From assembly GCF_046119375.1 (NCBI RefSeq), contig NW_027362764.1, forward strand, positions 804,636,001 through 804,700,000: DNA of 64,000 nt, given 5' to 3'. Source of the DNA: Phyllobates terribilis. Taxonomy: Eukaryota. The notes beneath the pieces are model-generated. The model made no database searches, was not told the DNA's origin, and saw only the letters and a list, made by a program, of their open reading frames with translations. The stretch's first letter is position 1. Each line of letters starts with the position of its first letter. Of the stretch, positions 1 to 64,000 are shown one piece after another. The position numbers and the translations under genes were made by a program.

Positions 1-388
1 GGACAGGACTGTAGACAGACTGTCGGGCTGGAGAGTAGTCAGGCTGGCGGACTGGACTGAAGATTAGACTGGCGGACAGGATTGACTTGCAGAGGACCTA
101 AGGGCTGAAGCAAAGAAAGTATCAAAAAGCAACAACCTTGCACGGGCACCTCCATATTGGAGGAGGTGCCTTCTATAGTGAAAGTCCTCCGGCCATTGGC
201 CGGGGACTTTTTAGGACGGCACGCGCGGCCCCTTTAAGAGGGAGGGAGCACGCATTCCAAGCACAGAGCCTGGGAAGCTGCGTGCACCAGCAGCAGCTGC
301 AGGGAGGCCGGAAGATGCCAGAGCAGGACTGCAGCGCTAAGGGGGACGACATCTCAGCCTAGCAGGGGGCAGAGATGCCGATGCTACA
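1..388 (-). mobile_element. Gypsy 3' LTR (runs off the window start)
   Basis: On the minus strand a purine tract (AGGGAGGGGT, 391-400) follows the integrase end and precedes a TGT start at 388. Confidence 0.7.
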
Positions 389-1520
389 GTACCCCTCCCT
401 TTACACCCCCTCTTTTTCAAGCCAGCAAGAAATTCTTTAAGGAGAAGAGGGGCATGGATGTTCTCCCTGGGTTCCCAAGACTTCTCCTCCGGGCCAAAAT
501 GTTCTCTACCTCATAGACGTCCTCAGCGGAGACTGGAGCTGGGGAGGTACCTGGATCGTCAGAAAAAGAATTAAGAACAACTGCTTTGAGGAGAGATACG
601 TGGAAGGAGTTGGGAATCCGTAAGGTGGCCGGGAGTTTGAGTTTGTAAGCCACAGGATTGAATTGCTTGAGAACCTCAAACGGGCCGATGAACCGCGGAC
701 CCAACTTATACGATGGTATTTTGAGCCGAACATGTTTGGAGGAGAGCCAGACCATGTCTCCCGGACCGAATTGAGGTGGATCCAGACGTCTCTTATCAGC
801 ATGTCTCTTCATCCGCTCAGAGGACTGAAGAAGTGCGGATCTAGTGTCTTCCCAAATAGTAGAAAATTCGCTGACCAGAGACTCCGCGGCAGGATTGTCC
901 ACAGAAGCGGAGACGGGAAAAGGAATCCAGGGGTGTTGTCCGTAGACCACAAAGAACAGGGATTTGGAAGAAGACTCACTCTCATGGTTGTTATAGGAGA
1001 ACTAGGCCCATTGTAGGAGCTCAACCCAGTGGTTATGGTGAGTGTTGACGAAATGCTGGAGAAAGCTGGTAAGGACCTGGTTGATACGTTCCACTTGACC
1101 ATTGGACTGAGGATGATAAGCAGAGGAGAAATCCAAGGAGACATCCAGCAGCTTACACGTAGCTCTCCAAAAGCACGCAGTGAACTGGACCCCTCGATCA
1201 GACACAATGTGGAGGGGTGGGCCGTGGAGATGAAAGATGTGATGGATGAAGTCCTTAGCCAGCACAGATGCGGACGGGAGACCAGGCAGAGGGATGAAGT
1301 GGGCCATTTTAGAAAAGCGGTCAGCGACCAACCAAATGACTGTACAACCGGCAGAAACAGGAAGATCAGTAATAAAGTCCATAGCAATGTGTGGCCACGG
1401 AGCGGAAGGTACGGGAAGAGGCAGGAGACGGCCGGCTGGAAGACGTCTGGGAACTTTGTTACGGGCACAAGAGGAACAAGCCGTGACGAAATTCGCAACG
1501 TCCTTGAGTAGAGAAGGCCA
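389..1520 (-). pseudogene. Chromovirus-type Gypsy integrase with chromodomain, fragmented
   Basis: ORF 1002-1382 has integrase core motifs (MDFITDLP, VADRFSKMAHF, IVSDRGVQFT, AYHPQSNGQVER). ORF 417-950 has the GPY/F region (KLGPRFIGPFEV, FHVSLLK) and a chromodomain start (VYEVENIL). The element is truncated by the satellite at about 1525. Confidence 0.92.
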
Positions 1521-1524
1521 CCAG

Positions 1525-2505
1525 TATCAGGACGTACAGCAGTATGTGGGGGTATCAAGACGTACAGCAGTATGTGGGGGTATCAGGACGTACAGCACTA
1601 TGTGGGGGTATCAGGACGTACAGCACTATGTGGGGGTATCAGGACGTACAGCACTATGTGGGGGTATCAGGACATACAGCAGTATGTGGGGGTATCAGGA
1701 CGTACAGCAGTATGTGGGGGTATCAGGACGTACAGCAGTATGTGGGGGTATCAGGACGTACAGCAGTATGTGGGGGTATCAGGACGTACAGCAGTATGTG
1801 GGGGTATCAGGACGTACAGCAGTATGTGGGGGTATCAGGACGTACAGCACTATGTGGGGGTATCAGGACGTACAGCACTATGTGGGGGTATCAGGACGTA
1901 CTGCACTATGTGGGGGTATCAGGACGTACAGCACTATGTGGGGGTATCAGGACGTACAGCAGTATGTGGGGGTATCAGGACGTACAGCAGTATGTGGGGG
2001 TATCAGGACGTACAGCAGTATGTGGGGGTATCAGGACGTACAGCAGTATGTGGGGGTATCAGGACGTACAGCAGTATGTGGGGGTATCAGGACGTACAGC
2101 ACTATGTGGGGGTATCAGGACGTACAGCAGTATGTGGGGGTATCAGGACGTACAGCACTATGTGGGGGTATCAGGACGTACAGCACTATGTGGGGGTATC
2201 AGGACGTACAGCACTATGTGGGGGTATCAGGACGTACAGCACTATGTGGGGGTATCAGGACGTACTGCACTATGTGGGGGTATCAGGACGTACAGCACTA
2301 TGTGGGGGTATCAGGACGTACAGCAGTATGTGGGGGTATCAGGACGTACAGCAGTATGTGGGGGTATCAGGACGTACAGCAGTATGTGGGGGTATCAGGA
2401 CGTACAGCAGTATGTGGGGGTATCAGGACGTACAGCAGTATGTGGGGGTATCAGGACGTACAGCACTATATGGGGGTATCAGGACGTACAGCACTATATG
2501 GGGGT
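1525..2505. repeat. 28-bp minisatellite (TATCAGGACGTACAGCAGTATGTGGGGG)n, about 35 copies
   Basis: Directly visible tandem unit with a CAGT/CACT variant position. Confidence 0.97.
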
Positions 2506-3494
2506 ACTGGCAGCCACTGATCTCCGAGCTCCTATATTGTGGTGGCTTCTCCCATCCTGCAGCACATGGAGCATCACCCCCATCATTCATCTATCACCAA
2601 ACAGGATGATCTGCTCATCGCTCTGCAGACAATACCCCCCCTCACTTCCAGGTACATTAACCCCTTCCCGGCAGTTCCCTCCGCTCCTGGCTCTGGTGCA
2701 GACACTGCGGCTTTATCATTAACCCCTGGCTGTCCTATGATTACATACGGGAGCACAGAGCCGTCACCCCCGTCCACACGGCTGACTCCCACCCTCCGTT
2801 ACCTGCCCGGATTCTCCACCCTGTCCATCAGTGACCTGGGCGTTGGGTCCTAGTGCCGCCAGCAATGCTCTGCCGATTACACAGATCGTCCCTCATATAA
2901 TCTATGATAATAGATGAAGGTGAACGCTTCTGTGATCGGGGGATGTGATCTGCCGACTACACCGGACACCTCTCCTCCCCGGGGCCGGAGCGGCTCTCCC
3001 GCTCATTACGCGGAGATGACACGACCCTCGTATACAGAGATCCCGCTCCATGTACAGTGACCGGTAATAACCGCACGAGAACCGCTCGTCCTGACACCGC
3101 GTGAAGAGAAAGAGCGTGAGAAGCGGAGAGTGACTGAGCGGGAAGCTGAAACTCACCAAAGCTCCTGAGGATGATTGTGCGGAGGAAGCAGCAGATGAGC
3201 GCTGACAGCTCTATTCTATACAGACACGATCACACCATGTCTACATGCGGCTTCTACAGCAGGAGCCGCCGATGTCACTGTATGTCTATATACCCGGCAC
3301 ACGGAGCTGTACAGCGGCTCCTCGATCAGTCGAAACATAGAAAAGCCTCACACTCCCCTTTCACTATTACAGACGCGGGTTACAAGCGGTGATTGATCAG
3401 GATGTAAGAAATAAGATTTCTGCAGGACATCGGCCCCTTCCCTCCAATAACTAATGACCCTGAAGCAGCTCCCTGTACACACTATAATATCTGC

Positions 3495-3977
3495 CGGGAA
3501 CAAGGCGGTGGCACTGATCATACAGCTCTGCAGGGACAAGGTGATGGCACTGATCATACAGCTCTGCAGGGACAAGGTGGTGGCACTGATCATACAGCTC
3601 TGCAGGGACAAGGTGGTGACACTGATCATACAGCTCTGCAGGGACAAGGTGGTGACACTGATCATACAGCTCTGCAGGGACAAGGTGGTGACACTGATCA
3701 TACAGCTCTGCAGGGACAAGGTGGTGACACTGATCATACAGCTCTGCAGGGACAAGGTGGTGACACTGACCATACAGCTCTGCAGGGTCAAGGTGGTGAC
3801 ACTGACCATACAGCTCTGCAGGGTCAAGGTGGTGACACTGACCATACAGCTCTGCAGGGTCAAGGTGGTGACACTGACCATACAGCTCTGCAGGGACAAG
3901 GTGGTGACACTGATCATACAGCTCTGCAGGGACAAGGTGGTGACACTGATCATACAGCTCTGCAGGGACAAGGTGGT
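3495..3977 (-). repeat. 36-bp tandem array (13 full copies plus a partial) derived from the H1 3' processing region
   Basis: CAGGGACAAG recurs every 36 bp from 3531 to 3963. The array abuts the H1 stem-loop. Confidence 0.95.
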
Positions 3978-3993
3978 GGCTCTGATAAGAGCC
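3978..3993 (-). terminator. Histone 3' stem-loop of H1 (GGCTCTTATCAGAGCC)
   Basis: Matches the canonical 16-nt SLBP hairpin. It lies 30 nt after the stop and is followed by ACCACC and an HDE-like AGAGCTGTA. Confidence 0.95.
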
Positions 3994-4023
3994 TTTGTGG
4001 TGTAATAACAGGACGGCTTTGGA

Positions 4024-4665
4024 TTATTTCTTGGCCGCGGGCTTCTTGGCTTTAGTAGCCTTCTTAGCTGGACTCTTGGCAGCTTTGGGTTTGGCCGCCT
4101 TCTTAGCCGGGCTTTTAGTCACTTTCTTGGGCTTCGGAGCGGGCTTCGGCTTCTTGGGGCTCTTGGCTGCCTTCTTTGCCGCGGCTGCTGCGGGCTTCTT
4201 GGTCTTTTTCGGGCTTTTCTTGGACGCGGTCGGAGCCTTCTTGAGTTTCTTTGGGGATTTGGCCGCGAGTTTCTTGGGCTTGGCCGCAGGCGCTGGCTGC
4301 TTCTTGGCCGGTTTGTCTTTAGTCTCCTGCTTCTTATTCAGCTTGAAGGAGCCGGAGGCGCCGCTGCCCTTCACCTGGAGCAGGGCGCCCTTGGTGACCA
4401 GAGACCTGACGGCCAGCTTCAGGCGGCTGTTGTTCTTCTCCACATCGTACCCGCCGGCAGCCAGAGCCTTCTTCAGGGCGGCCAGAGACACCCCGCTGCG
4501 CTCCTTAGAGGCGGACACGGCTTTGACGATCAGCTCGGACACGCTGGGACCGGAGGGTTTCTTGCTCTTCTTGGCGCCCCCTGCGGCGGATTTCTTCGGC
4601 TGCTTCTTGGCTTTGGCGGCCGGTTCGGCGGGAGGAGGAGCGGCGGCTGGCGCGGTCTCTGCCAT
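4024..4665 (-). CDS. H1: Somatic linker histone H1 (213 aa)
   Basis: Starts [18 protein letters not shown], has the globular domain ([37 protein letters not shown]...[11 protein letters not shown]) and a K/A/P-rich tail. The ATG is at 4665, not the track's 4710. Confidence 0.97.
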
Positions 4666-4732
4666 CGTGTGATGAGGAACAGACACAAGAATCTCCTGGA
4701 AGAAAAACACTGAGGACGGAGCTGGAGGCGCC

Positions 4733-4816
4733 TCTTATATATAGTCACACTGCGCACTGATTGGCTGCCTCCTCCTGAGCTTCTATTGGCTGACACTGGA
4801 CACAGGCCCCGCCCCC
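4733..4816 (-). promoter_or_regulatory. H1 promoter: TATA, two CCAAT boxes and a GC box
   Basis: On the minus strand: TATATAAG (about 4735-4742), CCAAT at about 4760-4764 and 4785-4789, and GGGGCGGGG at about 4807-4815. Confidence 0.75.
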
Positions 4817-5307
4817 TATTGTCTGAGCCGAGTGAAGCTCCGCTCTCCCTTGTGCTTCCCTGCCAAGGATAAGAGCCCATTACCGGCCAGGACCGGGCAG
4901 CAGAGCGCGCTTCCTCCGTGTCCTCCTCCTCCCTGACATCTCCCCTACATGTCTACAGCCGTCACTGGCGGAGGAGGAGGCAGGAAGGAGCCGGAGGAGC
5001 CGGGATCTCCCCATAGTCCTCCCGGGCTGCACCTCACTGTGTATCTACAGAGATAAAACCGCTGCGGGAGCTCGTCCCTTCTATTCCCGGCACCGGTCAC
5101 CATCACCGGGATCTGTACCCCGATCTGTATCGTGCAGGAAGCTGATTGTACGATGTGAGGACGACCTGGATCTGCTGAGAGGCCGGAAGGAGACACAGAC
5201 GGCGGCTCCGCTCCCTGCAGCTCCTCTCCTGTTATATATATCCAGTGTGTGCAGTGTATGGGGGACACAGGCGGCTCCGCTCCCTGCAGCTCCTCTCCTG
5301 TTATATA

Positions 5308-5550
5308 CAGTACACACCTTATCATTTAAAGAGAATGCAAAGCAGTCATCAAAGCAAAAGGTGGCTACTGTGAAGAACCTAGAATATAAGACATATTTTC
5401 AGTTGTTTCACACTTTTTTTGTTAAGTATATAATTCCACATGTGGTAATTCATAGTTTTGATGCCTTGAGTGTGAATGTACAATTTTCATAGTCATGAAA
5501 ATACAGAAAAATCTTTAAATGAGAAGGTGTGTCCAAACTTTTGGTTTGTA

Positions 5551-5553
<3 letters not shown>
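5308..5553. mobile_element. Internally deleted Tc1 derivative of the family at 40237-41862
   Basis: Starts TA|CAGTAC..ACACCTT.TCATTTAAAG and ends GTGTCCAAACTTTTGGTTTGTACTG. The body matches the right TIR of the 40237 element. Confidence 0.85.

Positions 5554-5555
<2 letters not shown>

Positions 5556-5616
<61 letters not shown>
5556..5616. repeat. (TA)n microsatellite, about 30 units
   Basis: Directly visible, next to the Tc1 terminus. Confidence 0.98.
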
Positions 5617-5619
<3 letters not shown>

Positions 5620-7570
5620 GTGTGTGCAGTGTATTGGGGACACAGGCGGCTCCTCTCCCTGCAGTTCCTCTCCTGTTATATATATAAATCTAGCGTGTGC
5701 AGTGCTAGACTCTGAAAGTCACAAAGCCTATTTTTATAAGGCCATCAGGCGGCCCTTACTATTCTTAAAAGGCCAGCAGTCGGCCCTCTCTATTTTTAGA
5801 GAGCCATCAGCCGGCTATGCTTTGTTGTTCCCATTATTAACAAGTGGGTCTCCTATACTGTTATTGCGTATACAGTGATTGCAAGGGCTGCCAAAAATTC
5901 GGATGCAACCCAATACCCCTTTGAAGAGACATAGAGGAGGGTCTCAGTAAAAAAAATGTTCCCATTATAAAGAAGCGGGTCTCCTATAGTGGTAATGCCC
6001 ACGCTGTGACTGCAAGGGCTGCAAAAATTTGGCAAAAACACCACTAACAATTTAAAGACACACAGAGCAGGGCCACAGTAACAAGGTAGGACATCTTCCC
6101 ATTAAAAGTCCCACAATTTAACCCCTTAATAACATCTGACGTACTAATACGCGTCTGTGCCCTGGGACTTAAGAGCCAGACCCGTATTAGTACGTCATCG
6201 CGATCGCGCGCGCACACAGGCTGTGCGGGCGCGATCGCCGCCGGGTGTCAGCTGATTGTCACAGCTGACACCCGGTACTATGTGCAGGGAGCGGTACTGC
6301 ACCGCTCCCAGCACATTAACCCCCGCGATGCTGCGATCGAAGTCGATCGCGGCATTGCGGGGGCAAGGGGAGGTGATCGGCGATACTCACCTCCTCTTCC
6401 GGCTTCCAGCGCAGTCTGCAAAGGCTTCCCGGGTGTTGCCATGACGACCCGATGTCGTCATGACAACATCCGGGTCACCAGAGAGCAGGAAGATTGCTTG
6501 GGCATGCCGAGTGCATCTCCAAGCAGTCTTCACACTGTGCACTTCTGACAGCCTTCATGGCATAGGGGTGGTGCTTCATTCCTGTGCCATACAGGCGATC
6601 AGAAAAAAAAAAGTGAAAGTCCCAGAGTGGGACAAAGTAATAAAGTGTATAAACTGTGTGAAAATGGAAAAAAAAAAAAAAATGTGCAGAAATATTATAA
6701 AAAAATAATACACCAAAAATAAAAATATAATGTACCCATCAATAAATATTATTATAAAAAAAAAAACAATAAAAGTACACATATTTGGTATCGCCGCGTC
6801 CGGAACAACCTGACCTATAAAACTGTCCCACTAGTTAACCCCTTCAGTGAACACGGTAAAAAAAAAAAAAACGAAGCAAAAAACAATGCTTTATCACCAT
6901 ACCGCCAAACAAAAAGTGGAATAACACGCGATCAAAAAGACGCATATAGATAAAAATGATACCGCTGAAAACGTCATCTCGTCCCGCAAAAAACAAGCCA
7001 CCATACATCTCCATCAGCCGAAAAATAAAAAAGTTATAGCTCTCAGAATAAAGCGATGCTAAAAAATATTTTTTTCTATAAAATAGCTTTTATTGTGTAT
7101 AAGCGCCAAAACATAGAAAAATAATACAAATGTGGTACCGCTGTAAACGTACTGACCCGAAGAATAAAGCTACCTCATCAATTTTACCACACGCGGAACA
7201 GAATTAAAAAAAAAAAAAATAAAACAATTCCTGAATTGTTGGTTTTTGTTTATTCTGCCTCCCAAAAATCGGAATAGAAAGCGATCAAAAAATGTCACGT
7301 GCCTGAAAATGGCACCAATAACAACGTCAAGTCATCCCGCAAAAAACGAGCCGTCACATGACTGTCTGCCAAAATCTGGAAAAATTATAGCTCTCAAAAT
7401 ATGGCGATGCAAAAACTAGATTTTACAAAAAATGCGTCTTTTAGTGTGTGACAGCTGTCAGTCATAAAAACCCCATATGATTCTGGCATTGCTGTAATCA
7501 CACCGACCCGAAGAATAAAGTCGTCTAATCACTTATACCGCACAAGGAACAGCGTCAAAAATAAACTCTT

Positions 7571-7667
7571 GGGTTAGGATTGGGCTAGGGTTAGGGCTGG
7601 GTTTGGGGCTAGGGTTGTGCTAGGGTTAGGGCTAGGGTTGTGCTAGGGTTAGGGCTGGGGTTGGGAT
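7571..7667 (+). repeat. Degenerate telomere-like (TTAGGG/CTAGGG/TTGGGG) patch
   Basis: GGGTTAGGGCTAGGGTTGTGCTAGGGTTAGGG-type sequence is visible. Confidence 0.7.
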
Positions 7668-7707
7668 TTTTTTCAAAAGTAAGAAAAAAAGATGACGATA
7701 TGGTGAC

Positions 7708-8006
7708 TAGTGTTGAGAGCAAGTGCTCGCTACTTGAGTTTGCATCGGGTGCTCTGGTATGCATTGAGTATCGTGGGTATTTGAGTGACATGCTCGAGTC
7801 TCTGCCCCATATGCTTCGCGGCCAAAAAACTTTACGTGGATTGCCTGCAATGCACGAGCGATCCCCGCATGTTTTTTTTGGGTGTCTAATAACCGTGAAA
7901 CATGCGGAGCAGGGACTCGAGCATGTCACTCGAGCACACGCTGTACATGGTGCATACCTGAGAACCCGATGCAAACTCAAGTAGCGAGCACTTGTGCTCA
8001 AGAATA
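7708..8006. mobile_element. hAT-type MITE (about 300 bp)
   Basis: About 45-bp inverted ends (TAGTGTTGAGAGCAAGTGCTCGCTACTTGAGTTTGCATCGGG / CCCGATGCAAACTCAAGTAGCGAGCACTTGTGCTCAAGAATA). Degenerate 8-bp flanks ATGGTGAC / ATGACAAC. Confidence 0.75.
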
Positions 8007-8049
8007 ATGACAACTTATTCAATATGATGACCTAATGTAAACAAATTCT

Positions 8050-9700
8050 GTGCCGTACCTCTGGGTTCAAAATGTTCACTATACACCTTAATAAAATCCT
8101 TGAGGGGTATAGTTTCCAAAATGGGGACACTTGTGGGGGAGCTCCACTGTTTAGGCACATCACGGGCTCTCCAAACGCGACATGGTGTCCGCTAACAAAT
8201 TGAATGGAAAATCGGCTCAAATTGTTAGCGGACGCCATGTTGCGTTTGGAGAGCTCCTGTGTGCCTAAACATTGGAGCTCCCCCACAAGTGACCCCATTT
8301 TGGAAACTAGACCCCCCAAGGCACCTATCTAGATGCATAGTGAGCACTTTGAACCCCCAGGTGCTTCACAAATTGATTCGTAAAAATGAAAAAAAAACAC
8401 TTTTTCATTTTTATGAATCAATTTGTGAAGCACCTGGGGTTCCAAGTGCTCACTATGAATCTAGATAGGTGCCTTGGGGGGGTCTAGTTTCCAAAATGGG
8501 GTCACTTGTGGGGGAGCTCCAATGTTTGGGCACACAGGGACTCTCCAAATGCAACATGATATCCGCTAACAAATTGTCGGCTCAATTTGTTAGCGGATAT
8601 CATGTTGCATTTGGAGAGTCCCTGTGTGGCCAAACATTGGAGCTCCCCCACAAGTGACCCCATTTTGGAAACTAGACCCCCCAAGGCACCTATCTAGATG
8701 CATAGTGAGCACTTGGAACCCCAGGTGTTTCACAAATTGATTCATAAAAATGAAAAAGTGTTTTTTTTTTCACTTTTTCATTTTTACGAATCAATTTGTG
8801 AAGCACCTGGGGGCTCCAAGTGCTCACTATGCATCTAGAAAGGTGCCTTGGGGGGTCTAGTTTCCAAAATGGGGTCACTTGTGGGGGAGCTCCAAAGTTT
8901 GGGCACAGAGGGGCTCTCCAAACGCAATGTGGTGTCCGCTAACAATTTGACCCGATTTTCCATTCATTTTGTTAGCGGATACCATGTTGCATTTAGAGAG
9001 TCCCTGTGTGCCCAAACATTGGAGCTCCCCCACAAGTGACCCCATTTTGGAAACTAGACCCCCCAAGGCACCTATCTAGATGCATAGTGAGCACTTGGAA
9101 CCCCCAGGTGCTTCACAAATTGATTCGTAAAAATGAAAAAGTGAAAAAAAAACACTTTTTCATTTTTATGAATCAATTTATGAAGCACCTGGGGTTCCAA
9201 GTGCTCACTATGAATCTAGATAGGTGCCTTGGGGGGTCTAGTTTCCAAAATGGGGTCACTTGTGGGGGAGCTCCAATGTTTGGGCACACAGGGACTCTCC
9301 AAATGCAACATGATATCCGCTAACAAATTGTCGGCTCAATTTGTTAGCGGATATCATGTTGCATTTGGAGAGTCCCTGTGTGGCTAAACATTGGAGCTCC
9401 CCCACAAGTGACCCCATTTTGGAAACTAGACCCCCCAAGGCACCTATCTAGATGCACAGTGAGCACTTGGAACCCCAGGTGTTTCACAAATTGATTCATA
9501 AAAATGAAAAAGTGTTTTTTTTTTCACTTTTTCATTTTTACGAATCAATTTGTGAAGCACCTGGGGGTTCCAAGTGCTCACTATGCATCTATAAAGGTGC
9601 CTTGGGGGGTCTAGTTTCCAAAATGGGGTCACTTGTGGGGGAGCTCCAAAGTTTGTGCACACAGGGGCTCTCCAAACACAACATGGCGTCCGCTAATTAT
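8050..9700. repeat. Array of alternating inverted (fold-back) repeats of about 185 bp
   Basis: CCCCACAAGTGACCCCATTTTGGAAACTAGACCCCCC alternates with its reverse complement about nine times. A 754-bp block repeats (about 8469 and 9223). Confidence 0.9.
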
Positions 9701-11445
9701 TCAAGCAAATTTTACAATCAAAAAGTCAAATGGCGCTCCTTCCCTTCCGAGCCCTGCCGTGCGCCCAAACAGTGTTTTTTCCCCAAATATTGGGTATCTG
9801 CGTGCCCAGGGGAAATTGCACAACAAATTTTGGGGTCCATTTTTTCTTGTTACCCCTGTGAAAATAAAAAAAATTGGGTCTAAAGTAACATTTTTGTGAA
9901 AAAAGTTAAACGTTCATTTTTTTCTTCCACATTCAAAAAATTCCTGTGAAGCACCTGAAGGGTTAATAAAGTTCTTGAATGTGGTTTTGAGCACCTTGAG
10001 GGGTGCAGTTTTTAGAATGGTGTCACTTTTGGGTATTTTCTGTCAAAAAGACCTCTCCAAGTGACTTCAAATGTGATGTGGTCCCTAAAAAAATGGTTTT
10101 GTAAATTTTGTTGGAAAAATGAGAAATCGCTGGTCAACTTTTAACCCTTATAGCTCCCTAACAAAAAAAAATTTGGGTTCCAAAATTGTGCTGATGTAAA
10201 GTAGACATGTGGGAAATGTTATTTATTAACTCTTTTGTGTGACATATCGCTCTGATTTCAGGGCTTAAAAATTCTAATTTTGAAAATTGCAAAATTTTTG
10301 CCAAATTTCCGTTTTTTTTCACAGATAAACGCAAGTGATATCGAAGAAATTTTTCCACAATCATGAAGTACAATATGTCACGAAAAACAATCTCAGAATC
10401 AGGGGGATCCGTTGAAGCGTTCCAGAGTAATTACCTCATAAAGTGACAGTGGTCAGAATTGTAAAAATTGGCCCGGTCATTAACGTGCAAACCATTCGCG
10501 GGGCTTAAAGACACAGAGTAGGGCCACAGTAACGACAATTAGAAAGGAGTGGATCTCCCATACTGTTTGCCTATTTAGTGACTGACAAAATTATGGAGAA
10601 ACTCCAATGCCCCTTGCATGAGACAGAGGTCAAAGAGCTTCCTATAAACAATGTTCCCCTTATTAGGAAGTGGATCTCCCATAGTGTATGGCTATACAGT
10701 GAAGCAATGGCTGCCAAAAATTCGGATGCAACCCAATACCCCTTTGAAGAGACATAGAGGAGGGTCTCAGTAAAAAAAATGTTCCCATTATAAAGAAGCG
10801 GGTCTCCTATAGTGGTAATGCCCATGCTGTGACTGCAAGGGCTGCAAAAATTTGGCAAAAACACCACTAACAATTTAAAGACACACATAGCAGGGCCACA
10901 GTAACAAGGTAGGACATGTTCCCATTAGAAAGGAGAGGGTCTGCTATTCAGTTATAGGGTATGCAGTGAGTCCAATGGTTGCCAAAATTTGGTAAAAGTC
11001 CCACAAACAATTTAAAGACACAGAGTAGGGCCACAGTAACGACAATTAGAAAGGAGAGGATCTCCTATACTGTTTGCCTATTTAGTGACTGACAAAATTA
11101 TGGAGAAACTCCAATGCCCCTTGCATGAGACAGAGGTCAAAGAGCTTCCTATAAACAATGTTCCCCTTATTAGGAAGTGGATCTCCCATAGTGTATGGCT
11201 ATACAGTGAAGCAATGGCTGCCAAAAATTCGGAGGAACTCCAATGCACTTTACAAGAAACGTAGATATGTTGATATGCTACATATGGTGGTGATATGGTG
11301 ATGGAGGATGCGAAGAATGAGGAGGAAAAGAGCAAATAGACAAAATTAGGACCTGTATACCCATGTGTGAGTGTGAAGACAGAGGTGCATGGGAAAAGTT
11401 AGACCTCCCCAAACAAAGATATTTGAGTTTTTGTTACGCTGCTAT

Positions 11446-12483
11446 TGTGGCACCCCAGGGGTCTGGTTTCCACAGTAATAGCCATATTACGTCTGTGAGC
11501 AGGTGGGCGGTCTCCTGGTCAGGAATCCTAAGCATACCACACCTCCTGCCCAGTCCTGGGAGGGGAAGAACTTCCCCTATATAAACTGGGGCTGAGGCAG
11601 GGTTAGGGAGAAAAGAGGAGAAGAGGAGTCCCAGACAGAGACATAGTCTGGTCTGGAGAGGAGCAGCTATAGGAAAGAAAGATCAGGAGCTCAGTGGGAG
11701 CAGTGCTAAAAGGAGTCAGGGGCTGGAAGCTGTAGAGCTCGCCCTGATTGAAGAGTTCTCACCGGACCCGGAGTCTGAGGCTGTGGGGACTAATCCTTAC
11801 CCAGCAGCAGAAACCGACCGGCAGGGGATTTCAGGTCCTCTGGCCAAGAAACCCGAAGGCACGGTCACACGCAAGGGACCAGCACCGCCGTCGTGGAGCG
11901 GAAGCTACCAGAAGGCCCCGAGTCACCGGCCATACGGGTGAGCACCACACGGTACACTCAGGGACGTGGGCTACTTTTACCCGCCTCTAGCAAGGTAGCC
12001 AGAAGAGTACAGTTAGTTGGGGAGGCCTACAACTCCGCCTGGCTAGGGGAGATCCCATCTGCTCACGGACTGACCAGGCCCCGATCGCTAGCCAGTACTC
12101 CGGGAGGGTCTACCTTTGTCATCAGTAAAGACCCTGAACTACACCGCACCGTCTCTGAGTGGTTCCTGCTACCTGCATGCTATTCCCCTTCAAACACGTC
12201 GGCTGCCCTGAGGCCATACCCCTCCCGTTGGGGGTTATACCATCTACGCTGCACAATCGTACCACCGGCCTCAGCGGTCTGCCCTGCAGCGGCGGCCTCA
12301 TAGCCGCATTCAACGGGTGGCGTAGTCGAACACCGTACCATCTTCTGCTAAACTCTGCCACTCAGCTTGACTCCCTGGGCACGGACCGGGTCACCGCCAC
12401 GAGACTACTACCCCTATCAGATCCGGCTCTGGGTAGGCTCCCGCGTGCGCAACGCTGCGCGACTCAGGCCCAGGGGCGCGTCA
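11446..12483 (+). mobile_element. Gypsy solo LTR (1038 bp), relative of the 23664 element
   Basis: TGTGGCACCCCAGGGG...GGCGCGTCA termini, a 4-bp TSD (CTAT) and an internal TATATAAACTGG. Colinear with the LTR at 23664. Confidence 0.9.
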
Positions 12484-12930
12484 CTATCATTCGGTGGTGT
12501 TGAGAAGTCTGGCCGAATCCAGCCCTTGTTCATTTTTATAAGAGTCAGCCTGTCAGCATTTTCAGTTGACAGGCGGATGCACTTATCAGTTATAATTCGA
12601 CTGGCGGCACTAAAAACCCGCTCTGATAAAACGCTGGCGGCCGGGCAGGACCTCCAAGGCGTAGAGAGCCAGTTCATTCCACATATCCAGCTTGGAAAAC
12701 CAATAATAAGGCACAGAGGAATCACGGAGGACGTTGGTACGGTCGGCAAGGTACTCCCTCACCATCTTCCCAAACTTTGCACTCCTTGTGAGAGTACCCC
12801 GCACCTCAGGGCCTGTGCGATGGGAGGGTATGAGAAAACTCTCCCAAAACTTTCAGTGTTCCCCTGCCTCTGCTGGATTGGAGTTGTGTCTCTCTCGCCT
12901 GTACTCTTTGGTTTTCCAACGAACTGTAAT
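12484..12930 (-). pseudogene. hAT transposase C-terminal dimerisation-domain fragment
   Basis: CPAASVLSERVFSAA...RLSTENADRLTLIKMN, with frameshifts. Confidence 0.88.
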
Positions 12931-13309
12931 GATCCACTGGAGCGCGAGCAGCGACTGAGCGGGAAATTCAAATCCACCAACTGATCAGTGAATGAGAAGG
13001 AAACATTGGAGTAAAGCTCCGCCCACAGGAACCGACCAATCCCCGACCACAAGTTTCCGCCTTCTCTCCCCCAGCCCCGGCAGTGCACAGGACGCATCGC
13101 GCTGCTCTGGTCACACAGGTGCGGCTTCTATTACTGATCACGTGATGGATGTGACGTTATTCCTCTGCTTATTGCACTTTTCACAATATAGTTCACTCAC
13201 TACTAGATCCCCTATAATTATACAGATAGTAAGTGCGCGGAGGATACGGACAGAGGAGCAGAATGGCGGTTAATCATGAGAGTTCTCAGCTCGTCTTGGA
13301 GGATTTGGT

Positions 13310-13325
13310 GGCTCTGAAAAGAGCC
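13310..13325 (-). terminator. Histone 3' stem-loop of H3 (GGCTCTTTTCAGAGCC)
   Basis: Perfect canonical hairpin, followed by ACCAA and GACGAGCTG (HDE-like). Confidence 0.96.
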
Positions 13326-13354
13326 TTTGTGTTGTCCTCGGGGCCCGGGCAGAT

Positions 13355-13880
<526 letters not shown>

Positions 13881-15987
13881 TCTGCGTACAGTATTGAGCC
13901 GCCAATAGTGACCGACTACCTGGCCACATGACACACTTCCGCTCCCTGAGTCTCCATGTCCCGTACACGGCGCTGTACAGATCTCCCCATCATCGCTCTA
14001 CACTCCGGGCTGCACTGGTTTCTATAGATCACACATGGAGCGACCCCTCCCCCCGCAGAGCTCTGCGACATGACGTCCCCTGATATCAGTGCAGACTGCG
14101 GCAGACCCCGGAACACTGCGCCGCCCCCTCTCCCCTGTACAGAGCAGCAGGAATGTGTATAGAACAACCTGCTCTGCTAACTGCGATCGTCTGCAGCGTT
14201 GACATCTGTTCTGACCAGGACAATCGTCACCTGGGGAACATTCAATGAGCCCGGAAACTACCATGGAAGTGTATGATGTAGAGATCGGCGCATTGTTCTC
14301 AGAGCGATCACCGGCAGCTGAGATACAAAGGACCAGTGTAAATATATATTGACGTCCGCTCCATCCTGCGATCTCAGCTCGGGTCCGTCAGCCTCTGCTG
14401 CTGCTCAGGTTGTCGCTTCTCCTGCAGATTACTGGCTGCTGCAGTGGGGGATGGAGGGTGAGCAGACACTGGAGACGGACCTGATCTCTCCTCCCTGCTC
14501 TCTCCTTCCTCATGTGCTGAGGAGGAGGATCGTTTATTCTCATCATCTGGGCTGAGCTGATAAATCATCAATACTATCCCCAGGGCTCCATGATCAGCGC
14601 CAGCGCTTCCCTCAGCTGTGAGAAATGCAGAACTTTGAATAAAGGTGAATAAAGAAGCTGATGTTGGAGAATTCTGACTTCGTTTTGCAATTTCTTAGTT
14701 ACAGGTTTTCTTATGATTTCTGGTCTACAAGGTCACTCAGATGTCTGTACTCTGACAATAATGCAGGGAAATGAGAATTCGCTCTAAAATCGCGGATGCA
14801 CACGTGTCGCATTCGGTGAAGGTTTTCCTCACAGAATGCGACCATAAAATCCACTGCATAATACAGTATGAGCCAAACTAAGGAGATTTTAGGAATGTCA
14901 TCCGGTGTAGTCGCTGGATACAATCCTCCCATCACAGACCTGTTCATCTTTATCTGTGTTCACTGAAATTATGTATTAGATTTAGCGGATAGATGCAGTA
15001 TATATATGTATACCCCCATATAGTGCTGTATATGTATACCCCCATATAGTGCGGTATATCCCGATATCGTGCTGTGTGTATATATTGTGTATATATATAA
15101 ATATATATCTTTTCTTTTTCAAATATATATTTAAAAAATAAAAAAACAAATGTTACAATGAGCGGGAAATTCTAAATCACTAACTGCTCTGTGACCGACC
15201 AATCAGAGAGAAGGAGATGAACGCGTAACCGGTAACATACACGCCCCTGATCCGCGTCATCAGTATCCTCTCTGGTCCGCACAGCCGGGTGCTCATCTGT
15301 CCTGTGATCGGTGACTGCAGGGGATGTTCCGCCCGGTAGGACGATCGGGTGTGTATTTCTCCCCAGAGCAAACGTCAGGCTCCGATCACTGGGGAATTAG
15401 GAAATCACCGATCATGGAGAACGGCGGCAAGAAATGGTTAACACCGGCGTCTCCTGTGGGCGGAGCCGTGACCTGATGCTCAATGATGATTGGCTGAGCC
15501 CAGAATTTGAACTTCCCGCTCACTCCTCCTCGCTTTGTCCTCATCCATGTAACACGCGTCGCCAGTGCTGCGGATCTCGGTCGATCTGCTCGTGTATAGT
15601 GATCAGTGGCCGATCTCACTCCACACAGGGGAGATCAGACCCCAATCTGTACAGGGTCTTATGTCTCCAGATCTCTCCCCTGATCACAGCGCAGACCCTC
15701 ACTGCACTTCATGCCTCATTCTGCAGCCAGTGATCCGGTCAGATCCTCAGCCCTCACAGCTGCGACATCGGTCACCGATCACTTACACATCCCCCGATCT
15801 GCTCATCACCGAGCACTCGTCCCTTCTCTCCCCGGTCACTGATGTGACGGATCCCGGGAGCTCAGGGTGGGGGCTTCTGTTTCTCTGTCCTGCAGATAGT
15901 TCCCCTCATTACCGCAATCATCAGAGCACAGGACACAACCCCCGGCCCCGCAGCAGGAATCACAGCTTCTCCACTGTACATGTGGGC

Positions 15988-16003
15988 GGCTCTGATAAGA
16001 GCC
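15988..16003 (-). terminator. Histone 3' stem-loop of H4 (GGCTCTTATCAGAGCC)
   Basis: Canonical hairpin followed by GCCCA and GAGAAGCTGT (HDE-like). Confidence 0.95.
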
Positions 16004-16035
16004 TTTGGGGGGTGAGGATGGAGCGGAGAACACAA

Positions 16036-16575
<540 letters not shown>

Positions 16576-16746
16576 TCATCTCGGCGCCGCGGCTGCTCGG
16601 AGACTGGAGATCCTGCCTGCTCCAATAATGACAGCGGGAGATCCAGGCTGGAAATAGATCAATCTCTGGGAGATCATCATCGATCAGACGCCTCCACCGG
16701 CCTGGAGAGCAAAGGGTGTGTGACATCAGAGGGAAATCAGTGAGAA

Positions 16747-17375
16747 AGTGGATATAATCCCTGCTATTAGTGCTTGGCACAGTGGGTATAATCCCTGCCA
16801 TTAGTTCTTGGTACAGTGGGTATAATACCTGCCATTAGTGCTTGGCACAGTGGGTCTAATCCTTGCTAGTAGTGCTTGGCACAGTGGGTATAATCCCTGC
16901 TATTAGTGCTTGGCGCAGTGGGTATAATCCCTGCTATTAGTGCTTGGCGCAGTGGGTATAATCCCTATTAGTGCTTGGCACAGTGGGTATAACCCCTGCT
17001 ATTAGTGCTTGGCACAGTGGGTATAACCCCTGCTATTAGTGCTTGGCACAGTGGGTATAACCCCTGCTATTAGTGCTTGGCACAGTGGGTATAACCCCTG
17101 CTATTAGTGCTTGGCACAGTGGGTATAACCCCTGCTATTAGTGCTTGGCACAGTGGGTATAACCCCTGCTATTAGTGCTTGGCACAGTGGGTATAACCCC
17201 TGCTATTAGTGCTTGGCACAGTGGGTATAACCCCTGCTATTAGTGCTTGGCACAGTCTGTATAACCCCTGCTATTAGTGCTTGGCACAGTGGGTATAACC
17301 CCTGCTATTAGTGCTTGGCACAGTGGGTATAACCCCTGCTATTAGTACTTGGCACAGTGGGTATAACCCCTGCTG
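16747..17375. repeat. 34-bp minisatellite (GGGTATAACCCCTGCTATTAGTGCTTGGCACAGT)n, about 18 copies
   Basis: Directly visible. Confidence 0.96.
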
Positions 17376-17942
17376 TTTGTGACTCCTCATTCATCACCTC
17401 AGTCCTCTGATGAAGCCAGCCTTGGACAAAACATGTCGGGGAGGCTTGGAGTGAACTCTTGATCAGCTCTAGTGTTCTTGCAACTGACATCTATAATTGT
17501 CGTTAGAAAAGCTATCCTAGCTAGTGGACTGCAGACAGCAATCTAGGTAGGAGATATATTCGCTTTAGGAGAGTGAGATCCCATAGAGGAATCCATAAGA
17601 AATGCTGCACAGCAATATCACCTGGGTTATTTTAATCCTTGCTAAAAATAAGTCAAGTTTTATTCACATTCTCTCTAAAGTGAGGTCTATAATTTTTGGG
17701 TATGACTTTCTACAGTTCTCACACATTAGTGTTCTTTTACACTCCTACCATTCACACTTCCCAATGCTTTCCCCTCACTTCTTCCCCTGTGTTGCCTTCA
17801 TACACCTCCCCCCATATTGTTTCTCACTTCCACCAATAAAGCCCCCTATTCCTCCCCCTTTCATAAGGTCCTCACCTTTTCCTTCCCCCATATCCTCTCC
17901 CCTGAGATCAGCGGCGCCGGCTCTTGTGGGGACGGTGTGGGT

Positions 17943-17958
17943 GGCTCTTAGAAGAGCC
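17943..17958 (-). terminator. Histone 3' stem-loop of H2A (GGCTCTTCTAAGAGCC)
   Basis: Canonical 6-bp stem and 4-nt loop, followed by ACCCA and CAAGAGCC. Confidence 0.93.
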
Positions 17959-17994
17959 TTTGGTTGTGTGGATTGAGGAGATCGGCTGCAGCGC

Positions 17995-18426
<432 letters not shown>

Positions 18427-18448
18427 TCACAAGAACGTGCTCCGCTGC

Positions 18449-18600
18449 TTTTTATAAGTCGCTTGCCCCGCCCTCCTCTCCTGTCATTGGATGAATCTGA
18501 AGCTGCCAATGGAGAAGAGACTTGGGGAAACACCAATGAGCTGCAGGGGGCGGAGCTTAGTACAGTTTCAATGGTCACATGGGTTTGTCACCCAATAGAA
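18449..18600. promoter_or_regulatory. H2A promoter with CCAAT boxes on both strands
   Basis: Minus strand: TATAAAAA (about 18449-18456) and CCAAT (18486-18490). Plus strand: CCAAT at about 18505, 18533 and 18592, and a GC box at about 18547. Confidence 0.75.
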
Positions 18601-19189
18601 AACGTTTGTTCTTATCAGACAGATTGATGTAGTTATGGATTTTTGTATGTCACTTTGTAGATCAGACAGGTTTCCTCTTCTCGGGGATGGAGCTGCCCAT
18701 TATTGTTACATACATCGCTCCCCGATCTGCTGCGATAAATCCCAATGCTGGAATCCATGAAGGAGAGAAAGGATATGTGACTCGGAGAAGAAGATGAGGC
18801 CGGAATCCTCGCTCTGTGCTCCCAGCAGCGGTGGCCCCATACCCGTACAATGGCTTTAGTGGTGGGAGCAGAAAGGACGAGCTCCGCAGCAGCTTTATCT
18901 CGCAGGTGCTGCACAGATCGGAGGGTGTGGGGATTGTAGGTGGTCGGTGGACCAATGTCAGGCGGGAGCTGTGAGGTCAGAACATCTGGTGGGATCGCTG
19001 ACTGTAGGAGCAGTGAGGAGAGAGGAGTGCGGGCGGCGGCTGATTCCAGACTCAGATCCTCTGCAGATCGGGTTTACATCGTTCAGATGTCTGAGATCCC
19101 GTGTGTGACAGCCTGTAATATCGGTCTGCATATGGTCATAGTGAAGATGCTGTAGGATCGGACGAATAAGAAACCAGCCACAGCATCGT

Positions 19190-19811
19190 CAGGGACAAGG
19201 TGGTGACACTGACCGTACAGCTCTGCAGGGAAAAGGTGGTGGCACTGTTCATACTGCTCTGCAGGGACAGGGTGGTGGCACTGATCATACAGCTATGCAG
19301 GGACAAGGTGGTGGCACTGATCATACAGCTCTGCAGGGACAAGGTGGTAGCACTGATCATACAGCTCTGCAGGGACAAGGTGGTGGCACTGACCATGCAG
19401 CTCTGCAGGGACAAGGTGGTGATACTGATCATACAGCTCTGCAGGGAAAAGGTGGTGGCACTGACCATACAGCTCTGCAGGGAAAAGGTGGTGACACTGA
19501 CCATACAGCTCTGCAGGGAAAAGGTGGTGACACTGACCATACAGCTCTGCAGGGAAAAGGTGGTGACACTGATCATACACCTCTGCAGGGACAAGGTGGT
19601 GACACTGACCATACAGATCTGCAGGGGTAAGGTGGTAGCACTGACCATACAGCTCTGCAGGGAAAAGGTGGTGACACTGATCATACAGGTCTGCAGGGGC
19701 AAGGTGGTAGCACTGATCATACAGCTCTGCGGGGACAAGGTGGTGGCACTGATCATACAGCTCTGCGGGGACAAGATGGTGGCACTGATCATACATCTCT
19801 GCGGGGACAAG
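19190..19811 (-). repeat. Second, orphan array of the 36-bp H1-HDE-type unit (17 copies)
   Basis: Same unit and orientation as 3495-3977 but more diverged. It ends at GGACAAG (19811) with no stem-loop or histone gene upstream. Confidence 0.93.
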
Positions 19812-20066
19812 CCTGCCTGTCTAGCAGCCGTGCCCGCCAGCCTGTCTATCAGTCGTGTCCACCTGCCTGTCTATCCGCCGTGCCCGCCTGCTTATCTACC
19901 CGCATGATCATCTGCTGTGCCTGTCGGCTTCGGCCATCAGTCCCATGGGAGTCGCCTCCTCTCACACAAGGTCGATTGCAGAGTGGCACCTGGTTCACCT
20001 TCCCGGTCCCTGCTTGGTTCACGGAGTCGACTTAGTTACGCCCCTCTGGTCCCTCCTTGTATCACA
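19812..20066 (-). mobile_element. Truncated LTR fragment
   Basis: Begins TGTGATAC on the minus strand at 20066. Shares CTTAGTTACGCCCCTC with the LTR-like element at about 56218. Confidence 0.6.
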
Positions 20067-21060
20067 GTACAGAAGTTCCACCACCCGGATCCTTAACATA
20101 TATATACTGTATATCCATATAAACCTATAAAGATACCACTTCAAAAAGTGTGATCAGTCCCAAATTTAATAGAAAATTTTATATATATATCCATCTGAAC
20201 TAACAGTCCTTCTGAGGACTAATCCAGCTGCATATATTCAGTGGTGATAGGAGTTAGGCAGACAGGGTATGTGGCAGAATGCAGTGCACATAGCAAGAGG
20301 GCCCATTGCACGTTCTGTCTGCTGCTGCTGCTGCTGTTGTTACAGATATTTGCAGACATAGCCCAAAATATCAGGGGCCAGGGTTAATTTTTTTTTATCT
20401 TAATCCTGGTTATTTGCTTAAAAAGCAAGGCATCCAGGGTTTGTGGCAGACAGTGTATACTGCACAAGAGAACCATTGCACATTCTGACTGATCCTGCTG
20501 TTACAGATATTTATAGACATAGCCCCAGATATCAAGGCCAGGACTAATTTTTTTTTTAATCTTAATCCTGATTATTTGCCTAAAAAGCAATCCAGAGTAC
20601 ACCATTATCCTGCTCCATTTGCTTGTTAGCACTGCAGAATACAGCCAGATCTTTTCCATATTACAGCGATAAAAATCCAGATATTTGTAGTGAACGTGGA
20701 AAATACTGACCTCCATTTACAGTTTGACAGTTTGTTGCAGTGTGTCAGTGAAGCTATTCACACAAGGTCGCTGTGAAGAATAATACTAGTAAACTACAGG
20801 CCCACTATTTAAAATCGTGGTTGTCTGTCAGACATATGACATATAACTGTGGTCCAAAATCAGCCATTTCTCGCCTCCATTTACATTTTGTTGGAGTGTG
20901 TCAGTGAAGCTATTCACACAAGGTCACTGTGAAGAATAGTATTAGTAAATTACAGGCCAGCTATTTAAAACCGTGGTTGTCCGTCAGACGTATCACATAT
21001 AACTGTGGTTCAAATCCAGCCATTTGTAGTGAACGTGGAAAATATTGTCCTCCATTTAAA

Positions 21061-23582
21061 ATGGTCAAGGCGCGTGGCAAGGGACTGGGAAGTGGACGTG
21101 ATGGTGATGGTGCATGCAGAGGCCGAGGCCATGGGCAAGCTGAAGTTGTGCCACAGCAAACACCCACATCTTGTCGCTCGACCTTTCTATCCAAATTCCT
21201 AGGGGACCGCAGCACACCACTATTGAACACAGAGCAGTGTCAAAAGGTTGTTGGTTGGATAGCAGATAATGCTTCCAGTCACTTAGCCACCACCACCACC
21301 ACCCTGTCTTCCACACGGTCAAGTCTCAGTAGCCTGGACCTGGAGTCTGGACTGCATATTCCTCACCCTGATCCTCCTTCCTCCCGCCATGCCGAGTGCC
21401 CGGAGACAACTGATCCCACACTTGGACACTTAGAAGAGCTGTTCACTTTTCCATTTATAGATTCAGGTCTCTCGCCCGGCCAGCTTCAAGCGGGTATAGA
21501 GGAGAACGCGTGTAGTGATGCCCAAATATTTGAGCGGCCACAGTCACACGAAGACAATGGTGGGAAAGTGCAATTACTGTCGCAAGAGGTGGATGATGAT
21601 AAGACACAATTGCCAGAAAGTCAGGAGGAGGACCAGGGTGCGAAAGTGGAAGACGAGGTGGTGGATGATATAGTAACTGACCCAACCTGGCAGGGGGACA
21701 TGAAGAGCGAGGACAGCAGCACACAGGGGGAGGGAGGCAGAGCACCACAGCAGGCAGGAAGAAGCAGTATGGTGGCCACAGACACAATGCGGGAAAGCAT
21801 TCCCCGTAACACCAACACAACGGAAATTGCCAGTACAACTATTAGGTCTTCCCGAGTCTGGTTGTTTTTTAAAGACTCTGCAGATAACCCCAAAAAGCCA
21901 TTTGCACCACCTGCCAGGCCAGCATCAGCAGGGGTAGCAAAACTAGCAGCCTGACCATCACCAGCATGATCAAGCACATGGCAGCAAAGCACCCGACTAA
22001 GTGGGCCGAACCCCAGGGTCCAGAAACAGTGTCTGCAGGTAACACCACTGCTTCTTCCGCTGTTGTGCGTGGACGCCAATCCCCTGTCCATGGCGCATGC
22101 AAAGATGCCTCCCGCCCTTCACCTGTCATTGCACACTCTCAACTAGCACCATCAGCAAGCACGTCCATGTCGCACCGCAGCGTTCAGTTGTCCCTACCCC
22201 ACTCCTTGGAACACAAGCACAAATACTCAGCAACGCCCCACAGGCCACACTACTAGATTCACACATTTCGCGTGTACTTGTGCTCGAAATGTTGCATTTT
22301 AGGCTCGTGGAGACGGAAGCTTTCCGCAACCTTATGGCGGCAACCGTCCATCAGTACTCGGTCCCCAGCCGCCACTATTTCTCCCTGTGTGCCATCCCCG
22401 CATTACACAAACACGTGTCCCACAACATTAGCCGTACCCTTAACAACGCAGTTATTGGGAAAGTCCACCTAACCACAGACACGTGGACAAGTGCTTGTGG
22501 GCAGGGATGGTACATTTCGCTGACGGCACACTGGGTTAATATAGTGGAAGCCGGGACCCAGTCAGACCGTGGGATGGAACACTTCCTCCCGACGCCGAGG
22601 ATTGCGGGCCCTGGGTCAATCAGGGTTGCCCCCACATTCTACCGCTCCTGCTCCTCCTCCTCCTCTTCACCCTCCATCTCTGAAATGACCACATCAGTCA
22701 CAAGCTGGAAGCACTGCAGCACTTCCTCGGCCAAGCGGCAACAGGCTCTGCTGAAGCTAATATGCTTAGGTGACAAACCGCACAATGCTTGGCACAACCA
22801 ACATGGCTACGGCATTACAGTGAGTGGCAGGCAATCCCTGCATGTTCATTGGCTCTGTAAGGAGCGCCAAACATGCCGGGAGGGGACCCGAGCATCCACC
22901 CGAGCATTTCGCAAGTACTCGGCGAGCTCCGAGCATCTCGAGTACTGAGATGCTCGGGCGAGTACCAAGTACTTGCGAGTATGCTCGCTCATCACTACTT
23001 TCTATCTCTTATTCCCGCGGTGGACAGGCCTAATAAAATGGGGCAATACCAGAAGGCCCTTGTTGCAGAATTATTAAAATCATTCCCATCTGAAAACGCT
23101 GGCGGCAGAGGTCACAGTTCGTTGGACAACCAAGGAGTACAGGCGAGAGAGACACAACTCGAATCCAGCAGAGGCAGGGGAACACTGTCAAGGTTCTGGG
23201 AGAGTTTTCTCAGCCCCTCCCATCACACAGGCCCTGAGGCGCGGGGTACTCTCCCTCCTTGTGGGAAAAGTTTGGGAAGATGCTGAGGTAGTACCTTGCC
23301 AACCGTACTAACGTCCTCCGTGATTCCTCTGTGCCTTATAATTATTGGGTTTCCAAGCTGGACACGTGGCATGAACTAGCTCTCTATGCCTTGGAGGTCC
23401 TGGTCTGCCCTGCTGCTAGCATTTTATCAGAGCGGGTTTTTAGTGCCGCTGGTGGAATTATAACCGATAGACGCATCTGCCTGTCAACTGAAAATGCTGA
23501 CAGGCTGACTCTTATAAAAATGAACAAGGGCTGGATTGGGCCAGACTTCTCAACACCACCGGATGATAGTAGCGTAATATAA
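21061..23582 (+). pseudogene. hAT (ZBED1/4-like) transposase pseudogene
   Basis: Frameshifted BED finger (SSRVWLFF...MIKHMAAKH), PSRHYFS, KVHLTTDTWTS, and C-terminal WVSKLDTW...CPAASILSERVFSAAG...DRLTLIKMN. The central portion is deleted. Confidence 0.9.
22786..22997. mobile_element. Half MITE of the CTCG-rich hAT type inside the transposase
   Basis: Clustered CCGAGCAT/ACTCG motifs ending ATGCTCGCTCATCACTA, at the junction of the transposase deletion. Confidence 0.6.
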
Positions 23583-24657
23583 ACTCAAATCCAGTGTCTT
23601 TTTTTTTGGGAGGTCTAACACTTTTCCCATGCAACTCTGTCTTCACACCCAGACATGGGCATATGTGGCACCCCAGGGGTCTGGTTGCCACAGTGATAGA
23701 AATATCACGTCTGAGAGCAAGTGGTAGGTTCCCTGGTCAGGAGCCCTTGAACATGCAACACTTCCTGTCCCAGACCAGAGAGGGGAGGAACCTGCCCTAT
23801 ATAAACTGGATCTGGGGCGGGGTTAGAGTAGAGAAAGCAGAGGGAGAGTGAAGCACAAGCAGACACAGGAAAAGCAACATCTAGGAGCTCTGTAGGAGCA
23901 GGAGCTGAGTGCCAGGGACTGGAAGCAGATATTGCTCGTCCTGGCTGAAGACACTACGACCGGACAACGGAGTCCGAGGCTGTGAGGACTTATATATCCA
24001 GCAGCAGAAACCAGCCGGCAGGGGATTTCAGGTCCTCTGGCCATAGGAAGCCCGGAGGCTCAGTCACACACAAGGGACCGGTACCGCCAGCGAGGAGCGG
24101 AAGCTACCAGAGGGTCCAAGTCACCAGCCATACGGGTGAGCACCACACGGTATACTCAGGGACGTGGGCTACTTCCACTCGCTTACAGCAAGGTAGCCAG
24201 GAAGAATGCAGTCAGACGGGGAGGCCTACAACTCCACCTGGCCAGGGGAACTCCTGTTTGTTCACAGACTGACCAGGCCCCTTATGCTAGCCAGTACTCC
24301 CAGGAGGGTCTGCCTTATCATCATCAGTAAAGACCCTGAACTGCACTGCAAACACTCCCATCATCCACACTCACTGCCCTGAGGCTATACTCCTCCCGTG
24401 GGGAGTTATCCCATCCTTTGCTGCGCACACCACACCAGCCTCAGCGGTCTGCATCGCAGCGGCGGTACACCCTGACCGCAATCCATGGGTGGCGTAGTCG
24501 GACATTAAATCATAAAAACCCTATAAAAGACGGCCACTGGTCTGACCACCCTGAGCCACGGGATCGGGTCACCGCCACGGAGACTACAACCCCCAGAGAC
24601 CCGGCTCCGGGTAACCCACACACGTGCATACACGGCCCAGGGGGCACGTCAACCTTT

Positions 24658-24676
24658 TGGCGTAGTCTTCAGGATT
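24658..24676 (+). promoter_or_regulatory. Primer binding site complementary to the tRNA-Ser 3' end
   Basis: TGGCGTAGTCTTCAGGATT versus the complement of the vertebrate tRNA-Ser 3' end (TGGCGTAGTCGGCAGGATT), 17/19 match. Confidence 0.8.
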
Positions 24677-25080
24677 GTGACCAACCAGCCACAAACGTAT
24701 ATTGCGTGCCTGAAAAAGACTTTGCACTTACCTGAGTGAAGTTTCCCGCCATCCGGAGCCGTTTCCCGCCATCTTCAGTCGTCTCCCGCCATCTTCAGTC
24801 GTTTCCCGCCGACTTCAGCCGTTTTCCCGCCATCGGACGCCATCTTCAGGACGCCGCGCGGGAAGAAGAGGGGCGTGGACGTACAAACCATGCGAGACCT
24901 GAAGCCCCGCCCTACGCACCAACGCTGCGCAAGGTCCTGGAAGGAGAGAGAGCGACGCTGACGTCACCAGGACACGACGCAAGGTCCTCGCCCGGAGCAG
25001 CACCAGCGGAGCCGCGGCCGACGGAGGAAGAGAAACAAAAGGTAAGCCACGGTTAACTAGGGTGGCGGAAGGTACCAGGA

Positions 25081-26104
25081 ATGGAGGGAGCTCCCACCGC
25101 CAGTGCGGCTGCTGCCGCAGTAATGCCATTTACAATGCCTTACATCCCTGGAGCGGCCTGGCTGCCCCAATACTCAGGGGAGTCGCATACCCTAAGCGAC
25201 TTTAAAGACAAAACTGTACAGCCTACTTAAAGTGTACCCCCTGACAGAGGGACAAAAAGTAAGCAAATTGATAGGCAGGCTAACCGGCGCAGCCCAGCGT
25301 GAAGTAAAGTCCTGGTCAGTCAGGGACAAGGAGACCGTGAAGGAGATCTTAGCCCGTCTGAAGGACACTTTTGATACCCGTACCTCAGCAGAGATCAAAA
25401 TGAGATTTTATGGGTGCAAGCAACGGGCCCAAGACAGTATAAGAGACTATGCTTTGAATTTGCAAGAGGCCCTGGGAGCCATTAAACAGGCAGACCCTGA
25501 CAGTGTGCGGAATGCAGATGAACTGTTGACTGAGCAATTCATTGAGGGTCTGCTGTCCAACGCCCACCGAACCCAATTACGTGCAATGGCCTTGCAAAAC
25601 CCTGGGTTAGACTTTGCAAAGTTCAAAGACAGGGCCATCCGGGTGCTCCGAGAACCGGCACCGGGTAGCGCTGTAACCCACCGATGCCCTGCTATTACCT
25701 ATCACCAGGAGGCGGCGCCTTTGTCTGCAGAGTCTGTGGGAGCTGGTGCGCAGGCTTTGGATAAAGACCCGGCTGCAGACCGGCACCATCAGGTCCAAGA
25801 ACTGACCAAAAGCGTTGCCGCATTAACCAGGACTGTGCAGTCATTACAGGTAGCCTCTCCAGGAAGGATAAAGCTGGTCACCAGTCCGGAGGACGTTCCG
25901 TGGTGCCGACAGAGGAGGATCCCATCGTCCAGAGGAAGACTCAGCGACAGATACAACGAGGACGGACAACCCATCTGCTGCCACTGCAATCAACCCGGAC
26001 ATATGGCAAGGTACTGTCATTTAAACGGGCACAACCTGGGGCAGAGGGCCAATCCCCAGGCATTAGATCATCAGGCCCATCGAACTGGCATGATAAATAC
26101 GTAG
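25081..26104 (+). pseudogene. Gypsy gag with a +1 frameshift near 25213
   Basis: MEGAPT...WLPQYSGES joins ORF 25232-26104 if one A is removed from GACAAAACTG. CCHC knuckle CCHCNQPGHMARYC. Confidence 0.85.
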
Positions 26105-29100
26105 GGGGACGTCCAGTCTTGCCTGTGGTACTGGATGGCATTCCTATGAGTGCCCTACTAGACACCGGGTCACAGGTAACTACCATCCCTTATGTGCTCT
26201 TTAAGCGGTACTGGAATGACTCGGACATAACCCGCTACCCAGATGACGACCTGAGTATCATCGCCAGCAATGGTCAGCCCGTGCCGCAGGTGGGATTCAA
26301 AGAGGTGACCATTAAAATCGGTAAAGTTGAACTGGCGGCACAAGGACTGATTATTGTGGACATTGACCGTCGTGAGAGTCACCCTAAAATAACCTTGGGT
26401 ACTAACGTGATTGAAAATTGTCTTGCAGAGATAATTCTCATTTTACAGCAGGTTGCCAAGAACGCCAGTTCTGGCCAGCAGCGTGTCCTACAAAAGGAGA
26501 TCCGGGCACTGATGAAGCGGCAATAGGTGGAACTATCTGGTGGTGAGATTGGTAGCGTGAGAATGTGTGACCCGTTCCCTATTGCCATGCCCCCGAAAAG
26601 TGAGATGATGATATGGTGCCGGGCAGCTATTGGTCTAAGAGGTACAGACTACCAAGCAATGGTCGAACCCCTCTACTCAGACAGTAGGCCCACCATTTTG
26701 ACAGCACGGGGGGTGGTCGATGTACGCCATGGGAGGGTGCCCGTCCGCATCATAAATATCGGGGAGAGAGAAGTATACCTGCCCCGGTATGCCACGCTAG
26801 CCAAATTGTTCACCATAAACCAAAATTCTGTAAAGGCCGTAGAACCCTTGCCTCCGTCTCAACCAGAGGAAGGTAACGGCTCTAAGAAACCAATGGAAGA
26901 CTGGTGTCAGCAGCTGCATTTGGGTACTGACTCCACCCCCTCTCACCAAAAACAGGGAGTCTACCGGGTGGTTCAGGAGTACGAAAGAGTCTTTAGTAAA
27001 CACCCGCTAGACTTCGGGCGAGTAAAGGGGGTAGAGCATCACATCCCCACGGGAGACCATCCACCCATAAAGGAAAGATACCGACCTGTACCCCCTGCAC
27101 ACTATCAGCATGCAAAGGGGATGTTGCGAGACATGAAGGAGGCTGGGGTAATCAGGGACAGCTGTAGACCCTGGGCAGCTCCACTGGTTCTAGTGAAAAA
27201 AAAGGACAACACAATGAGAATGTGCGTAGACTACAGAAAGGTCAACCATATCACACACAAAGATGCGTACCCGTTACCTAGGATAGAAGAATCTTTAGCT
27301 GCATTAAAATCTGCTAACTTCTTCTCCACTTTGGATCTTACTAGCGGGTACTGGCAGGTTCCTGTAGCAGAGGCGGACAAGGAGAAGACTGCGTTGATCA
27401 CCCCGATAGGTCTCGGCGAATTAAACTGTATGCCGTTCGGGCTCTGCAACACACCAGGAACCTTCCAGCGGTTGATGGAATGCTGTCTGGGACACCGGAA
27501 TTTCGAGACAGTCCTGTTATACCTGGACGATGTCATCGTTTATTCCAAAACCTACGAGGACCATCTGAAACACCTGGCAGAGGTGTTTGACGCCCTGGCA
27601 AGCTACGGCCTAAAGGTGAAACCCTCCAAGTGTCATCTCCTGAAACCAAAGGTACAGTACCTGAGACACGTGGTGAGTGCCGACGGAGTGGCTCCCGACC
27701 CCGATAAGATCACCGTGATTAAGGACTGGCCAAGACCCTCCAACATAAAGGAAGTGCGGCAGTTCCTCGGGGTGGTAGGCTACTACCGAAGATTCATTCC
27801 TGGTTTCACCAAAATGGCAGCTCCTATGCAGGACCTCCTGATAGGTCAATCCAGGAAGGCCAAACACCAGAAGCCACCCTTCAGGTGGGAAAAGCTGGAA
27901 GAGGAGTCCTTCCGTCAGCTGAAGATGGCCCTCACGGGGGATGAAATCCTGGCGTACCCTGGCTACAGCCAGCCCTTTATCCTCCACACGGACGCGAGCA
28001 ACATCGGGCTAGGAGCCATACTGTCCCAGATCCAGCAGGGGAGAGAACGGGTAATCGCTTACGCCAGCCGAAAACTACAGCCCACAGAGAGAAACCCTGA
28101 GAATTATAGCTCATTCAAGCTAGAGTTCCTGGCAGTGGTGTGGGCAGTGACGGAACGTTTCAAGCATTACCTTGCCTCCTCCAAGTTCACCGTGTACACG
28201 GACAACAACCCATTGACACATCTGGACACTGCAAAACTTGGTGCCCTGGAGCAGAGATGGATGGCCCGCCTGTCCAACTATGAATTCACCATCAAATACC
28301 AGGCGGGACGCTCAAATGCCAACGCAGACGCCCTGTCCAGGATGCCGAACTTACCAGACGGGGGGAAAGATCCAGAGGAACTGGAAGAGATCGAACTCCC
28401 TGCGTTCCACCGTCATGGGATTACCCAGTATTCCCACCGTGTAAGGGACAGGCACTCTGCTACGTTCAATCCCTTACCCCACTACAGCTGGACAGAGACT
28501 CAAGACAGTGACCCCGCAGTCCGTCTGGTGAAGGAAATGCTGACACAGGCTGATGCCCGCCTTGACCCAGACGCCCCGGAGGAGACCAAACAGCTGTGGA
28601 AGGAGAAGAGTAAACTGTTTCTCTACAAGGGGAAGCTGTGCCGGAGAACTGTCAACTCCCGGACACATGAGCTGACCTGGCAGGTAGTGGTACCGAGACG
28701 GGACGCGGCTATGGTCCTGGAGGCATACCACGACGGAGCAGGGCACTTCGGAAGGAAGAAGCTGGAGTTCCTGTTGCGTGACCGGTTCTTCTGGGTAGAC
28801 ATGAGAGGGGCCATTGAGAGATGGTGCAGAGACTGCGGCCCATGCAACCTGAGGAGGAAGGACCGTGCCAGCCAGAAGACCCCCCTGCAGCCCATCATCA
28901 TGAAGCAACCACTAGAACTGGTAGCCCTGGACCATGTGAAGCTGGCTCCGAGTAGGTCCGGGTATGTCTACGCCCTCACCATCGTAGACCACTACTCCCG
29001 GTTCCTGGTGGAGGTCCCTGTCAAGGACTTAACGGCTCAAACAGCAGCTAGAGCCTTCCAGCAGCACTTCTGCTGTCCACACGGGTATCCGGAGCAAGTG

Positions 29101-30156
29101 TTGACTGACCAAGGTCCAGCCTTCGAAGCGGAGGTCTTCCAGGAGTTCTGCAACTTGTATGGCTGCAAGAAGATAAGGACAACGCCTTACCACCCCCAAA
29201 CCAATGGGCTGTGTGAGAAAATGAACAATATCGTCATTGATCTCCTCAAGACGTTGCCCCTGGAAGAACGCAGCCTGTTGCCGGAGAAGCTGCCAGACCT
29301 TATTGCCTTGTATAACCATATCCCAGTAAATTCCACCAACTGCACCCCGGCTTACCTAATGAGAGCAAAGCCTGGTAAGCTGCCAATTGACCTGGAGATG
29401 GGAGTCCAGACACCCGAGGACACCTCACCAGAAGCAGACTGGGACACGGAACGGCAGCAGCAGTACCGGAAAGTACAGGAGACTGTGGAGCGAAGTCTGT
29501 CTCAAGCAAGAGGAAGACAAGAGAGGACTTATAACCAACATGCTCCCGCTGTTCCCCTGGCACCTGGTGAGCAGGTCTTGAAGAGGAAGAGACGGCTCCA
29601 CAAGTTGGATGACCAGTGGGAGAAGGACCCGTACACCGTACTGCCCTCAAGCCATGAAAACCCAAAAGTATGTGTCATCAGTAAGGATGGAGGAGAGACC
29701 ACAGCCACTGTCTCCAGAGACCACCTGAAGAAGTGTCCCGAGCAGCTACAAGGTGCTGAAGAAGACCAGGATATCCTTCAACCCGCAGAGGAAAAGGAAG
29801 AAATGATCAGTACACTACTTGGAGACTTTCCCCGGTCCTGGACTCAAATCAACAACGCAGTCGTGGTACCCGTCCTCACCTTTCTCCAGCCAGCCCCTCA
29901 AGGGCCTACAGAAGAACAGGTAGTGTCAGAAGAGCAGCCAGCCCAGGAGGCAGAAGGATCCATACAAGCAGCCCAGGAGAATCAACCCTCTGCTAGTAGT
30001 GAGCCTGTCGTGCCCCTAGTAAGCCAAAGAGTACGCAGGAAGCTGCCAGGCCTACCCGCAACACCTCCTACACCCTGTAGTGCAGAGCCAGATAGTGGGT
30101 TACGTAGGTCCACCAGGAGCACTAGAGGACAGATGCCCACTCGCTGGAGAATCTAA
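26020..30156 (+). pseudogene. Gypsy pol (PR-RT-RNaseH-IN) with one in-frame stop at 26524-26526
   Basis: Protease LLDTGSQ, RT YLDDVI, RNase H HTDAS, integrase HHCC (HDGAGHFG...CRDCGPC) and DDE core (VALD, LTDQG, GLCEKMN). Confidence 0.95.
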
Positions 30157-32509
30157 TGCCAAGTATATATCTACCTGTACATACGTAAAAGTTGAAAATG
30201 TTTGATGTTTTTGTTACTTGGTTATTAATTATGTCTTTCTAGTTTTCCTAGTTCATGGACTGACAGGTTATGGACGCTGAATAACCGGAACTACATTGTA
30301 AAGAGTTGCACTTGGTGCCTCTTGCCAAGACTGCCACGGAAGAAAAACCTGTCTGGCGTGGCCCCGTGTGGTCCAAAGTAGTTCGCTTCACCTTGCAGCC
30401 ACGCCCAGGGCCAACGTTTGGGGTTTACTTTGGACAGGTCCCCTACTCTGTTCTAAGACTTCACCTTGGGTGATATGGACACCCGGTTACGGAAATGCCG
30501 TGACCATCAAGACAAAATGTACTTTTTCCTGTTATTGTTTATACCCTGTTATATTATGTTTCAAAAATGTGTTTAGTCCCGGAGTACTAAAATTCACTAG
30601 GGGGGAATGTGGCACCCCAGGGGTCTGGTTGCCACAGTCATAGAAATATCACGTCGGAGAGCAAGTGGGAGGTTCCCTGGTCAGGAGCCCTTGAACATGC
30701 AACACCTCCTGTCCCAGACCAGAGAGGGGAGGAATCTGCCCTATATAAACTGGATCTGGGGCGGGGTTAGAGTAGAGAAAGCAGAGGGAGAGTGAAGCAC
30801 ATGCAGACACAGGAAAAGCAACATCTAGGAGCTCTGTAGGAGCAGGAGCTGAGTGCCAGGGACTGGAAGCAGATATTGCTCGTCCTGGCTGAAGACACTA
30901 CGACCGGACAACGGAGTCCGAGGCTGTGAGGACTTATATATCCAGCAGCAGAAACCAGCCGGCAGGGGATTTCAGGTCCTCTGGCCATAGGAAGCCCGGA
31001 GGCTCAGTCACACACAAGGGACCGGTACCGCCAGCGAGGAGCGGAAGCTACCAGAGGGTCCAAGTCACCAGCCATACGGGTGAGCACCACACGGTATACT
31101 CAGGGACGTGGGCTACTTCCACTCGCTTACAGCAAGGTAGCCAGGAAGAGTGCAGTCAGACGGGGAGGCCTACAACTCCACCTGGCCAGGGGAACTCCTG
31201 TTTGTTCACAGACTGACCAGGCCCCTTAACCAACACACGTACATACACGGCCCAGGGGGCGTGTCATATACACTTTCTGATTTTGTCTATTTGCTCTTGT
31301 CCTCCTCCTTCTCCTCATCCTCCTCGATATCACTACCATATCTACTATATCACCATATCTACATCTCTTGCAAGGGGCATTGGAGTGCCTCCAATTTGTT
31401 TGCTGCCATTGCATTCACTGCACAGGCAAACAGTTTGGGAGACCCACTTCCTAATAATGGGAACATTTTTTTATGAGGCCCTCCTCTACATCTCTTGCAA
31501 GGGGCATTGGAGTACCTGCAAATTTTTGGCAGCCATTGCAGTCACTGCATATGCAAGAACAGTATGGGAGACCCACTCCTTTCTAATGGGAACATGTCAT
31601 ACTCGTTACTGTGGCCCTGCTCTATGTGTCTTTAAATTGTTATTGTTTTTTTTTTACAAATTTTGGCAGTTGTTGCACTCACTGCATACCCCATAACTGT
31701 ATATCAGACCCGTTCCTTTCTAATGGGAACATGTCGTACTCGTTACTGAGGCCCACCTTTTATGTGTATTTAAATTAGTATTGGGGTTTTCCCAAAATTT
31801 TGGCAGCCCTTGCAGTCACTGCATACGCAATAACAGTATAGGAGACCCACTAGTTAATAATTGGAACAACAAAGCATAGCCGGCTGATGGCTCTCTAACC
31901 ATAGGCTTTGTCACTTTCAGATTCCCTCCTTCGTAAATGAAACAGGAATCGGGATGCGTCAAACACCACATGGCCAGGTTGCAAAATGTTAAAATGACAT
32001 TTACCGTTGAATGTATTTTTCACTTTTGAAATCAATCCAAAAGTGCAAAAACGCATCAAAAACGCTATGTGTGAACATAGCCCAAAGTGTGGAGGAGCAT
32101 TTTTGGTTTTGGTTATTTATTTTGCCTTATATACAAGTCATTACCCTGGAAAGGATGTTCCTTAACATTTTTCCCAGGAAAATCCATTTTGGTTTAGTTT
32201 TTGTATGTTTTATTGTGAGTCCGTAAAAGTGGCGTAATACTCTGACAACGTTGTTGACAGCAGTGATCTGCGAGTCAGAGATGCTTCCAGGGGTCTTCCT
32301 CATTCTGTCCCCATGTCATTTGAGCACTGTTCCCATCAATTAGGGCAATTTTTAGGCCCTCTGCAGACCGCCGGTGGGAGCCGCCGGAAAAATGCTCGAG
32401 TTTCCCATAGACTTACATTGGGCTCATTACTCGGGTCGAGCACACGAGTATTCCAATGTGTTCGACCCGAGCATCGAGCACCCGAGCATTTTAGTGCTCA
32501 CTCATCACT

Positions 32510-32800
32510 AGTGAAGAGGTCTGCAGACTTGTCCATCTGTGGTTCCCTACAGTTAGTTGGATACTTGTGATGAGGGAAATAAGGGTAATTGGGGTGCCAC
32601 CTCTGAGGACTGTGCTGTGTGTGATGTTGAGGTTGAGGAAGAAGAGGAGAGTCCACTTGATGCAGCGTTTGCCATCCACTGGAGCACCTGCTCTTTCCGG
32701 CCCTTATCTACAAGGCATATCGCTGTGCGAATGCCAAAGAAAGGGAGTGGAGTTGCCCGTCCAGTAACAGAAGTTGTCAGTTGTCTTTGAATAGTCTTAC
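32510..32800 (-). pseudogene. Possible N-terminal fragment of a third hAT transposase
   Basis: Manual minus-strand translation gives ...KEQVLQWMANAASSGLSSSSTST..., resembling QKVVGWIADNASSHLATTTTTLSST in copy 2. Confidence 0.4.
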
Positions 32801-32816
32801 CACCTACCCCACGTAT

Positions 32817-34730
32817 AGGGCCGCCATCAGGGCATTACTGCCCTTACTGGCGTATGGGACCCGGTGAGCAGAGGGGCCCGGATGGGGCCCCCTGTCTGCT
32901 CACCGCGCCCCAGAGAACTGAATTTGCATTTTCCGGCGCAGGTTCACTTTAAATCTATTGCCGTGAGGGAAACTTCCAGCACGGCAATAGTTAACAGCCG
33001 CCAGCCAATCACAGGCCTGCAGCTGATATCATTGTGCACATCGCTGGCGTATGACGTCAGTGCCAGCCTGTGATTGGCTGGTATCCGCGCTTCAAGTCAA
33101 CGAAGGAGTATCGCCACTACACCGGCGCCAAGGTAAGAAGAAACTTTTTTTTTTTTGAGACAAGGGGGCAGAATGGGAGATGAGACTTGGGGGCAGAATG
33201 GAGAGATATGAGGGCAGGATGAAGACATGTGGGGTCCAGAATGGAGTGCATATGGGAGCAGGCTGTGGGACATTATTACTGTAGGGGCTAATTAAAGTAT
33301 ATTATTACTGCTGTGATGAATTTTATTTTTGAGGATACTGTTTTCAGTGGGGAGGGGGTCCTTTTACTTTGCAGGGCGACACTATGTCACTTTTTTTCTT
33401 CATCTGGTGTTGTGTAGAAGTTGGAGAAAATTTGGGGCATGTGCTCTGGAAGTTGCTCTAGATAACTGTGTTATTTTCTGCAGACACGAGTCCTGGCTGG
33501 AAGAAGTGATGGCAGTCTGTGCTGGATGAAGGAGAAAAGCAAAGGTGAAGGACTTCAACTAGAGACGTCACCGGTGAGTCGGTGTGTTATTTGTACACTG
33601 ACACTATACGCTATATACTATACACAGGGCTCCTGTGTATAATGTCACTGGTGATCCCTGTATTACCTGTACACTGACACTATATACAGAGCTCCTGTGT
33701 ATAATGTCACTGGTGATCCCTGTATTACCTGTACACTGACACTATATACAGAGCTCCTGTGTATAATGTCACTGGTGATCACTGTATTACCTGTACACTG
33801 ACACTATATACAGAGCTCCTGTGCATAATGTTACTGGTGATCACTGTATTACCTGTACACTGACAATATATACAGAGCTCCTGTGTATAATGTCACTGGT
33901 GATCACTGTACTACCTGTACACTGACACTATATACAGAGCTCCTGTGTATAATGTTACTGGTGATCACTGTATTACCTGTACACTGACAATATATACAGA
34001 GCTCCTGTGTATAATGTTACTGGTGATCACTGTATTACCTGTACACTGACAGTATATACAGAGCTCCTGTGTATAATGTTACTGGTGATCACTGTATTAT
34101 CTTTACACTGACACTATATACAGAGCTCCTGTGTATAATGTCACTGGTGATCCCTGTATTACCTGTACACTGACACTATATACAGAGCTCCTGTGTGTAA
34201 TGTCAGTAGTGATCACTGTACTACCTGTACACTGACACTATATACAGAGCTCCTGTGTATAATGTCACTGGTGATCACTGTATTACCTGTACACTGTACA
34301 CTATATACAGAGCTCCTGTGTATAATGTCACTGGTGATCACTGTATTATCTGTACACTATACACTATATACAGAGCTCCTGTGTATAATGTCAGTAGTGA
34401 TCACTGTATTACCTGTACACTGACACTATATACAGAGCTCACACTTACACTATACACTGTATACTATGTACAGAGCTCCTGTGTATAATGGCACTTATGG
34501 TAATATTAGTATTGTGTTTTTTTATTAATGATCAGTATTGTAGTAGTCAGTCACTATGTGATGGTAATATGTGGTCTGGTCATGGTGTGACTATATTTGT
34601 CCCTTGTATGTGGTATTATTTGGTCACTATGTGGTGGTAATATGTGGTCTGGTCGGTCATGGTGTGGTGATATTTGTTCCTTGTATGTGACATTATTCAG
34701 TCACTATGTGGTGGTAATATGTATGTATGT
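32817..34730 (+). mobile_element. Probable non-autonomous DNA element (hAT-like left end) carrying a satellite
   Basis: Starts AGGGCCGCCATCAGG, has GC-rich subterminal sequence and internal tandem repeats. No right end was found before the Penelope element. Confidence 0.4.
33580..34490. repeat. 62-bp minisatellite, about 14 copies
   Basis: TCCTGTGTATAATGTCACTGGTGATCACTGTATTACCTGTACACTGACACTATATACAGAGC, period 62 (33631 to 33693). Confidence 0.95.
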
Positions 34731-34829
34731 GACACATTCCCTTAAAGAAAAATATATCTGAAAAGAGTATTGGGTATTATAAGAAATGTTTAATAGGTTA
34801 GAGTAGAGTAGGGCCCTGCCAGAAGAGTC

Positions 34830-36690
34830 TGCCTTGTCTAGGTTCCGGCTTAAAAAATATTTTGACCAAAACAAAAGCTGCAGCTATGTATGTGATATGG
34901 TGTTCGGTGGGAACTATGTAAAACTTCCTTCTGATCCGACCATTGTGTTTCAGAAAAAATTGAACAACTTGATTATGGAGGCCTTTCAGAACGGAGTGAT
35001 TGATAAGAATGAAAAAGATTTCCTGTCAACATCCCATCCAGTTGTACCAACTTTCTATCTTGTACCAAAGGTGCTCAAATCACTAATTAACCCTCCTGGT
35101 AGACCTATAGTTGCAGGAATCGGCAGTCTAAATGAACGTCCATGTGAGTTTGTTGCTTTTTTCCTACAGCCACTGGTAACGAGTTTGAAATCTTATGAAC
35201 GTGATACTGTACATTTATTAGAGATTCTTGAAGTTTTGAGAGTACCAACAAGTGTGCTATTGGTTTCATGGGATGTAGAATCCCTCTATACTTGTATTGA
35301 CCATGACCTGGGTCTTGACGCTGTTTCTACCTCCCTGGAAAAAAATCTCGGAGGTAAAACCACACATAACAAGTTCCTCCTAGACCTACTGGCCTTTACA
35401 CTTAGACAGAATTATTTTGTCTTTGACCGGACCTTCTACAGGCAGATCACCGGAGGGGCGATGGGTGCGCGTTGTGCGCCCTCCTTTGCCAACCTATTTA
35501 TATTGGTGGGAGGAAACACACGTGTACCCGTCCTGTCGGTTCTGTGAGTCTGTCTGTGGCTGGTTCCGGTACATAGACGATATTCTGTTTCTGTGGATTG
35601 GGTCAGAAGAGACCTGTCAGGAATTTATCAGTGAATTGAATACTAATCTGTTCAATATACGTCTCACCTGGCAGAAATGTGATGGAATTTTTAGATGTCA
35701 AATTGACTCGAAGTGGGGACCAGAGCCACGCAAATCTGCATCGTAAGACGACTGCGACGAACAGTCTGTTGCATTTTAATAGTTTCCACCCACAACAGCT
35801 TAAGGACAGTATCCCGGTGGGACAGTTTCTGAGGGTTACGCAAAATTGTAGTTTGAATTCGGGTTTTATCTCACAGATATCTCGCAGATTTGACTGAACG
35901 TTTTCGCACCCGTGGTTATCCTAAGAGAGTCATCAGCAAAGCATTCAACACAGCAAATCTACAGGACAGGAGGGACTTACTGAAACCAAAAAACAAGCAA
36001 AATGGTAATAAGGATAAAATTTGGGTCATTACCACGTATAATAATCAGTGGCATGACATTAGGTTTCTATTAAACAAGAACTGGAGCATGCTATCTTCTG
36101 ATCGTAAGCTCCAATGCATTGTTCCCCACAGAACGCTACTAACTGCGAGAAGAGGCAGAAATCTACGCGACAATCTAACAAGAAGTCACAAGACCTTCTA
36201 CGAGAACGGAAACAGGTACGTCTCTTCACGGATCCTTTCCTTGTGGAAACTGTTCAATCTGCCAGTAACAAGTATCTTTGTCGAACAGGCCAAAAATAAA
36301 GAATATGTCTTAAAGAACTACATCAATTGCCGTACAACCAACGTGGTATATGTCCTTACATGCCCTTGTGGAAAGAACTACGTGTGACAAGCGTCGCAAG
36401 AACTACACAAAAGGATACAGCACCATTTTTCAGATATTGCTTTGGCAGAAAAATACCGAAAGAAAGGAAAGATCATCTCTACTGTCGCCGAACACTATTT
36501 GGCGTGTCATAACAGTCGACTGTCAGGCACAAGGATTGTAGGACTGGAAAGGGTCATTCAAAATATCAGAGGGGACAATGTATCACACCCATTACTACAA
36601 AGTGAATCGCGCTGGATTTTTAAATTGAACAGCATAGCACCAAATGGGATAAATGAAAATCTCCTATTTACAGGGTTTTATAAACGATAG
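34830..36690 (+). pseudogene. Penelope-like retroelement RT and GIY-YIG endonuclease, disrupted
   Basis: PTFYLVPKV..GRPIV, SWDVESLYT, GAMGARCAP, FRYIDDI, then NVVYVLTCPCGKNYV*, VAEH..CH, and ESRWIFKLNSIAPNGINE. Several frameshifts and stops. Confidence 0.92.
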
Positions 36691-37569
36691 GTAATCTTTG
36701 GATGTATGTATACGCACCCTTTATCTTGGTATTTTGGCAGTACCCCTGTCTCTGTAGATATTTGTCGCCAGGCTTTTTTACAATTCATGCATCCGTGGCA
36801 TATGTGCAGACTACGCCATTCTTCAGTCTCTGTACATGATGGTATTTTTCTTTCTTTTATTTCTCTGCATCTCTTCTAGTACATTTTTACGTCTTTATTA
36901 TCTATCTGGATTGTATACTACAATTCAGTAGCTCTTTATAATATGTTATGGCCATAACATTTTGTTACTCAGTCTATGTTTTCCAATCTCCACAGTTCAG
37001 TGGGGCGAGAGAACATTTTATATTTCTCAAATTTCTGAATATTTCTTGTGCATTTTACATGTTCAGGAGATCTGCTGGCTCCATTATGGGTTTCTATGGC
37101 TCTGTTTCTACAGAAATACCCTTGTTGTACAGTACAATCTTATATGATCTAAGTAGCCCTATTCTTTACCTTAAGTTGGCTAAACTCACTGTGACCAGTG
37201 GATTTCTACTGAATTGCGCCGCTATCTCTAAATAATATGCATTTATTTAACCAGGAACAAATATTCCTTGGACACTTTTTTATGTGTCTGGGCTCCCAGG
37301 GGTGTGTTTATATGTATTACACGCTTCTTGTTTCTGAGCTCAGAGACAAAAGTTGCGGGAACAAATATTCCCCGGATGTGTCTTGATTCCCAGGGGTGTG
37401 CTCATACGCGTTGCACACTTCTAGTCTCTGAGCCCAGGGACAAATTCTGAAGTAACAATTGCGGCAGCAGTCAGGATGCAGTGACAGTGATTGCCCATAG
37501 GGGGGGAGTTGTGTGTTGATTAACACACCATGTGATCTGAATTTTTCATTTATTATTTAATCACATATG

Positions 37570-37645
37570 GTATAAATACCATGACTGGTATAACGTCGGG
37601 CTCATACCCCTGAGGAAGCCTGAAAAGGCGTAACGTGTGCGGTTT
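37570..37645 (+). ncRNA. Degenerate type I hammerhead ribozyme in the Penelope 3' pseudo-LTR
   Basis: TATAAATA, then CTGAGGA (37610-37616), hairpin GCCT-GAAA-AGGC, GTAA (canonical GAAA) and CGTGT. Confidence 0.55.
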
Positions 37646-37724
37646 CCCTTTTGTATCTTCAGGTTTCCACTCTTTTCTATTCACAGGTTGCTAAAATGCC
37701 AGTTTATTCCATATATCTCTAGAC

Positions 37725-40016
37725 CAGTGGTTCTTAACCGGGGTTCTATCGAAGCCTAGGGGTTCGGTGAGTCGGTCTCAGGGGTTCGGCGGAGGTCAAG
37801 ACACACCCGACTCATTAATTAAATTCGTGATGACACGCCCCGCTTGGCCATCACTTGCTGCAGATGATTACGTTACATTATTTTGCCAATTAGTGCTGCG
37901 GGGAATTTAGTGTGCTCAGTAGTCACCGTGTGACTGTCGTAGTCGTACATTGGGTGGTTTCTTTCTTAATATTTTAATCCATACTAACTATGTCGAGCAA
38001 AAAAAGAAAGTGGTCGGACGAATATGTACAACATGGATTCACATGTATCACGGAACGTGATGGGAATCAGCGTCCTATCTGCATGATTTGCAATGCCAAG
38101 TTGAGCAACTCTAGTCTTGCACCGGCAAAACTGAAGGAACACTTCCTGAAGCTGCATGGAGATGAGGAATACGAGAACACAACGCTTGCTGAATTAAAGG
38201 TGAAAAGAGCCAGATTCGATGAAAGGGTCACTCTGCCTGCTCTTGGATTTGTACCCGTGAACCAACCGATCCTCACCGCATCGTACGAAGTTGCTTACCT
38301 GATCGCAAAGCAGGGCAAAGCCGCACACCATCGGCGAAACACTCATAAAACCAGCAGCATTAAAGATGGCGAATCTGATACTCGGAACAGCGGCCGAAGG
38401 TAAATTATCCCAAATTCCTCTTTCAAATGACACCATCAGAGACAGAATAGAGTGCATGAGTAAAGACATCTTGGCTCAAGTAGTCGCAGATCTAATTTCA
38501 AGTCCGGCAAAATTCAGCCTTCAACTCGACGAGACCACAGACGTTTCTAATCTAAGCCAGCTTGCTGTTTTCGTGCGCTATGTGAAAGACAACATGATAA
38601 AAGAAGAGTTTTTATTTTGTAAGCCTCTTACAACAACAACAAATAAGGCAGCCGATGTGAAGAAGCTTGTGGATGACTTCCTCAGAGACAACAATCTTTC
38701 ATGGGATATGGTTTCTGCAGTTTGTATGGACGGAGCTCCAGTCATGCTGGGAAGAAAGTCTGGTTTTGGTGCACTAGTAAAAGCCGATGCACCACACATC
38801 ATTGTTACGCATTGTATTCTGCACAGGCATGCGTTGGCAACAAAAACCTTGTCTCCAAAAATGGCAGAAGTATTAAAAACTGTAGTGGAATGTGTGAACT
38901 ATGTGCGAAATAGTGCTCTGAGGCACCGCATCTCCAGTGAGCTGTGTAAAGAAATAGGCTCTGAATTCGAGGTACTCCTGTACCATTCTAATGTTCGGTG
39001 GTTATCCCGGGGACAGGTGCTGAATCGTGTTTTTGCCATGCGTGTGGAATTAGCCCTGTTTTTGCAAGAGCACCAACATTTTCATGCAGATTGCTTCAAA
39101 AATCCTGAGTTCATTCTCATTTTAGCGTACATGGCTGATATATTTGCAGCTCTAAATCATCTCAATCAGCAGATGCAGGGTGGTGGAGTCAACATCATGG
39201 AAGCAGAAGAAAACCTGAAGGCTTTTAAAAAAAAATACAGTTATGGAAACGACAAACAGAGAACAATAACTTCGCAAACTTTGCCCCTTCTGGACGACTG
39301 TGTAAGTAAGATCGAAGATGTGTCTGGAATCAGAGACATTTCTGTATCCATGGAACTGAAGCAAACAATTGCCATGCACTTAGATGAGCTTGCAAAGTCT
39401 CTTGACGGATATTTCCCTACAAGAGAGTAATATCCAGCATGGGTGAGACAGCCATTCACGTTTGCTGTTGAGACAGCAGATGTCAATTATGAATACCTCG
39501 ACAAAATCATTGAAATTCAGCAGAGCCAGTTTCAACAGCAACTCTTCAGAACAACAACACTCTCAACGTTTTGGTGGAAAAGTACCCAATTATTGCTAAG
39601 AAAGACCTGGAATTTTTTATACCATTTGTTACAACGTATCTCTGCGAACAATCCTTTTTGAGGATGCTGGACATAGAAACAAAGAAAAGGAACAGACTTT
39701 GCTGTGAAAATGACATGAGAGTAGCACTTGCCAGGGTGAAGCCACGCATATCTGAACTGGTCTCTCAAAAACAATAGCAGAAGTCACACTGATTTGCAGG
39801 TATGTAATTTGTTGTGAGTTCATGCACTGTGTTGGTATTGTTCTTTGATCAAGGTGATGTTCATGCACGGTTAATTTTGTGCACCAGTAAAAAAACATAT
39901 ACCTATGTCTTGAATTTGGAAAAAAATCATATTTGATTTATCACTAAAGAAGGGTTCGGTGAATGTGCATTTGAAACTGGTGGGTTCGGTACCTCAAACA
40001 AGGTTAAGAACCACTG
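37725..40016 (+). mobile_element. Buster/Charlie-type hAT transposon, full length (2292 bp)
   Basis: 15-bp TIR CAGTGGTTCTTAACC at both ends and a perfect 8-bp TSD CTCTAGAC. Confidence 0.96.
37990..39777 (+). pseudogene. Buster-type transposase (ZBED5/FAM200-like), frameshifted
   Basis: BED finger (CMIC...HFLKLH), FSLQLDE, CMDGA, HCILH, RWLSRG and TTYLCEQSF, spread over three frames. Confidence 0.93.
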
Positions 40017-40236
40017 CTCTAGACACTCAATAGTCATGGGTGGTAGATAGGATCTGATTATTAATCTAGAAACGGACCAAGGGGTACACTACTGGTCTAG
40101 GGGTATATTGAGACATGTATAGCTATAATATTTATGCTGTATAGTCCTGCATTAGGGTCGCACATGTGATATGTAATTTGACTGCATGACAGTTATACTT
40201 ACATGCCCTTTAACTTGTTATATGTACCTTAATATA

Positions 40237-41862
40237 CAGTACAGACCAAAAGTTTGGACACACCTTCTCATTTAAAGATTTTTCTGTATTTTCATAACTA
40301 TGAAAATTGTACATTCACACTGAAGGCATCAAAACTATGAATTAACACATGTGGAATTATATACTTAACAAAAAAGTGTGAAACAACTGAAAATATGTCT
40401 TATATTCTAGGTTCTTCAAAGTAGCCACCTTTTGCTTTGATGACTGCTTTGCACACTCTTGGCATTCTCTTGATGAGCTTCAAGAGGTAGTCACCGGAAA
40501 TGGTCTTCCAACAATCTTGAAGGAGTTCCCAGAGATACTTAGCACTTGTTGGCCCTTTTGCCTTCACTCTGCGGTCCAGCTCACTCCAAACCATCTCGAT
40601 TGGGTTCAGGTCTGGTGACTGTGGAGACCAGGTCATCTGGCGTAGCACCCCATCACTCTCCTCCTTGGTCAAATAGCCCTTACACAGCCTGGAGGTGTGT
40701 TTGGGGTCATTGTCCTGTTGAAAAATAAATGATGGTCCAACTAAACGCAAACCGGATGGAATAGCATGCCGCTGCAAGATGCTGTGGTAGCCCTGCTGGT
40801 TCAGTATGCCTTCAATTTTGAATAAATCCCCAACAGTGTCACCAGCAAAGCACACCCACACAATCACACCTCCTCCTCCATGCTTCATGGTGGGAACCAG
40901 GCATGTAGAGTCCATCCGTTCACCTTTTCTGCGTCGCACAAAGACACGGTGGTTGGAACCAAAGATCTCAAATTTGGACTCATCAGACCAAAGCACAGAT
41001 TTCCACTGGTCTAATGTCCATTCCTTGTGTTCTTTAGCCCAAACAAGTCTCTTCTGCTTGTTGCCTGTCCTTTGCAGTGGTTTCCTACCAGTTATTTTAC
41101 CATGAAGGCCTACTGCACAAAGTCTCCTCTTAACAGTTGTAGAGATGTGTCTGCTGCTAGAACTCTGTGTGGCATTGACCTGGTTTCTAATCTGAGCTGC
41201 TGTTAACCTGCGATTTCTGAGGCTGGTGACTCGGATAAACTATCCTCAGAAGCAGAGGTGACTCTTGGTCCTCCATTCCTGGGGCGGTCCTCATGTGAGC
41301 CAGTTTCTTTGTAGCGCTTGATGGTTTTTGCAACTGCACTTGGGGACACTTTCAAAGTTTGCCCAATTTTTTCACACTGACTGACCTTCATTTCTTAAAG
41401 TAATGATGGCCACTCGTTTTTCTTTACTTAGCTGCTTTTTTCTTGCCATAATTCAAATTCTAACAGTCTATTCAGTAGGACTATCAGCTGTGTATCCACC
41501 TGACTTCTGCACAACACAACTGATGGTCCCAACCCCATTTATAAGGCAAGAAATCCCACTTATTAAACCTGACAGGGCACACCTGTGAAGTGAAAACCAT
41601 TTCCGGTGACTACCTCTTGAAGCTCATCAAGAGAATGCCAAGAGTGTGCAAAGCAGTCATCAAAGCAAAAGGTGGCTACTTTGAAGAACCTAGAATATAA
41701 GACATATTTTCAGTTGTTTCACACTTTTTGTTAAGTATATAATTCCACATGTGTTAATTCATAGTTTTGATGCCTTCAGTGTGAATGTACAATTTTCAAA
41801 GTCATGAAAATACAGAAAAATCTTCAAATGAGAAGGTGTGTCCAAACTTTTGGTCTGTACTG
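40237..41862 (-). mobile_element. Tc1/mariner element with about 270-bp TIRs
   Basis: TA TSD and CAGTACAGACCAAAAGTTTGGACAC ends. ORF 40400-40996 has WSDESK, QQDNDPKH and SPDLNPIE. The N-terminal part is frameshifted. Confidence 0.96.
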
Positions 41863-42605
41863 TACATGTTTCTTATACTTGTATGCAGGAGGCATTTGTT
41901 GCAAAAAAAAAAAAAAACTATGTGCACAACCAACTTGTCATTTGTACTTGCAATCTTGTGATTAGCAGCTCACACAGAGGTGGAAACCTCACATGTGCTT
42001 TTAATTGTTTTTTAATGGTGTCCATATGTTCACCTAATAAACTCTGTATATACTTTATGGTTAACTCATGGTTTTATGGGCTACATTTATTGGTACTATA
42101 GAAATATTTTATGTTTCGGTGCTTCATATTGCACTATAGTAGGTTCACAGATCAGGAGTTTCATTTGTGGGTGCAATTGCACGGAACATTCTTATATACC
42201 TTTGTAGTATACTGACCTTTCCTTTCGTTTCAATGGAACTGTTAATGTGTGATTGGTGAGGACATGGTGCAGAAGTCGAGGTTTTCCAGGAGTGGGCGGT
42301 GTACTGTGGAAGGTTCGAGGGATGGAGGCAGAGCTGGGGTGAAGACTGGGGCAGAGTCTCAGGGGGGCCCGAAAATGTTGACAGTATGGGGCCCTGAAAT
42401 TTCTGGTGGCATCCCTGCCCACATACACCTTGAACACCAAGCCTACTCCCCCTTCCACCACATTCTGGTATTTTCCCACAAAACACTTATATACTGAAAT
42501 GTGGCCTACATTCTAAAGCACACTGTTGGCACTAAGAATATAGATTTTCAAATGAGGACTCCTGTCTGGAGCACAAAATTAGCAGCACAAAAGAGTTATA
42601 GTATA

Positions 42606-44061
42606 CACTACCGTTCAAAAGTTTGGGGTCATTTAGAAATTTCATTATTTTCGACAGAAAAGCACATTGTTTTCAATGAAGCTAACATTAAATGAATCAG
42701 AAATACCCTCTATACATTGTTAATGTGGTAAATGACTATTCTAGCTGCAAACGTCTTGTTTTTATTGCAGTATCTACATAGGTGTATAGAGGCTCATTTC
42801 CAACAACCACCACTCCAGTGTTTTAATGGTACATTGTGCTTGCTAACTGTGTAAGAAGCTAATGGATATTTAGAAAACCCTAGAAAACCCTAGCACAAGT
42901 ATGTGAGCCCAGCTGAAAACGGTTTGTCTGATTTGAGAAGCTATAAAATTGACCTTCCTTTGAGCTAGTTGAGAATCTGGAGCATTACATTTGTTTGTTC
43001 TATGAAACTCTCAAAATGGCCAGAAAAAGAGAACTTTCATGTGAAACTCGACAGTCTATTCTTGTTCTTAGAAATGAAGGCTATTCCATGCGAGAAATTG
43101 CCAAGAAACTGAAGATTTCCTACAACGGTGTGTACTACTCCCTTCAGAGGAGAGCACAAACAAGCTCTAACCAGAGTAGAAAGAGAAGTGGGAGGCCCCG
43201 CTGCACAACTGAGCAACAAGACAAGGACATTAGAGTCTATAGTGTGAGAAATCGACGCCTCACAGCTCCTCAACTGGCAGCTTCATTAAATAGTACAGGC
43301 AAAACGCCAGTGTCAACGTCTACAGTGAAGAGGCGACTCCGGGATGCTGGCCTTCAGGGCAAAGTGGCAAAGAAAAAGCCATATCTGAGACTGGCTAATA
43401 AAAGGAAAAGATTAATATGGGCAAAAGAGCACAGACATTGGACAGAGGAAGATTGGAAAAAAGTTTTAGTGACAGGCGAATCAAAGTTTGAGGTGTTTGG
43501 ATCACACAGAAGAACATTTGTGAGACGCAGAGCAACTGAAAAGATGTTGGAAGAGTGCCTGACGCCATCTGTCAAGCATGGTGGAGGTAATGTGATGGTC
43601 TGGGGTTGCTTTGGTGCTGGTAAAGTGGGAGATTTGTACAAGGTAAATGGGATTTTGAATAAGGAAGGCTATCACTCCATTTTGCAACACCATGCCATAC
43701 CCTGTGGACAGCGCTTGATTTGAGCCAATTTTATCCTACAACAGGACAATGGCCCAAAGCACACCTCCAAATTATACATGAACTATATAGGGAAGAAGCA
43801 GGCAGCTGGTATTCTATCTGTAATGGAGTGGCCAGCGCAGTCACCAGATCTCAGCCCCATTGAGCTGTTGTGGGAGCACCTTGACCGTATGGTACGCAAA
43901 AAGTGCCCATCAAGCCAATCCAACTTGTGGAGGGGGTTCAGGAAGCATGGGGGGAAATGTCTCAAGATTACCTCAGCGAATTAACAGCTAGAATGCATAA
44001 AGTCTGCAATGCACAAAAACACAAAATTGTCTGGATGACCCCAACCTTTTGAACGGTAGTG
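42606..44061 (+). mobile_element. Second Tc1/mariner element, defective
   Basis: TA TSD and TIR CACTACCGTTCAAAAGTTTGGGGTCA. The transposase starts at ATG 43016, has its first catalytic D changed (VTGESK), a stop at 43721-43723 and a later frameshift. Confidence 0.94.
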
Positions 44062-44063
44062 TA

Positions 44064-44229
44064 TGTATTACATTATCACTGTGCACCGGGCTGTATTAGG
44101 TCACTGTGCACCGGGCTGTATTAGGTCACTGTGCACCGGGCTGTATTAGGTCACTGTGCACCGGGCTGTATTAGGTCACTGTGCACCGGGCTGTATTAGG
44201 TCACTGTGCACCGGGCTGTATTAGGTCAC
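44064..44229. repeat. 25-bp satellite, first segment
   Basis: (CTGTATTAGGTCACTGTGCACCGGG)n begins right after the Tc1 end. Confidence 0.95.
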
Positions 44230-46684
44230 TGTAATGCACACGCCCGGGCTGAGCGGCGTGTGCGTGTGATTCCACTGGACCGTGCCGGAGAGTGAATGCC
44301 TGGAGGGGCGTAACTAGGTATTCACCCAATCCGACCAGGGTCGCACGACGGCATACGACGCCAGTGCACCCAGGAGGAACCAAGCAGAGGGACCAGGTGC
44401 TACTCCAGGACAGACCCCGGACACGGCTGTTGACCCACACAGGGGAATACAGGAACAGACTGGTTAGGCCGGCACACAGACTGGTGGGAATAGGCAGGCA
44501 CGACTGGTATGCGGGCAGGCGGGTATGCAGGCAGGGGGGTACAGGCAAGCACGGCTAGAGTGCAGACAGGAAGGCACTAGCAGGTAGGAACACAGGCGGG
44601 ATAGGACCCAGTACACACTGGGACTCTGGAACAGAACCACAGATGTGGCGGACAAACACAGCAGAGTGAGGCCACCCAGGGAGGTGAGCGAGAGCAGGGC
44701 AGGACGAGACCGCCTGGAGCGGTGAGCAAGAGCAGGGCAGGACGAGACCGCCTGGAGCGGTGAGCAAGAGCAGGGCAGGACGAGACCGCCTGGAGCGGTG
44801 AGCAAGAGCAGGGCAGGACGAGACCGCCTGGAGCGGTGAGCAAGAGCAGGGCAGGACGAGACCGCCTGGAGCGGTGAGCAAGAGCAGGGCAGGACGAGAC
44901 CGCCTGGAGCGGTGAGCAAGAGCAGAGCAGGACGAGACCGCCTGGAGCGGTGAGCAAGAGCAGAGCAGGACGAGACCGCCTGGAGCGGTGAGCAAGAGCA
45001 GAGCAGGACGAGACCGCCTGGAGCGGTGAGCAAGAGCAGAGCAGGACGAGACCGCCTGGAGCGGTGAGCAAGAGCAGAGCAGGACGAGACCGCCTGGAGC
45101 GGTGAGCAAGAGCAGAGCAGGACGAGACCGCCTGGAGCGGTGAGCAAGAGCAGAGCAGGACGAGACCGCCTGGAGCGGTGAGCAAGAGCAGAGCAGGACG
45201 AGACCGCCTGGAGCGGTGAGCAAGAGCAGAGCAGGACGAGACCGCCTGGAGCGGTGAGCAAGAGCAGAGCAGGACGAGACCGCCTGGAGCGGTGAGCAAG
45301 AGCAGAGCAGGACGAGACCGCCTGGAGCGGTGAGCAAGAGCAGAGCAGGACGAGACCGCCTGGAGCGGTGAGCAAGAGCAGAGCAGGACGAGACCGCCTG
45401 GAGCGGTGAGCAAGAGCAGAGCAGGACGAGACCGCCTGGAGCGGTGAGCAAGAGCAGGGCAGGACAAGACCGCCTGGAGCGGTGAGCAAGAGCAGAGCAG
45501 GACGAGACCGCCTGGAGCGGTGAGCAAGAGCAGAGCAGGACGAGACCGCCTGGAGCGGTGAGCAAGAGCAGAGCAGGACGAGACCGCCTGGAGCGGTGAG
45601 CAAGAGCAGAGCAGGACGAGACCGCCTGGAGCGGTGAGCAAGAGCAGAGCAGGACGAGACCGCCTGGAGCGGTGAGCAAGAGCAGAGCAGGACGAGACCG
45701 CCTGGAGAGGTGAGCAAGAGCAGAGCAGGACGAGACCGCCTGGAGCGGTGAGCAAAGGGTCAGAGCTGAGCGAGACTGCCGGAGCAGTGAGCAAGGAGTC
45801 AGAGCAGGACGAGGCCGCCTGGAGCAGAGCGAGACTGAGCAGGGGGAACAGGGCTCTGTTCACACGGAACAGACAGGAAGGGAAAGGCAGAGCCAGATGC
45901 CCACAAGGAACTTGCAGCGAAGTAGCGAGTGGACCACAAACACACAAACGGGAGTACAGAGAGAACAAGCAGGAGTTAGGTACGAGTTCAAACTCTGCAG
46001 AAAAAGGAAAGGAACGGACATAGAGGCAAAACAGGTAAAGGATAGGAGAGAGTTCAGACTGGAACTGAGTGTACGGAAGAGACCGACACTGCAGCGGGAT
46101 ACAGGAGCGGGTCTGGGAATACGGCCCCCAGAGAGGCGGGACAAACAGGCAAGGAGCGTGTTCAAACAGGACAGACAAGATACAGGAGCGGGTCTAGGTA
46201 ATCGGCCCCTAGATGGCGGGAGGAACAGGCTAGGAGCGAGTTCAGACAGGACAGACAAGATACAGGAGCGGGTCTAGGTAATCGGACCCTAGAAGGCGGG
46301 AGGAACAGGCTAGGAGCGTGTTCAGACAGGCCTGGAAATACAGCCTCCAGGATAGGCAGACAAGAGAACACAGAACGGGACCTGGCACCTTCAGAGTGCA
46401 AGCACACACTGAATGAAACACAATGCTCAGGCAGGGATTGATTGGGGCAGCTGGGTTAAATACCAGGTGACAGACAGCAATAGGCTGAGGACGCACAAGG
46501 GGTGTGACCCACAGCAGGTACAAAAAGCAGGAAGTGATCGGGCGCCGCCCTTAAGCAGCAGAAACAGACACAAACAGACAGCATGGAGGGAAGCCAGAGA
46601 GACATTCTGGACTAGAGATTAAGTGCGCGCTCTTGCACAGTGGGAGATGGACCACTATGCAAGGACGCCGCCAGGTATGTTACA
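44230..46684 (+). mobile_element. Solo-LTR-like element A with an internal VNTR
   Basis: TGTAATGCAC...GGTATGTTACA termini, a 5-bp TSD (GTCAC) and no coding sequence. Confidence 0.85.
44686..45753. repeat. 38-bp VNTR (GAGCAAGAGCAGAGCAGGACGAGACCGCCTGGAGCGGT)n, about 28 copies
   Basis: Period 38 (44701 to 44739). Confidence 0.97.
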
Positions 46685-49600
46685 GTCACTGTACTCCGGG
46701 CTGTATTAGGTCACTGTACACCGGGCTGTATTAGGTCACTGTACTCCGGGCTGTATTAGGTCACTGTGCACCGGGCTGTATTAGGTCACTGTACACCGGG
46801 CTGTATTGGGTCACTGTACACCGGGCTGTATTAGGTCACTGTACACCGGGCTGTATTAGGTCACTGTACACGGCTGTATTTGGTCACTGTACACCAAGCT
46901 GTATTAGGTCACTGTACACCGGGCTGTATTAGGTCACTGTACACCGGGCTGTATTAGGTCACTGTACACGGCTGTATTTGGTCACTGTGCACCGGGCTGT
47001 ATTAGATCACTGTGCACCGGGCTGTATTAGGTCACTGTACACGGCTGTATTTGGTCACTGTACACCTGGCTGTATTAGGTCACTGCACACCTGGCTGTAT
47101 TAGGTCACTGTACACTGGGCTGTATTAGGTCACTGTACACGGCTGTATTTCGTCACTGTACACCGGGCTGTATTAGGTCACTGTACACCGGGCTGTATTA
47201 GGTCACTGTACACGGCTGTATTTGGTCACTGTACACCGAGCTGTATTAGGTCACTGTACACCGGGCTGTATTAGGTCACTGTACACCGGGCTGTATTAGG
47301 TCACTATGCACCGGGCTGTATTAGGTCACTGTACACGGCTGTATTTGGTCACTGTACACCGGGCTGTATTAGGTCACTGTACTCAGATGTATTAGATCAC
47401 TGTACACCGGGCTGTATTAGGTCACTGTACATCGGGCTGTATTAGGTCACTGTACACCGGACTGTATTAGGTCACTCTGCACCAGGCTGTATATGGTCAC
47501 AGTAAACCAGACGGTATTAGGTCACTGTACACCGGGCTGTATTAGGTCACTGTATTCGGCTTTATTAGGTCACTGTACTTGGCTGTATTAGGTCACTGTA
47601 CACCGGGCTATATTAGGTCACTGTACTCGGCTGTATTAGGTCACTGTACACCTGGCTGTATTAGGTCACTGTACACTGGGCTGTATTAGGTCACTGTACA
47701 CGGCTGTATTAGGTAACTGTACACCGGGCTGTATTAGGTCACTGTGCACCGGGCTGTATTAGGTCACTGTATTCGGCTTTATTAGGTCACTGTACTTGGC
47801 TGTATTAGGTCACTGTACACCGGGCTGTATAAGGTCACTGTACACCGAGCTGTATTAGGTCACTGTGCACCGGGCTGTATTAGGTCACTGTACTCGGCTG
47901 TATAAAGTCACTATACTCGGCTGTATTAGGTCACTGTACACCGGGCTGTATTAGGTCACTGTGCACCGGGCTGTATTAGTTCACTGTGCACCGGGCTGTA
48001 TTAGGTCACTGTACACCGGGCTGTATTAGGTCACTGTGCACCAGGCTGTATTAGGTCACTGTACTCGGCTGTATTAGGTCACTGTACTCGGCTGTATTAG
48101 GTCACTGTACACTGGGCTGTATTAGGTCACTGTGCACCGGGCTGTAATAGGTCACTGTATTCGGCTTTATTAGGTCACTGTACTTGGCTGTATTAGGTCA
48201 CTGTACACCGGGCTGTATTAGGTCACTGTACTCGGCTGTATTAGGTCACACTACACCGGGCTGTATTAGTTCACTGTACACCGGGCTGTATAAGGTCACT
48301 GTACTCGGCTGTATTAGGTCGCTGTACACCGGGCTGTATTAGGTCACTGTACACCGAGCTGTATTAGGTCACTGTGCACCGGGCTGTATTAGGTCACTGT
48401 ACACCGGGCTGTATTAGGTCACTGTGCACCAGGCTGTATTAGGTCACTGTACTCGGCTGTATTAGGTCACTGTACTCGGCTGTATTAGGTCACTGTACAC
48501 CGGGCTGTATTAGGTCACTGTACTCGGCTGTATTAAGTCACTGTACACCGAGCTGTATTAGGTCACTGTACACCGGGCTGTATTAGGTCACTGTGCACCG
48601 GGCTGTATTAGGTCACTGTGCACCAGGCTGTATTAGGTCACTGTGCACCGGGCTGTATTAGGTCACTGTGCACCGGGCTGTATTAGGTCACTGTACACGG
48701 CTGTATTTGGTGACTGTACACCGAGCTGTATTAGGTCACTGTGCACCGGGCTGTATTAGATCACTGTACTCCGGGCTGTATTAGTTCACTGTACACCGGG
48801 CTGTATTAGGTCACTGTGCACCGGGCTGTATTAGATCACTGTACTCCGGGCTGTATTAGTTCACTGTACACCGGGCTGTATTAGGTCACTGTACACCGGG
48901 CTGTATTAGGTCACTGTACACCGGGCTGTATTAGATCATTGTACTCCGGGCTGTATTAGATCACTGTACTCCGGGCTGTATTAGGTCACTGTACACCTGG
49001 CTGTATTAGATCACTGTACACCGGGCTGTATTAGGTCACTGTGCATCGGGCTGTATTAGGTCACTGTACACCTGGCTGTATTAGGTCACTGTGCACCGGG
49101 CTGTATTAGATCACCGTACTCCGGGCTGTATTAGTTCACTGTACACAGGGCTGTATTAGGTCACTGTACACCTGGCTGTATTAGATCATTGTACTCCGGG
49201 CTGTATTAGATCACTGTACTCCGGGCTGTATTAGTTCACTGTACACCGGGCTGTATTAGGTCACTGTACACCTGGCTGTATTAGGTCACTGTACTCGGCT
49301 GTATTAGGTCACTCTACACCGGGCTGTATTAGGTCACTGTGCACCAGGCTGTAATAGGTCACTGTATTCGGCTTTATTAGGTCACTGTACTTGGCTGTAT
49401 TAGGTCACTGTACACCGGGCTGTATTAGGTCACTGTACTCGGCTGTATTAGGTCACAGTACACCGGGCTGTATTAGTTCACTGTACACCCGGCTGTATAA
49501 GGTCACTGTACTCGGCTGTATTAGGTCACTGTACTCGGCTGTATTAGGTCACTGTACACCGGGCTGTATTAGGTCACTGTACACCGAGCTGTATTAGGTC

Positions 49601-52600
49601 ACTGTGCACCGGGCTGTATTAGGTCACTGTACACCGGGCCGTTTTAGGTCACTGTACACCAGGCTGTATTACATCACTGTACTCGGCGGTATTAGGTCAC
49701 TGTACTCGGCTCTATTAGGTCACTGTACTCGGCTGTATTAGGTCACTGTACACCGGGCTGTATTAGGTCACTGTGCACCAGGCTGTATTAGGTCACTTTG
49801 CACCGGGCTGTATTAGGTCACTGTACTCGGCTGTATTAGGTCACTCTACACCGGGCTGTATTAGGTCACTGTACATCGGGCTGTATTAGGTCACTGTGCA
49901 TCGGGCTGTGTTAGGTCACTGTACTCCGGGCTGTATTAGATCATTGTACACCGGGCTGTATTAGATCACTGTACTCGGCTGTATTAGGTCACTGTACTCG
50001 GCTGTATTAGGTCACTGTGCACCGGGCTGTATTAGATCACTGTACTCGGCTGTATTAGGTCACTGTACTCGGATGTATTAGGTCTCTGTGCACCGGGCTG
50101 TATTAGATCACTGTACTCGGCTGTATTAGGTCACTGTGCACCGGGCTGTATTAGATCACTGTACTCGGCTGTATTAGGTCACTGTACTCGGCTGTATTAG
50201 GTCACTGTACACCGGGCTGTATTAGATCACTGTGCACCGGGCTGTACTAGATCACTGTACTCCGGGCTGTATTAGTTCACTGTACAATGGGCTGTATTAG
50301 GTCACTGTACACCGGGCTGTATTAGGTCACTGTACTCGGCTGTATTAGATCACTGTACTCCGGGCTGTATTAGTTCACTGTACTCCGGGCTGTATTAGTT
50401 CACTGTATACCGGGCTGTATTAGGTCACTGTACTCGGCTGTATTAGGTCACTGTATACCGGGCTGTATTAGCTCACTGTACTCGGCTGTATTAATTCACT
50501 GTACACCGGGCTGTATTAGGTCACTGTACTCGGCTGTATTAGGTCACTGTACACCGGGCTGTATTAGATCACTGTACTCCGGGCTGTATTAGTTCACTGT
50601 ATACCGGGCTGTATTAGGTCACTGTACTCGGCTGTATTAGGTCACTGTATACCGGGCTGTATTAGGTCACTGTACTCGGCTGTATTAGGTCACTGTACTC
50701 GGCTGTATTAGGTCACTGTACACCGGGCTGTTTTAGGTCACTGTGCACCGGGCTGTATTAGGTCACTGTACACCGGGCTGTATTAGGTCACTGTGCACCA
50801 GGCTGTATTAGGTCACTGTACACCGGGCTGTATTAGGTCACTGTACACCGGGCTGTATTAGGTCACTGTACACCGGGCTGTATTAGGTCACTGTGCACCA
50901 GGCTGTATTAGGTCACTGTACACTGTACACCGGGCTGTATTAGGTCACTGTACACCGGGCTGTATTAGGTCACTGTACACCTGGCTGTATTAGGTCACTG
51001 TACTCGGCTGTATTAGGTCACTGTACTCCGGGCTGTATTAGCTCACTGTACACCGGGCTGTATTAGGTCACTGTACACCGGGCTGTATTAGGTCACTGTA
51101 CACCTGGCTGTATTAGTTCACTGTACACCGGGCTGTATTAGGTCACTGTACACCGGGCTGTATTAGGTCACTGTACACCGGGCTGTATTAGTTCACTGTA
51201 CACCGGGCTGTATTAGATCACTGTACACCGGGCTGTATTAGGTCACTGTGCACCAGGCTGTATTAGGTCACTCTACACCGGGCTGTATTAGGTCACTGTA
51301 CACCGGGCTGTATTAGGTCACTGTACACCTGGCTGTATTAGATCACTGTACTCCGGGCTGTATTAGTTCACTGTACACCTGGCTGTATTAGGTCACTGTG
51401 CACCAGGCTGTATTAGGTCTCTGTGCACCGGGATGTATTAGATCACTGTACTCGGCTGTATTAGGTCACTGTACACCGGGCTGTATTAGGTCACTGTACT
51501 CGGATGTATTAGGTCTCTGTGCACCGGGCTGTATTAGATCACTGTACTCGGCTGTATTAGTTCACTGTACAATGGGCTGTATTAGGTCACTGTACACCGG
51601 GCTGTATTAGGTCACTGTACTCGGCTGTATTAGATCACAGTACTCCGGGCTGTATTAGTTCACTGTACTCCGGGCTGTATTAGTTCACTGTATGCCGGGC
51701 TGTATTAGGTCACTGTACTCGGCTGTATTAGGTCACTGTATACCGGGCTGTATTAGCTCACTGTACTCGGCTGTATTAGGTCACTGTACACCGGGCTGTA
51801 TTAGGTCACTGTACTCGGCTGTATTAGGTCACTGTACACCGGGCTGTATTAGGTCACTGTACTCGGCTGTATTAGGTCACTGTACACCGGGCTGTATTAG
51901 ATCACTGTACTCCGGGCTGTATTAGTTCACTGTATACCGGGCTGTATTAGGTCACTGTACTCGGCTGTATTAGGTCACTGTATACCGGGCTGTATTAGTT
52001 CACTGTACTCGGCTGTATTAGGTCACTGTACTCGGCTGTATTAGGTCACTGTACTCGGCTGTATTAGGTCACTGTGCACCGGGCTGTATTAGGTCACTGT
52101 GCACCGGGCTGTATTAGGTCACTGTGCACCAGGCTATATTAGGTCACTGTACACCGGGCTGTATTAGGTCACTGTACACCGGGCTGTATTAGGTCACTGT
52201 ACACCGGGCTGTATTAGATCACTGTGCACCGGGCTGTATTAGGTCACTGTACACCAGGCTGTATTAGGTCACTGTATACCGGGCTGTATTAGGTCACTGT
52301 GCACCAGGCTGCATTAGGTCACTGTACACCGGGCTGTATTAGGTCACTGTACACCGGGCCGTATTAGGTCACTGTGCACCGGGCCGTATTAGGTCACTGT
52401 ACACCGGGCCGTATTAGGTCACTGTGCACCGGGCCGTATTAGGTCACTGTACACCGGGCTGTATTAGGTCACTGTACACCGAGCTGTATTAGGTCACTGT
52501 ACACCTGACTGTATTAGATCACTGTACTCCGGGCTGTATTAGCTCACTGTACACCGGGCTGTATTAGGTCACTGTACACCGGGCTGTATTAGGTCACTGT

Positions 52601-52884
52601 ACACCTGGCTGTATTAGTTCACTGTACACCGGGCTGTATTAGGTCACTGTACACCGGGCTGTATTAGGTCACTGTACACCGGGCTGTATTAGGTCACTGT
52701 ACACCGGGCTGTATTAGTTCACTGTACACCAGGCTGTATTAGGTCACTGTACACCGGGCTGTATTAGGTCACTGTACACCTGGCTGTATTAGGTCACTGT
52801 ACACCGGGCTGTATTAGTTCACTGTACACCTGGCTGTATTAGATCACTGTACTCCGGGCTGTATTAGGTCACTGTACACCTGGC
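46685..52884. repeat. 24-25 bp satellite (CTGTATTAGGTCACTGTACACCGGG)n
   Basis: Continuous tandem array with 24-bp CTCGG variants. Confidence 0.98.
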
Positions 52885-55800
52885 TGTAACATACCTGGCG
52901 GCGTCCTTGCATGGTGGTCCATCTCCCACTGTGCAAGAGCGCGCACTTGATCTCCAGTCCAGAATGTCTCTCTGGCTTCCCTCCATGCTGTCTGTTTGTG
53001 TCTGTTTCAGCTGCTTAAGGGCGGCGCCCGATCACTTCCTGCTTTTTGTACCTGCTGTGGGTCACACCCCTTGTGCGTCCTCAGCCTATTGCTGTCTGTC
53101 ACCTGGTATATAGCTCAGCTGCTCCCATCTATCCCTGCCTGAGCATAGTGTTTCATTCAGTGTGTGCTTGCACTCTGAAGGTGCCAGGTCCCGTTCTTTG
53201 TCTCCTGCCTTGCGGTATCAGTTCCCGTGTCTGAACTGAGTTCTGTCTTTGTCTCCTGCCTTCCGGTATCAGTTCCCGTGTCTGAACTGAGTCCTGTCTA
53301 TCTCTCCTGTCTTGCGGTTTCAGTTCCCGTGTCTGTACTGTGTCCTATCTGTGTACCTTAACCTGCAGTCTGTACTCGTTCCTTGCCTGTTCGTTCCGCC
53401 TTCCTGGAGGCTGTATTTCCAGGCCAGTCTGAACACGCTCCTTGCCTGTTCGTCCTGCCTCTCTGGGGGCCGTATTCCCAGACCCGCTCCTGTATCCCGC
53501 TGCAGTATCGGTCTCCTCCGTACACTCAGTTCCTGTCTGAACTCTCTCCTATCCTTTACCTGTTTTGCCTCTATGTCCGTTCCATTCCTTTTTCTGCAGA
53601 GTCTGAACTCGTACCTAACTCCTGCTCGTTGTCACTGTACTTCCGTTTGTGAGTTTGTGGTCCACTCGCTACTTCTCTGCAAGTACCCTGTGGGTATCTG
53701 GTTCTGCCTTTCCCTTCTAGTCTGTTCCGTGTGAACAGAGCCCTGTTCCCACCGCTTCTGCGGTTTTCGCTTTGCTCAGCTCTGTCCGCCGCGTCTGCGG
53801 TTTTCGCTTTGCTCTGCTCTGTCCGCCGCGTCTGCGGTTTTCGCTTTGCTCTGCTCTGTCCGCCGCGTCTGCGGTTTTCGCTTTGCTCTGCTCTGTCCGC
53901 CGCGTCTGCGGTTTTCGCTTTGCTCTGCTCTGTCCGCCGCGTCTGCGGTTTTCGCTTTGCTCTGCTCTGTCCGCCGCGTCTGCGGTTTTTGCTTTGCTCT
54001 GCTCTGTCCGCCGCGTCTGCGGTTTTCGCTTTGCTCTGCTCTGTCCGCCGCGTCTGCGGTTTTCGCTTTGCTCTGCTCTGTCCGCCGCGTCTGCGGTTTT
54101 CGCTTTGCTCTGCTCTGTCCGCCGCGTCTGCGGTTTTCGCTTTGCTCTGCTCTGTCCGCCGCGTCTGCGGTTTTCGCTTTGCTCTGCTCTGTCCGCCGCG
54201 TCTGCGGTTTTCGCTTTGCTCTGCTCTGTCCGCCGCGTCTGCGGTTTTCGCTTTGCTCTGCTCTGTCCGCCGCGTCTGCGGTTTTCGCTTTGCTCTGCTC
54301 TGTCCGCCGCGTCTGCGGTTTTCGCTTTGCTCTGCTCTGTCCGCCGCGTCTGCGGTTTTCGCTTTGCTCTGCTCTGTCCGCCGCGTCTGCGGTTTTCGCT
54401 TTGCTCTGCTCTGTCCGCCGCGTCTGCGGTTTTCGCTTTGCTCTGCTCTGTCCGCCGCGTCTGCGGTTTTCGCTTTGCTCTGCTCTGTCCGCCGCGTCTG
54501 CGGTTTTCGCTTTGCTCTGCTCTGTCCGCCGCGTCTGCGGTTTTCGCTTTGCTCTGCTCTGTCTGCCGCGTCTGCGGTTTTCGCTTTGCTCTGCTCTGTC
54601 CGCCGCGTCTGCGGTTTTCGCTTTGCTCTGCTCTGTCCGCCGCGTCTGCGGTTTTCGCTTTGCTCTGCTCTGTCCGCCGCGTCTGCGGTTTTCGCTTTGC
54701 TCTGCTCTGTCCGCCGCGTCTGCGGTTTTCGCTTTGCTCTGCTCTGTCCGCCGCGTCTGCGGTTTTCGCTTTGCTCTGCTCTGTCCGCCGCGTCTGCGGT
54801 TTTCGCTTTGCTCTGCTCTGTCCGCCGCGTCTGCGGTTTTCGCTTTGCTCTGCTCTGTCCGCCGCGTCTGCGGTTTTCGCTTTGCTCTGCTCTGTCCGCC
54901 GCGTCTGCGGTTTTCGCTTTGCTCTGCTCTGTCCGCCGCGTCTGCGGTTTTCGCTTTGCTCTGCTCTGTCCGCCGCGTCTGCGGTTTTCGCTTTGCTCTG
55001 CTCTGTCCGCCGCGTCTGCGGTTTTCGCTTTGCTCTGCTCTGTCCGCCGCGTCTGCGGTTTTCGCTTTGCTCTGCTCTGTCCGCCGCGTCTGCGGTTTTC
55101 GCTTTGCTCTGCTCTGTCCGCCGCGTCTGCGGTTTTCGCTTTGCTCTGCTCTGTCCGCCGCGTCTGCGGTTTTCGCTTTGCTCTGATCTGTCCGCCGCGT
55201 CTGCGGTTTTCGCTTTGCTCTGCTCTGTCCGCCGCGTCTGCGGTTTTCGCTTTGCTCTGCTCTGTCCGCCGCGTCTGCGGTTTTCGCTTTGCTCTGCTCT
55301 GTCCGCCGCGTCTGCGGTTTTCGCTTTGCTCTGCTCTGTCCGCCGCATCTGCGGTTTTCGCTTTGCTCTGCTCTGTCCGCCGCGTCTGCGGTTTTCGCTT
55401 TGCTCTGCTCTGTCCGCCGCGTCTGCGGTTTTCGCTTGCTCTGCTCTGTCCGCCGCGTCTGCGGTTTTCGCTTTGCTCTGCTCTGTCCGCCGCGTCTGCG
55501 GTTTTCGCTTTGCTCTGCTCTGTCCGCCGCGTCTGCGGTTTTCGCTTTGCTCTGCTCTGTCCGCCGCGTCTGCGGTTTTCGCTTTGCTCTGCTCTGTCCG
55601 CCGCGTCTGCGGTTTTCGCTTTGCTCTGCTCTGTCCGCCGCGTCTGCGGTTTTCGCTTTGCTCTGCTCTGTCCGCCGCGTCTGCGGTTTTCGCTTTGCTC
55701 TGCTCTGTCCGCCGCGTCTGCGGTTTTCGCTTTGCTCTGCTCTGTCCGCCGCGTCTGCGGTTTTCGCTTTGCTCTGCTCTGTCCGCCTCGTCTGCGGTTT

Positions 55801-56312
55801 TCGCTTTGCTCTGCTCTGTCCGCCGCGTCTGCGGTTTTCGCTTTGCTCTGCTTTGTCCGCCGCGTCTGCGGTTTTCGCTTTGCTCTGCTCTGTCCGCCGC
55901 GTCTGCGGTTTTCGCTTTGCTCTGCTCTGTCCGCCGCGTCTGCGGTTTTCGCTTTGCTCTGCTCTGTCCGCCGCGTCTGCGGTTTTCGCTTTGCTCTGCT
56001 CTGTCCGCCGCGTCTGCGGTTTCGAATTTGTCTCCCAGTCTGTACTGGACCCTACCCAGCCTGTGCTCTAGTCTGCCTGTTCCTGTATTCCCCGGTGTGG
56101 GTCAACAGCCGTGTCCGGAGTCTGACCTGGAGTAGACCCTGGTTCCTCTGCTCGGTTCCTCCCTGGTGCACTGGCGTCGTATGCCGTCGTGCGACCTTGG
56201 TCGGATCGGGCAGATACTTAGTTACGCCCCTCCAGGCACTCTCCGGTTCATGGCACAGTGGACTCACTACATAAACACGCACACGCCAGTCAGTCCGGGC
56301 GTGTGCATAACA
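52885..56312 (-). mobile_element. Solo-LTR-like element B (same family as A, inverted) with an internal VNTR
   Basis: TGTAACATACC...GTGCATAACA termini and a 5-bp TSD (CTGGC). Reverse-complement homology to A at both ends. Confidence 0.87.
53758..56022. repeat. 37-bp VNTR (CTGCGGTTTTCGCTTTGCTCTGCTCTGTCCGCCGCGT)n, about 61 copies
   Basis: Highly homogeneous tandem unit. Confidence 0.97.
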
Positions 56313-59300
56313 CTGGCTGTATTAGATCACTGTACTCCGGGCTGTATTAGATCACTGTACACCGGGCTGTATTAGGTCACTGTACACCGGGCTGTATTAG
56401 GTCACTGTGCATCGGGCTGTATTAGGTCACTGTACACCTAGCTGTATTAGGTCCACTGTGCACCGGGCTTTAATAGATCACTGTGCACCGGGCTGTATTA
56501 GGTCACTGTACATCGGGCTGTATTAGGTCACTGTGCACCGGGCTGTATTAGGTCACTGTACACCTGGCTGTATTAGATCACTGTACTCCGGGCGGTATTA
56601 GTTCACTGTACACCGGGCTGTATTAGGTCACTGTGCATCGGGCTGTATTAGGTCACTGTACACCTAGCTGTATTAGGTCCACTGTACACCGGGCTTTAAT
56701 AGGTCACTGTGCACCGGGCTGTATTAGGTCACTGTACATCGGGCTGTATTAGATCACTGTACTCCGGGCTGCATTAGGTCACTGTACACCTGGCTGTATT
56801 AGATCACTGTACTCCGGGCTGTATTAGGTCACTGTGCACCGGGCTGTATTAGGTCACTGTGCACCGGGCTGTATTAGGTCACTGTGCACCGGGCTGTATT
56901 AGGTCACTGTGCACCGGGCTGTATTAGGTCACTGTACACCGGGCTGTATTAGGTCACTGTACACCGGGCTGTATTAGGTCACTGTACACCGGGCTGTATT
57001 AGGTCACTGTACACCGGGCTGTATTAGGTCACTGTACACCGGGCTGTATTAGGTCACTGTACACCGGGCTGTATTAGGTCACTGTACACCGGGCTGTATT
57101 AGGTCACTGTACACCGGGCTGTATTAGGTCACTGTACACTGGGCTGTATTAGGTCACTGTACACTGGGCTGTATTAGGTCACTGTACTCGGCTGTATTAG
57201 GTCACTGTATACCGGGCTGTATTAGGTCACTGTACTCAGCTGTATTAGGTCACTGTACTCGGCTGTATTAGGTCACTGTACACCGGGCTGTATTAGGTCA
57301 CTGTACACCGGGCTGTATTAGGTCACTGTACTCGGCTGTATTAGGTCACTGTACACCGGGCTGTATTAGATCACTGTACACTGGGCTGTATTAGGTCACT
57401 GTACACCGGGCTGTATTAGGTCACTGTACTCGGCTGTATTAGGTCACTGTATACCGGGCTGTATTAGGTCACTGTACTCGGCTGTATTAGGTCCATGTAC
57501 ACCTGGCTGTATTAGGTCACTGTGCACCTGGCTGTATTAGGTCACTGTGCACCTGGCTGTATTAGGTCACTGTGCACCTGGCTGTATTAGGTCACTGTGC
57601 ACCTGGCTGTATTAGTTCACTGTACTCCGGGCTGTATTAGGTCACTGTACACCTGGCTGTATTAGGTCACTGTACACCTGGCTGTATTAGGTCACTGTAC
57701 ATCGGGCTGTATTAGGTCACTGTGCACCGGGCTGTATTAGGTCCACTGTACACCGGGCTGTATTAGGTCCACTGTACACCAGGCTGTATTAGGTCCACTG
57801 TACACCAGGCTGTATTAGGTCACTGTACACCGGGCTGTATTAGTTCACTGTATACCGGGCTGTATTAGGTCACTGTACTCGGCTGTATTAGGTCACTGTA
57901 TACCGGGCTGTATTAGGTCACTGTACTCGGCTGACCGGTCACTGTACTCCGGGCTGTATTAGGTCACTGTATTCGGCTGTATTAGGTCACTGTACACCGG
58001 GCTGTACTAGATCACTGTACTCCGGGCTGTATTAGTTCACTGTACTCCGGGCTGTATTAGGTCACTGTATTCGGCTGTATTAGGTCACTGTACACCGGGC
58101 TGTACTAGATCACTGTACTCCGGGCTGTATTAGTTCACTGTACACCGAGCTGTATTAGGTCACTGTACTCGGCTGTATTAGGTCACTGTACACCGGGCTG
58201 TATTAGTTCACTGTATACCGGGCTGTATTAGGTCACTGTACACCGGGCTGTATTAGTTCAATGAATACCGGGCTGTATTAGGTCTCTGTGCACCGGGCTG
58301 TATTAGTTCACTGTACACCGGGCTGTATTAGTTCACTGTACACCGGGCTGTATTAGTTCACTGTACACCGGGCTGTATTAGGTCACTGTACACCGGGCTG
58401 TATTAGATCACTGTACACCGGGCTGTATTAGATCACTGTACACCGGGCTGTATTAGGTCACTGTACACCGGGCTGTATTAGGTCACTGTACACCGGGCTG
58501 TATTAGGTCACTGTACACCGGGCTGTATTAGGTCACTGTACACCTGGCTGTATTTGGTCACTGTGCACCGGGCTGTATTAGGTCACTGTACACCGGGCTG
58601 TATTAGGTTACTGTACACCGGGCTGTATTAGGTCACTGTACACCGGGCTGTATTAGGTCACTGTACACCGGGCTGTATTAGGTCACTGTACACCGGGCTG
58701 TATTAGGTCACTGTACACCGGGCTGTATTAGGTCACTGTACACCGGGCTGTATTAGGTCACTGTACACCGGGCTGTATTAGGTCACTGTACACCGGGCTG
58801 TATTAGGTCACTGTACACCGGGCTGTATTAGGTCACTGTACACCGGGCTGTATTAGGTCACTGTACACCGGGCTGTATTAGGTCACTGTACACCGGGCTG
58901 TATTAGGTCACTGTACACCGGGCTGTATTAGGTCACTGTATACCGGGCTGTATTAGGTCACTGTACTCGGCTGTATTAGGTCACTGTACACCTGGCTGTA
59001 TTAGGTCACTGTGCACCTGGCTGTATTAGGTCACTGTGCACCTGGCTGTATTAGGTCACTGTGCACCTGGCTGTACTAGTTCACTGTACTCCGGGCTGTA
59101 TTAGTTCACTGTACTCCGGGCTGTATTAGGTCACTGTACACCTTGCTGTATTAGGTCACTGTGCACCGGGCTGTATTAGGTCACTGTGCACCGGGCAGTA
59201 TTAGGTCTCTGTGCACCGGGCTGTATTAGGTCTCTGTGCACCGGGCTGTATTAGGTCTCTGTGCACCGGGCTGTATTAGGTCTCTGTACACCGGGCTGTA

Positions 59301-62300
59301 TTAGGTCACTGTACTCGGCTGTATTAGGTCACTGTACACCGGGCTGTATTAGATCACTGTACACTGGGCTGTATTAGGTCACTGTGCACCTTGCTGTATT
59401 AGATCACTGTACACCGGGCTGTATTAGTTCCCTGTATACCGGGCTGTTTTAGGTCACTGTATACCGGGCTGTATTAGGTCACTGTACTCGGCTGACCGGT
59501 CACTGTACTCCGGGCTGTATTAGGTCACTGTATTCGGCTGTATTAGGTCACTGTACACCGGGCTGTACTAGATCACTGTACTCCGGGCTGTATTAGTTCA
59601 CTGTACACCGAGCTGTATTAGGTCACTGTACTCGGCTGTATTAGGTCACTGTACACCGGGCTGTATTAGGTCACTGTACACCGGGCTGTATTAGGTCACT
59701 GTACACCGGGCTGTATTAGGTCACTGTACTCGGCTGTATTAGGTCACTGTACACCGGGCTGTATTAGATCACTGTACACTGGGCTGTATTAGGTCACTGT
59801 ACACCGGGCTGTATTAGGTCACTGTACTCAGCTGTATTAGGTCACTGTATACCGGGCTGTATTAGGTCACTGTACTCGGTTGTATTAGGTCACTGTACTC
59901 GCTGTATTAGGTCACTGTACACCGGGCTGTATTAGGTCACTGTACACCGGGCTGTATTAGATCACTGTACACTGGGCTGTATTAGGTCACTGTACACCGG
60001 TCTGTATTAGGTCACTGTACTCGGCTGTATTAGGTCACTGTATACCGGGCTGTATTAGGTCACTGTACTCGGCTGTATTAGGTCACTGTACTCGGCTGTA
60101 TTAGATCACTGTATACCGGGCTGTATTAGATCACTGTACACCGGGCTGTATTAGTTCACTGTATACCGGGCTGTATTAGTTCACTGTACTCGGCTGTATT
60201 AGGTCACTGTACACCTGGCTGTATTAGGTCACTGTACACCTGGCTGTATTAGGTCACTGTGCACCTGGCTGTATTAGGTCACTGTGCACCTGGCTGTATT
60301 AGGTCACTGTGCACCTGGCTGTACTAGTTCACTGTACTCCGGGCTGTATTAGGTCACTGTACACCTTGCTGTATTAGGTCACTGTGCACCGGGCTGTATT
60401 AGGTCACTGTGCACCGGGCAGTATTAGGTCTCTGTGCACCGGGCTGTATTAGGTCTCTGTGCACCGGGCTGTATTAGGTCTCTGTGCACCGGGCTGTATT
60501 AGGTCTCTGTACACCGGGCTGTATTAGGTCACTGTACTCGGCTGTATTAGGTCACTGTACACCGGGCTGTATTAGATCACTGTACACTGGGCTGTATTAG
60601 GTCACTGTGCACCTTGCTGTATTAGATCACTGTACACCGGGCTGTATTAGTTCCCTGTATACCGGGCTGTATTAGGTCACTGTATACCGGGCTGTATTAG
60701 GTCACTGTACTCGGCTGACCGGTCACTGTACTCCGGGCTGTATTAGGTCACTGTATTCGGCTGTATTAGGTCACTGTACACCGGGCTGTACTAGATCACT
60801 GTACTCCGGGCTGTATTAGTTCACTGTACACCGAGCTGTATTAGGTCACTGTACTCGGCTGTATTAGGTCACTGTACACCGGGCTGTATTAGGTCACTGT
60901 ACACCGGGCTGTATTAGGTCACTGTACACCGGGCTGTATTAGGTCACTGTACTCGGCTGTATTAGGTCACTGTACACCGGGCTGTATTAGATCACTGTAC
61001 ACTGGGCTGTATTAGGTCACTGTACACCGGGCTGTATTAGGTCACTGTACTCAGCTGTATTAGGTCACTGTATACCGGGCTGTATTAGGTCACTGTACTC
61101 GGTTGTATTAGGTCACTGTACTCGCTGTATTAGGTCACTGTACACCGGGCTGTATTAGGTCACTGTACACCGGGCTGTATTAGATCACTGTACACTGGGC
61201 TGTATTAGGTCACTGTACACCGGTCTGTATTAGGTCACTGTACTCGGCTGTATTAGGTCACTGTATACCGGGCTGTATTAGGTCACTGTACTCGGCTGTA
61301 TTAGGTCACTGTACTCGGCTGTATTAGATCACTGTATACCGGGCTGTATTAGATCACTGTACACCGGGCTGTATTAGTTCACTGTATACCGGGCTGTATT
61401 AGTTCACTGTACTCGGCTGTATTAGGTCACTGTACACCTGGCTGTATTAGGTCACTGTACACCTGGCTGTATTAGGTCACTGTGCACCTGGCTGTATTAG
61501 GTCACTGTGCACCTGGCTGTATTAGGTCACTGTGCACCTGGCTGTACTAGTTCACTGTACTCCGGGCTGTATTAGTTCACTGTACTCCGGGCTGTATTAG
61601 GTCACTGTACACCTTGCTGTATTAGGTCACTGTGCACCGGGCTGTATTAGGTCACTGTGCACCGGGCTGTATTAGGTTACTGTGCACCGGGCTGTATTAG
61701 GTCTCTGTGCACCGGGCTGTATTAGGTCTCTGTGCACCGGGCTGTATTAGGTCTCTGTACACCGGGCTGTATTAGGTCACTGTACACCGGGCTGTATTAG
61801 GTCACTGTACACCGGGCTGTATTAGGTCACTGTACACCGGGCTGTATTAGGTCACTGTACTCGGCTGTATTAGGTCACTGTACACCGGGCTGTATTAGAT
61901 CACTGTACACTGGGCTGTATTAGGTCACTGTGCATCAGGATGTATTAGTTCACTGTACTCCGGGCTGTATTAGGTCACTGTACACCTTGCTGTATTAGAT
62001 CACTGTACACTGGGCTGTATTAGTTCACTGTATACCGGGCTGTATTAGGTCACTGTACTCGGCTGTATTAGGTCACTGTATACCGGGCTGTATTAGGTCA
62101 CTGTACTCGGCTGACCGGTCACTGTACTCCGGGCTGTATTAGGTCACTGTATTCGGCTGTATTAGGTCACTGTACACCGGGCTGTACTAGATCACTGTAC
62201 TCCGGGCTGTATTAGGTCACTGTACACCGGGCTGTATTAGGTCACTGTACACCGGGCTGTATTAGGTCACTGTACTCGGCTGTATTAGGTCACTGTACAC

Positions 62301-64000
62301 CGGGCTGTATTAGATCACTGTACACTGGGCTGTATTAGGTCACTGTACACCGGGCTGTATTAGGTCACTGTACTCGGCTGTATTAGGTCACTGTATACCG
62401 GGCTGTATTAGGTCACTGTACTCAGCTGTATTAGGTCACTGTATACCGGGCTGTATTAGGTCACTGTACTCGGCTGTATTAGGTCACTGTACTCGGCTGT
62501 ATTAGGTCACTGTACACCGGGCTGTATTAGGTCACTGTACACCGGGCTGTATTAGATCACTGTACACTGGGCTGTATTAGGTCACTGTACACCGGTCTGT
62601 ATTAGGTCACTGTACTCGGCTGTATTAGGTCACTGTATACCGGGCTGTATTAGGTCACTGTACTCGGCTGTATTAGGTCACTGTACTCGGCTGTTTTAGA
62701 TCACTGTATACCGGGCTGTATTAGATCACTGTACACCGGGCTGTATTAGTTCACTGTATACCGGGCTGTATTAGTTCACTGTACTCGGCTGTATTAGGTC
62801 ACTGTACACCTGGCTGTATTAGGTCACTGTGCACCTGGCTGTATTAGGTCACTGTGCACCAGGATGTATTAGTTCACTGTACTCCGGGCTGTATTAGGTC
62901 ACTGTACACCGGGCTGTATTAGGTCACTGTACACCGGGCTGTATTAGGTCACTGTACACCGGGCTGTATTAGATCACTGTACACTGGGCTGTATTAGGTC
63001 ACTGTACACCGGTCTGTATTAGGTCACTGTACTCGGCTGTATTAGTTCACTGTATACCGGGCTGTATTAGGTCACTGTACTCGGCTGTATTAGGTCACTG
63101 TATACCGGGCTGTATTAGGACACTGTACTCGGCTGACCGGTCACTGTACTCCGGGCTGTATTAGGTCACTGTATTCGGCTGTATTAGGTCACTGTACACC
63201 GGGCTGTACTAGATCACTGTACTCCGGGCTGTATTAGTTCACTGTACACCGAGCTGTATTAGGTCACTGTACTCGGCTGTATTAGGTCACTGTACACCGG
63301 GCTGTATTAGTTCACTGTATACCGGGCTGTATTATGTCACTGTACACCGGGCTGTATTAGTTCACTGTATACCGGGCTGTATTAGGTCTCTGTGCACCGG
63401 GCTGTATTAGTTCACTGTACACCGGGCTGTATTAGGTCACTGTACACCGGGCTGTATTAGATCACTGTACTCCGGGCTGTATTAGTTCACTGTACACCGG
63501 GCTGTATTAGTTCACTGTACACCGGGCTGTATTAGGTCACTGTACACCGGGCTGTATTAGATCACTGTACACCGGGCTGTATTAGGTCACTGTACACCGG
63601 GCTGTATTAGGTCACTGTACACCTGGCTGTATTAGGTCACTGTACACCTGGCTGTATTAGGTCACTGTACACCTGGCTGTATTAGGTCACTGTACACCGG
63701 GCTGTATTAGGTCACTGTACACCGGGCTGTATTAGGTCACTGTACACCGGGCTGTATTAGGTCACTGTACACCGGGCTGTATTAGGTCACTGTACACCGG
63801 GCTGTATTAGGTCACTGTACACCGGGCTGTATTAGGTCACTGTACACCGGGCTGTATTAGGTCACTGTACACCGGGCTGTATTAGGTCACTGTACACCGG
63901 GCTGTATTAGTTCACTGTACACCTGGCTCTATTAGGTCACTGTGCACCGGGCTGTATTAGGTCTCTGTACACCGGGCTGTATTAGGTCACTGTACACCGG
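56313..64000. repeat. 24-25 bp satellite continuing past the window end
   Basis: Same unit and orientation as 46685-52884. Confidence 0.98.

What the first reader, a model, noticed from the sequence alone, without database searches (positions are those of the whole stretch)
3495..3993. H1 3'-processing signal amplified into a 13-copy tandem array of U7 binding sites
Seen: on the H1 sense strand the sequence reads GGCTCTT-ATCAGAGCC-ACCACC-TTGTCCCTGC-AGAGCTGTATG, then repeats ATCAGTG(T/C)C-ACCACC-TTGTCCCTGC-AGAGCTGTATG 13 times. Each 36-nt unit is the 3' arm of the stem-loop, the cleavage-site ACCAC and the downstream element. Known: the histone downstream element pairs with the U7 snRNA 5' end (vertebrate ...UUACAGCUCUUU...), and AGAGCTGTA is a 9-nt perfect complement at the normal 15-16 nt spacing. 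It is the best HDE match among the four genes here. Inference: read-through H1 pre-mRNA would carry 13 U7 sites but one SLBP site. This could give fail-safe cleavage, U7 snRNP titration, or altered termination and 3'-end choice. It could also be neutral slippage.
Basis: partly seen in the sequence, partly recalled or inferred. Interest (0 to 1): 0.82.

Follow-up and report, generated by a model that had tools for sequence, protein, structure and literature searches.

The report
Minisatellite grown from histone H1 tail
Behind an intact histone H1 gene of the golden poison frog, the 36-base signal that tells the cell where to cut the H1 message has been copied head-to-tail about 13 times; the origin is real and seems undescribed, but the extra copies look like ordinary repeat growth, not a working device.

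Summary
A 36-bp tandem array (window 3483-3986, minus strand = H1 sense) starts inside the loop of a genuine H1 stem-loop. Unit 0 is the real signal: 3' arm, ACCACC, spacer, AGAGCTGTA. Twelve full copies and one decayed copy follow, giving 13 intact U7-complementary cores and one SLBP site.

The direction of origin is clear, because the unit carries a piece of the universal stem-loop. So the H1 tail seeded the repeat.

My tests give no sign that the extra copies are selected:
- A second, older array of the same unit (19178-19810) has no stem-loop and unrelated flanks, and its cores mutate as fast as other positions.
- The H1-linked array has too few mutations to test.
- A third of the window is minisatellite.
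- A 9-bp U7 duplex without SLBP is expected to be a poor substrate.

Contigs from RNA libraries of three species labels hold the unit, so it is probably transcribed somewhere. No contig joins an intact stem-loop to the array.

This scan had already found the same repeat family on other DNA of this genome (Phyllobates terribilis). Three follow-ups also judged it neutral.

Most likely this is a neutral minisatellite. A backup cleavage, termination or U7-recruiting role is not excluded.

The parts
4024..4665 (-). Intact histone H1 coding sequence (213 aa plus stop)
   Evidence: Translation. It matches the Linker_histone family and Phyllobates terribilis H1 proteins. tblastn finds it as the only H1 in the window.
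4734..4816 (-). H1 promoter elements: GC box, two CCAAT boxes and TATATATAAG
   Evidence: Read directly from the sequence. The motif names come from general knowledge and were not tested.
3978..3993 (-). H1 3' stem-loop GGCTCT-TATC-AGAGCC, the only SLBP-type site
   Evidence: Rfam Histone3 match at 3952-3998, 33.4 bits, E 2e-6, just under the gathering score of 34. The MFE fold keeps this hairpin.
3951..3986 (-). Unit 0: loop end and 3' arm (ATCAGAGCC), ACCACC cleavage region (3972-3977), spacer (3962-3971), HDE core AGAGCTGTA (3953-3961), TG. This is the working processing signal.
   Evidence: There are 9 contiguous Watson-Crick pairs with the mammalian U7 5' end, starting 17 nt after the stem.
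3519..3950 (-). Units 1-12: twelve full 36-bp copies. Each has a mutated arm (AGTGYC), ACCACC (one has ATCACC) and an intact AGAGCTGTATG.
3483..3518 (-). Unit 13: degenerate terminal copy (ATCAGTGCCACCGCCTTGTTCCCGGCAGA...). It lacks the HDE and marks the distal edge of the array.
19178..19810 (-). Orphan array of the same unit on the same strand: 16 full units plus partial units at both ends, about 90% alike, with no stem-loop. The proximal edge abuts a 25-bp repeat.

Best explanation
A 36-bp piece of the H1 3' flank was duplicated in tandem by replication slippage or unequal exchange. It runs from the last bases of the stem-loop loop through the cleavage site to just past the U7-binding element. 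It has since behaved as a minisatellite.

Only unit 0, which still completes the stem-loop, works as the H1 processing signal. SLBP binds the hairpin, U7 snRNA pairs with AGAGCUGUA about 11 nt past the cut site, and CPSF73 cuts in ACCAC.

The 12 extra units are passengers. They would be transcribed only in RNA that escapes the first cleavage. Each offers a weak, SLBP-less U7 site, and they are not maintained by selection.

What is shown: the anatomy, the homology and the direction of origin. What is inferred: the duplication mechanism, the neutrality of the extra units and the weakness of their U7 sites.
For: - Homology: unit 0 matches the array consensus at 34/36 positions and the orphan-array consensus at 35/36. 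The unit contains part of the universal histone stem-loop, so the H1 tail is the source.
- Satellite behaviour: adjacent units are more alike than distant ones (0.981 against 0.950), and variants sit in blocks, for example units 3-5.
- Orphan array: 6 of 18 mutational events fall in the 9-nt core against 4.5 expected, so there is no depletion. Only 10 of 16 cores are intact.
- H1-linked array: 0 of 5 events fall in the core against 1.2 expected, P=0.24.
- Intact cores, 13/13 against 10/16: Fisher P=0.02. This falls to P about 0.10 after allowing for the lower overall divergence of array 1.
- Local repeat load: 22 kb of the 64-kb window lies in arrays of more than 10 copies.
- No stem-loop match inside either array.
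- Literature: a substrate left with 9 uninterrupted U7 pairs was cleaved less than 5%, even with a stem-loop. SLBP-independent cleavage needed a strong duplex of about 16 bp (PMC7026596).
- Distal flank: the unique sequence beyond the array is absent from RNA-library contigs.
Against: - All 13 cores behind the intact gene are perfect.
- Unit sequences are present in RNA-library contigs of three species labels. In organisms A and C their depth is comparable to or above H1 coding contigs. That is hard to explain by DNA contamination of such small libraries, so the repeat is probably transcribed and is older than one species.
- Unchecked scan notes say most H1 genes, and some H2B genes, of this genome carry such arrays.
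- With 29 units, my tests for selection have little power.
Confidence: 0.7

Rival explanations
1. Selected backup array. RNA that escapes cleavage at the stem-loop is caught by U7 snRNP at one of the downstream units. It is cut in that unit's ACCACC, and polymerase II terminates before it runs into the neighbouring DNA.
For: - Every extra unit keeps ACCACC at the ruler distance from an intact 9-nt U7 complement.
- There is no AATAAA or ATTAAA on the H1 strand for 2 kb beyond the array, so no obvious poly(A) backup.
- Histone 3' processing is coupled to termination and depends on the local U7 concentration (abstract of PMC4896052, listed).
- Arrays are reported behind many H1 genes in unchecked scan notes.
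Against: - The core is not more conserved than the rest of the unit.
- The same unit persists and decays without any gene.
- By the scan's unchecked notes, copy number ranges from about 8 to over 1,000, which does not suggest a tuned device.
- Nine base pairs without SLBP are expected to work poorly.
- No RNA contig joins an intact stem-loop to the array.
Confidence: 0.12
2. U7 snRNP recruiting or titrating RNA. Nascent transcripts of these arrays, and of the very large related satellites, bind many U7 snRNPs. They would either help build the histone locus body or soak up scarce U7.
For: - Unit sequences are found in RNA-library contigs of three species labels.
- U7 snRNP is about 500-fold rarer than the spliceosomal snRNPs (PMC7026596).
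- Amphibian oocyte 'spheres' at histone loci contain U7 snRNP (PMC12046345).
- Unchecked notes report blocks of about 180 to 1,200 units in histone clusters.
Against: - The strand of the RNA is unknown, since contigs carry no direction.
- The HDE core is not conserved in the orphan array.
- Neighbouring units can pair with each other through CUGCAG and AGCU, which partly hides the cores, although this fold is not significant (z -1.3).
- The frog's own U7 5' end has not been checked.
Confidence: 0.06
3. Reverse direction. A pre-existing satellite landed next to H1 and now happens to supply its 3' arm and HDE.
For: Arrays of the unit exist without a stem-loop. The commonest unit variant in RNA contigs and in the orphan array is ATCAGTGCC, not the genic ATCAGAGCC.
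Against: The unit would by chance have to hold, in the right order and spacing, 8 of 9 bases of the universal stem-loop arm, an ACCA-type cleavage site and a 9-nt U7 complement. The H1 stem-loop is ancestral to all animal replication-dependent histone genes (general knowledge).
Confidence: 0.03
4. Assembly artefact: the array or its copy number was created by mis-assembly.
For: Tandem arrays are hard to assemble, and copy number was not checked with long reads.
Against: DNA runs of two different samples hold 49-61% of the sampled words of 3300-4800. The unit also occurs in RNA-library contigs of other species labels.
Confidence: 0.02

Closest known systems
Canonical replication-dependent histone pre-mRNA 3' processing signal (stem-loop, ACCCA-type cleavage site, HDE paired with the U7 snRNA 5' end)
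   Same: Unit 0 has all three parts at normal spacing. The extra units keep the cleavage-site and HDE parts.
   Different: Normally there is one signal per gene. Here the part downstream of the loop is repeated 12 more times without a stem-loop. The loop is UAUC rather than the usual UUUC.
Newt (Notophthalmus, Triturus) satellite DNA interspersed with histone gene clusters and transcribed by read-through on lampbrush loops (Diaz et al. 1981 and Gall et al. 1981, cited in PMC5615363)
   Same: In both, an amphibian histone cluster is flanked by tandem repeats, and satellite RNA is thought to arise from failed termination downstream of genes.
   Different: To my knowledge the newt satellite unit is not derived from the histone processing signal. 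Here the unit is the signal itself. Read-through is not demonstrated here.
Ordinary minisatellites and satellites seeded from a short piece of unique or genic DNA
   Same: It shares a period of tens of bases, head-to-tail copies, blockwise variants, decayed edge units, copy number that differs between loci, and orphan arrays.
   Different: The seed is an RNA-processing signal, so each unit keeps a potential snRNP binding site. In the searched library no paper holds both 'histone downstream element' and 'satellite' in this sense, or 'minisatellite' together with U7 or histone pre-mRNA terms.
Backup 3'-end signals downstream of histone genes, such as the cryptic poly(A) sites used when U7 or FLASH is limiting in Drosophila (PMC4896052, listed; the detail is from general knowledge)
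   Same: A second chance to end the transcript downstream of the HDE.
   Different: Those are poly(A) signals and single sites. Here the repeats are HDE-type sites with no evidence of use.

Membership tests
Histone 3' processing signal | 16-nt hairpin with a 6-bp stem and 4-nt loop, recognised by SLBP | tested here: met
   Met for unit 0 only: GGCTCT-TATC-AGAGCC at 3978-3993, Rfam Histone3 33.4 bits against a gathering score of 34, E 2e-6. Units 1-12 and the orphan array give no match at E<=10.
Histone 3' processing signal | ACCCA-type cleavage site directly after the stem | tested here: met
   ACCACC follows the stem in unit 0 and is kept in 11 of the 12 extra units.
Histone 3' processing signal | Downstream element complementary to the 5' end of the species' U7 snRNA, about 10-15 nt past the cut | tested here: inconclusive
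   There are nine contiguous pairs with the human and mouse U7 5' end (sequence from PMC7026596). The duplex is -14.0 kcal/mol, in the top 1.8% of background 45-mers. The P. terribilis U7 could not be fetched. Only UCUUU is universally conserved in the U7 binding region (PMC5054213).
Histone 3' processing signal | Actual U7- and SLBP-dependent cleavage in vivo | not testable with these tools
   Only assembled contigs of RNA libraries were available. They carry no strand or end information.
Minisatellite / satellite DNA | Head-to-tail copies of a unit of tens of bases, far beyond chance | tested here: met
   TRF: period 36, 13.8 copies, score 880. There are 29 pattern matches against 0 in shuffles.
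Minisatellite / satellite DNA | Local homogenisation: neighbouring units more alike, variants in blocks, decayed edge units | tested here: met
   Adjacent-unit identity is 0.981 against 0.950 for units at least 3 apart. Units 3-5 share two variants. Unit 13 is degenerate.
Minisatellite / satellite DNA | No position-specific constraint within the unit | tested here: inconclusive
   Orphan array: 6 of 18 events in the core, no depletion. H1-linked array: 0 of 5, P=0.24. Power is low.
Minisatellite / satellite DNA | Copy number varies between loci and individuals | not tested
   The two arrays in the window have 13.8 and 17.3 copies. Other loci are known only from unchecked scan notes. No long reads of other individuals were examined.
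Selected backup terminator or processing array | RNA ends at the repeated sites, and conservation of the sites above the neutral rate | tested here: not met
   No conservation signal. RNA ends could not be tested. The distal flank is absent from RNA contigs.

The most novel reading that the evidence does not exclude
The H1-tail repeat family is kept because its nascent RNA works as a multivalent U7 snRNP landing pad at the histone locus. It would catch read-through transcripts for SLBP-independent cleavage and termination, and raise the local U7 concentration in the histone locus body. This 13-unit array behind an intact H1 gene would be the minimal working form.
Probability: 0.1. Interest if true: 0.75.

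Novelty: new variant of a known kind. Interest (0 to 1): 0.4.

Why it matters
If the extra units are neutral, this is a clean, datable example of a satellite family born from a defined RNA-processing signal. It is also a caution that motif-rich repeats need not be functional.

If they are used, it would be the first natural case of repeated U7 sites behind a histone gene. That would give a ready-made natural test of three things: how much U7 pairing alone, without SLBP, can drive cleavage; how cleavage is coupled to termination; and whether nascent RNA helps concentrate U7 snRNP at histone loci.

Either way, the array behind an intact gene here is a better substrate for such tests than the large orphan satellites.

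Tried and rejected
- DNA of other dendrobatid H1 loci (Ranitomeya imitator contigs of 35-100 kb, and the window's own chromosome) could not be fetched because the assembly files are too large. Orthologous flanks were therefore not compared.
- A protein search with the open frame through the array, meant to find such arrays in other assemblies, found nothing.
- An exact-pattern scan of the metagenome contigs found nothing.
- A search for an H2B gene or a second H1 remnant near the orphan array found none. The flanks of the two arrays share no homology.
- The text of the U7 survey paper does not print the Xenopus U7 sequence, and the Wu and Gall paper is not held. I therefore used the mammalian U7 as proxy.
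- RNA folding of the 3' UTR plus the first units shows no significant structure beyond the stem-loop (z -1.3).
- I rejected a coding reading of the long open frames across the arrays. They are a by-product of a 36-bp (12-codon) period and have no homologues.
- I considered a CTCF-like or minisatellite-core-like motif in the unit from memory only. I did not test it and do not rely on it.
- I did not lay the whole array on reads, because the tool states that it turns away long repeats. I laid 3900-4800 only.

Full report
**What is there**

Tandem Repeats Finder reports a 36-bp array at 3490-3986 with 13.8 copies, 97% matches and no indels. I read it on the minus strand, which is the sense strand of the adjacent H1 gene. 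The 3' UTR ends in GGCTCTTATCAGAGCC, followed by ACCACC, TTGTCCCTGC and AGAGCTGTATG. The 36 bases from ATCAG to GTATG then recur in exact register.
- Unit 0 (3951-3986) is the only one with the true 3' arm, AGAGCC.
- Units 1-12 (3519-3950) have AGTGTC or AGTGCC there, and all keep AGAGCTGTATG.
- Unit 13 (3483-3518) is degenerate and has no such element.
- The 27-nt stretch from ACCACC to the HDE matches 13 times here and 16 times in a second array. Shuffles give none.

**The gene and its neighbours**

The H1 gene is intact. It has a 213-codon open frame (4024-4665), and a GC box, two CCAAT boxes and a TATA box lie upstream.

Rfam's histone stem-loop model matches 3952-3998 at 33.4 bits, just under the gathering score of 34. 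It also matches the 3' ends of H3 (13285-13330, 35 bits), H2A (17918-17963, 31.6 bits) and H4 (15963-16008, 26.6 bits). All of these are on the minus strand. Nothing inside either array matches, even at E<=10. 'One SLBP site, many downstream elements' is therefore correct at the sequence level.

The window holds no H2B and no second H1.

**U7 pairing**

The human and mouse U7 5' ends are printed in PMC7026596. Against that sequence:
- The H1 element gives nine contiguous Watson-Crick pairs, AGAGCUGUA with UACAGCUCU, starting 17 nt after the stem.
- H3, H4 and H2A give six each.
- By duplex energy H1 (-14.0 kcal/mol) is no better than H4 (-14.6 kcal/mol). A value of -14.0 lies in the top 1.8% of background 45-mers from the window.

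The frog's own U7 could not be obtained. A survey states that only UCUUU is universally conserved in the histone-binding region (PMC5054213), so this step rests on a proxy.

**Direction of origin**

The unit carries 8 of the 9 bases of the loop end and 3' arm of the stem-loop, then an ACCA-type cleavage site, then the U7 complement, in the native order and spacing. The stem-loop is ancestral at animal replication-dependent histone genes. The H1 tail is therefore the source and the repeat is the derivative. The reverse would need a series of coincidences.

The variant closest to the genic sequence (ATCAGTGCC, one change) is found in three places: at the distal edge of this array, as the consensus of the second array, and as the form seen in all RNA-library contigs. 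That fits an old C-variant and a younger, locally spread T-variant.

**The second array**

At 19178-19810 the same unit, on the same strand, forms 16 full units plus partial units at both ends, about 90% alike.
- It has no stem-loop.
- Its proximal edge breaks inside a unit against a 25-bp repeat.
- Its flanks share nothing with those of array 1.

It shows that the unit can exist and persist without a gene.

**Tests for selection**

| Array | Mutational events in the 9-nt core | Expected | Result |
|---|---|---|---|
| Orphan array (19178-19810) | 6 of 18 | 4.5 | No depletion; 10 of 16 cores intact |
| H1-linked array (3483-3986) | 0 of 5 | 1.2 | P=0.24 |

The contrast of 13/13 against 10/16 intact cores gives Fisher P=0.02. 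After scaling for the twofold lower overall divergence of array 1, the expected number of core changes is 2.3 and P(0) is about 0.10. There is no significant evidence of constraint, and with 29 units there is also little power.

Adjacent units are more alike than distant ones, and variants sit in blocks. This is the usual signature of unequal exchange. Arrays with more than ten copies cover 22 kb of the 64-kb window, so this stretch of the genome makes minisatellites readily.

**RNA evidence**

I laid contigs of four RNA-labelled libraries on 3900-4800. Two are from the same species and two from other species labels.
- All four cover the H1 coding region.
- In the two same-species libraries and in organism C, the 3' UTR of this particular copy (3993-4023) has no depth. 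The expressed paralogues there have other UTRs.
- All four hold contigs matching the array units. In organism C these are 65-67 nt long, about one word plus one period, as expected of a collapsed tandem repeat.
- In organisms A and C their depth equals or exceeds that of the H1 contigs. In organism B it is about 1% of it.

These libraries are small (36-205 million letters) and the genome is about 12.6 Gb (PMC12208295), so DNA contamination alone is an unlikely source. The unit is probably transcribed somewhere and is shared by at least three species labels.

Contigs carry no strand, and the unit is multi-copy, so this says nothing about this locus. No contig joins an intact stem-loop to the array. 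One contig (X6, depth 20) joins H1 coding sequence directly to ...AGCCACCACCTTGTCC..., skipping the stop codon, the UTR and the 5' half of the hairpin. It probably comes from a damaged paralogue.

The unique flank beyond the array is not held by RNA contigs. No AATAAA or ATTAAA lies on the H1 strand for 2 kb downstream.

**Mechanistic expectation from the literature**

[quoted passage not shown] A substrate reduced to nine uninterrupted pairs was cleaved less than 5%, even with its stem-loop (PMC7026596). The extra units have nine pairs and no hairpin, so they are predicted to be poor substrates one by one. Thirteen in a row might still raise U7 occupancy. That cannot be settled by computation.

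**Identity of the genome and earlier scan findings**

The exact H1 protein is encoded on an 816,908,810-bp record of GCA_046119375.1. A Phyllobates terribilis H1 sits on a record of the same length.

This scan had already noted the same repeat family many times on other DNA of this genome. It was noted behind H1 genes, reportedly behind some H2B genes, and as orphan blocks of 8.7, 11.7 and over 43 kb. Three follow-ups judged it neutral satellite DNA derived from the H1 tail. I treated these notes as leads. My own tests on this window agree with them, but they do not independently check the other loci.

**Novelty**

The library searches for 'histone downstream element' with 'satellite', and for 'minisatellite' or 'satellite DNA' with histone-cluster or U7 and histone pre-mRNA terms, turned up no paper describing such a repeat. 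The P. terribilis genome paper does not mention histones, satellites or tandem repeats.

The nearest precedent is the newt histone-cluster satellite, transcribed by read-through on lampbrush loops (PMC5615363). As far as I know, its unit is unrelated to the processing signal.

**Verdict**

This is a real feature, correctly described. Its origin is interesting and apparently undescribed, but it is most likely a neutral minisatellite (about 0.7). A selected backup-cleavage, termination or U7-recruiting role remains possible (about 0.1-0.2 together). It is cheaply testable, because this copy sits behind an intact gene.

Noticed in passing
window 19178-19898: The orphan array of the H1-tail unit breaks off mid-unit against a 25-bp repeat (GCCTGCCTGTCTATCAGCCGTGCCC, 3.5 copies). 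It lies about 800 bp upstream of H2A, where an H2B partner would usually sit. The window has no H2B or H1 remnant. The array may mark a lost upstream histone gene.
   Followed up: partly
RNA library X6, contig laid at window 3962 / 4043: One RNA-library contig (depth 20) joins the H1 C-terminal coding sequence directly to ...AGCCACCACCTTGTCC... and the array units. It skips the stop codon, the 3' UTR and the 5' half of the stem-loop. It is probably a damaged H1 paralogue that is transcribed straight into its array.
   Followed up: no
window 3978-3993, 15986-16001, 17941-17956: The stem-loop loops are unusual. H1 and H4 have UAUC and H2A has UCUA. Only H3 (13300-13315) has the canonical UUUC. 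Three of the four Rfam scores fall just below the gathering threshold.
   Followed up: partly
window 1524-2506 and 16747-17381: Two other homogeneous minisatellites lie downstream of histone genes on the same strand. One has a 28-bp period and 35 copies, about 1 kb beyond the H1 array. The other has a 34-bp period and 19 copies, about 540 bp beyond the H2A stem-loop. Neither unit resembles a processing signal.
   Followed up: no
window 8098-9696: Four tandem copies of a 373-bp unit fold as long hairpins. They give strong but sub-threshold matches on both strands to plant MIR families in Rfam (MIR7723, about 100 bits against a gathering score of 200). This looks like a palindromic MITE-like repeat rather than a microRNA gene.
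   Followed up: no
window 23982-31216: A full-length LTR retrotransposon. Identical 96-aa open frames at 23982-24272 and 30926-31216 mark the two LTRs. Between them are gag-like, protease-like and a 1209-aa RT/RNase H/integrase open frame (26527-30156).
   Followed up: no
window 46685-64000: More than 17 kb of a 25-bp satellite (GTCACTGTACACCGGGCTGTATTAG) is interrupted by a 37-bp array (53752-56022, 61 copies, 99% alike). A short perfect block of a near-identical 25-bp unit lies at 44076-44232.
   Followed up: no
window 34834-43723: Fragments of several transposons lie between the histone genes and the satellite: a reverse-transcriptase-like open frame (34834-36387), a hAT-like transposase (37990-39430) and two Tc1/mariner-like transposase pieces (40400-40996, 42995-43723).
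   Followed up: no
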